Notes: generated by a model from the sequence alone, not told the origin. A stretch of DNA of 62,873 nt, filler included, from Hausera hauseri (GCA_046269625.1; 12 parts of 12 records of this genome joined end to end with filler, not necessarily neighbours in it); one strand, 5' to 3'. Positions 1 through 62,873 are shown, counted from the first letter of the whole stretch. Translations and numbers: made by a program.

Positions 1-2030
1 GTAAGAGAAAGATAAAAACCACTAGCCTGGTTTTTTTTAAGCACATCAGGAATAAGTTATTAAAATGACAAGACATAAACCTACAAGTGATAGTTCATTG
101 GCGGTTCACTATTAATACCTTGCTTTCAACAACAAAATGATACACATACAACACAATATCACAGTTTTATTAATTAAACTGAAATGAAACAAAAAAAAAA
201 AAACCATCAAATACTCAAAAAAAACAATCAAATACTTGTGTTTTCATTCATTCTTCATGTACACAACAAAAACACACTTTCTTGAAAGCCAGCACTATAT
301 ACATTTTATATGGTTACGGGAAAACACTTGCACTTTGAACAGCCTTTTAAAAACAAAACTAATGAAGAAAGTAAGAAGGAAAGAGAGGTTTCACCTGGGA
401 TGCTCTTGTAATGTTTATTAACAGCAACAATGTTTGTTCCAAGATGAATCCATTCAAAATGAGGAAAAAGAAAAAATGTTTCCGATAAACTCAATTGTTT
501 TGTACTCTGGCAAAACAACTGAAAATAATTTATTCATAGCAGAGATCCTATAAGCTTCAGTAGGAAGATAAAGTTCTCTAGAACATGTCTAGTACGGAGG
601 TGGGTCCGTATCTGAGGCTCCCCGCTGAGGTGGCATGTGTTTCAGCATGCTCCGTTTTGCTGATGCAGGATTTAATCCCCTCTCTCTACCCCCATGAGCA
701 GCAGATGAAGCCCTGCCTTGAATCACACTCACGCCACCCAGTGGTCCCAGATTGGGGCCATGAATGGCTACTGAATTCGAAACGGTGATTGGGCTACACA
801 TCTGGCGTGGGCTACCAGCGGTAACAGCACTACCCACATGGCCCCAAGAACCATCCCTGTGAGCCCCAGCTGACACAAGCCTAGCCCCCTGGCCTCCAGA
901 CACTTTCTCCACTGCTCCACCCACAGCTCTATCTGCTGTACAAGCACTCTGGTGCTTGGCATGTGACTCATTTGTATTTTTATTAGATCAAAGAAAGACG
1001 AAAAGCCTCTCATTAAGGAACCGACAAAACGAATAATAAGCAAAAGCTCTTCAAAAGAAGGCGGATATGGATCAGATACTTGTGAGTGATAGATAACGCA
1101 ACTTTTGTCTTCATTATTACTTTTTTTCAGCCGATAACAATCAGTATAGTGATGACACGTTTTCAAGGTAATATATTTTCAAAATGGACTGATGAATAAT
1201 CTACACATTTTTCTCCGTGAATAATATCCAAAATTATTTCATGTATCTGGTAGACTATTGTTAGGGCTGTGACTTTTTCGCGGTTAAGGATTTTTTCACC
1301 GAGAAATTTCGCGTTAAAAAAGTCTCAACCGCGACAATAATATGCGGAATTGCGTTGTCATTTTTGTTGCTTTGAGCAATCCGGCATTAAAGCAATACAA
1401 AATTGCAATTCGGGAAGTTTGAATGGAGGCGCGATTGTTGTGAATTGGCATCGTGCCGCTGTGTAAGCTCGTTGTAATGGTCCGTTTCCGAAAATCATCG
1501 GTAATTGTAAGAAATGTCATTTAGTTGATTTGATGAATTGGAACACGTTGAGTGGACAGTTGATGTTGGGATTTGGAAGGTAAATTAGTAAATCCATTTG
1601 GATATTTGACATAAAGGAATCCGTCTTTAATTTGCATTTCAGATTATTCGGTTTTAAAATTAATGAAAATGGGGTGGGGAGGGGGATAGTGCCTCGATTC
1701 CCATGGCAACGGTAACCATGCGCAGCATGTAGCGTGAAGTTTCATAGTTACGGACCCCGGGCGTGGTGTAGAAGCTCCATTTTCCTCTACTTATGGAAAG
1801 TCCTTTTCAGAGCGGTTACACCAATGCGTTCCGATATGGATTTGGCAACGTATTGAATGATTATGTAGATTCTGTTGAATATTGACGAGATTTATAATTG
1901 AAATGGAAAACCTAACGATTTAGTATTTAATGAATTCTCATTATGATTATCATTTTATATTTATTAAACTATATAGTTAATTATAATCAAATTAAGTAGG
2001 TCATCTACAAAATGATAATTGAACAGCCAC

Positions 2031-3976
2031 CTGATACGTAACACTGCATCTCGTTTGCCCTTTATTTCGTCACAGTATGATCCTTCCGCAAAATACTGAT
2101 ATATTTCCCTACAACACAATGAAACGTTAACACTTCGCCGAAATACCGAATTACATTCGCTCATCCACCGACTTATTAGGCCCTTTATCGGGATTGTTCT
2201 TCAACCACTGCAAATGCCGTTGTTCGTTCCAAACACCAAGGATTATCTCGGCAGTTTCTACGTGCATTTCCATGTGGTACTGTGATATTTTTCTGTTATA
2301 ACATACGCGGTGTCTCCACCAACCTTCCCCGCCGTCAACGCAGAACCGTCCCGACAGGAACTTTTGCAATAGCGAATCATCCGACGGGAAATGCGGTTTG
2401 GCAAAACTGTCCTTCGCTTTCACAGCGCCGTCCACGTGCCGCTGACGCTCGATTTGACTATCTGTTGGTTTCGGTACTTCTGATTTCGTCAGCTCCGGAT
2501 CTTCACCGTCTTCCGTTTTGGAATCGGGTTTCGGTACAGTTTTGATCCGGTACACGATGATATCATTCTCCTTGAATGCCTCTACCTGTAAAACATCGTC
2601 ATGCAATGAAATCTTTTTATGCATCTGTCCTACTTTAATCTGAGATCCAAAATTAAAATTATCGTTGAACAATCCATCTAGTGACGAAATCGAATTCACC
2701 TCTGACTTTATTTCTTCGTGCAAATCGGATAAGCTCTTTGGAACGGCTGGTGCACTATTTACAGGATAGCAGGCAATGTTGTTGACGAAGTTATCGGTAA
2801 TCTATTAGCCGGAATAATTTTTCGTGCACACAAACATACCTTGTATGCCGGATGGGCACACAGTAGCTTAGTGAAGATTACGGCCTGATACTGACACGTG
2901 CGCACCTCCTGAATGTCGTAAACTTCACCTCGACCCTCCGTCTGACACACGTACAAAATGTTAATTGATCGTGACTGACCGATCAGATCGCATTTCGTAC
3001 CATCTGTCATGTTCACCTTGAAATAAGGGAAATTCACTGAGTTAATTGATATTGTGGGAATCTGTTGTATCGTAAAGTACAATCGAGAAATCATTCAATC
3101 AACTTGTTTTTGTGTTTTCTTCACACTCTCAGTATCGGGTAGATAATCGACGGTCTCTGCTACAATATACTAAGTATGATATTCAAAGAAATAATATACT
3201 TTTCGTATTGTATAAACCCAGGAAATACTCCTGAATACTGGAGCTCTAAATATTATGGTATTAAAATAAATTCTGTATAGCACAATAAGCTAAATTTTAG
3301 ATTCTCCATTTTTAGCTGAAGTATTTTAATCCATAAAAAATTAGTCGGCACAATGCAAAATTCTGCTAAACATTTTTACTATAATAAATAAATATAAACT
3401 TAATGAAATTTATACACAATACAAAATATGAAAATTTCTTAGAATGTGCTTCTTCAATAGAAGATAAAAACACTAACGACAAAAGCTAACCAATTAAGGT
3501 AGTAAAAGTATCATTGATAGTTAGAAAATATCAACAAACATGTGTAAGTATTATAATTAAATCCAACTTATTATCCAAATTATATTTATTATCTATCTTT
3601 ACACGAAACACATTAATTCAATGAACAACCCACCTTTCCTTGAACAGATTCCTCATGAAATTGTCGAACATAGCGCCCATGGCAAATCTCATAACTCCAA
3701 TAACTTTCTACTTTTATCGAACAGAGTTTATTACTAAACAATAATTGCAACAATTCCAATTCTGTCGGACCTTTGTAACCTTCATCAAAACTATTATCAT
3801 ACTTTTCTTTTGGTTTGCTCGGTAAAACGCATTTGTATGATTCTTTTGTTTTCGAAACAAACGTCATTCCATTTGTTAAATCCTATATTTAATAAAAGAG
3901 TTTGACAAATATTTAGTAAACTTCGTTCAAAGCTTCATTGTGCCACGTGATACCGTACAAGATATCGTCATTTATG
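2031..3976 (-). CDS. ERLEC1: Multi-exon ER lectin with two MRH (PRKCSH) domains, erlectin/XTP3-B-like; signal-peptide exon and last exon not located
   Basis: Exons join to give INDDILYGITW...ESYKCVLP...CSIKVESYWSYEICHGRYVRQFHEE...EYFLG...MTDGTKCDL...EVRTCQY...LLCAHPAY (MRH1) and FLSGRFCVDGGEGWWRHRVCYNRKISQYH...LGVWN...GSYCDEIKGKR (MRH2). GT-AG introns include 2802-2839 and 2109-2154. Confidence 0.88.
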
Positions 3977-4211
3977 CTAAATTTGCAATTCACAATGCAG
4001 AAATGGAAAACAACTATAAAACAAAGATAAATCATGCGAAACAAAAAACAGAAAATCTTTGAATCTCAAAAAAGTATGACTACAGTGTTTATGATGTCTC
4101 TCAAGAGTAGAAAATATAAACAAATTGAAGGAGTGGACTGAAATATTTAAAAATAAATACAATACGCACACAATCACGTGAATGTGTGCATAAATAATTT
4201 AATATTAAAAC

Positions 4212-4311
4212 NNNNNNNNNNNNNNNNNNNNNNNNNNNNNNNNNNNNNNNNNNNNTTAATTAATTAANNNNNNNNNNNNNNNNNNNNNNNNNNNNNNNNN
4301 NNNNNNNNNNN
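4212..4311. other. Artificial contig spacer (N44-TTAATTAATTAA-N44), first of 11
   Basis: Identical 100-nt all-frame-stop linker also at 9432-9531, 14829-14928, 19237-19336, 24857-24956, 31312-31411, 35538-35637, 40407-40506, 45741-45840, 49835-49934 and 53881-53980. Adjacency across these spacers is not biological. Confidence 0.98.
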
Positions 4312-4604
4312 ATAGAAAGCCCAAGTATAAAATTGGTGATTATGTTCGAATCAGTAAAGCAAGCACAACACCTTTTATCAAGAACTTTGATAATAATTGG
4401 AGTGATGAGGTGTTTCGAATAAGTAGAATTAATACGAGGCAAATGCCTGTGATGTATGATATAACAGATGATGATGATGAAATTGTTCGGGTGGAGAAAA
4501 TCATCAGATCCAAAGGAAAAGGAAAAGGCAAACAGCATCTTGTCAAGTGGCATGGGCATAAGAATCCAAGATGGATACTTGATACGAATATAAATAGTCC
4601 TGAT
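4312..4604 (+). pseudogene. C-terminal fragment of a Polinton/Maverick integrase with chromodomain
   Basis: PKYKIGDYVRISK...KNFDNNWSDEVFRI...PVMYDI resembles the Maverick integrase C-terminal motif. VEKIIRSKGKGKGKQHLVKWHG...W is chromodomain-like. The fragment is internally deleted and ends at an LTR. Confidence 0.8.
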
Positions 4605-4836
4605 TGTGAGGAGGAATTTAAACGGATATTAATGTTTAAATTTAATTCAAAATTAATTCAATAAGGAGCCAATATAAATTCAGGAAATTCAAAACAGGGT
4701 GAATAGAAGAATCATTTAATGATTGAAGGATATAATTGTTATACAAACTCTTATAATAAATATCTTATGCATAATTCAATCTTACAATCATCGAATGACA
4801 TTGGGGTCGGAATGGTAGAGACGCAATCTACTAACA
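4605..4836 (+). mobile_element. 232-bp LTR (solo or orphan), same family as the LTR at 52274-52505
   Basis: TG...CA termini. Colinear with 52274-52505 and the same length (shared GGAGGAATTTAAACGGATATTAATGTTTAAATT...ATGGTAGAGAC). No matching TSD seen. Confidence 0.82.
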
Positions 4837-5010
4837 ATCACATCTAAAATTTTAGTCATTTTTAAAAAATTAAATTAAAGTGTTAAATGAAAGTTATTGC
4901 TAATTAGGAAACTAAAAACAAAATAATCACAATTTTAAACAATTTATTTAATTTTATACAATATTTAGGACGATCCAATGTTCTGATCAGATATTATTTT
5001 ATCATTATTC

Positions 5011-5553
5011 TTATATTTCCAATTTCCTTGGCTTCTTTAATTTGCGTCGTGTCTTCCTTATTTCACTTGAAACTACAGTTGAATCATTTTGTTCGTTGCA
5101 TAAACTTTGACATTTGTATTCTGGAAAATCACCAATTTTTCCATCATTTTCAATTTGCATTGTCACAATCTCACTTTCTTCATTTGCCGTCAATTTTTGA
5201 TTTCTGGAATATCTCATTTTCTCTATATTCATTTCTGCAGTATGAACTGTTTCTATTTCATCCATTGTTGAATTGCCCATGTTGACTTTCTCTCTTTCAT
5301 TTGCATTTTTATCGGAACAATAATTCTCTTTCATTTCAAAATCACCAGAATCAGTATACTCAACAATGACGTACTGATTTTTGAATTTGTCGAATTTAAA
5401 TTTCATTTTCAGCATCTTCAATAACCTTTGCAGTTTTTTATGAATTGTTGAAGTTATTCTTCCACATGAGGAAAATTTTGACAATAAAATATTTTTACGA
5501 ATTTTGTTGGTTTCATTTTTTAACAAAAAATGTTGTTCATAAAAATTAATCAT
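5011..5553 (-). CDS. Hypothetical charged protein, possibly a terminal exon
   Basis: 180-codon ORF in very AT-rich DNA with an acidic middle and basic C-terminus. No family recognised. Confidence 0.3.
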   Translation of the reverse strand: MINFYEQHFLLKNETNKIRKNILLSKFSSCGRITSTIHKKLQRLLKMLKMKFKFDKFKNQYVIVEYTDSGDFEMKENYCSDKNANEREKVNMGNSTMDEIETVHTAEMNIEKMRYSRNQKLTANEESEIVTMQIENDGKIGDFPEYKCQSLCNEQNDSTVVSSEIRKTRRKLKKPRKLEI

Positions 5554-6150
5554 TGAAAAATATCACAATAAAAAGTAAAATTACATTAATTTAATTGTTT
5601 CATTTCAATTGTACAACAGAAAATGAAATTGTTCGCATCTATAATTTTGATATTGTACGAAACCGTGAAAATTTAGTTTTATCGGCAATTATTCGTTCGG
5701 AATTGAAAATCGTGGCTAATTTTTTAATCTGAAGTTCCTTCAAATGTTTCAATTTTGAAAATTATGAATTGAACAAACAATTATAACTATTGATTTATAG
5801 TCGAAATGTTGAGCATTTTCTTTACTATTGTATGGAGTTTATAGTTTTATTTTTCAACATTTAGCCTTATATTGAATTTACTCAGCAGCCTTTTCCACGA
5901 AAATATAATTTATTACGTTAAGTTATTGAGATTTTCAACTTTTGCATTCAAGTACACATATCTTATATAGTTTTATTTGAGGCATTTTGTTTTAGTGTTT
6001 CAATGTAATTAGAGTGGAAACAGTAGAAATTTATTGGAAAAAATTTGAATGAAAGTTTATTGGTATATGAAGTTTTGAATTTATTGAACAGTATTTAGTC
6101 CTATCTTTTGATGATGATGAAGGAAAATCCGGCAGTTGTATGTCAACCCT

Positions 6151-6237
6151 ACCAATACAAGCAGTCATTAATTCTAATCGGAGTATGGCAATAGGTTTCA
6201 CAAGCGTTACTTTGCCTTTCGAACAGTTAAATGTCAT
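6151..6237 (-). pseudogene. Tiny BEL/Pao retrotransposon pol remnant
   Basis: SKGKVTLVKPIAILRLELMTACIG resembles the Pao RNase H-region motif (S/A)KSRVAP-x-K-x2-(S/T)IPRLEL-x-AA-x2-G. Confidence 0.55.
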
Positions 6238-7628
6238 TTTTCATCTTCTGCCATTGTTCTCATTGAAGGAAAATGAAACATTTTTCTAATTTAAGCAAGT
6301 CTTTTCAATATTTTGAAATCAAATTTTATCGACGAAAATGAATTAACGCAGCTGAAATTTTGGTAGAAATTTCATAGCACTGATATCCACATAGATGACA
6401 AATTTTATTGAAATCTGCCGATTCCTATTTCACATCCCAATAGCGTTAGTGAGAAATGCATTCGTCTAATTAATAATCGCATCTTCTCATGTATTTCACT
6501 TTGACTATGCACCTGAGTGACCACAAAAATGTGTTAAATATTCAATGGATATTTTTATTTCGGCAGAACATGAAGGAAACTAAATAAATCGAATATTAGA
6601 AGAACATTCTTTCAAGAGAAAGTGAAAATTTTGTCAAAATTCTATTTATTTCAATATTCCTAAACGTTATTTTGTCTTCGTTGGCAAACAATTTTTCATA
6701 TCCATTAGTCAACATTATATTTTGCACATCTCTCTGACTATTTGCTATAAAAACCCCAATTTTCAGTAAATTTCGTTTCCTGATAAATAATATCAAATAA
6801 AATTTTCAGTACTACAACAATAACATGCAAAAATCCTTTTCTCAATTCGTGATAAATATTTATTTTAAATACGACTGCCACGGCTGGTATTAATTATAAA
6901 TTGACAGAAAAACTTCAAAGAATTTTGCTACAAAGTGTTATTTATTTATGACATTCAGAGAAAATTTCATTCAATACGTAGAACTTAAATTTTTGATTTA
7001 AATATCGTTTTAAAAATGTATTGATTATTTTAAACTTATTTAATTTACTGTTCATTAATATCTTGTAATGAATGGATTGTTTTCTGTAATGAGAGTACAT
7101 TATCATAGATGGCAGTACAGTGAAATAAATGAGTTCGAAAATAAAATCATGCGATTTTCCCTACCACCGAAATGTCTTGCTACGTTTTATGAACAATTTC
7201 TGAACAAGCAGTGGGGTGCCTAGTCTTTTCTTGGGGGAGGGGCTTGTTTAATAGTTGTATAAGGGTTTCCCTTGTTGAATGTCACTTTGGCTTACATAGT
7301 TCCCGATATAAATTTTACTTAATTCGCATATTATTGAAGTTTAAATTAAAAATATTCTAATTTATAAATTTGAATATTTTGTTGATTAAATGAATTATCA
7401 CATTTAAAATTTTAGTCATATTTTTAAAAAATTAAATTAAATTGTTAATTGAAAATTATTGCTAGTAAGAGAACTAGAAGATTCCATATCAATTTATTAT
7501 TCTAATATTACAGTGACATTATTTAAACAAATTATCACATTTTCTAACTCAAAGAAAAATTTAAATAACACTGGAAACTGATGTAACACACACAGTATTT
7601 AGATCAACATCAATTGAAGTGGATTTGT

Positions 7629-8180
7629 TCATTTTTTTTGGTGAATCACAGTTAAGCTCTTTTAGAATTTGATTTAATTCATCTTCACTAATCATTGCTC
7701 GACTTAAATTGTCTTAAAATTAAATAAAACTTTGTACAAACTGTCTTCTTCGATATGATGATAAAGCATTGTGGACTTTAATAATTTGTAAATTTCACCA
7801 ATTTTGGCTCTTCTTGGTTTCAGCTCGTAGCATTTCCCACAGGTCGACGATACGATAACATCGTTAAACGTATAATTCTCTTTATTGAAATCGTTATCGT
7901 TGTACATTTGAAAACTGGGAACAAACAACAAGGTATTCGATGTTTCCGTTTCTAGAATTTCATTATTGTTGGAATTTGTACGCAAAATGAAATCGTTGTT
8001 ATGAATAGATTTTATGTTGAATGATACAGACTTCGTGTTTTTAATGGAAGTCAAATAGGCCATAACGTCTTTATTTAGCGTAAAAATACTGTGTGTCTTT
8101 CTTAAAATCTTCACTAAATTTAGCATTGTGAATTGTTTTAAAAAATGCATTCTAAATAACAGTATTTCATTACTAAGCAT
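7629..8180 (-). CDS. DSCC1: DCC1 (CTF18-RFC subunit)-like protein, N-terminal part only; truncated or degenerate
   Basis: FILRTNS...ETETSNTLLFVP and YELKPRRAKIGEIYKLL resemble DCC1 AVLC...(A/E)xTSNxLLxxP and YxELRxxRPKLxKLxxLL. A putative next exon reads AMISEDELNQILKELNC and stops at 7629-7631. Confidence 0.6.
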
Positions 8181-9729
8181 TCCTAAGGGGGGTATAAATA
8201 CTTTATAGTTTATACACTATATGCCCCAAGATGTGCATACATTTATTACCAGATTCTTGTTTTTTACATTTAAATTTAAATGCCAGGAGCTCACAGATTT
8301 TATGGTGAATCTAGTTTGTTTTTTGTGAGAGAATCTGAAGTTCAGATTTGCTTCTGAAAAATGTGAAAATCTGGATAAGAAGAATGGTAATAAAATGGGC
8401 TGCTTAAGAGTTGTATAGGTTGTAAATGTTATGCAGTAAAATTTGGTTTGATTTACTTTACAACTGTCATTAAAGAACAATAAGTGTGTAAGACGTTATG
8501 ATACATTTATTAATAATAAAATGTGAGACTAACTTGTTTAACAAAATACATTAAACATTATGCACAATACATTTATTTAACAACACATTTTTAAACGTTT
8601 TTCTCCGAGTCAGAATCTAACCAATTATTATCACCAACTTTACAGAGGTTAGTAATGAAGGTGATTGTTAGTGGTCTACCGTCAGCATTATAAATGACCA
8701 CTCTGCCAATTTGCTTTTTACAATCAGGATATTGAGTCTTTCCCAAATTGATAAAGCAATTGATACAATGCAGATGAGTAGGATTGTAACGGCCGCATAC
8801 GTGTACATAATATCCTGCGGAAATTTGGGAACAAATAGGTCATTCATCATTTCTCAGTTTTTTCAATTTCAGAATTGAGCATTTTGAAAGACACTTCCCA
8901 TTGCAATTAAAAATTTCCACTTGGTCATTTTCATGTTGACAAATTGGACATGACCGTTTGTATTTTGTCTAATCTACAAAACAGTTGACGCAGTAATGGT
9001 GGATGCACCCAACCATACTTATACTGTAGGAATTACATTTTTCTAAGCATATGGAGCAGAACATGATTATGAAAGAAGAAATTATTAGTCTTTAATATAT
9101 CTTATATAGTAATATCTATGCAATAAAAATTAAGGCATTTGTGTAGCCAATGGAAATCAAGCATGTTCGTGTGTAATACAATATTCTATTTCATGGTCAG
9201 TATAAATAAGTGTACATGTTCTAAGAAATTTATTTCCAACACAATAACAAATGCAGCAGTACATCGAATGCGAAATACAAAGTTTGGCTGATGACATAAT
9301 GACAGGCACTTTATGGATCGATAGTGCACAGTGTGCACTATCGATCGGCACATGTGCAAAATCGATTTATTGATTACCCCTCCCCCCGGGGGCTAGAACC
9401 GCCATTTTCCCCCTACTTGCAGGCAATGTTANNNNNNNNNNNNNNNNNNNNNNNNNNNNNNNNNNNNNNNNNNNNTTAATTAATTAANNNNNNNNNNNNN
9501 NNNNNNNNNNNNNNNNNNNNNNNNNNNNNNNTGCTATATAAAAATTGTACACGTTTATTACGAACGACTTCTTCAATAACGGAACGTTGGCTTCATTGAC
9601 GTGGAGGCAATTTGTATCACTGTGATATGAGACAATACTCACAAAGTAAATGTCTGTTGTTTACAATGAAAACAAACCTTTGATATAAATATGAATGCAA
9701 TTTCAGTTCACGTCTGTCTTTTTTAAACA

Positions 9730-10125
9730 ATGTCTTTGGTGGAAAACAATTCAGCAGGTGGTGACAGTCTTTCAAAAAAGCCACGGTTCAGCAAATATTT
9801 GCTCAGAAATTTTCGGTTATATAATGGATACAACTTACATTATCTGCTCAACGCTATTCAATTGCCATTGACGCAAACGGTCAAAATCAAACCGGTGAAA
9901 TATGGTCGATTTGCGAAAAAGATCAGCGATGATGATCTGAATAAGATGGAAGACACAATTAGAAAAGTTGGCAGTGATTTGGCGTTGAGTAACGATATGC
10001 GAGATACATCGTCGATTTTTTTCAAAGGAAATATGACGAAAATTGCCAGTTCGCATGGTGGAGAAACCGCAGCAGCAGCAGCAAAAAAGCAGTTTTGCCA
10101 CAGAAAGGAGCTACAGGCCGTCTAA
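9730..10125 (+). CDS. Hypothetical protein convergent with Polinton PolB; likely an element gene
   Basis: Intronless 131-aa ORF. TATAAA at ~9684 and TCAGTT at ~9703 lie upstream. AATAAA-type signals occur on both strands between this ORF and the PolB stop. Confidence 0.4.
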   Translation: MSLVENNSAGGDSLSKKPRFSKYLLRNFRLYNGYNLHYLLNAIQLPLTQTVKIKPVKYGRFAKKISDDDLNKMEDTIRKVGSDLALSNDMRDTSSIFFKGNMTKIASSHGGETAAAAAKKQFCHRKELQAV

Positions 10126-10438
10126 CACTGAAGTTGAAAGGATGCAAAGATCTACACGGCGTTAAATCNNNNNNNNNNAGTTGAAAAGTTTACGCTGATT
10201 TGACTTACATTGTTTTTGGTTTTAGCTTATGATGATTAATAAATTTTATTGGTTTTGTTTTCTGTTTTTCATGTTGTTTTTCGTCACATTAATTTAAATA
10301 TAAAGGTACAATAATTCATAATAAAATAATAAAACAAAAGGCAAAACAATGAACATTATACATTATTTATAAAGCACAGTTCACACAAAATGTCTGCATC
10401 GATTTCATTTGTGCGTGTATGCGTGTGTATGTTTTATT

Positions 10439-13400
10439 TCAAACACTAATGTCCGTTCGCCAAACTTTTATTCCACCCACCCAATTTCTCTTGTCATCAT
10501 TGCATGACAAAACAACCTTTTTATTTGTGATGTTATACAGTTGGTACTCAATCAATCGTATGGTCGTTTGAGACAGAACAGCCTTTCCTTCTTCTTCTTG
10601 TCCATCACAGACACGGCGATAATCACCGTGACTTATTTCCGTCTGTTTCAGCTGGATGCCTTTTGCCCGCATTTTCGGCCCACAGTCCGTCAGAAGACTG
10701 CAGCATTTTGGGCACAAAAATATCCATTCCCTGTATTGAACCCGGCTTTCACTTTCGTCCTTAAAGCAGCCGATTTTGTTTGTTATAGCGCTGCTGTACA
10801 GAGAATGGTTCTGTGGGTAGTTGGATGTGTCCAGTAGTCAATCTGACATAACTTTTCGGAACAACTGGTTTTGATTGATGTTTTTTAGCGCAAAGAACTG
10901 CTGTCTATGTCACCGGCAAGGATACTGATCGTACAGCCGTCGAACATTTGCCGGTAACGTGCCAAGTGGCGATACTGGAGCTTGTACATTCGCAACTTGC
11001 TCAGGTCCAATACCACTTGTCCGATGTAACTTGGCCGGTCCAGAACGACTTCTTTCAGGTTTAACAGCACCGCAACCAATCCATCGACAATGTGTATGTA
11101 CCGCATGAACTTAGCCTTGTTGGTGTATGTAAGCAGTCGCTTTTCGTTGTTGCACAAGCGCACATTGAGCCGCTTCTTCAGATTCTCCACTGTTTTCCCG
11201 TACAGTGAATTATTTTTGAGCCTGTAATAGTCCTTTTCAAACTTTTAACAAGCTGCGGCTAGTTTCTCTGAATTTTCATCAGTGTACGCCTTGAATATCA
11301 GCGCCTGATTGAAGCGGATTGCACGATGCGGCTATGTGAGGCGTACACCGAGTTGCATGTAAAACTGCAGTAGACGCCAATGAACCACGTAATTCGATTT
11401 GGGTTCATGCGTCATAAGCAGTTTTCATTACTTTTAAGCCGGGCGGACATTGACTGATTGGTGCCACGGATAATTCGTACAGAGCGTCATGTAGTTCATC
11501 TGGTACCAAAAGAATGACTTCCACTAGGCAGCCGACTGAGCTGCTTTCTGTCGCGTTTGCTGCTGCTGCTGGCAGACTGTCCAGCAATGTACCCAGTTCT
11601 TGTTTGTCCATTATCTATTCAAATGAACCGTACGGCAAGGGTTATGAAAGCGCCCAGCCGTACAGGTTATTAATGTCAATATACAACATTGATGTGTTAT
11701 CATCATCACTGGTTACGTGATGCTTGTTTACAAATGTCATGCCACCACGCATAGCAACATCAAATATTCAGTACATTTCCTGGTCTTGCAACAACTCAAT
11801 TTCCCTGTCCAGCGACATTAATGCCGATGCCGATATTGTTTCCGTCATGTTATTTCAGTTAATTTAATAATTTTGGATAGATATTTGTCTTCAAGAACCC
11901 GATCAACTTTATTGGGTTATAGAAATTGCGACCATTTTGTTAGTTGTATTTGTATATAATTTGTTGTTGTTCGGTAATATCCACGACTCAAAATCCGCCA
12001 GATAACGATGTCAAAAACGACAAGTAACAAATTCCCAAAATCAAAATTTCCAAGACAAATAGATCAACCGATTGAAATTATTCAGAATACGTTTATTGAA
12101 CGCACCAATTCCAAGATAAATAGCTATTAAAATCGGAAACAACAATATTCAAGATTTCAATGTCTAAATAATTGATGTATTTAAAAATTACAAATTGCGT
12201 GTATTCCGTATTTTATATATTTAAACAAAGAGTATCTCAAACGCACACAATTGTTTTTTGTGAAGCAATGTGTGCACCACAGCCCAACTCATCGCCGGTA
12301 TGGAGTAAAAGTTTAGCGGCTCCAGCCTATCTTCTGACAACTCCTTAGCAAGAAATGTCTGAAACACATCAGCTAACAAGTACACGTCTAGTTTTAGGTA
12401 CTGGAACATGCACTCCAACATGTTTCTGCAGCCGAGCTTTGTCCAGGCTTCCTGTGCTTTGTGATATTCTTCTTCTCTCATACCGGGCCATTGTGGCAGC
12501 AATTCATCTGTTGTCTGACGCCGCTTGTACGATATCGCAAATACATACGGGAATGTGCCTTTGCAACGTGCAATAGGTGTGGGGAACGAGTCAATGTTAG
12601 CGGAACATCTGGCAAGGCATTTACCAGCTTTCCTAGAAACTCATTGAGGAACTGCAATGAGTCAAGAAACCGTACCTGGAACCGGTTAATACGAGCAGAC
12701 AGTGACAGATGTTTTTCTATCGTTGTTGGAATTATGAATAGTTCCCAGAGCGGAAATACGTTTATGGCACATTTCAAAATATGGTGACAATCATAACCCC
12801 GGAAGTTATGAAAAATCACGGCAGGAATGGCGGCACACGCCTTTCCAAATTGCACGAATTGCATTCTGCTCCGACTTATCGACCGTTAAAATGGTCGTGA
12901 TCCGATACGAGCCGTTCCGGTGCGTCGAACGGTAATATTCTGTGGTACAAGTAACATTCATCTGTAACGGCCAACGTCCGGCGTTCATCCTCATCTGTCC
13001 AAATCAATGGTTTATTGCTATTTCTACTGCACCAGGGTGCGATTTACATTTCTACTATTGTTTCCAACTGTTGCAGGTAATTACGTACACAGTTCCAGCC
13101 ATATAAAACGGAATATTGTGGTTGACCTGCGGTTTTTATTGGGACAACCAACATACTGACGGCGATTGGAACATGCTTTTGGTCGTAGATATTGTGCCGT
13201 GGTAAAATTGCCTCTATATCGGCATATACCACATATGCCGGACTGTCGGTTTTTGACCAGTCACTGAATTTCAGTTCCTTTTTGACGGGCATGACATACA
13301 CTGTTGTTCCCGATTAATTTTGTCTGCATAGTGTCCCATGTTTTTCCCATGTTGTTTCCGATCTGAATCCATGCAGACATATAGGACACCATTGACAACG

Positions 13401-14600
13401 TATATGCTTTTCGATGAACTGGTCATATTCCATGTTCAACAGTCTGTCCAAATTCGTCAAGGTCTCGTAATGGGCGTCCATCCAGGTTCCGACTTCTATA
13501 GATTACGTCCACATGAGAATTCTTGTAAATCTCTTTATCTGTCTGTATTTCTACGATTGTGTTGTAACGGAACATGTCAGTTGACAGTATCCGGTAAAGC
13601 CGTTCAAAAGTCGAAATGGTTTTCAGTTTCATCGGCATCCAACATTCATCAAAGTCCAATTCGAAAAAGTACTACCGATACTGATTTGGGAGATATGCAC
13701 TATGTCTATCCACTTGGTCATATTTTAACACGGACAGAATACTTTAAATGAAACAGTATTAGTCGTCAGTATTTTTTACATTCATTACCGCATAAGAGTG
13801 CTTTAGAGCTCTAGGTATCGGTATGAATGATCGCCCGGACAGGTAAATTATATCACTCAACTTTGTTATGATAAAGCCGAGGGTGACATTTCGTATAATT
13901 CTCCATCCACTACCCTTTTCGGTGTAGATGGCGATTTTTTCATCGAGCTTTTCGTCTACATCGGCAATAAAATCCTCAGAGTATGGTAGGGCTCGATGTG
14001 ACAGGTGCCATAATTTCCTGTCACCCTTCAGATTTTCAAATTCTGCAAGTGCATAATATTGTACTTTGCAGTGGTGTTGGTGATGTTGTTTGATTTTCTC
14101 CCCTTCGGATTCCAACTGGTTGCGCACATTTTGCGGAACATGTCTCAATTGTGGCACTGTTATTGTTTTCGCCATCAGATCGTACTTGTCTGTAATAGGC
14201 GGTTCCTGCTGCTGATCCTGCTGCTGCTGATGCTCTGTATTGCTTCTTTTCAGATATTCGTCAAAACTTGTTGATGCTTGACGTTTCATGCTTGTTGAGG
14301 GAATACAGCTTTTTGCCGCCTCCATTAATATTTATTTCTGGACATCTAAAACTGGTTCAAGTGGTCCTTGTGCTCATTATAAAATTGTTCATAGTTGATT
14401 TCATCATCAACTATTGAACAACCGGGACAAATACATGCCTGTTTACCATGAACCGTTGTGGCGCCATAGTATTGATCCATTTCACTATGGCAACCATCAA
14501 CGTCGTGCACTGTACTTGTACAGTACCGTGGGTACATTGGGCAATGCACTAGCATCATCTTCTTCGACCGTGTAAACGGTCCGAGATGATGCTTGTGCAT
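10439..14600 (-). pseudogene. Near full-length, frameshifted Polinton/Maverick (adintovirus-like) protein-primed DNA polymerase B
   Basis: Motifs in order: SGW, VMNVKNTDD, ExoI YADIEA, DHDH..G...C..CNL zinc/endoVII-like module, ExoII FHNFRGYD, RFLDS, ExoIII YLKLDVYLLADVF, RGG, motif A YIDINNLYG, motif B KNNSLYGKTVEN, motif C GDIDS, AKGI, LSCNDDKR. Many stops and frameshifts. Confidence 0.93.
11834..12281. mobile_element. ~448-bp solo-LTR-like insertion inside PolB
   Basis: An AT-rich insert splits YSIPAMSWA|SALMSL. It is flanked by 5-bp near-repeats gccga (11829-11833) and gccca (12282-12286). Termini are ta(ttgt)...(ac)caca, i.e. TG...CA with one change. Confidence 0.65.
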
Positions 14601-14928
14601 CTAAAACATCGGGCTACGAACATTGGGCTGAAATATTATTACACGTCGGACAGAGATATATGTCCGGACCAATGTTGTAACATTTTGCCATCTGTTGATG
14701 GGCATGATCCCCCTCCGCATGTATGTGACAGACGCAATACATGGGATGTTGCTTGCATTTCTAAACTTAAAAAATTAACATTTAAAATAGATTACAATTA
14801 TAAATAAAATAAATTAAAATACATAAACNNNNNNNNNNNNNNNNNNNNNNNNNNNNNNNNNNNNNNNNNNNNTTAATTAATTAANNNNNNNNNNNNNNNN
14901 NNNNNNNNNNNNNNNNNNNNNNNNNNNN

Positions 14929-17900
14929 AATAATGATCAAACTGATCGAAGCGATAGGAATCGCAATAATAGGAATGAAAGACGATATAATAAGAATTAC
15001 AGAGATCGGAACAGGAATGATAATTATGACCGTAGGAACGATCGATATAATAATCAGAATTTTGGCCGAAACAGCCCATTTAGCAAATCAAACTATAATA
15101 CGGACAGACGCGTGGACGGTCCAAAGAACTTTAATAATGGAAGTCGTCAGAACGATAATCGGAATTATGATGATTGCCAATATGGAAACCCAAGACAGGC
15201 TCCACCGCAGCAAACTTACAATAAAAATCCGAGTAGATCTAAATCTTCATTAAATGAAGATGGCCGTCAAAGAGTTGGAAGAAATGGCAATTTAGTCTGT
15301 TTTACATGTAGACAAGAAGGACATATTGCGAGGTCCTGTCCGAATCCGCGAAGCGTCTCGTTTGTGGAACCCATCAAAACTAACGTAATTAGAAAAGAAA
15401 ATTTAGAAGCAATCTATGGCGTTCGTCGAGACAAGGCATGATCATCGAGATACAAGATTTACGACGTTTTTTGAAAAATAAGCCTGATACTGATGACCCC
15501 AAAGTTCTAGTGGCTAGAAACGAATATGAGCACAAATTACAACTAATGGAAGTCTATCATGGTCTACGCGAACCAGAAACAGAATATGAACGTTCCATCG
15601 CCCTCGCCAAGGCTTACGGATATGGCACGGAAGAAGAACCTTCATAGGACAAACAAAGAGTCAGACGAAATGGAAAAACCTGAGACTCCGGATAAAGTAA
15701 TTATAGAGGTAGGGCCCGAGCACACTATGAAAAAGAAGACTAAGGAAATAGACGTCGAAGAGAAGGAAGAATTCCTAGAGCCCCTCATACTTAAAATTAC
15801 TAAAAACAGAGGCCGTTGTCCCTCGTTGAGGCGAAAAAGCAACGATAGATCTCCCATGCGCAAGTCGAGCACAAAGGAAGAAGTCGAAAGCGCACTAGAA
15901 AGCGACATCGAGTGCGCCTCGAACTGTCCAGAAATTAGTTTAGCTACGCCTGGAGAAATAGAAGGACTGATGAAATTTGCGGTTGAAATAAACGATGTAT
16001 GTCCGATACCTACCAGTGAAGAGGAAACAAAACAAGAAGAGAAACTTGATCCTAAAAAGTGGAAAATTAGGCGCTCGTGGAAAAATGCCGAAGAGTTAAA
16101 AAGAATGAGGGAAAATTGTCACGACCCAGAGGTATTACAACAGAATTTAGAGAAACTCAAAGCGATGAGTGAACAAATGGATATTTCGGGAAAAGAACAG
16201 AAGTTTGTTGAGAGACTGTACAAAAAGATAAAACTGTATAGCGAAGGAAAGCTAAGCGAAGCCATAGATTTCGATCAACCCGATGAAGTTGCAAAAGAGA
16301 CGCTAGCAAAATGGAAAAGCGAATTAGAACGCTGGACGAAAGTTGAGACGAAAAACTTAGAGGTGTGAGATAAGACCACACAAGACATGGAAACTAAAGT
16401 TAATCAGGCTCAGTCGCTGTTAACAACATTAGAAGTAAACCCGAAATTAAAGCGAACGGTACGAAATTTAAAGCGTGTAATGGACGAAATTAGATTCATC
16501 ATAGTTGAGCAATTAAAAAAGAAACCGGTTAAAGAAAGGACCGAAACAGATTTGGAGGTGTTGGGTATAGATTCCATAGATATTCCACCTTTAATGGAAA
16601 TAATAAAAATTGTTTCTAATGCGACAAGGCAATATATTAGCTTGGAAAGTCGTATTAAACTCGAAGCCGAAAAGCGGTCGCAGATAAATAGTCTAAGGAA
16701 TAGGATTATGTACCCAAATAATGATGAAACACAGAGAATAATTATAGCTTGTATCCTCGAATTTGATGAGTATAAAGACGAGTTCGACTATGCCTGTCGG
16801 ATCATTGATTTCATCAAAGGCCCAGATGATGAACTAGAAGATGCCAATAAGATGTTAAACAAAGCAATATTAGCAAAGTTAGGCATCAAGAATCAAATGA
16901 ATGAGTGGTCTAAAGTAATAAAAAGGTTGAGTAAACTAACAAGTAGCCAGATGAGTGAATTTCCGCAAAGTGAATTTAGAAGAAAGAGGCAGTTGGAAGA
17001 AGACAACCGAAATTTAGATACAATAAAAGCAGAAATTGATATCCGAACGCAATTTAAGTCCCTGCGTTCGTTAGGATTCATGGACAAAAAACAAGAAATG
17101 ATGATACTTGAAGATATATATAAAATGATCGAAGAAACAAATTTTACACAAAAACGGAACCAGATGCATGGCGTTTACCCAAAATTAAGAAACGTCCGTC
17201 TAGAAGGAATTCAAAAATTGGACCCCAAGCCCATAAGAGAAATATCCGTATGTGACCTTAAGGCATTAGACGTTTGTCCTAGTCACCAATCGACCCTTGA
17301 AGAGATAGTGACATTTTTACATCAACCACAGCAAGGAATGCCTGGAATCGATTAGAGGTATCATACCGAATTAACTAAAATAAGAAATGAGCAAAATCTG
17401 GAATTTGAAGAAGCCAAGTTCATAAAAAGGCTACTGGATGAGATAGACCCCGACTCCCAAGTTATTAATGAGATGAACGAATTAGTACAATTGATGGTGG
17501 AAATGGCAGAAATCAGCGATGAGAAATTAAGACAGCTGCTGCCTCAGATACAACAAGTGGAAGAAACTAATATCAAAACCAAACAGAGAGAGTTGAGATT
17601 GAACGAACTAGCTAAAGAACTCGAACCGTATAAAGTTAAGTATGCTCTTACCGAAGCAGAGAAGGCTGACAAGTCGCAATTTATACAAAGGTGGCAACGA
17701 GACGTAGCTTCCGAGTTAACTAATTACCAGGAGAAAGGACTTATATCAGCCGAAAAATTATGCCAGCTGCTAACTGTACTACGCCGAACTTTAGGAAATG
17801 GGCGCTGTTTCCGACCCACCCAAATGGTTATAATGCAACAGAAGCTACGCGAACTTAGGACAACCGTAGAGACGACGGGTGCAAGGAAGTCGACTGACAC

Positions 17901-19236
17901 ACTACCGAGAAGTTATCCACTACAGGATAATGAGAATGAACCAGATTGGGAGTCATATCTAGATGCCATGATAGCCGAAAACTCGAAAACTCCAGTGCAC
18001 TTAAACGAAACGGAGATATGCTCGCCGGAACAGAAATTTTGTGTAGAAATGCTCTTAGACCCGGTGCAAACTGAAAAGGATCTATTTAGGTTGATCAATG
18101 TGAACCTCACGGAAAACCAATTAAGACGGTGGATTCCCACTTTAACCAAATTAGCTGGCGAAGGGACAGTTTACAATGCCGCGCCAAAACTTCCAATTAA
18201 AGAATATGCCAAATTTCTAAGGACCAGGCCCGAAGAGGGAATTAAAGTAAAGATAACGGCAGATTGGATGGATGAAAAGGAACAAGAGTTTACTACGCGT
18301 TCATCCGTGGAGAATGTATTACTATGGATAAAGAATAATGGTTATAACAAAGAGCTGAACTATAGGCTATACTTCAGAGGAAGAATGCTGGATGAATCGG
18401 AACTGTTGACACAGGTTTGAATCGTGCCTGACGAGGTGAACCGGTTTGTAGTAACTATCGCTAACGACGAGATAAAAGAAGAGGCTATAAGGAAGGCAAA
18501 GGCCGAACAGCCAGTAGGACGGATAATAGGAGTCCGAGACGCGGTAATGTATTTTGAGTACCTACAAACAGATGAAGATAATGAGCAATACGATAAGAGT
18601 TTAGTACCAATGAATGTTTGTATACATGTTGTAACGAAACAGAAACGACCTATTGGTAGGCCACGGAAAGTACGGGAAGAAATCGATTATAATGGAGACT
18701 TGATCAGAGAACTGAGGCATATGTCCATACCAACCTTCAGTGCAGATAATGAGGAACTGAATGAACTAATGAAAGAATTGATACGTATAGTAAACCGCTC
18801 CAGTTTGAACGACGATGTGTTAGATGAAAAAGAAAAGGTCATAATAAATGCCGCTAAGGCCATGAAAGGCCTCCGGTGTAAATTATCCAAAAGTACCTTA
18901 AGCGACGAAGCAACGATTGAGAAGATTATGGTGGAAAATACCTTAGAGGAATTGAGGAAAATGATGTTATATCTAGCCATTAAAACCAACCCGAATCGCG
19001 AAAACGAATTTAATAAGGCTACCAGTTTAGCAAGGAAGGCTGCCAGGAAAATACCTCGAGAAGTAAACTGGTCGAAGTTATTCGAAAAGGAAGAAGAACA
19101 TAAAAGAGAATTCTTCTTCGACAACAACAGGCTCGGTGACCTGCTACGAAATGTAACCAGAAACCGCAGAGGAAACGAATCGAATTGGCTAATCAACCTC
19201 TTGACCATTATGATGCTAATAAGGCAGATAGGCGCC
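14929..19236 (+). mobile_element. Internal region of a giant LTR-type retroelement, copy 1: N/D/R-rich Gag tail, CCHC knuckle and long non-pol polyprotein (mildly decayed)
   Basis: CFTCRQEGHIARSC knuckle. ORFs 15559-16368, 16387-17355, 17473-18420 and 18424-end share one frame. Their three stops are single-base changes relative to the contig-8 paralog (TGG>TGA, CAG>TAG, GGA>TGA). Confidence 0.8.
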
Positions 19237-19660
19237 NNNNNNNNNNNNNNNNNNNNNNNNNNNNNNNNNNNNNNNNNNNNTTAATTAATTAANNNNNNNN
19301 NNNNNNNNNNNNNNNNNNNNNNNNNNNNNNNNNNNNGCAACCTGGAAGTCAAGTTCGGCCATAGGGTAACTAATCTAGAACGAGTCAACGAGGCGAAGGA
19401 AGCTCTTCAGGTGAGTGACAACAAAGAGCTACTCAACTGTGGTGCCAACATTCACTCAGTCGGTGATCTGCATATACAACTTTTGATGTTAAAAAAATTG
19501 TTGTTTAAATAAATAAAAAGGATGATGAAATTTGAAAGTGGTTAATTTTATTCTCTTTTTAGCGAATTTTGGAGGTAATGTAAAGTTTTCTATTTTGGTA
19601 TCATAATTCTCGTAATTTTTGGACAATTTGAGCGATTATTAATCAAAATAAGAGTTTCAC

Positions 19661-20220
19661 ATGATTAGACGAAAACTAAAAAATGCCGTAAAGAATTTTA
19701 CTGAAACCGAAATTCTAGTCCGAGAAGCAACGTGCAATGATCCATGGTGTACAAGCAATACTCTTTTATCCAAAATTGTCGAAATGACAAACGATGATCT
19801 GAAAATTACCAAGATAATGCCGATAATTTGGAAACGATTGAAAGACACCGGTAAAAAGTGGCGCCATGTCTATAAATCTCTATTGCTAATGGAATTTCTT
19901 ATTCTTCGTGGCAATCAGTCAATTGCCGATCACTGTAGCCAAAACATACCGTTTTTGAAAACGCTCGAACAATTTCAGTACGTAGAAAAGAGCGAGGATA
20001 TTGGTGAACGAATCAGGCGGCGAGTTCAGTCCATAGTGAAATTGTTGAAGGACAGTGATTTGTTGAAGGAAGAACGGAAAAAAGGCTATTTTGACGGATA
20101 TGAAATTTTCATCGGAAATTGTATCACAAGGGTCGAATGTGCCGGTGAAATATGGTAATGGTGTTGGAACGTTGAGTCAGGGTCCATCGGTTGGCAGTTT
20201 TCGTAGTTCGTCTGATAAAG
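19661..20220 (+). CDS. Epsin-type ENTH-domain protein, first exon; apparent 1-nt frameshift at the A-run 20078-20083
   Basis: IRRKLKNAVKNFTETEILVREATCNDPW...IMPIIWKRLKDTGKKWRHVYKSLLLMEFL...FQYVE...G..IR...LL.D...LKEER is the classic ENTH pattern. Confidence 0.88.
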
Positions 20221-21406
20221 GTTAACTAATATTATTATTTTTGATTAACTAACTTTATTAATATTATTTTTTAATATTCATAACTGGGGAACACACTCAG
20301 GTTTCTCAGTCGTCCATTATTCCTTCTCTATTCTTTACAAACGTAAACTAGACGATCCTGCACATTTTGTATCCAAATACCATCTTTTTTTTACAGTTTT
20401 TGGTTCATTATCCGAGTTTAGATTCTATCCTGACGAATTCAATCATATCAAACATTAAAATCTCAAAATGGAAGTAATTCAGAAATAACGAAATCAGGTT
20501 AAAATTTACTTTTTTGTGATCATTTTCATTGGAAACAGTGTTAAATAATGAGAATTGAATTAACATTTTAGTAATAAGCTTGTTTTATGAGGCATATATT
20601 CATCCTATATAAACTGAGCACGTGATACACTGTACTTGGATTATATGTTGTGATTATCATATGAATACTAATATTGTAACTTTCAATTTGTAACTGATAA
20701 TGGGACGCACTGAATTTTTAAAATTGTTGAAATACATTTGTTTACAAAAATGTATTGAAAGGATGAAAATAAAAGAAAGTCAAATCATTACTGCTTTCAA
20801 TAAAATTATGGATGAAGAAATCGGCAGTTCAATAATAAGTTCAAAGAATTCAATGCAGCATACAATTTCTACGATCTATATGCCGATGACTAAGTTTCAG
20901 AAAAATATAAGAATGAATTTAATTATCAAATGTGGATTGATTCAGAAGCCTACTAAATTGTCCAGGTATTACATTGTTGTCTGTTTTGTGTTGAATATTT
21001 TTATCATTCAAAGTTGTTTAAAAAAATATTCAATTGTTAGATTTTTTGTGAATTATGGCATTTTTTAGAGGTAAAATTGCGGAACCTTTGCTTATTTAAT
21101 AATTATTATAATTATTTAACAATTATTATTTAATAATTATAATTTAGGTTGAAGATAATTTATGCATTATTGAGTTGGTTCTGTGAGGATTGGTTCTATC
21201 CGAATATGATATGTCCGTTCATTTCGACAAGGGATTTCTCATAATGGAAAATGATGATTTGGTAATTAAAATGAAACATGAAGGGGCATCGTTTCATAAA
21301 TATAGTTTGTGATAGTTGCTGTGGTAGATGGCGAGAAAATTATGTTTACAATTATTCGGAGCCAAATTGAAAGAGAAATTATCCAATTTGGAATAGTCAA
21401 ATAAAA

Positions 21407-22330
21407 TTGAAATATTTCGTCGTTGATAGCAATAATGACGTTCGTGCTGTTCTTTGGTTGTCGCATTCTCTGCGTAACTGCCGGCTGAACGTTTCCTATG
21501 TCCCGACTAGAAATGATAAAGTGGAAATTGAGGCAATGAAGAATCCCTTAGAATATCCGCAGTATCATATTATTGCTGTTGTAATCCACATCGTTGAATT
21601 TAGTTTAAAATACGATCTACGGCATTGACGGTGGAATCATGAGAGGAGAACAGGGATTAATTGAGTGCAATGCAACCAACAGTGAGGGCAATCATCGTGG
21701 ACTTGACTGTTGGACTTCATAGTCTAAATGTTGTTGATAAACAATTTGACGAACAGGCTACTCGGATTACTACAAAAGTAGGTGTACGCATTGAAGACCA
21801 CAGTCGGGCGATTTGTTATGGAATTTCCAGTTAGATCATACTGGATAAATCGCGGGTGTTCCGTTAGTTTTTGGATTAGTTTCTTGTTGATTACTGTGAT
21901 ATAGATAACCCAATTCTGCTGAAATTACACCCACTGTTAGCGATTATGCCATCAGCAACTCAACACTGCACTGTGGACTGATCAGTGGCTATCCTGAACC
22001 AATAGCCCACAGGAAATTCATCCGCCGACCGGCTGGTGCCGCAGAATATTTTCATATTGATCAGAAATGTGTATTGCAATTGGTTCAGAAAGCACCATAG
22101 GGAACAAAATGGAGTTTCACATGTTCGGGAATATATGGCGTATCGTATTCGATTGATAGTGAATCAATTCAGAATACTTACTTTTCTATCGATGCCGGCA
22201 TATTCGTTGTGACCACCATCGTCGTACTCGTATTTCATGGTTCGTCGACAATGCAAACGAGTCACCAATCTCGACGAGGCATTTGAGAAGGAACAGACAA
22301 AATATACGACAATTATTTGCCGTGATTGGT
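21407..22330 (+). pseudogene. Degenerate immunoglobulin-superfamily membrane protein
   Basis: Broken frames give LNVSYVP, GLIECNATNSEG (F-strand C.A.N..G), TLHCGLISGYPEP (B-strand C..SGYP.P) and a hydrophobic AGIFVVTTIVVLV. Many stops. Confidence 0.4.
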
Positions 22331-25229
22331 TATAGTGATTCATTAATTTTTTATTTGTTATAATTTCAATAGGATGATGATAAATTCATACGGAAATTCG
22401 AATTGTCCAATACTGATACTGAATGATATTCAGTTTGCTCATTAGTCCTGCTGTACAATTACATCATTATTATGGTTGCCTTACTGTCTCTGTGAGTCTG
22501 TGTATGATCCGCTTATATAAATGATTTTTATTTAATAAATTGTCTTTCTTTTTATTACTGACTCAATTTCTGTTAGTCCTATCTCGGGTGAGTGTGTAAA
22601 TATTAGTGTGTGTGCTTATCGACATTCTCTCACCTGATCGGTTGTGTTTAAAAATCTTTTTTATCCTTCGATTACGCGTGTTAAAACAGTGTGCTTAATA
22701 ACAATAGTAGTTCAACCAATAAGTTTAATTTTTAATATCTCATAATTTGTTATGTAAAACATGGTTAGCCAATTATCATTACAACAAATTTCATTCATTG
22801 AAATAAATACCATATTATTAGATGTCCTAAAATTTTTGAACAAAACCTTTGTGGAAATATGGCTGAAAAGTCTGCAAAACCTACATGGAAAATATAAATT
22901 TTGAACTTCTTTTGTGTGCCTAATCATCTGATCAGGAAAATATTTTCGAAATAATATTGATACGAAGCAGGAATTAAGCCACAAGGGAATGATTTTTCAG
23001 TAATTTTATCTAGTCAATTTGAAAATAAATGGGAGAATCACTGGAAGATTTTTTATGCTCTTTGTAATTCAGTTGAAGTTTGCCGTCGTTGATTTAAAAA
23101 TTTTGTGAATTTCGAATGGAAATTTCTACTTTACAGCCGATTCAGTTGGTTCAACGAACTTTGGAGTAAACAATATCAGGAAAATTGCACATTGGTCCTG
23201 CGGTAATACTGTTTAAAATTCCCCTGTTACTGCAAACAAGTATCATAAGCATATCTGTTAATTTCTTCCTAGCGAGAATCTATTGATGGTTAGTTTAAAC
23301 GCTTCTTTCGTCTTTACTATAGCTATTTATGTTATGCGAATAAAATAAATATTTTGTTACTTTATTTTCCTTTTTTACTGTCACCTTTTGATGATTAATT
23401 TATCAACATTTATGCTAACATCTTGTTTACACCCGAATTTAACAATTTTTGCATTGGGAATAATCATGGGTGTTTGCATTTCACTCACTATTCATTCTGA
23501 GAGCACGTCACCTTGGTAATTTTGCTTATTTTAACTTTATTGACAATTTTATGACTTTTATAACTCTACTGTGCGCATAGTCGTATTTTCATGTATGGGT
23601 GTGTGCGTAAGTAAAAGTAGTATTTCTTAGTTCTCGGGTGCACTCCTACAGAGTTTTCCATGTATCTGATTCCTCATTCTTTCTATTCTCTTATAATCGG
23701 TGGCAATCAAACTGTGATGTTATATATTTAGTAACTATCTGGTCTATGACTCTATCGGTAATTATTCAGAGATTTCTGTACCAATCACCTTACATATTTA
23801 TATAAATTAGTTTTTTATAATACTATAATAAATCTACATAGCCGTTAATCGAATAATTTATTAAACAACTGAAGACAAAAACTTTATAGCAGGCATATAC
23901 TTAAATGAACAGCAGGTTTAAATCAAGCTAGTTTGAGCTATGTCTGTGAATTATTTACAGTTAAACATTTGCAAATTTACAAGCTTGAAACTGTATTTGT
24001 CATTATTACAGAGACCAGAGAGGGGATGTGTCCAGATTTAGAAAGAAGAAACGGTATTCATGGAAGATTAGACAGTTTAAAAAGTTGGCATTTGAGGTAT
24101 TTCATGTTATTTATTTGTCTGTTTGATGTGTTGGAGATTATGTGGGAAAAATAGTGTGTGTCGAGGAAACACTCCTTGTGGACAAATTTCTTACCGAGTA
24201 GTTACCGAGAAAATAAAATTGTATATTACTTTCTGAATGACACTAATGCAATACACTGCAGAAACGTTTTGAGATACCTCGCGTCATGGAGATTCATGAC
24301 TGCCCACACCTACCAGGATGGTATTAAATCAATGAAACTATATTAACATCCGACAGTACTTAACGCATAAATTAAGATGTGTAAAAGGGTAGGGAAAAAC
24401 CAGTCACTTAGGTAACATTTATGTATGATGGCAATCGTAACTTTTGATGCATGGTGCACGAAAATACTTCCCTTAGCGGTTTTCCCAAATAAGGCTTATG
24501 TTTGCAAACAATGCCCTAGCAGAGATTAATTATCTTTTGTGCAGTGATGACTTAATGACCACATTACATTGGAGTCAAATAACCAATTCACAGAGGATTT
24601 GGGGGTGGGGGTGGGGGGGCGCAACGACGATGCCACACAGATGTGTGTGTGTGTGTGTGAGAGAGACAGAAGAACTACTACTGATTAAACTTGGTAGCCA
24701 GCAAAATGTTCCATCAAAGATATCTTTACCAAAGAAACACCTGTGTCAAACTTACAATGATACACAGGGTAACAATAAATCAAAGATATACGAAAACCAT
24801 TTAGCAAGCACTTAAAGATTACTAAGTAAGTTAACCTACCTGCTGACTGTGACGATNNNNNNNNNNNNNNNNNNNNNNNNNNNNNNNNNNNNNNNNNNNN
24901 TTAATTAATTAANNNNNNNNNNNNNNNNNNNNNNNNNNNNNNNNNNNNNNNNNNNNCAATATTTACAAATTGTGATTCACTCCAAATGTATTTATTATCT
25001 GATTTAATTATAATTCGACCTGTTTCACAATATTTACAATCAAAATTATTTGCGCTCATTTTTTGGATATTTTTATAATGGAATTGTTGGGAGTAGTTGT
25101 ATTTTGAGGGCTATGGGTCGGTTTTCCAATTTTTTTAAAAACATTTTCATGAGTGAGCGGTGGTGGGTGGCGAACAAATGAAAAAATTTTTAAAATTTTG
25201 AACGGCCGGCCGATAGCCCTCATCATACA

Positions 25230-25822
25230 AATAATTATGTGTTTCTTAGAGAATTTGGCTTTTGGCTTGAATTGAATTTCCTTTTTAGCTTTGGAATTAT
25301 TAGGAAAATGATAAAACGCAATACCAGGAGCATCGGATGAATTATGTTAGATGTAGGTCTCATCGACTTCAATGATTACTCTCTCATTATCTAAGGAAAG
25401 AATTTTTCGATACAGGAGACCACTACGAACTTTTACACGTTCCATTTGGGCTTCAGTATATTTTGGATCTTTCTGTTTTCTGTAACTGCTTATTCATAAA
25501 ATTTGTGTTTTTATTTGGGCTACTGTGGACTGGGAGATACTAAGCTTTGTAGTCACTTGACGTGTAGAAATCTTGTCTTGATTGTCCATAAAACACCTGA
25601 CGGAGTTGATAACATTTGATGTTGAAACTGAAAGGGCGCCACTGCCAACTTTTCTTTCGTATACCTACGTTCTTCGTATCTCCTGACAATTCTGTTGATA
25701 ATTGAGCGTTGTAGTCCTTCAGCTATATAATGCTACACAGTAGCTCTTTTAGCATCAACCTTCTGGTTATTGTAAAATGTTGCAACGCGTTCATTGAGTA
25801 CTGCACGAATTGAAGACATCAT
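25230..25822 (-). pseudogene. Tc1/mariner-superfamily transposase remnant, ITmD37E-like N-terminal half
   Basis: Translation through stops gives ISTRQVTTKLSISQSTV (HTH), YRKQKDPKYTEAQMERVKVRSGLLY, IEVDETY, PGIAFY and KFSKK. Confidence 0.65.
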
Positions 25823-38700: not shown

Positions 38701-40406
38701 GACATCTGTTCCGGACATCGAGATACGCTAACAGACGCAATAAAATTCTTGCACAAACCACAAGAATGGATGACCGGATTAGACCAGAATTTCCATACCA
38801 AGTTGACAAAAATAAGAGACGACCCACATTTTAGCTTTCAGGAATACAAGTTCGTAAAGAAATTGCAATGGACCCCGACTCAAAAGTTATAAACGAGATG
38901 TACGAATTAGTCTCTATTGGTAGAAATGGCGGAGATTAGTGACGAGAGGATGAGGCAATTGATGCCCAAGTTACAGAAAGTAGAAGAAACATGTATTAAA
39001 ACAAAACAAAGAGCAACAAGGTTGGACGAACCAACGAAAGAGCTTGAAGTTTATCGGAACAAATATGCTTTTACTGAGTCAGAGATCAAAAATAAACGAG
39101 AATTTGTGCAAAGATGGCAAAGAGATGTAATTATTGAACTGATTATCACCAAAAGGGATTCATCGATTCTAATGAATTAAGCGAATTACTGAAAAAGATT
39201 GAGTATGCTTGTGGGAACGGAATAGGTTTCCGAACTACGCAAATGAAAGAAATGCAACCAAGATTGAAAGAAATTCGAGAAAATGTGCAAAAAACAAACA
39301 GCCCTAGTAGACTATGGACTTCCAGATATTGAAAACGAACCAGAATGGGATGCTTATTTAGAAGAAATAGTAGCCGAAAGCCCGGTGACTCCAGTACACC
39401 TCGATGAAATACAAACGTATCCGCAGAACAGGAAATTCAATGTAGAGATGATCCTAGACTCAGCATTAACCGAGAAGGACCTGATGGAATCAATTAAGGT
39501 GAATATGACTGAAAATAAGCTCAAACAACTTATTCCGACCTTGACTAAACTATCTCGCGAGAATACGATTTACAGCACGGTGCCGAAACTTCTGATAAAA
39601 AAGTATGCAGACATTTTGAAGACTAAACGCGAGGTAATGATGAAAATAATTATATCATCCGGGTGGATGTAAGAAAAATAATGTAAATTAACTACTCATT
39701 CCTACGTAAAGGACGTAAGAGAATGGTTACTAAATAATGCGGAACAAATGAGCTAAATTACAGATTTTACTTTATAGGAAGAATACTCGACGATTTAGAA
39801 CAACTAATAGACGTCGGAATCATACCTGGCGAAATAAATCGGATAGTAGTAATAATAGCCAATGAACAGACAAAGGAAGAAGCCACACGTAAAGCTAAAA
39901 CGGACCAATGTGTAGGACAAATCATGGGAGTACGAGATGCAGCAATGTACTTCGAATACTTACAGACGGATGAAGACAAAGAACAATATGAAAAGAATCT
40001 AGTACTGATAAGTGGAATGCCAGCCAATGCTCCGAGACCAAAACGCCCAGTCGGCAAACCTAGAAAGCCCCGAGAAGAAATTGACTATAATGGAGAACTG
40101 ATTAGAGAATTAAGACAAATGTCGATTTCTACTCTTAGTACAGATAATGAAGAATTAAGCGAGTTAATGAAAAATTTAATACGTATCGTAAATTATTCGA
40201 GTCTCCGTGGAGATACATTAGACGAGAAAGAAAAGGCAATATTTAACGCAGCTAGAACAATGAGAAGTTCGCGTGTCAAACTGTCAAAAAGTAGCCTAAC
40301 TGACGACGCAATAATCGAGAAGATCATGGTGGAGAATACGATAGAACAGCTGAGAAAAGTATTATTGTACTTGGCAATTAAGACAAATCCTAATCGAGAA
40401 AATGAA
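35754..40406 (+). mobile_element. Giant LTR-type retroelement, copy 2: Gag capsid, N/D/R-rich linker, CCHC knuckle and long non-pol polyprotein (more decayed)
   Basis: Capsid-like LPAYDGDPDRLNDFL...LYLKNLAADAY...W..L..AL...QQKGESVTQF...L (major-homology-like motif). Knuckle CFTCGKEGHIARSC at ~36757. Colinear with 14929-19007 throughout. Confidence 0.82.
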
Positions 40407-40506
40407 NNNNNNNNNNNNNNNNNNNNNNNNNNNNNNNNNNNNNNNNNNNNTTAATTAATTAANNNNNNNNNNNNNNNNNNNNNNNNNNNNNNNNNNNNNN
40501 NNNNNN

Positions 40507-43500
40507 ATTCGGTATATTATTCGTTTTGATATGTATCTCAAACGTGATACTTCTAATCGCATACATTCGTCCCAACTACCCCTCTATATCTCACTCCCAC
40601 GGGCCAAATTGAGTTTGATCTCGCCTCCAATTACAAGCACTACTATTCCACCTACAACTAAGACAGATATGCATTCGTTAATCACCAGGCCTATCACCTT
40701 TAAGGGTAGGGGAAAATCACAGAGTCAACATAAGACAATAATAATGAATCCGCACAAATCACAAAAATCACAGAACCAAGACAAGCCAACAACAGAGAGC
40801 CCACGCAAATCAAAAACAGAGAATCAACACAAGCCAGAAGGAAAACTTATACTAGAATTACAAGACAAAGATCAAAGAGTGTTGCAGAAGTCGAAGATAA
40901 ATAAACACATATTTTATGGGACACTCATGAAAGAGTTTCCGATGAAAGTCAGGTTAACACCATATGTAAATCGAATCGAAATTATACTTTCACAAAATTC
41001 AAATAACCAGAGTATCGTGATATCATGTACAGGTACTCATGAGAAGACCAGTTTTACTTATAATATGAACGAACGAAATTTTTGTGAAAAATTGACCCCA
41101 GACACGAACTACTTAGTGAACATAAAAACTCATGATAATTCAAAACTCCTGGCTATAAAGACTTTGCCTGCAACGGATAAATACAGAAACATACGCTATC
41201 ATGAGGAGGACGAAGAATGGCAGAAAACTACGCCTGCACCAATAATGACGGAAATATATTTTACGCAATATTGGTGGATATTCCTCATCTTGCTAGCATC
41301 GGGAATCATCATTGGATTGTTAGTTGTTTTTGGACATAAAGTTAACTGTAAGAAGAAGGAACCTTATGGATCTCAGTATTCGATAATTCGAAATAATGGA
41401 GCATACACCGTACAAGACCCATTATTTACTTTAATTGGTAAAACGGAAATAAATGAGAGACAAATTATGACCATCAATGAGGTCACAGTAGCTGATCCCA
41501 ATGAGAATACACAAAGTGTATTTTGTTTCATGCCAATTTTACTAATATGGATCAAAACAAATATGGACTTAAGTTATTTGCTAGAATTAGACACTATGTT
41601 TGTAGCTGTTGTCTTTACATTCGTAGGGCCAATCACATTGGCATATACAATCCACAAATTATTAGCCAATGAGGAGATTGTAAGCAAGAATCTTAGAAAC
41701 TTGATTAATTGGCCAATCAGATTCAACTTAATTGATTATAAAAGCAATATGCAACGTCAGAAAGTTGCACAAAAACTCATGTCAAAATACTTAAACAAAC
41801 ATGCTCCGGAATCCGGAAGCAGTCGAACAGTGAAGATAACCCCGAAATTCGGAGGAAAGGAAATTTTCAAAATTCCTGAAGGAATTCCAATACAGAAGTT
41901 GGAAGAAAAGAAGGTTATAGTTAAACTCAGTACAGCAGAAAATACTATGACCTATTCCTTTTACGACAAAATTCTGGCATATTTAGATTATTCAATGGAC
42001 AGGATTAATGAAGTTAACAGAATACCCAACAATTTGAAGTATGGCGAACAAAGAAACCGGGAAGTTCTCCCCTTCAAAATATTTAACTCAGAGACCACAT
42101 TCAGATTTCCAGCATGGACAGATGAGAACATCGGAATCACGGTACATCTAGCGATCGGAAAAGTTATGTTAATATTCAGAGGGCTAAAAGGACGCCAAAA
42201 CAGCTTAGAAACAATTAACGGACAGGAATCATACCAAATTAATTTTCAAGTAGATCCAAAGAATACTAGGATCATAGCCAAGGAACTAATGAACTTCGGT
42301 ATGATTGAAATTATAAGAAAGGAAAAACCAACACCGATTTTGCTACCGCTACGATACAAGATTGAACCTTCGGACAAAGATCTAATAGGAGAACCGAATA
42401 TTATGTACACAAATAAATCAGTAAGTATTAGATACCTAGCCATTTCATTTGCCTATGGAAAGAAATCGGATGGAACACAAGTCCCTCTACCAGTAGAAGT
42501 AGCAATTGCTGAGAAAAATGGAGAAATTATTTTTAACAGAATCATCGCTCCACGCAGGAATATTCATAACCTGAACAGCATCAGACACTCGATAAAATGG
42601 GAACAGATAGAGTCTGGAATAGACTCACATGAGGTACAAAGTGAGATAAAAAAGTATATACTTGGATTCAAGATAATTGCTCTGGAAGCTTATAAAACGT
42701 TTAAGGCGATGAAAATTCCTTTAAATTGGACCTGTGCTGTCTTCGACCCACTCAAATGCGCGGAAAATTCAATGGACAAGAGGATTAACACGATAAACCA
42801 AATGATACTGCACCTCAAGTTGAATAGATTTCCTAGCACTACTATTGGGAGATTGCAACTCACGATGGAGGCACATAAACAACTCATAGAAACTTATGAA
42901 TGGATGCCTCCTGACCTCCATAGCAATGTTACTGACGTTGGAGATATATTAAATAGAGAGGCTAAATACTTGGGCGAGCTGCAATGGAAATATGATGTTC
43001 AGGCAACCATACAAAAGGGATGCGAAGTGGAGACGATACAACAACAATTATCAAATGATGAAGAGGAATTCGAAGTAATGGAGTGTGAAATTCTCGAGCC
43101 AATGTTCAATGAAGAAAATGAAATTTTATCAAAGCAGGAAGAAAAGAAAGAATTAAAAAATACTTCCACACAAACCCACCAAATGAGTAGCAACGACTTA
43201 ATGAAAGCTTTATTGCATTCTCTAACAGAATCAACCTCAGAAAAAGCAAGAGTGAATGGGCTATTTCTAGCTATATTGGGTAATGGATTGTTAATTCCGA
43301 TAGTATTGGACGAGATCATCGAAGACAAGTACGTCTCATCTCAAATAGGTATCCGTCATAAACAAATCACCGATTGGGAATCGATCGGAAATCAACTGAT
43401 AGCAGCCCAGTACACCAAAATAGTAGAAGATAAGAAATTACTTATCCCATACAGAAAATTCTCAGATATAATAGAACTTCATATAGAAATGAATCCCGAG

Positions 43501-43986
43501 CGAGCATCAAATATTCCCGAATTTAAAAGCCAGGTGGTGGTCCCAGCACAAATAGTTACCAATTTGGTAGCAAGAAGCAGCGCTCACAAGTTAACAGGTC
43601 TATTAGCAGTTCGACAAAACAAAACTGTGTGGATCCCTATCAGAGACGTAGATACAGAAAACCATGATGACACCATTTATACCTGGTTTAAAGAAGACGA
43701 ATATGAATTTCATTTTGGAAGAACAAAAGAGACTTTACCATCACGGAAGAGAGCCAGAATAGAAGGAACACATACCGAAGAAGTTTTAGTGCGGATAAAA
43801 AACAAGTTGAGAGCGAAATCCTCAGATATACAGAAAGAGAAAGCCATTACTCCCAGTTCAGGAGATATTCGAGAAGTAAGTTTATTCAAGAAAGCAATTG
43901 AAAGAAATAATTCGATCAATGAGAAAGAAACCCAGGAGAAAACTGAAACAGAAAAGGGACTATCTACTAATTATGACACTATTTGA
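40507..43986 (+). CDS. 5'-truncated, otherwise intact >1150-aa membrane polyprotein: FN3-like domain, transmembrane helices, inactive DEDDh (REXO4/ISG20-like) exonuclease domain; probable env/accessory ORF of an LTR element
   Basis: Frame is open from the contig start and has no introns. LTPDTNYLVNIKT...IKTLP (FN3-like); YWWIFLILLASGIIIGLLVVFG (TM); YLAISFAYG...VEVAIAEKNGEIIFNRIIAP...SI..EQIE....EVQSEIKKYILG.KII (DEDDh pattern without catalytic D/E). Followed by a PPT and LTR. Confidence 0.75.
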   Translation: MRYIIRFDMYLKRDTSNRIHSSQLPLYISLPRAKLSLISPPITSTTIPPTTKTDMHSLITRPITFKGRGKSQSQHKTIIMNPHKSQKSQNQDKPTTESPRKSKTENQHKPEGKLILELQDKDQRVLQKSKINKHIFYGTLMKEFPMKVRLTPYVNRIEIILSQNSNNQSIVISCTGTHEKTSFTYNMNERNFCEKLTPDTNYLVNIKTHDNSKLLAIKTLPATDKYRNIRYHEEDEEWQKTTPAPIMTEIYFTQYWWIFLILLASGIIIGLLVVFGHKVNCKKKEPYGSQYSIIRNNGAYTVQDPLFTLIGKTEINERQIMTINEVTVADPNENTQSVFCFMPILLIWIKTNMDLSYLLELDTMFVAVVFTFVGPITLAYTIHKLLANEEIVSKNLRNLINWPIRFNLIDYKSNMQRQKVAQKLMSKYLNKHAPESGSSRTVKITPKFGGKEIFKIPEGIPIQKLEEKKVIVKLSTAENTMTYSFYDKILAYLDYSMDRINEVNRIPNNLKYGEQRNREVLPFKIFNSETTFRFPAWTDENIGITVHLAIGKVMLIFRGLKGRQNSLETINGQESYQINFQVDPKNTRIIAKELMNFGMIEIIRKEKPTPILLPLRYKIEPSDKDLIGEPNIMYTNKSVSIRYLAISFAYGKKSDGTQVPLPVEVAIAEKNGEIIFNRIIAPRRNIHNLNSIRHSIKWEQIESGIDSHEVQSEIKKYILGFKIIALEAYKTFKAMKIPLNWTCAVFDPLKCAENSMDKRINTINQMILHLKLNRFPSTTIGRLQLTMEAHKQLIETYEWMPPDLHSNVTDVGDILNREAKYLGELQWKYDVQATIQKGCEVETIQQQLSNDEEEFEVMECEILEPMFNEENEILSKQEEKKELKNTSTQTHQMSSNDLMKALLHSLTESTSEKARVNGLFLAILGNGLLIPIVLDEIIEDKYVSSQIGIRHKQITDWESIGNQLIAAQYTKIVEDKKLLIPYRKFSDIIELHIEMNPERASNIPEFKSQVVVPAQIVTNLVARSSAHKLTGLLAVRQNKTVWIPIRDVDTENHDDTIYTWFKEDEYEFHFGRTKETLPSRKRARIEGTHTEEVLVRIKNKLRAKSSDIQKEKAITPSSGDIREVSLFKKAIERNNSINEKETQEKTETEKGLSTNYDTI

Positions 43987-44141
43987 CATTTGTATTCTGA
44001 CAAAACTCTATACATATTGTGATTATCTTCTGCTTACTTAATGTATTCCTTCCTTTTTATTTTTTAGACGCGTATGTACAGTTTTTATTCGCGTGTATTA
44101 TTCTTATTAATTAATTAAAATTATCATTATAACACTTGTTT

Positions 44142-44580
44142 AAGGGTAAGGGAATGTTAGTAATTAACTATTTTATAAATGATAGTAATTGACTATTTTA
44201 TAAATGAAGAAATTCTGTAAATAAATTTTAATAAATTTTATAAATAAGAAATAACTAAATAACATAACTCTGAAGGATAATGAATTAACGCCAATTGATT
44301 AATAGTAACTAAAATCAGTAGTCTTGTTTTAATCAGCTATTTCACACACTGTCTCAGATCATGCTCGGCCTTGTGTCTGATTGGTCTGAGATAGTTATAT
44401 AAACCAACGCTAAATTCATTCAATTCGAACATTTTTTCCCGGTAATCCGGAGAAGCTAAAACTTATATACTGTCCAGTGCAAGTTATAAGTTGAATTGTA
44501 GCTAGTAACTTATATACTGTCTAGTGCAAGTTATAAGTAAAATTCAAGTTATCTAAAAGATAAGACAGAACGTCATTATA
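44142..44580 (+). mobile_element. Polypurine tract and 3' LTR (right boundary approximate)
   Basis: AAGGGTAAGGGAA (44142-44154) is immediately followed by TGTTAG. Internal ~25-bp tandem duplication at 44158-44208, TATATAAA at ~44396, and ~31-bp direct repeats at 44461 and 44508. Confidence 0.6.
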
Positions 44581-46140
44581 TACTGAAATTTGGTAATATT
44601 GAATTGGAACTGTTTTTGTTATTGATATTTTTTATATACCCACCTTAAAAAAGCCTTTGTAAATACTTTTGTTTCTGTTCCAATGCAGAAATATTTTTAA
44701 AAAATGCATTTATGATGGATTGATTGTATACACATTTTCTCTCATTTATTTCCTAATATAACAGCCTGCCTCCGCCGCCATAATCGTCATGGTAAAACAC
44801 GATACGTTTTTCCAATCTTCTTAATGTCAGGCAACCCTTAAGCTCATGATAATCCGAGACAGTTCTTTCCCGGCGTTTGGTATTAAACATAAAAGTAAGT
44901 CACGAGGTAAGATGTTGCATAGTAACACCAGTAATCCTTATTGAAATTATGTAGTTTTTTCAAAGAGATGAGTTAATTTTAAACAATTTCAACTTAACTT
45001 ATTCGTAGTTTCAGTATTACGCAGATAACGAGCTCTCCCCCAAAAATATTATCTGGGTACGCCACTGAATGTAAGTCGTATTTCAAATATTCACGAATAA
45101 TGTATCTTTCCAGCTTTAGAAATATAGCAGCCGAAAAAAAAAAATCACAAATTTAAGAAACTACCCTATCTTTCTTCGCCTTGCACTCTGAGATTTGAAA
45201 ACTGATGCATGATGAAATCAGAATAAAATTATCCAAATTATACTATTCAAAATCATTACAAACATAGACTGCACTTCCCAAAGCAAATATTGGGGATGGT
45301 AATTTGAATTAGGAAATGATTTTTGATTCGTCATATAACAGTCATATATATAAAAAAAATCAGTCTGTTGTTAATGTTTTAACTCCTTCACTGAGTGGTT
45401 AACTCTTCGGGATGAGCCATGAAAAGGGCTGTTATAGCCTTAAGAAGGGCTAGTGGAGCGTGTAGCTGAGCTTTCCTGCTGTCCCGGCGGTGTCTAGGAG
45501 GTGCTCCAGGTGGTAGTGCAATGCTTGACCTCCTAGAAATGATCCAACACTCAATCGGGGACAAGCTCGAGGCTCTGCCATTTGCCACAGCCTAAAAACA
45601 ATATGTGGTAGATTATCAATGTTGTAACCCTGACTTAACTCAGGTCTTGAAGCCTGGACATGATCCAAATAAAAAAATAATCTGGGAAACACTGGTCCAA
45701 GGTCAGGTGTACACCACAACTGTACACTGACTGATGTCCGNNNNNNNNNNNNNNNNNNNNNNNNNNNNNNNNNNNNNNNNNNNNTTAATTAATTAANNNN
45801 NNNNNNNNNNNNNNNNNNNNNNNNNNNNNNNNNNNNNNNNTACTGAAAAAGTGCCGAACATCCTAATTGTCGTTCAAAAATAGTTTCATATTAATTTGAA
45901 AAATCTCAAAACTCACTAGATGTAATAAGCTGCTCAAATAATTCATAATTTTGAAAGTCCTGATACTGTAATTTTCATTTTAATTTTACATTTTTAAAAA
46001 GTATATTCAAATTATTTCAATCATTTGCCATTACAACGCAAATCAAACCGTAAAATTACACTACCATTTTAATCCATCTAACCAAATTAAAGGTGCAATA
46101 TTACAGAAACAAATTCCTAATAAATAAGATTATTCCAAAC

Positions 46141-46724
46141 CTGCCGGTAATATCGCCTGCGTAAAATATCTCGACCATTATCCAATCTATCGGAAACAGC
46201 AGCACCATATAACTCCAAACTAGCAGTATACACAACCAATTCATACCACTGACTAACCTAATCAACATCATTATTAATGCGAAAAATGATAAATAACAAA
46301 CAATATCGAGAAAATAATCAACATGCGGCCGTTTGTATACAAAAAATCGGACAGGATGACGGTCAATTTCAACCCTTAAAACAAAATCTGGTGGAGTTCC
46401 AGGTTTGACTGTTGGTCGTACCATTCCATCTAATACTGAATGGATTAATGTTTCATCAAGATCTAGAACTAATATTTTCCTCCGAACGGCACCTCAATTT
46501 AAACTTTACACTACAAAACAAATGCATTTATTGAAATACTTAATCTGTACCGGGAAACTGGAGAAAGTGGCACAATTTCATATTTTATACACTGATAATG
46601 AGCAGCCTACTATTCAAATTACCAATGTAAAAATTTTGAAAACCGTAAATACCTTACGATAAACCCGATTATATTCTGCAAATAAGAAATTATATAATTT
46701 AACGGTCGATATAAAAATTTCCAT
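46141..46724 (-). CDS. CTDNEP1: CTD nuclear envelope phosphatase 1 (Dullard), 5' exons
   Basis: Exons 46540-46606, 46302-46492 and 46141-46257 splice in frame to [33 protein letters not shown]...PGTPPDF...[27 protein letters not shown]...RRYYRQ (HAD DxDxT motif). Introns are 47 and 44 nt. Confidence 0.95.
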
Positions 46725-47392
46725 TATGAATAATAGTATTTTACAGAGAGCTCGGCTTAACATCGTCACATTTCAAAGTACTGTTCAGATGTTAGCCACA
46801 GTAAAAATCTGGATTGATAACAACATTTAAACAATCGCAGTAGAAGTAAAATCAATTTGATATACTATTCAAACTATCATGAAATTTCACTAAAATCAAT
46901 ATATAATTAGTCAATATGTAAGATAAAATGGTGTAATTTCGTGACGTAGTAAACTACACATTTTCCCAAAAATTGCTTGTAATAAGAAAAATTAATCTAA
47001 TCCAGTATTGTCTAATCCGTTAATTCGTTTAATACGAATTAATCCAAGTCTCCTTTTTAACTGTTATTGAAATTACTGAGTCGGATTTCTTGTAATCCGA
47101 CATTACCTAATTATTATTATATAATACGATAATTTGTGAAATACGGTGAAAATTTTAGGTCCAATTTGAATTTTTATTCGATTTATCCGTCTTTCAAAGG
47201 AACTGTAGTTGTAGTGACCAATTTCCAATCGTGAAAATATTCATATACGTAGATAATGTCATTTGAATTTCATATCTGCAATCTGAAAATGCTAGAGATT
47301 TTAGTAGTAAAAATAGCTAAACAGTCATGACCAATGAACAAATTTGTATCCTTGTTACTGAACTTTAACTCATTGACGTTTATCCTTTAGCA

Positions 47393-49008
47393 ATGGTAGG
47401 CGATAGGGACGTCTTAAAACGTCCTTCATTGTATGTATGTATACACCATAATAATTTATATTTGTATTTGTTTTGTAGGAATTTAATGTTTAAATTTTTA
47501 AAATTCAATAAGTCTACAAATATGGATCCTGACGTCTGGAAAGAAGTAAGCCCTAACTACACTGCATTAAGATGTAGCTTCACCGGGGATACAGGCATCA
47601 ATAGAGCTTACGGACTCACACCTGAATCTACTCCAATGGATATTGTTAGTGCATTTATTTCTCGACAGGTATTTCAAATTATGACACTTGAAACGAACAG
47701 ATATGCTTAAAAATGCATGTCGTCAAATGTTTTAAAAAGCATAGCAAAGTTCAGTGTTGGGAAGTCACAAACACAAGTGAAGTGAAGAAATTTTTGGGTT
47801 TGGTCAAAAAGACATCCACTGGTCCACAGACCCAATACTTGCAATGCCTGTTGTCAACAGTACCGGTTTTGAGTTCTGACAGTTTTGAGTTGTTGAAGTT
47901 TTGGCACTTGGCTGTTGATGGAAACAGGCTGCACAAATTGAAATTGATTTGTGACACATTGCTTGCGGCATTCCAAAATGTGTATTATCCCAGCAAACAG
48001 GTACGAATTGATAAAGCTACGGTTCTGTGGCGTGGAAAGCTTGTATTTAAGCAGTACATTCCTGGAAAAAGACACAAATATAGAGTCAAGCTGTATTTGT
48101 TGTGTGAACTAAGTGGCTATATGTCGAATGTAATGGTTAACTGAGGAAAGTCTGGCTTAGTTTCAGGATTGGATCATTCCGAGGCAGTAGTTATAAAGCT
48201 GATGAATAATTTGAATAAGCTGATGTATAAAGGCCATGAACTTTATGTGGACAATTTCTACACCGGTGTTCCATTGGCTCAAGAACTGTTGAAGCGCAAA
48301 AACGCAGTTACGTGGAACACTTCGTAAAAACAGAAAACACTTGCCATCGGCAATTGTATCTGCAAAACTGCAGAAAGGACGTTGTGTAAGCCGATGCAAT
48401 GGTCCAGTAGTTGTGGTCAAGAGGAGAGACAACAGAGACGTTGGGATTCTGTCTACTTGCCACACAGGTAGGCTGATGTCATGGCGCAAATCAAATTATC
48501 TAGATGAACAAGTCCAGAAACCATATGCCATATTGGATTACAACATGAACATATGTGACGTAGACCACACAGATCAGCTGACATCATACTATTCATCACT
48601 TCGCCAGTCACTGCTTTGGTACAAAAAATCGTTCTGCATTTCCTGGACATGGCCATGACCAATGCCTACCTGCTGCACAAGAAGCTTCGTGGCAATCGAC
48701 AGCAGGTATGGTTTGGAACACAGGTGATACGTCAACTGTTGATATCAGATAACCATCCACCAAAACTGTCACCAGGGACATTATTTCGCCATCACAAGTT
48801 TTCGAATATGTCACGATTGAGCGGACAGCACTTCATCAGTGAAATTCCATCTCTGACTTATAAAGCAAAAACAATGCGCAAATGCGTCGTCTGAAGGAAA
48901 CAAGGTCGGCGCAAGGAGAGGAGATATTTGTGTGAGACTTGTATACTCAGACCGGCATTGTGTGTGACACCTTGCTTCAAAGTTTATCACACAGTCGAGG
49001 ATCACTAG
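47393..49008 (+). pseudogene. piggyBac (PGBD4-like) transposase pseudogene
   Basis: ETNRYA, IDKATVLWRGKLVFKQYIPGKRHKY, LYVDNFYT, GTLRKNR, YNMNICDVDHTDQ, and a C-terminal Cys-rich RKCVV...YLCETC...ALCVTPCFKVYH. Confidence 0.92.
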
Positions 49009-50167
49009 ACGCCGATTGAACATTTTCGAATAACTGTAACAAGCAAATTGTGGACTTGAAATATAGTCCATAATATGGGGAAGGTTGAGAACTGTTGAAT
49101 ACTATGGTTCATACGAAAATCTCGCAAAGTCGATCAGAGACGAGAAAAACGCAAATATGTAATTTCCCATAATTTATCAAATAGCCTCAAATTGCGTATC
49201 ATGGGAGAGGTAGATAAGTGCTGATTATTATGGTGCAAGAATTTCCTTCAGAAAATGGTTGAGGCGCGTGAAAAATGATTGATTATAAAAACTTAAATAT
49301 TGATTTTTCCAAATTTTTCGTTACATATACAAAACGATATTTAAAAAGAAAACTAATAATTTATCCAACTTTGGCTTTGTTTTGCAAAAGTAAATACTAA
49401 TTTATAGTTTCGCGCCCCAAAATTTCCAAATGGACCGTTTATATTATAAGTATTGCATTATTTCAATCACCCGTTGCATGAGTGGTTCCCTGCTGTGAAA
49501 TTTTCAGTGTTTAGAAACGTTCGAAAGTTTTAACATTTAAAATGTTATTAAAAATAAACTTAATTAGATGATATAAACCATGAAAAAATTGAAATCAGAT
49601 TCAACGTGGATTTACCCTTTAACTTCCGCACACCGTTAATAATTCGTTAATATTTACATATCATAACAAACATACAGAACGATGATACTTACCATAAATA
49701 GAACGACGATCGCACAAAACCATTTGAAAAGTCGCTGATAAACATAGTCGTTCAATATGTTCAATCCTTCACTAATTTGGGTTGGGAGAGACTTCTCAAT
49801 AAAGCGTTATTCAAATTAGTGGAGTGAACAAGGTNNNNNNNNNNNNNNNNNNNNNNNNNNNNNNNNNNNNNNNNNNNNTTAATTAATTAANNNNNNNNNN
49901 NNNNNNNNNNNNNNNNNNNNNNNNNNNNNNNNNNATGTATTTATCGTGAACATGGTTCACATTGTGCTTAAGAAAAATGTTTAGCGTTATGTAAAAATTA
50001 TATTGCTACTAAATAAAGGTATTGTAAAATTAGTTGGCATTATCCTATATAATAGTTACTTAGATTTACTTAGCCTTATCCTATATCCAACATTACTTGA
50101 TCAAGGAGACAAAACGATATTTTTATACAGCATTTATTAAACAAAGAATAACAAAGAATAACAATAT

Positions 50168-52273
50168 TTACAATGCTACATGTCGGTCAGGTAGTGTATG
50201 AATTCCATCACCCAGAATCTTGTGCTTGTTGTACATCCAATCTAGGCTTTTCTTATGCAGTGTTCCTGTTTCGTTGTTATGATCTCTAGATTGGATCATT
50301 CGCATTTCTGAAATAATGTGAGTCTGCACATGCAGAACTCTCACATAGTCCTCAAAACTGATCTTCTTGGACAATGTAGCCCTTTGAACGTCCTTGACTC
50401 ATTCGCGTACATCTTAAATCTGAGAGCTACAAATCTCGAGATAACTGCTCCATTCACTTCGTCTTTAAATTTCCCAAGGACTTTCTTATTGGCAATTGAA
50501 TAGTTGGGATGACCATTTGGATAGTCCGAGGTATCCATGTGTTTAGTCAATTGGGCAAAGTCCTCATAAATATCATTTGTATGGATCTCATAGATACAAC
50601 TATCAGTATTCATGTACATCAGCTGCATGTATTTGAACTTGGGGACCGTGATGTCATAATGAAAACTGTACATCAAGGTCGTTGATAGATCCAATATTGC
50701 CATATTCACATATATGGGTTTATTGAATACAACTGCTGTTTTCAGTATATGAATGTCTACTAAGTTCTCAATATATATGGTGCTGCTATGGAAGTTATGC
50801 TTGGCAATAAACTTCTTTGGCCTCTTCCATTCATGTACTAGCTCAATGTTGATTTTGTTGCGGATATTCTCCATGGTCTTGCCGAAAACGCTGTTATTAT
50901 ATAGCTTGAATTGGTCTTTCTCAAAGTCGTTCTTGGCATTAGTCCGCAGCTTCGTATTGAGATTTGTGCATGACTGCAGCCACATGGACTGGCTGAACTG
51001 CATGGCTCTATGGATCTTAGTAATACGAAATACATGTCTAACTGCCCGCCGGAGATTGATGTAGTGAACTACATAACTCTCCCTATTACCCACATTACAG
51101 AGCAGCTTTTCTGCATTCCATGGGGCGGAGGCTTGCTCTCAGGATAGAACCTGGATATTCCATATCTACTCCTGTATGTATCCGGTATCTCCAGTGAGAT
51201 CCAGGTCCAATATGGGGATGTTTTCAGAATTCTCGACCCATTTGAAGTTATTATATCGCAATCAGAAAGGATATTGTAAAAGTCCTTGTAGTTCGGCAAT
51301 AAGGTCTCATCCAGTGTTTCCCATGAGGTTATTGAGTCATAGGGAAACACGCATTTCCTTTTAACCAGGTCAGAGGTAGTGAGGAAGAACCGTTTCGTCT
51401 CCTTGAGTTCTTCTTCAAGGAGGTTCTTCACTAAACTGTCCAGTGACGAGCTCATGAAGCGGAAGCCATCAATGAAGCGAAGTCTGATGCGGCCCACATG
51501 CTTCGTAAATGTGATATACTTCTCCTCATTGTTTGGAACCACATCAATATTAAAATCAATGTTGCTTAATTCTCGGACAATGAAGTGGGAATCATAGACA
51601 CTGAGATTATAGAACACTATAGGCACATACGTGCATGTTTTGCAACGAAGATTGCAGTTTTTGCATACCTCGCTACGATATGCACCTGTAAAATGGCAGT
51701 GATCCTTTACTTTATAATTTTCCTTGGTGAAGGACTTGTCGCACAAGTAACATGATGTTGCCTTGATCAATTATTCTTGTTTTCACGACATGCTCATTGT
51801 ATTATTATGTTGCTGAAGCATGTTTTCAAGCTTATGAGCCATGTCTTCAAGTCGTTTCATGAAATGTGCTGCTGCCTCTGGACCTCTGAATAGAAATGGT
51901 TCACTGTCCAGTCCTTTGGCATACATACAAATAGCATATTAGTATGCCGTTATGCTGCTATGTTGAGGATTGGGAGTACAACTCTGAACTGGCCGGAGAA
52001 TAGCTTCAAAATCGCAATAGATAACTATTGGGACCTTGATCTTCTTCTCGAACTGTTTGAATTCAATTTTGTCCTCCTTGGGAAATTCTGGTCTTACACA
52101 GTAATTGTTGTTGCAGTACATTTTGTGCTAGGCAAGCTTGTCCACTGCTGAATCACCACTGAAATGAGACAGGCATCGCTTACATATTTCTATTTGTCCA
52201 TGATAATTCATAATTTGGGATCTGACTAGACGTTCAAAGATCTTAATCCAAACATAATGTTTCTTTTCCCCAT
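50168..52273 (-). pseudogene. Polinton/Maverick pPolB (copy 3), close relative of copy 2, with an internal deletion and cut by an LTR element
   Basis: YCDFEA, KDHCHFTGAYR, FYNLSVYDSHF, FIDGFRFM, VFPYD, then a deletion at ~51250 removing ExoIII to motif A, then KLYNNSVFGKTMEN, YMNTDS, LGKFKDE. Obvious nucleotide similarity to 32500-33165. Confidence 0.93.
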
Positions 52274-52505
52274 TGTAAGGAGGAATTTAAACGGATATTA
52301 ATGTTTAAATTCAATTCAAAGTTAATTCAATAAATAACCAATAAAAAGTTGGGAAATTCAGGAAAGGAAAAAAATAAGACTCATTTAATGAGTGAAGAAG
52401 ATAATTTTTATACCAACTTTTATAACAAATATCTTACGGATAATTTTGTTTTACAATCATCAAGTCAGGATGAGCTCGGGATGGTAGAGACACGTTTTAC
52501 TCTCA
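52274..52505 (+). mobile_element. 5' LTR (232 bp) of a Ty3/gypsy-type element inserted in pPolB
   Basis: TG...CA termini. PolB homology stops exactly at 52273. Homologous to 4605-4836. gag starts about 40 nt downstream. Confidence 0.85.
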
Positions 52506-52546
52506 TCGCGATCAACGCTTCAAGAGACTTCTTCGAGAAGAAATTG

Positions 52547-53880
52547 ATGCCGAGAGAATTCAAGAAAGGCGACCACGTGGAAACCTTTATTGGAAAATGC
52601 GAGAGATACTTCGACTTCATAAAGATGTCGGAGGCGGACTGGGAAACCGCGGTCCTGTGCCTTTTGTCAGAAGAAGCACAGGAGAAATACCATTTGGTGA
52701 GCCAGAAGGTGAAAGGTTACCAAAACCGGTTGAGAAGGGCCTTTGCAAAACCGACAACGCTGTGTGGAGATCTCCAGGAGGCCTTGGACTACAGAATGAG
52801 GGGGGCAGAACCCGCAGCCTACTTCAACAAAATTGAACAGCTGGCGAAAAGCATCTTTAGACACAAAGTAACACTGGAAGCTCCAATAGAGGAATTGATG
52901 ATCCACTGTTGTGGCGATCTGGAGTTAAGAAAAGAAATCTACCGCAGCGACGAAAAAAACTTAAAACAAATCAAAGAAAAAATACACAAATTTCACGAAG
53001 TGGCAAAGAAGACGCAACAGATAGACACAGTCAAAGAATACACTAGATACGGTCGACGGAGTTACCGGGATGTGGCAATGCAGAAACTTGACAAATCAAG
53101 ACAGGAAAGGAAGGATTTCAAACTGCAAAATACACAGGCAAACAATAAAATGAAATGCTGGTCGTGCCAGAAGGACGGGTATACAAGCAGGACATGCAAC
53201 CTCCAAGAAGCAACAAGATGTTTTGGTTGCGGAAAGAAGGGCATATTAACAGGAATTGCCCGAAAGGAAACCCATAATATGCTACGGGTGCGGTCAGCAA
53301 GTACACATAAGACGAAATTGCATAAACGTAAAATGCAATAGGTATCACAATAGAGGGCACAGGAAAGAAGAATGTTATACAAAATTTGACAAGAGAAGAA
53401 GAGGACAAAAAACGCATACAGAAAATTACAAAAGTGAGGGTACAATCAGAAAATATATGGAGAGAGGATAAACAACAGGCACACATACATTGCAAATGTT
53501 GATGAAAACTATGAAGAATCCATCATAGAGTCGACAACCCCAAAAGGCAGATCCTCAATAAAAGTGGAGCTAGTCGGGGCATTACATTAAACAACTCCAA
53601 AGGCTCCAGAAACACTGAAAGGAACGGACAAGGTATTGAAGAAATGAAGGAAAGAACAGAGGAAAAGTTACGGAGGTTCATAAAAAGGAAATGTTTGGGG
53701 ACAGAAACAAAGGTAGTACGATTTACGAAAAGTCAAAACGAGAGCCTCCATGAAGAGAGGATTTTTCCCATGGAAGGACTGACGGAAAAGCAGATCACGT
53801 ACTATAAACTACAAGGACGGCCAGGTATAAAAATAAAGATACAAGGTAGATGGGAAGACTGCCTATTGGACACAGGAGCA
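52547..53880 (+). pseudogene. Ty3/gypsy-type gag with four zinc knuckles and the start of the aspartic protease
   Basis: MPREFKKGDHVETFIGKCERYF capsid-like start. Knuckles CWSCQKDGYTSRTC, CFGCGKKGHINRNC (frameshifted), CYGCGQQVHIRRNC and CNRYHNRGHRKEEC. Protease motif CLLDTGA at the contig end. Confidence 0.88.
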
Positions 53881-53980
53881 NNNNNNNNNNNNNNNNNNNN
53901 NNNNNNNNNNNNNNNNNNNNNNNNTTAATTAATTAANNNNNNNNNNNNNNNNNNNNNNNNNNNNNNNNNNNNNNNNNNNN

Positions 53981-55503
53981 ATTCTTCATGCTGCAGAATC
54001 ACAGGTAGCAGGGCTGATTGCACGGGCTGTGACCTTAGCTGGGTGCCATCTGATTTGCCCACAAACATAACCGAACTAATTCTAACAGCCAACTTCATTA
54101 GTAGTCATGCTCTATATCCTCGAGTGTTTGCAAATTATGCACAATTGACTGTTCTATATCTTGACTCAAACAGCATTACACATCTGACTGAAGGTATGTT
54201 CGAAGGGCTAGAGAATTTGAAAACCCTCAACCTGTATAATAACAGCATTAGTTTGAACTATGATCTCAATGAATCTAATGTATTTTCACCTCTAAGTGAT
54301 TGTTTGGAGATTCTCGTTATGAACAAGAACACCGACGATGTTTATTACGAGTCATTAATGTATCCAGATCAGGCACTTTCTGTTTTGAAACATCTGACTC
54401 AACTACATATTGACGGCTTGAAACACAGAATCTTTGGCAAAGGTTTTAATAATCTCACAAATTTAACATACTTGTCGCTAGCCGGTTACCCCGATGGCTA
54501 TTGTAATATGATTTCTATCACTAATTACACGTTTGAGCATTTAATGCATCTCACATACCTGAACATATCTAGCTGTAATCTCATAGGATCGAAAACTCAA
54601 GCAGATGCCTTTCACCGCCAGAGAAAACTGGAGATTTTAGATGTTTCAAACAATACCAATCTTGGTATCGAAGCTGTCGGAAACTTTATGTACGGATTAA
54701 GAAATAACACAAATCTTATACGTTTAAAAATGCAGAGAATAGTCAAACGATTCACTCCGTGTGTTGTGATCTATAATTACACACTACGATACTTCGGACA
54801 AACGGGTCTGAAAGTAATTGAGGCAATGAACAATGAAATTGAGATGATCGAGGCAGGGGCATTAGAGATGCTACCAAAGACGCTCACAGAAGTTAACATC
54901 ACGAACAATAGGATCATGTTTGGAGCTTATTGGGAAGATATGGCATCCTTAACAGGACTAAAGATGTTACATCTTGATGGCTATCTCACTCCTGAAAAGT
55001 TTCCTCTCTTTTTTCCGTCCAAAAATCTGCATTGCCCGTCTCCGGGAACAGAAAGTGACAGTGATGTTGCAACAGAGAAAAATGACAAGAAATGTATCTG
55101 TGGGCCAGGTACGTGTTTATCAGAAAAGGAGGAATTTACACTGCCCTTACCGCCTAATCTAATAAATTTTACCATGCATGGTAATTCGCTTGCTTATAAT
55201 GTCAATAATATCAGATTTTGTCCCACGAACAACCTGACAAGTGTTGACCTGACGGGAAACATGTTTCAACGGCTTGAAGGGCCAATCGTCGGACTTAACA
55301 AAATCCAGTACTTGAATTTATCAAGTTGTTTTATACAAACGATCGAAGATAACTTTTTTGACAACCTCACAAGTTTAGTTCATCTCAACTTATTTCAGAA
55401 CTTGCTAGGTGACCGTGTCAACAATGATACAGAGGGAAATATTTTTGACAAACTCAGTAATTTGAAATATTTGAATGTTTCGTTCAAAATTACCTTCCTA
55501 TAG
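53981..55503 (+). CDS. Toll-like-receptor-type leucine-rich-repeat ectodomain fragment (both ends missing)
   Basis: LRRNT-like CCRITGSRADCTGCDLSWVPSDLPTNITEL. Many LxxLxLxxN repeats (LTVLYLDSNSI, LKTLNLYNNSI, LVHLNLFQNLL) and many N-glycosylation sites. Intronless. No LRRCT, TM or TIR before the stop. Confidence 0.8.
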
Positions 55504-56315
55504 AGAATTTCATCAGAATCGGCGTTTAGAAATAGTGTCCCTTGTTAATAATTATTTTAAAACTAGAATTATTGTTGACAATTGAATTGTAATATAAAGC
55601 TTTGTAATTTTTATTTTTGTCGTTGCATAAGATGGAAACGCACTGTTACACAATAAAAAATTCTTGTCCTGTACGTAATCAGCGAACCACGATGTTCCAA
55701 AATGCGATTGTTATCTGCATAACTCTGTCTTCCCCGAACGTATATTCCTGAATCCATAACAATTGTCTGAATTTGTCCCTCTTTTACTGACTAAAATAAT
55801 GTCTTGTACATCTTTTGAAACGCTTTCGAACAACACAAGATATCCTTTCAAACAATTATTGATTTACATCCTCCTCTCATTTAAATGAAGTGTCGACATT
55901 TTAGTCATTTTAAATATCCATGAGAGATTTTACTGAGTCTAGATTTTAGGATTGATTATCGCTTCATGTTCTCACCAAGTATTGGTGCTATGCAGGCATT
56001 GACTTTTCTCATCAGAAACTCGATGGAAAACCCACGAAGTGAAGCCTTTTTATCGAGAAAAGATGAATTTAAGCATCTGTTTAGTCTGCAATTCAAGGTT
56101 AATTTTGTATTTCATATTTGATTTTCATTCTACATTTATATTTAATGATAACTTTTTAATAATTGCTGGTTATTTGTTCCCGCTTTCGTGCAAAGAAATG
56201 AACTGCCAATTGTATTACTGAAAAATAATATTTAAAACGAAAAATCTAAAATCGGTTTTATGCAATCTTTTATTCAAATCCCTTAAAATTCTCGTCAAAT
56301 TCTCTTTCCGTCATT

Positions 56316-57250
56316 TCAATTAATTCGTCGGATCAATTGCTTTTTCCACTGAATTTTCTGCATTGTCGTCCGGGGAGTAATCATAAATTCCTGCTTTAGG
56401 GAATCCATTTTTAATGCATTTAATAGATATTTCATCCAAACTTTCTTTGATCCAATTGCAAATTTCACTATAATTCGCTCTTTTTTGTGTTCCATCTTTA
56501 GTAAAGTATTCATTCCTTCGGACATCCATTCTTTCCATTGTTCTTTAAGTTTAGGTTTGAAAGAACAATTGAGAGTTAGATCCAGAAGTTGAAGTTTTCT
56601 GGTTAAACATCCAGGAATTATCGCCAATTTTGAATACAACCTTTTCTCTTTTTTTACTCCTTCCGTGATGTGATTTGTGGTAGAGTCCCAAATTAGAAGT
56701 GATTTTGCTTTACTCGTAAGTAATGCATTTTTTCGAGCGCCCCAGACATCGCTGAACTATTCTTTTATTATGGTTTGATTGATCCAATTTTTTCCCTTGA
56801 CTTTTGCAACAATTCCTTTAGAAAACACCTTTTGGCATTGTTTTCCTCTTAAAGATGACGAGTGGCGCACATTTAATTTTTCGTGACAAGTTGGTGATAT
56901 TTTCACGTCTTGTGCCATTTTTGACCACTGTATGGCGACCAACCATATCGAAACTAATAGGAACTTCGTCCATATTTTCTATTTGTTGAGAAACTATTCC
57001 TCATTTATTAGTTTCGACAGACTGTTTAAATAAAACCATCTTTACTTCCTAGTGGGCAGGAAGTTTCTGTCCAACTGACGTGACTGCACGAACCGAAAAT
57101 CCATGTCTTTTTATAAATCGATCTCATCATTGGTCACTACCTTTGAAATTAGTGATTTTCAGTTCTTCTGCTATTTCTTTCGACTTTCTTTTGATACACA
57201 TCATTTTCAACATATTCTACTATTTCTAACTTTCTTGCACTCATAATTTT
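56316..57250 (-). pseudogene. pogo/Tigger-type (DDE_1) transposase pseudogene
   Basis: NMDEVPISFD, LLIWDSTTNH and IIPGCLTRKLQLLDLTLNCSFKPKLKEQWKEWM, across broken frames. Confidence 0.85.
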
Positions 57251-57749
57251 CTTGTTTTTGAAATTTTAAGTAATGAGTTGAAAAGTAAAGTAAAAGACGA
57301 ATTTAAACAAAATTACATTAAAATTCAAAATCACCTATTTTTTGCTCGCGATACACGAGTGTCACGTTAATAATTAAATTGATTTTCATTTACAGTGTTT
57401 TTGTAGGGGTGGGCGTTATTGATGGGATTTTAGGGTATATTAGGGGATTATATATGCTGATTAATAATATGAAAATACTTTTTGCCGAGAAAGCCAAAAT
57501 AACGCATCTGGAGCCTTTAAATGAGACAGCGTTTTGAGCTTGTTCAAATCTCCACAATGTTTAGAAATTTCGAATTTTTACAAAATTTTCATTATTTTTT
57601 GGAGTTAGTATTCTTTTAATATTCGATTTATAGCGTTTCTTTATGATCTGCCGAAATAAAAAATATTCATCGAATATAGACTGTGGTCAAAATTTATTCA
57701 CGAGGGAAAATGCTATTGTAAAAAATATGCTATTGTAAAGCAGGTTACA

Positions 57750-58010
57750 AACTCCAACGTTTGTCGCCGACGTTTTATGATGAAGTTTGTTGAAGAATTG
57801 TCGCAAATAAACAATTTACAACCTGATACTGAGCATAATGGTGTCAATTTGGCACAGCCTTAAGAACCTTTACCTAAGCGTCGTTTCCAGTGTAGTACTG
57901 GCGTTTGCAACAAAAACAGGATAATGGATGGGTATTCCAAATAAAAGAAACCACTATGTGGACGGTGTGCAGTGAAGCAGGGTATTGTTTGCCCTAAATG
58001 TGATAATTGA
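57750..58010 (+). pseudogene. piggyBac C-terminal cysteine-rich domain remnant
   Basis: RRRFMMKFVEEL...RRFQCSTGVCNKNR...KKPLCGRC...VCPKC pattern. Confidence 0.5.
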
Positions 58011-61000
58011 TCATTCTGTGACAGAAACTCCACATTTTGTATAAGGTATGTTTTAATAAAGGGCCATTAAATTCGATTTTAATAATATTCCATATAGTTG
58101 GTATATGGATGGTACAATTTGTCAATTGATTTTTTGTCCCCAACATAATTTAAATGTGATACAATTCATTTACTTCATGATGGATATAGTGCTAATGCGT
58201 ATAGGGTCGCAAGTTCGATGGCGGTACGGTCACCGAAGTCAGCCTGCGCCTAGAAATTCCGTAATACCTCCGTTAAGTTGTCCCTTTTCTTCTTATTTTG
58301 TCCAGTATAAAATCTTCATATGGATTAACCTGATACTTCACCGATTTACAGCAATTTCTTACCTGACGCTTAACGGACGTTACTAACCGATATTAGTATA
58401 ATTCCATTTAATTTTGCTCTATGATATTGGATTTATACAACCAATCAATTTGACACTAAATGACGAAATATTAAGCGTGGGTTTTTCAAAGGTTTTTCAA
58501 TGATTTTACACAGTTTAACTGTCATAGAGACCTGATCCAAACTCCACTGTCCGGTGGCAATCTTCCAGCGGAGATATTTGCAATTGCGGCATCCATTGTA
58601 AGATATCCACTGGTGATCCATTATTAGCCGTTAACGGTTGGTAGCACTCAATCACAAGGTAAACACTCAAGGAATCACATCTCTTGAAAGATATAATTTG
58701 TCAGAAAAATTACAATGATTCCTTGACATTTTATCATTACTACTATTATCAACTCGACATCATTAAATTTCATTGACTAATATTTACTCTTATAAACAAA
58801 CCTTACAACATAAACAGCGGCTATCTGATTAATAATTACATTAATTAGCATTACACACTTCCCAATTAAGCAGCTTAATCTATTTCATGGAATACTAGTT
58901 GAATAGCATAATTTCAATTGAAGCATAATTTACCGGAGTTTTCTCTGTTTTGTATTTCGGTAAATTCTTCATTCCGTTCAGCCATGTTATCTTAATACTG
59001 GTATAACAAATCGGTGGTTGGAATCAAAAGGAATAAGGTAGTATATTGTGAACGAAAATCGGCTTAGCTATTCGGTTGGAAATTCATAAATATCACACTT
59101 TATTTCTTGTAGTACTTGTTAACCAAAAAATCAAAATCGAGTACTCGGTGATTCTAACGACAAGTGTAATGTCAATTGCCAATTAAACATTAACAAACCT
59201 AGTAATAATAATAATAATAAGAATGATCTTCCATTAAGCTTTCTTCGGTAAATAATTCTATCGTTAGGAAGTAATTTCTCTAAAGGAAATTTACTAAGTC
59301 TTGAAATTATTGTCTGTCTTGGTTGTGAGAATGGTTTATATACCATTTTCATTTCGTTTACCGAAATCCATTGTCGATTTTGATAGTCGAATGGATCGGA
59401 CTTCTCGCTATTGCTTGATTTCTATATTGATTTTTGATAATCTATTAACTGTTGTCTGCCTGGTTGTCGAGGGATTTTTTGTAATCAATTCTGGAAATCC
59501 GAGTTGACAGATTTCGATAATTTTGTTTGTTTTGATAATTCGTTTGTATTGATAATTCGGTAGCTGTTATCGCTCCGGTTTATATGGGCTTGGTTAATTA
59601 GCGTGATCTGTGGTTTTTTGGAGGTTTACCTAATGTAATTGTGAGGATATAATCGAGAACTGAAATTCTAAAATGACCATGAATTTAAATTAAAAATGTA
59701 ATATTAAAAGTATAATTTAATTTTGGAATTTTCGGAAAATTTGTTTCCAAATGAGTATTTTGAGACAATAAAATTTTCAAAAGCTTGTGTTACTTTGCAA
59801 TGAGTAATTACAAGCGATCAAATTCTGATTTAGCAGACATACCAGGGGGCTGGGATTTTCTAACCCTACTCAAGCTGTGCGGCGATGTGGACGGCGTGCA
59901 TGCGCCCGCGGCCAACATGGCGACCATGCCAGGACGAGATCTAGTATGACCATCAGAGTAACAGTAATATTTTAGGGTTTTCAAAATCTTGTTTGGATGG
60001 ATTTTATAGGGATTTGGACTAAGGTAACATAGTGGATCGTTGTGATTGATAAATGGGGTGATCTTAATTAACATGATCAATTTATATTGCAGATGCGGGT
60101 TTGATTAATTTTCTAAATATTTAGTTTGTGTTAGTTATTTGATTAATTATTTCGCCTCTCTGTGTAACAACTCATACATAAACAGGTATCGCAGAGATAC
60201 TCATCAAAGGTTTGACAATGACATGAAAGTAATACAATTATATATACAAGGTTTATTAATTATTACAATAATCTCATTGTCATAGTCTTTTAATATTGAA
60301 TTAATTGTTAATGTTTGAATTTTATTTTGGGATTGGATTGACTGGAATTTAATATCTATTTTTCTGGTTGGACTGGTGGTTTGTATTCGGGTTTGAATTT
60401 GTATTGGAATTAATTGAAAATTCGAATTTTTTGGGGCTTTGGTATTTTGGGTATATGTTAATTAACAAACCCTAACAATATCTTATTCTGTTTTTGGAAT
60501 CTTAAAACATCATTTACATAGACCTAAAAATACTGAGCCGTCAATTGACAGTTACTGTCGTTTTAGAATCTCAAAGTATATGCTATTTAGTCTTAATTTC
60601 GATTAATTCGTTAGACTAAGGTGTACTAAGTATCCCTCTACCAACTGGGTGAGGCATTGGTACTAATATTGATATATCTGTATTCACGTTAAGGCATACA
60701 GTCAAAATACATAAGATTTTCAGATATCAACTCAACTATTCGTAAATGTACCTTGTCACTCGCAAAAGGCTTAGGATAGAATTTGGTGATTATTATTTAG
60801 TAAATACAGAATTTCTTAATTTAAGTTTTCTGTTGATCAAGTGAATTTCTGCATCAAAAATAAATCACAATGAACATTCTATCAAACTTTCAGTCAATTT
60901 GGTTAGTCGCAATTTTTGAGTGTTCCTTGCAAGTGTAGTAATATGTCGATAAAAAATTATAGAATAGATGCTTACGTGTTTATTTTTATGATTTGATTTA

Positions 61001-61210
61001 TTTGTTTTGTTTTTCTTTTATAACACGTTCACTGTGGTCCCTGAGAGTATGGTATGCCGAGGTTTAAACTCTGTTATTGAAAAATTCCCAGTAAAATAAG
61101 TAGTTACTTGTAGCGTGGCAAAAGAAGTAAGCTATGGAATGTCAACTAATATCTTGAGAAAGAACAATTGTTTATTTATAGGACTGACTAATGTTTTACA
61201 TAATGATATA

Positions 61211-61850
61211 CAGTGGTGGCAAAAATTATAGGGACAAAAAGAAGTCAAGAAAAATGCAGAATATAAACGGTATGTAAACAGTAGGTGGAAAGGGCACTGC
61301 GCCAATACCCCTCCTCCCCGCGGAGGAAAAATTGATGAGGTTCACGAATGAGTCGTTGGGTAGAAAAAACGATACACATATACACTTTTAATGGGGCAGA
61401 GATGGGAGACATACAGTCATGAAAGTGATACACACAAGCACGCATACTGCATGGATTCGGAGTGGCTTAAAACATTTGAATTTCGCGCCGCACATTTTTT
61501 GTTTAAATTTTGGTAGTCGGGTATAAATATAGTCCTTAAAATCATATGAATGTAAAATGCCTCAGACAAATGACTCAAAAACATTGTCTTATTTCAAAAT
61601 GCGAATGGCTGCTGCTTCAGTGTTGTTACAGTTGAAAGAAATTCACGGAGCCTTGAATGAAGTGCAAAACTTGTTGTCTACAAATGACGATCTTCTGCAT
61701 GTGACACCAGAGATATTGTTGGAAGTGATACGTAACAGATTGATTAATGTCAGTCCAATGATCGGTAAAATAATCGGAATGGTGGAAGAATTGCAAAATA
61801 ATCAGAAGGAACTGAACAGTGCAATTAATGACTTTACTAAATATGGACAA
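61211..61850 (+). mobile_element. Left end of an element with a Tc1-like TIR, carrying a non-transposase ORF (61557-61853)
   Basis: TA|CAGTGGTGGCAAAAATTATAGGGACA resembles Tc1-family termini. TATAAATA at ~61523 precedes a helical 98-aa ORF whose stop is the TAG of the neighbouring element's terminus. Confidence 0.4.
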
Positions 61851-62040
61851 TAGGGATATGACAATTTTTAAAGACCCTATCCCCATGTTATTTTTTGTGG
61901 AGTTTTAATGCAAAGATCAAGAAAATACTAATGGCAAGTGTTGGCATTAAAAAAATGTCACCCCCTTAATCAAATTTAAATATATAAAATTATACATTGT
62001 ACAAATTAATTTTTTAATCATAAATACAAACATACAGGTT

Positions 62041-62873
62041 TTAGTGTTTATTTGTCAAAAGAAATTTAATGTTAATTTTCTCAATGCTTTTGCACAATGG
62101 AAGTAAATCCTGCAGAACTTTAATTGCACGTTCAGCACAAATGTTTGACCTTTGAGTTGGGATTGGAGTCGGCTCAACGGACCAAAAAGACTTTAAAGTC
62201 TTTATTGCCTTTGAGTGATCTTTGCAAACGGCTGCCAAATTATTGTAGTTATCCTGATTATAAACTTGACCAGAGAACCAGATGTCACTCCACGTGCCAC
62301 TAATAAAGTCACATGATGACTGACCTTCGGCTGACTGTCGAAATTCTGGGAGTAAAATATAAGCTAGCAAAGCATAGATTGCTCGGCTATTCCATCTTGC
62401 ATTGCTTATATTTGGCAAAGTTCTGAAATTTACTTTAGGGAAGCATCCTGTTTTCTTAAACTGTCTGTAACAAGTGATCAAGTGATGAAGGAAAGCCATA
62501 TCATCTCTCCAAACAATTTCGTCTTCTTCCTTCAGAGCATCTCCACTATTGTCAAAAGATGCTTTCAGTTGCTGGTACTCTTCTGTTATTCTAGTAATGA
62601 ACGAATACTTGAGATTAGGCGAGGTTGTTGCTCCTTCAAAATAATCATTCATCACATGTTTCAGTAATGTATCAAGAACATGATGCTGGCATCCAATATA
62701 AAGAGGTTTGTCTAATCCAAGCTTCACAAAATGCTTCTGTAGTCGTGTGACTGCCCCAACAGATTTTCCTGTATTTGCAGAGGTTGTGTCAGAAATTATT
62801 AACTTAATTGCAGGCCATAGTTTATATTCATCAAGCACAGTTTTTATTCCATTGAATATTGTTTCACCTTTTC
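62041..62873 (-). CDS. DDE transposase C-terminal part with a CxxH-type motif (hAT-related, hATm-like); frame intact and running off the window; probable terminus TAGGG at 61851
   Basis: SDTTSANTG..GA (second D), IGCQHHVLD, SNARW, and SNICAERAIK (E). Family assignment is from recalled motifs. Confidence 0.75.
   Translation of the reverse strand, partial: KGETIFNGIKTVLDEYKLWPAIKLIISDTTSANTGKSVGAVTRLQKHFVKLGLDKPLYIGCQHHVLDTLLKHVMNDYFEGATTSPNLKYSFITRITEEYQQLKASFDNSGDALKEEDEIVWRDDMAFLHHLITCYRQFKKTGCFPKVNFRTLPNISNARWNSRAIYALLAYILLPEFRQSAEGQSSCDFISGTWSDIWFSGQVYNQDNYNNLAAVCKDHSKAIKTLKSFWSVEPTPIPTQRSNICAERAIKVLQDLLPLCKSIEKINIKFLLTNKH

Follow-up and report, generated by a model that had tools for sequence, protein, structure and literature searches.

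Two of the 12 short contigs that are joined by spacers in the window (the whole stretch of DNA that was analyzed, 62,873 nucleotides) are probably decayed 5' parts of a high-copy gypsy-type Gag element with a fused cargo, likely a giant LTR retrotransposon whose enzymes are encoded beyond the contig ends. A Gag-type capsid, a high copy number, decay that is private to single copies and selection between lineages are together the signature of a replicating retroelement. Neither contig can contain pol, an LTR, a primer-binding site or a target-site duplication, and none of these was seen, so that the classification as an LTR retrotransposon is based on Gag together with copy number and decay.

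Homology of contigs 4 and 8 and structure of the Gag region

Contig 4 (14929-19236; copy 4) and contig 8 (35638-40406; copy 8) had been described in an earlier note on this DNA as colinear homologs, and this was borne out by sequence comparison. BLASTN aligned the two contigs in colinear order in three pieces with 65-71% nucleotide identity, and an amino-acid identity of 56% was observed over 1,168 post-knuckle codon pairs. Within the window, each of these contigs matches nothing but the other. Their sense strand is A-rich (39-40% A), and all features of the two copies described below are on the + strand. Copy 8 contains 116 bases upstream of the Gag ATG, and neither contig contains an end of the element. 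The distance from the Gag ATG to the contig end is about 1,650 codons, with approximately 1,310 codons located past the zinc knuckle, a count in agreement with the previously claimed figure of >1,200.

The Gag capsid of copy 8 (35754..36446) extends for 230 codons from the ATG and matched PF03732 in a Pfam scan with an E value of 2.4e-4 and a score of 21.7 bits, below the cut-off of 24.1; no match to the capsid was detected in a PDB sequence search. A frameshift near 36440 splits the capsid of this copy from an Asn/Arg-rich low-complexity linker (36447..36756), which carries one stop. Contig 4 begins downstream of the capsid, in the linker, which is a single open frame from the contig start (14929..15297). 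A single CCHC zinc knuckle was detected in each copy, at 36757..36798 in copy 8 by a motif scan and at 15298..15339 in copy 4 by both the motif scan and a match to PF00098 (E 2.2e-6). The pairing of a capsid with a CCHC knuckle that is expected of a Ty3/gypsy element was therefore found, with the knuckle present in both copies, while the "normal" capsid of the earlier note was limited to contig 8 and to a PF03732 match below the cut-off.

Evidence for one ancestral reading frame

A frameshift-aware alignment, with X at the breaks, was used to compare the reading frames of the two copies. The knuckle and the cargo of copy 8 (36799..40406) share one frame, which is heavily decayed and has no end before the contig end. 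The in-frame stops of copy 4, at 16366, 17353 and 18418, each differ by a single base from the sense codon in contig 8 (3/3), and none of the stops are common to both copies. Both of these observations agree with what had been claimed. Contig 4 also contains two compensating one-base frameshifts, near 15433 and 15604, which bound an out-of-frame segment (15433..15604), and the frame is still open at the end of this contig at 19236. The aligned part of contig 8 has 13 in-register stops, 12 of them post-knuckle, and 7 frameshifts; addition of the linker stop and the shift near 36440 gives a minimum of 14 stops and 8 shifts for the whole contig. Neither the two frameshifts of contig 4 nor the stops and shifts of contig 8 were included in the earlier note. 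Overall, the alignment supported the proposal of a single ancestral ORF, a Gag-fused frame from which both copies would have descended.

Selection on the cargo

The ratio of nonsynonymous to synonymous change was determined for the post-knuckle region of copy 4 versus copy 8, with transitions given a weight of 4 and with stop, gapped and frameshift codons excluded. A dN/dS value of 0.29 (bootstrap CI, 0.25-0.34) was obtained for the 1,168 codon pairs, in comparison to values of 0.85-1.30, and about 35-40 stops, in 90 neutral simulations. Identities at the three codon positions of these pairs were 0.68, 0.77 and 0.43. With transitions and transversions weighted equally, most regions showed saturation of dS, and hence the value of 0.29 is, if anything, too high. 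Constraint grows toward the contig end, with dN/dS values of 0.12 for 18471-18690 and 0.09 for 18691-19009, a segment with 75% identity. The loosest region is a poorly conserved charged spacer of copy 4 (15616..15990), which has 36% identity and a dN/dS of 0.49 (CI, 0-0.78). These results indicated that the cargo is under purifying selection along its length. The ratio past the knuckle is not near 1, and the conservation of the cargo at the protein level that had been proposed in the earlier note is upheld.

Copy number of the repeat and private decay of copy 4

The contig 4 stretch occurs in two public runs, X1 and X2, at shares of 0.33 and 0.06, respectively. These runs have two organism labels and come from two studies; X1 is possibly the source of the window itself and would then not be independent. 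At 80% likeness, 11,046 of 15.5 million assembly contigs of X1 and 1,442 of 9.6 million assembly contigs of X2 fall on contig 4. All 30 bins of contig 4 are covered, and the contigs are mostly 80-95% alike with transitions dominating the differences. The summed depth of assembly contigs is not equal to copy number; the thousands of different short contigs that align to these 4.3 kb indicated a large diverged family, so that the "family" of the earlier note is a large high-copy repeat. The ends of contig 4 are crossed by 90 contigs in X1 and 8 in X2, and depth in the last bin equals that of the remaining bins. Contigs continuing into unlike sequence make up a share of 0 in X1 and 0.03 in X2. 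This low share indicated that neither an element end nor a junction between the knuckle and other sequence is common inside contig 4. The repeat extends beyond both ends of contig 4, and copies of the family regularly include the cargo. There was no RNA data set listed for this stretch, a result with no bearing on expression.

The decay of copy 4 was compared with the state of other copies. At the first base of the 17353 stop, all of the depth differed from copy 4 (26 and 8 contigs), and at the 15604 shift 94% (X1) and 100% (X2) of the depth differed. As the other copies differ at these positions, the 17353 stop and the 15604 shift are private to copy 4; the stops at 16366 and 18418 were not among the matches listed, 40 of 799. 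Dispersed copies with private decay, as found for Ty3/gypsy families, were thus present.

A different result was obtained for the 15433 shift, where a length difference was detected in just 25% (X1) and 38% (X2) of the depth. This low share may be due to an effect of counting clipped contigs or may represent a genuine second state, and the fusion of Gag and cargo may therefore fail in some copies. One explanation would be that, in the subfamily of copy 4, Gag stops at 15439-15441 and the cargo is produced by frameshifting or by restart at an ATG, with fusion being confined to the subfamily of copy 8. The knuckle frame of copy 4 does stop exactly at the shift, with this stop overlapping an ATG of the shifted (cargo) frame, and the share of depth with a length difference is far from that seen at 15604. 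However, copy 8 is in frame across this position and has a Leu codon, not Met, aligned with the ATG, while 11 contigs in X1 and 3 in X2 from copy 4's own subfamily carry the length difference. Contigs that are clipped at the insertion are still counted in the depth, which may explain the low share, and no classical slippery heptamer was seen. A split product is accordingly regarded as quite improbable.

The copy number data also bear on whether the two contigs belong to a domesticated family of Gag-derived host genes with an added helical tail. Arc and PEG10 are examples of domesticated host genes built from Gag, and both the purifying selection on the tail and the lack of pol in the contigs would fit such a family. 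The existence of thousands of diverged assembly contigs, the broken state of both copies and the absence of introns are contrary to this explanation, which is largely refuted by copy number and has only a very slight chance of being correct.

Candidate domains of the cargo

The cargo has a high content of Glu, Lys and Arg. Downstream of the charged spacer, a Glu/Lys-rich orphan region (15991..18228) has 53-57% identity between the copies and a dN/dS of about 0.3 and contains the stops at 16366 and 17353. This is followed by a ubiquitin-like (beta-grasp) candidate (18229..18486) containing the stop at 18418. A match of this region to UBX had an E value of 0.016, which is below the cut-off and no better than chance matches of other pieces in the same scan; the assignment rests also on a motif that we take to be indicative of this fold. 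The model of the region has a pLDDT of about 30 and did not confirm the fold, and no ubiquitin-family match was detected in a PDB sequence search. Gly-Gly is absent from the end of the candidate in both copies, and so this region would be an integral domain and not a cleavable tag. The ubiquitin-like domain of the earlier note thus stands as a candidate with weak profile support. The AT-hook proposed previously was recovered as an AT-hook-like pattern match at 18637..18669 in copy 4, and the pattern is nearly matched in copy 8 as well.

The most conserved block (18673..19236) is predicted to be helical and is cut by the contig end. Helical and coiled-coil regions had both been proposed for the cargo: the last 180 residues were predicted to be helical (pLDDT, ~41), and a crude heptad scan detected 0 coiled-coil runs. 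The final helix (19180-19236) is hydrophobic, with a mean hydropathy of 1.11 over 19 residues, and ranks second in hydrophobicity among the read-through windows. The terminal segment of the earlier note is therefore hydrophobic but need not be terminal or a membrane anchor, as the frame exits the contig at 19236 without a stop.

By its position and its pattern, the last block could be a cut BCL2-like domain. We take this block to resemble the BH3-to-BH1 stretch, and the central helix of BCL2-like domains is hydrophobic. No BCL2-like match was found for the contig-cut helical block in Pfam, PDB sequence or fold searches with low-confidence models (pLDDT, 37 and 41). The structure models were unusable (pLDDT, 37.2 and 41.0) and gave no match at an E value of ≤0.001 in fold searches; the best fold matches of a low-confidence model were generic helical bundles (Z, 9.4; rmsd, 2.8; 84 aligned), and the lack of BCL2 among such matches excludes nothing.

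Relatives of the cargo were sought in several collections. A full HMMER scan of 1.84 billion representatives produced one match, P0002, an unnamed singleton of 150 amino acids with 36% identity over 17485-17871 (E 2e-16). Word-indexed searches, in which a negative result is weak, detected no protein at an E value of ≤0.001 for the cargo among longer proteins (2,933 candidates scored) or proteins of similar length (7,997) and no relative of Gag at this threshold among longer proteins (2,144). There were 0 relatives of the locus in metagenome scans and 0 in viral scans. The ESM Atlas, searched with the C-terminal region of copy 4 left out, gave no usable match, the best score of 0.76 being at the level of chance, and no meaningful match was found in PDB sequence searches. 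Matches to Polyketide_cyc, Rpp40, Cas1, Aldo_ket_red and other Pfam families had E values of 0.002-1 and were rejected as chance. Judged by these searches, the cargo appears to be close to an orphan.

Probable location of the enzymes

In Ty3/gypsy elements, the protease is usually located a short way downstream of the knuckle. Similarly to canonical Ty3/gypsy elements (Metaviridae), the element examined here has a PF03732 capsid followed by CCHC, an A-rich sense strand and dispersed decaying copies; unlike these elements, it has no protease for at least 1,310 codons past the knuckle. Motifs for protease, RT or integrase GPY were absent from all 12 frames of contigs 4 and 8, and relaxed protease, RT and integrase patterns were absent from the aligned frame of the two copies. 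No Pfam family for these three enzymes was detected in the scanned pieces of the contigs, and there was no RNase H motif in the ~1,310 codons behind the knuckle. An ordinary gypsy element on contig 11 served as a positive control: the same scan detected its knuckle and a protease motif about 200 codons apart, indicating that the motif scan works. Both contigs stop inside the frame and the repeat goes on, and hence the absence of enzymes is limited to about 1,650 codons. The statement in the earlier note that there is no protease or RT consequently holds only for this length of the contigs. By analogy to the planarian Burro elements, it is likely that protease, RT, RNase H and integrase are encoded past the ends of the contigs.

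An alternative is that Gag and cargo form the full coding content of a pol-less element, with the hydrophobic helix as a real end and with mobilization in trans by the enzymes of another element. Such an element would account for a run of about 1,650 codons in which no enzyme motif occurs and for the location of the second most hydrophobic window in the last 19 residues. There is, however, no stop ahead of the contig end, a membrane anchor would be expected to have a hydropathy above 1.11, and the depth of the last bin and the contigs crossing the ends show no sign of a terminus. Furthermore, the protease of the planarian element Burro is described as sitting behind a comparable cargo (PMC6431247). 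A pol-less element was therefore considered unlikely, and it is unsafe to call families of this kind "pol-less" on the basis of short contigs.

Comparison with Burro and other elements with cargo

The Burro/GYPSM1 elements of planarians of the family Dugesiidae are giant gypsy-like LTR retrotransposons of over 25 kb, with an ORF1 of 4,873 amino acids, or 5,140 amino acids in D. tigrina (PMC6431247). The described order of this ORF is retrotrans_gag, 2-3 CCHC, Smc-like, MATH, Ubi2/SUMO-like, BCL2-like and env followed by protease, dUTPase, RT, RNase H and integrase, such that coiled-coil-like, ubiquitin-like, BCL2-like and env regions separate the knuckles from the protease; BIR and ankyrin are also carried downstream in this frame, and MATH is absent from ORF1 of D. 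tigrina (PMC6431247). Burro copies number in the thousands, and fragments that have decayed through stops and frameshifts are reported from Dugesia japonica (PMC6431247). Burro1 has been termed planarian specific, and one Burro cargo, the IAP region, is cited second-hand as antiapoptotic and as protecting host stem cells (PMC13465017). The available text of PMC8532177, PMC11410931, PMC13238120 and PMC13326412 held nothing further on domain order.

The element and Burro, compared by description, share a Retrotrans_gag and CCHC region opening a very long frame and a long nonenzymatic stretch ahead of any protease, with about 1,650 codons lacking a protease motif in this case. Very high copy number and decayed copies are further similarities, and the ubiquitin-like candidate may be another. 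Gag, knuckle, long charged region, ubiquitin-like candidate and helical block occur in an order that resembles that of Burro. With respect to the Smc-like and MATH regions, a Glu/Lys-rich region is present, no Smc or MATH profile matched and the heptad scan was empty. Differences were the single CCHC knuckle, as opposed to 2-3 in Burro; the lack of MATH, BCL2, BIR or env matches in the cut-off contigs, within which protease, dUTPase, RT, RNase H, integrase and ankyrin are likewise not present; and the AT-hook-like motif, as an AT-hook goes unmentioned in the available Burro description (PMC6431247). On these descriptions, the element resembles the first third of a Burro polyprotein, and the Burro layout appears to be much closer to the element than the earlier note allowed.

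Other elements with additional proteins differ in arrangement. The bdelloid Vesta, Juno and TelKA LTR elements and Terminons have coiled-coil, membrane or enzyme cargo, which is encoded in a separate ORF3 downstream of pol (PMC5408684, as available in part), whereas the cargo examined here is fused behind the Gag knuckle. Cer1 of C. elegans is an LTR element that encodes, in addition to Gag and Pol, a novel nuclear regulatory protein, CERV (PMC10309623). CERV is described as being made from a spliced mRNA (PMC10309623), and the likeness to our element, by description only, is the possession of an extra protein. Within the literature searched, planarian Burro was the only giant element with a described cargo between Gag and protease.

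Descent from the Burro lineage is plausible, with somewhat less than an even chance of being correct, while an independent origin of the same layout is a weaker possibility. We tentatively propose a giant Gag-fused lineage outside planarians that converged on the Burro layout and that has a very high copy number and a near-orphan cargo of ~1,300 residues comprising a ubiquitin-like fold, an AT-hook and a strongly conserved helical block. Another abundant family, with a conserved cargo unlike that of Burro, would represent either a divergent single-knuckle branch of Burro or convergence, and would in either case provide a tractable cargo module. If an independent lineage is correct, then Gag-cargo polyproteins would be a recurring strategy of retroelements for manipulating host cells and not a planarian oddity.

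Potential functions of the polyprotein and nature of the host

In an element of this type, translation of the RNA would yield a single very long polyprotein, Gag-cargo(-Pol), and cleavage by the element's own protease would release the capsid, the enzymes and the domains of the cargo. Packaging of the RNA would depend on the knuckle, and copies would spread via reverse transcription. A lineage can replicate only together with the cargo that it carries, and the cargo would thus have stayed under selection while insertions decayed. The ubiquitin-like/AT-hook/helical module may act on the host, with the AT-hook module anchoring the particle or the integration complex on AT-rich chromatin. The last block, if it is a cut BCL2-like domain, could keep the carrier cell alive.

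Scans of the window detected 0 tRNA genes and 0 Rfam matches, and in an exact look-up of five proteins encoded in the window, 0 of 5 were present in the protein collection. Other parts of the window give indications of the host. The ERLEC1/OS9-like, Dcc1, epsin ENTH, RING and LRR genes of the window point to an animal. Contig 12 contains an intronless LRR frame of 506 residues, whose best PDB matches included Toll-like receptor 3. Flatworms are described as being without TLRs (PMC8609888, as available in part), and the LRR ectodomain of contig 12 thus hints at a nonflatworm host, but no TIR domain was seen with it, and TLR-like proteins are described from flatworms also (PMC8609888).

Candidate LTR elements

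On contig 9 (40507-44140, plus strand), frame reading detected a reading frame that spans 1,159 codons and is open at its 5' end. It contained three hydrophobic stretches, and a Pfam profile scan gave no match for it. One region appeared, by eye only, to be like a DEDD exonuclease; a PDB search provided no backing for this likeness. Approximately 150 bases 3' of the stop codon, a purine run was followed by TG, an arrangement as at a polypurine tract and the start of a 3' LTR, and the frame is likely to be a cargo ORF at the 3' end of a large LTR element. The CpG ratio was 0.77 for contig 9 versus 1.15 for contigs 4 and 8, which carry the two copies of the Gag-cargo element, and nothing seen linked contig 9 to them.

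In copy 4, the stop codon of the knuckle frame overlapped an ATG of the cargo frame (15438-15441). This overlap may be due to chance or may act as a restart signal in one subfamily. In contrast to the finding on contigs 4 and 8, a decayed, ordinary gypsy-like gag (52334-53880, plus strand) had both a knuckle and, at the contig end, a protease motif.

Other transposons and host-like frames

Contigs 2, 3, 7 and 11 each held a piece of a Polinton-like element with a protein-primed DNA polymerase B (4312-4870, 13759-14331, 32296-34260 and 50341-51770), and the four pieces were related to one another. Motif and Pfam scans detected an endonuclease VII motif in this element. A piggyBac-type transposase fragment (PF13843) was present at 47692-48144 (plus strand), and a transposase-like frame at 62041-62871 (minus strand) had no Pfam match.

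An intronless LRR ectodomain of 506 residues (53983-55503, plus strand), resembling Toll-like receptors, stopped without a membrane or TIR part; transposase-like fragments lay beyond it (near 56316-56978, minus strand). An intronless, 496-codon RING finger protein (29673-31166, minus strand) had a second, RING-like but degenerate cysteine cluster, and a short, divergent, intronless epsin ENTH frame was observed at 19661-20158 (plus strand). Most contigs exhibited no CpG depletion (ratios of 0.66 to 1.15), which suggested a host with little CpG methylation.

Follow-up and report, generated by a model that had tools for sequence, protein, structure and literature searches.

A DEDDh exonuclease fold lacking its catalytic residues in a long open reading frame of a putative LTR retroelement from Hausera hauseri

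A DEDDh exonuclease fold in which all five catalytic residues were replaced was identified in a long open reading frame (ORF) of Hausera hauseri (GCA_046269625.1), located upstream of a polypurine tract (PPT) and a putative 3′ long terminal repeat (LTR). The contig carrying this ORF very probably corresponds to the 3′ end of an invertebrate LTR retroelement with the ORF as accessory cargo, and modeling indicates with high confidence that the domain is a pseudo-enzyme of the DEDDh fold and not an active member. Whether the cargo as a whole would serve as a membrane-tethered, non-catalytic RNA-binding module is about evenly balanced. A probable cupin-like barrel preceding the DEDDh fold, forming with it a two-domain module that has four distant relatives, is new here.

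The ORF and its LTR setting

The whole stretch of DNA analyzed (the window; 62,873 nt) consists of 12 contigs with 11 identical artificial spacers between them (Table 1). On the plus strand of one contig, a frame without stops extended from 40507 up to a TGA at 43984–43986, with residues numbered from 40510. The remaining two plus-strand frames contained 103 and 82 stop codons, and the probability of finding no stop in the ORF, given the base composition, was about 2e-38. These results agree with the preliminary description of an uninterrupted, A-rich frame of more than 1150 amino acid residues, the A content being 39%. The ORF had also been described as intact, which did not hold: it is already open at the first codon of the contig, beside the spacer, so that its start and signal peptide are missing, and one base at 41558 is absent from the main contig of the public run X1. 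Its contrast with decayed neighboring transposable elements was likewise set aside, since those elements sit on other contigs of the spacer-joined window.

No gag or pol was found on the ORF contig, for which Rfam gave 0 matches; a second LTR and a target-site duplication are likewise not visible on this contig, which begins inside the ORF. Sequence searches of Pfam, PHROG, NCBIfam, and PDB with the ORF or its parts yielded nothing significant, and no Pfam family was assigned over the ORF. The N-terminal region begins with a short stretch (residues 1–26) that we take to resemble the end of a gypsy integrase. In other copies, the repeat-encoded linker carries an in-frame 6-nt deletion at 40851. 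The C-terminal domain had no significant match in phmmer or in the other sequence searches; this domain, the cupin-like domain, and the internal purine-tract copy had been missed in the preliminary description.

A PPT directly followed by TG had been placed about 155 nt past the stop codon and was found there. The stretch behind it behaves as a dispersed repeat whose outer edge is sharp: the depth over 44182–44531 was 1628–1640 in X1 and 85–102 in X2, repeat-level depth was still present at 44613, and by 44707 it had fallen to that of the flank, which bears out the earlier claim of a repeated LTR. Candidate CA ends were located at 44574–5 and 44641–2. The LTR contains internal duplications of 25 nt and 45 nt, and no complement of its start was found as a terminal inverted repeat. 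Summed contig depth is not copy number (the X1 depth fits about 30 low-coverage copies or one high-coverage copy), and only ratios were considered: relative to the nuclease part, depth was approximately 12–30-fold higher over the LTR-like stretch in the public runs and 5–14-fold higher over 40507–41206 in X1, the latter being near the LTR depth. The depth of the nuclease part in X2 was 3–5, near the flank depth of 0–3.3. For the purine tract inside the ORF, 2 matches were obtained against a chance mean of 0.07, with 0 of 300 codon shuffles; this copy is a post hoc observation, and the contig also contains other 16–17-mer pairs at 94%.

Table 1. Coordinates of the features in and around the ORF, counted from the first letter of the window
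Feature	Position	Strand	Basis or remark
Artificial 100-nt spacer joining two contigs, non-biological	40407–40506	.	11 identical spacers in the window
Contig carrying the ORF	40507–45740		About 5.2 kb
Stop-free ORF, 1,159 codons	40507–43986	+	5′ end cut off by the contig edge
N-terminal 67 residues: short integrase-end-like stretch, then Thr/Pro-rich tract	40510–40710	+	Sequence
Copy of the purine tract inside the ORF, possible central or relic PPT	40699–40714	+	15 of 16 bases the same as in the PPT
Degenerate tandem repeats encoding a K/Q/S/T linker	40713–40862	+	
Predicted seven-stranded beta-sandwich, residues 142–220	40933–41169	+	Single-sequence structure model
Predicted TM helix 1, residues 254–275, then a lysine-rich patch	41269–41334	+	Kyte–Doolittle up to 2.9
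Two more hydrophobic segments, possible hairpin	41515–41652	+	Hydrophobicity
One-base length difference between copies	41558–41558	+	Depth without the base: X1, 84/99; X2, 0/3.75
Probable cupin-like double-stranded beta-helix, residues 503–605	42016–42324	+	Structure match, alignment
ISG20/REXO-type DEDDh exonuclease fold, residues 639–803	42424–42918	+	Net charge +6
Replaced catalytic positions	42445, 42451, 42697, 42835, 42850	+	
Acidic linker	42967–43179	+	Net charge −12
C-terminal domain	43192–43734	+	One hydrophobic segment at 43252–43323
PPT directly before TG	44142–44154	+	155 nt after the stop; TG at 44155
Putative 3′ LTR	44155–44642	+	Depth, CA sites; end uncertain
Low-depth flank outside the element	44707–45231	.	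Depth: X1, 1.6–11; X2, 0–3.3; X3, 0–3.9

The DEDDh fold, the cupin-like domain, and their relatives

The DEDDh domain matched the structure of ISG20 (1wlj) with a Z of 16.5 and an rmsd of 2.8 over 153 aligned residues. Foldseek and profile matches to ISG20L2 had E values of 1.5e-7 and 1.6e-22, respectively, and the ESM features for RNase_T scored 0.91–0.92. These results confirm, as a DnaQ-like fold, the REXO4/ISG20-like domain of the preliminary description, which had expected an RNase T/DEDDh fold at residues ~630–790. The catalytic D, E, D, H, and D were replaced at 5/5 positions, by S646, A648, T730, S776, and R781, respectively, in line with the earlier reading that DxE of ExoI has become SxA and that the acids of ExoII/III are gone. 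The net charge of the domain, +6, is higher than those of three active relatives (−1, −2, and +2). ISG20, ISG20L2, REXO4, and SDN1 gave the best structural and profile matches; unlike the domain found here, they are cellular, soluble, and active, contain no cupin or membrane part, and show 11–19% identity to it.

The models indicate that the region at 42016–42324 probably adopts a cupin-like fold. It matched 6b8w and 1y9q with a VIA Z of 8.8, near the level of common arrangements, and an rmsd of 2.7–2.8 over 87–88 aligned residues, and its pLDDT was about 50. The Foldseek E values were 1.6e-3 for 3d82 and 2.6e-4 for a viral cupin. The cupin–DEDDh model draws on five sequences, and because active enzymes account for three of these, it may be pulled toward the canonical fold. 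When these five sequences were compared at what we presume to be the cupin metal-motif positions, only one His and one Gly were invariant in the region of the first motif. An AlkB-type enzyme was also considered for the barrel; it was represented by one weak 2OG-oxygenase match (E 2.4e-3) and was not adopted.

Four distant relatives of the cupin–DEDDh module were found, as separate proteins of 333–536 amino acid residues starting near the cupin-like domain, and a profile of these four alone scored residues 477–863 at 63.8 bits. The preliminary description had asked whether other copies keep the DEDDh residues; among the distant relatives, three of four keep all of them, and the ExoIII histidine is carried by relatives. 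P0003 lacks the first Asp, and its sequence ends before ExoII. It was the best BLAST partner, but a 'dead clade' shared with it was rejected at a support of 52/29 in a tree of five. An ORF encoding a retropepsin domain, a Thr-rich stalk, and two hydrophobic segments precedes P0001 by 257 nt, so that the order at this locus is membrane gene and then nuclease gene, as in the ORF here; no PPT or LTR was recognized behind P0001. A word search with the whole ORF gave 0 hits among 7,578 candidates, phmmer gave three distant matches and no close relative among 1.84 billion representatives, and a profile search for longer, fused relatives gave 0 among 4,406, which is weak evidence. When viral contigs were searched with alignment A1, the ORF, P0002, P0006, and the gag protein, no close relatives came up. 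The fold and frame were kept at 21–28% identity to the relatives, which points to selection after catalysis was lost. The presence of the fold without its catalytic residues suggests that the element may reuse a captured enzyme as an RNA-binding part.

The membrane half and copy variation at 41558

The predicted sandwich, which carries one N-glycosylation sequon (N166), had been described as an FN3-like unit. The seven strands were recovered in the structure model, and language-model (ESM) features placed the region in clusters of FN3+TM proteins (0.86), which is a lead only. Structural results pointed elsewhere, so that the assignments of this region conflict: the fold searches with the single-sequence model matched jelly-roll sandwiches at Z 7–8.8, FN3 was absent among the 50 matches listed from three fold searches, and PF00041 had no match on the ORF. 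The SIDT1/2 ectodomain, GOLD, and the subtilase P-domain tied at Z 8–8.8 and were given no weight as its identity. No signal peptide is visible before the sandwich because the 5′ end is missing.

TM helix 1 was predicted where it had been described, and the lysine-rich patch behind it would be on the cytoplasmic side by the positive-inside rule. The second hydrophobic block of the preliminary description was indeed hydrophobic but consists of two segments, at 41515–41571 and 41578–41652, with Kyte–Doolittle values of 1.4 and 2.0, respectively. ATG codons occur in this block at 41547, in another frame, and at 41563. The hydrophobicity and charge pattern fit the cytoplasmic location that had been proposed for the nuclease domain.

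In the X1 main contig, which lacks the base at 41558, the upstream frame ends at 41570–41572, and in copies of this type the membrane half and the nuclease half are in different frames. Such copies can thus exist or spread without the fusion. The continuous frame is kept in the window, in X2, and in 15 of the 99 depth units in X1; the fused form also occurs in a second organism. X2 matches the window at 41558 and at 4/5 single-base sites where the X1 main contig differs at full depth. This sharing of the window state at five of six informative places indicates that the fused frame is no assembly artifact of the contig, and suggests that the split is the younger state, in X1. Several diverged copies over the ORF were present in X1, including an 89%-identical subfamily. 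Among the ORF substitutions listed (from 40 of 170 entries), 9/20 were synonymous and 11/20 changed the amino acid, giving no clear sign of current purifying selection; among the indels listed in the ORF, 2/3 keep the frame.

Proposed role of the cargo and alternative explanations

We infer the topology, the RNA binding, the benefit to the element, and the link to gag–pol as follows. The cassette, placed upstream of the PPT/LTR and downstream of the part that is missing, would be made up of two units that the element captured: a membrane protein with one TM pass (beta-sandwich and TM helix) and the cupin-like and DEDDh module. In this lineage the two share one frame, and the nuclease is devoid of all five catalytic residues. 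The hydrophobic segments at 41515–41652 would anchor the module at the cytoplasmic face of the membrane. The basic, dead nuclease fold may bind RNA 3′ ends without cutting, as the Maelstrom MAEL domain binds RNA, and could thereby hold the element's RNA, or shield it from decay and silencing by the host, while particles assemble. Such a model would hold for one chain, for a protease-cut product, or for a restart at an ATG near 41547–41563. An RNA-binding role of the dead module, proposed by analogy, falls slightly short of even. The fullest version is unlikely to hold as a whole. In it, a family of invertebrate LTR elements would have a previously undescribed cupin–DEDDh accessory module, which in this lineage turned into a pseudonuclease joined to a receptor-like membrane protein, with an outer sandwich and an inner RNA-binding decoy blunting host RNA silencing or decay, and a length difference in the A-rich run at 41558 would let fused and split copies exist.

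As in this ORF, a captured DnaQ-like 3′–5′ exonuclease occupies the 3′ accessory region of an invertebrate LTR element in ORF3 of the bdelloid rotifer elements Juno and Vesta (PMC5408684). Rotifer ORF3 is RNase D-like DEDDy with DEED intact and no TM or coiled-coil (PMC5408684), whereas the domain here is ISG20/REXO-like DEDDh, has lost all five catalytic residues, and is in frame with a cupin-like domain, hydrophobic segments, and a sandwich. The rotifer precedent named in the preliminary description thus differs from the present case; nematodes, which it also named, are absent from PMC5408684, and no supporting paper was found. The giant, gypsy-like Burro/GYPSM1 elements of planarians, compared by description only, resemble the present case in their long, A-rich frames, several captured domains, separate or polyprotein accessory units, and tandem repeats, but section 7 of PMC6431247 names no DEDD, cupin, or FN3 among their domains and places env between gag and pol. 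The MAEL domain of Maelstrom is a DEDD fold that lacks catalytic residues and binds single-stranded RNA (PMC4408791). Unlike the protein here, in which no ECHC motif was seen, Maelstrom belongs to the silencing machinery of the host and has an ECHC zinc site; it is structurally more distant from the fold here, at Z 9.3 against 16.5 for ISG20. The AlkB (2-ODD) ORF of large orchid Gypsy elements is a captured RNA-acting domain of beta-helix type with a proposed counter-defense role (PMC9289625). That ORF stands alone and encodes an active demethylase, whereas the barrel here is joined to a nuclease fold and fits small cupins better. The literature search found no paper on cupin, DEDDh, and retrotransposon or on LTR retrotransposon, FN3, and additional ORF, and no closer precedent among the papers listed.

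The receptor-like membrane protein with a pseudonuclease that had been proposed keeps its LTR setting and its dead DEDDh domain, while the single chain is weakened by the split in X1, the stand-alone relatives, and the lack of a fused relative among those found. If the functional products were instead two separate accessory proteins, one a membrane protein and the other a cupin-pseudonuclease with its own start and an N-terminal anchor, the unbroken frame would be incidental and there would be no receptor-like single chain. The frame split in X1, the two ATGs available to the second half, the four stand-alone relatives, and the separate membrane and nuclease ORFs of L002 fit this possibility, which nevertheless appears rather unlikely against the continuous frame of the window, X2, and part of X1 and the apparently younger age of the split. 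A reading that is less likely than not, though compatible with the membrane-tethered module, is that the ORF continues a Pol or Gag-Pol polyprotein in frame at its C-terminus, as in Burro, and that the element's protease cuts the product into a membrane piece, the pseudonuclease, and the C-terminal domain, with the internal purine tract as the old pol end or a central PPT. The frame open at the contig edge, the internal PPT copy, the near-LTR depth of 40507–41206 in X1, two gag+CCHC contigs with very long, broken, unassigned frames in the same assembly, and the accessory domains that Burro elements place within a single polyprotein (PMC6431247) are consistent with it. Against it, residues 1–70, where the apparent integrase resemblance lies, matched nothing in Pfam, PDB, or PHROG; the internal PPT copy is post hoc; and nothing ties the gag contigs to the ORF contig, the ubiquitin-like and BCL2-like domains read in them having returned no matches.

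That the cargo is decaying, its active site lost under relaxed selection and the protein without function, is improbable. The frameshift in X1, the amino acid-changing substitutions, the lack of close relatives among the representatives searched, and the roughly neutral evolution of rotifer ORF3s within genomes (PMC5408684) would fit decay, but 1,159 stop-free codons with a recognizable fold at about 22% identity cannot be neutral drift, and most of the listed indels keep the frame. An env or entry protein, with the sandwich and TM helix serving surface attachment or fusion in particle exit or entry, is more improbable still. Its position before the PPT/LTR and its sandwich, stalk, TM helix, and single sequon would fit this reading, and in a nematode ERV, domain III of a class II fusogen has FN3 topology beside a stem and TM (10.1101/2021.11.23.469668). 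However, the sandwich is preceded by 120 low-complexity residues and not by fusogen domains, only two Cys precede the TM helix, and the single RxxR just after the sandwich has no fusion peptide behind it. No Pfam or PDB match was obtained, and cleavage, fusion-peptide, and coiled-coil features are absent from the visible part of a protein whose 5′ part is missing. A single-copy host receptor gene with a pseudo-REXO domain next to a solo LTR is very improbable. The low X2 depth of the nuclease part would suit perhaps one or two copies, but no orthologue was found by phmmer, Pfam, or word search, the 3.5 kb ORF contains no intron though short introns appear to interrupt a host gene elsewhere in the window, a PPT would not remain beside a solo LTR, several diverged copies occur in X1, and one relative follows a retropepsin.

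Factors that counter transposon silencing in animals are most likely to be found among the accessory genes of LTR retrotransposons, and only a few have been described. The captured exonucleases published so far, those of rotifer ORF3, are DEDDy enzymes with an intact active site. A DEDDh fold long kept without catalytic residues would indicate that the element selects a non-catalytic role, a mirror of the hosts' Maelstrom. The cupin–DEDDh module exists in active and dead versions, which allows a direct comparison of the two in assays of RNA binding and nuclease activity.

Contig, reading frame and other elements

The window (1–62873) consists of 12 contigs of approximately 4–9 kb each, joined by 11 identical 100-nt spacers, so adjacency across the spacers is meaningless. 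The ORF lies on a 5,234-bp contig (40507–45740), where 1,159 codons run without a stop on the + strand from the first codon of the contig to a TGA at 43984–43986. The remaining two + frames contain 103 and 82 stops, and the chance of such an open frame was approximately 2e-38. The contig includes neither the start codon nor a signal peptide. The preliminary description of the ORF as intact is correct for the stop-free run; the 5′ end is cut, and one missing base splits the frame in the main contig of X1, one of three public sequencing runs compared with the contig. A Pfam search of the whole ORF returned 0 families.

Features of the ORF (residues numbered from 40510) and host gene pieces in the window
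Feature	Location	Strand
Thr/Pro tract	residues 39–67	+
K/Q/S/T linker, built of degenerate tandem repeats	after Thr/Pro tract	+
Beta-rich unit	residues 142–220	+
Strong TM helix, then lysines	residues 254–275	+
Two further hydrophobic segments	residues 336–354, 357–381	+
Globular middle, then acidic linker	before residue 895	+
C-terminal domain, then charged tail	residues 895–1075 (domain)	+
Host gene piece, PRKCSH/OS9-like lectin	2151–3882	
Host gene piece, Dcc1	7704–8216	
Host gene piece, ENTH protein	19652–20158	
Host gene piece, NIF phosphatase, apparently with short introns	46101–46493	

The decayed transposable elements previously called neighbours sit on other contigs, not beside the ORF. 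From the host gene pieces, likewise on separate contigs, the genome is that of an animal and rich in AT. Two gag copies, ~65% alike, were found at 14929–19236 and 35638–40406 (Retrotrans_gag E 5e-4, CCHC knuckle), with more than 1,000 helical-looking codons after gag; both are broken by stops and the second also by frame changes. Domain searches of these long post-gag frames gave no matches. The end of the first copy has a basic site together with a hydrophobic stretch resembling a signal peptide. Compared by description only, these contigs resemble the layout of planarian Burro elements, in which captured domains lie inside one polyprotein, as outlined in PMC6431247. Several broken protein-primed DNA polymerase B/endonuclease VII remnants of Polinton type occur on three contigs (12224–14331, 32296–34260, and 50341–52237), and piggyBac-like (DDE_Tnp_1_7) and DDE_1 transposase remnants at 47692–48655 and 56319–56756. 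An intronless 497-codon ORF (29673–31166) carries a RING finger at its N-terminus and, besides it, another Cys-rich cluster. An intronless leucine-rich-repeat ORF resembling a Toll-receptor ectodomain (53981–55503) ends at a stop, and the following 1.3 kb showed neither TM nor TIR. At 45407–45740 on the − strand lies a separate repeat of very high depth (64,091 in X1), presumably the 3′ end of a LINE; it had no Pfam match.

Cupin-like, DEDDh and membrane regions

ESM features of residues 630–810 matched RNase_T clusters at 0.91–0.92, and a profile search matched ISG20L2 (E 1.6e-22). An AlphaFold2 model from a five-sequence alignment had a mean pLDDT of 55.8, with 60–89 across most of the nuclease, which matched ISG20L2 in a fold search (E 1.5e-7) and ISG20 with a Z of 16.5 (rmsd 2.8, 153 residues aligned). 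None of the five catalytic residues remains (S646, A648, T730, S776, and R781 stand in their place). These results bear out the proposal of a catalytically dead REXO4/ISG20-like exonuclease. The five residues are all kept in the distant relatives P0001, P0002, and P0006; P0003 lacks the first Asp and terminates early. The net charge of the domain is +6, compared with −1, −2, and +2 in active relatives.

The relatives came from phmmer against 1.84 billion representatives (3 matches, each covering residues 471–800) and a profile search, which added the fourth; P0001 and P0002 passed the Pfam RNase_T cut-off. Model residues 43–145 (503–605 of the ORF) matched small cupins with a Z of 8.8 (rmsd 2.7–2.8, 87–88 residues), and Foldseek matches to this barrel had E values of 1.6e-3 and 2.6e-4. 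Because the pLDDT here is ~50, we regard a cupin-like fold as probable only. Homology with the relatives begins at residue 477, ~160 residues upstream of the nuclease, and takes in the cupin-like part; therefore, the conserved unit is a cupin-like + DEDDh module.

Each of the four relatives is a protein on its own, 333–536 aa long. Genomic surroundings were read for one, P0001 (2 loci, 99.8% identical). At its locus L002, the gene (1940–3550) lies 257 nt downstream of an ORF (3–1682). That ORF encodes a retropepsin domain (PF13650, scoring above the cut-off) that reads on, in the same frame, into a membrane protein that has two hydrophobic segments, a Cys-rich part, and a Thr-rich stalk. The order found in the 1,159-codon ORF, membrane part and then cupin-DEDDh, is repeated here, and the position behind a retropepsin ORF ties the family to retroelements. 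No reverse transcriptase was found downstream of the retropepsin-membrane ORF, and no polypurine tract (PPT) or LTR was recognised downstream of P0001. L002, with its intact cupin-DEDDh gene, may be a non-autonomous retroelement that has an unusual layout.

For residues 120–300, FNDC9/FNDC5 (FN3+TM) ranked first by ESM features (0.85–0.86), a lead only. Single-sequence modelling gave seven strands (best model pLDDT 59.9, the other four models 32–37). Jelly-roll sandwiches at Z 7–8.8, and no FN3, appeared among the 50 matches listed by three fold searches. Of the FN3-like ectodomain previously proposed, a seven-stranded beta-sandwich adjoining the TM helix is likely, with FN3 as one candidate fold beside the jelly roll. 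The TM helix and second hydrophobic block were confirmed, the block resolving into two segments.

Downstream repeat and variation among copies

As already noted, a PPT followed by TG lies 155 nt past the stop; it is a 13-nt purine tract with one T (44142–44154), and TG follows directly. The shares of the contig's words found in the three public runs, from three organisms, were 0.70, 0.37, and 0.06. Run contigs were aligned at 82% likeness, and depth denotes summed contig depth, not copy number. X1 depth was 1628–1640 at 44182–44531, 93–132 over the nuclease, and 1.6–11 at 44707–45231; the X2 values were 85–102, 3.2–5.2, and 0–3.3, respectively, and X3 was patchy. From these ratios, not the absolute depths, the stretch after the PPT is an LTR-like repeat whose outer boundary is sharp, in agreement with the repeated LTR proposed. 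Its candidate ends are CA at 44574 or 44641, and repeat depth is still present at 44613.

The first 700 nt of the contig are also deep (X1 534–1475), so the linker and sandwich are shared by many more family members than the nuclease. X1 depth climbs to 407–672 at 41907–42256, compared with ~100 on either side; thus, more diverged copies share the start of the cupin-like region. Inside the ORF, 40699–40714 repeats the purine tract plus the three bases before it, with 15 of 16 bases the same. The window has 2 such matches against a chance mean of 0.07, a similarity noticed after the fact, and the internal copy was reproduced in 0 of 300 codon shuffles. It can be read as a central PPT, as reported for Ty1, HIV, and EVADE in PMC7197481, or as a remnant of a former element end.

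Base 41558 is missing in the main X1 contig (depth 84/99). In copies without it, as read from the three frames of the window, the upstream frame terminates at 41570–41572 and the downstream half has ATGs at 41547 and 41563. X2 matches the window here (0/3.75 without the base) and at 41607, 42334, 43032, and 43581, where the main X1 contig differs; at 42769, both runs are unlike the window. The fused frame is present in more than one organism but is not universal, and, since X2 sides with the window, it looks older than the X1 split. X1 contigs also appear to skip 357 nt at 41162–41520, which would remove TM helix 1, and 84 nt at 41172–41257; both lengths are multiples of three. Synonymous changes made up 9 of the 20 ORF substitutions among those listed (40 of 170 rows), and 2 of the 3 ORF indels among those listed (7 more rows lie beyond the listing) kept the frame.

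Possible function and known systems

By the positive-inside rule, the sandwich would be luminal and the tail past helix 1 cytoplasmic, and the hairpin at residues 336–381 would bring the chain back to the cytoplasm. With the frame split, only the last hydrophobic segment would anchor the module. Fused or split, the cupin-pseudonuclease would be exposed to the cytoplasm on the membrane. Frame and fold are retained at 21–28% identity to the relatives despite the loss of all five catalytic residues, which suggests a binding role. The MAEL domain, the closest tested precedent for a catalytically dead DEDD fold in the accounts consulted, binds single-stranded RNA (PMC4408791), and arenavirus ExoN is described as the same fold employed against host defence (PMC7968707). 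On these grounds we favour, at about an even chance, a membrane-tethered module, predicted to bind RNA, that may hold or shield element RNA.

A polyprotein extension of Pol, compatible with this tethered RNA-binding module, is a tentative alternative; the ORF is open at its 5′ end. Two separate proteins, the arrangement implied by the main X1 contig but not by X2, seem rather doubtful, and a receptor-like anti-silencing decoy, the boldest reading, is unlikely. Decay of cargo would suit the catalytic losses but not the retained frame and fold, and we consider it improbable. An env protein is more improbable still, and a host gene is very unlikely. The preliminary observation is confirmed in part and its interpretation supported in part: the LTR-element setting and the dead nuclease hold up, a membrane link is probable, and FN3 is a candidate only.

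Rotifer LTR elements carry, at the same position, ORF3 DEDDy exonucleases described as having intact catalytic residues and no TM (PMC5408684); the window's ORF is not a member of that group. Orchid Gypsy elements are reported to carry an active AlkB ORF (PMC9289625), and Retand elements to have other ORFs downstream of pol, ahead of the 3′ LTR (PMC11963269). Among the paper texts covered, no paper was found joining cupin, DEDDh, and retrotransposon, or LTR retrotransposon, FN3, and an additional ORF, with nothing closer in related listings. Judged from sequence, the ORF appears to be an LTR accessory gene with a cupin-like + DEDDh module previously unannotated in that literature (repeat databases, figures, or supplements may hold an earlier annotation), and in this ORF the module is catalytically dead and probably membrane-linked.
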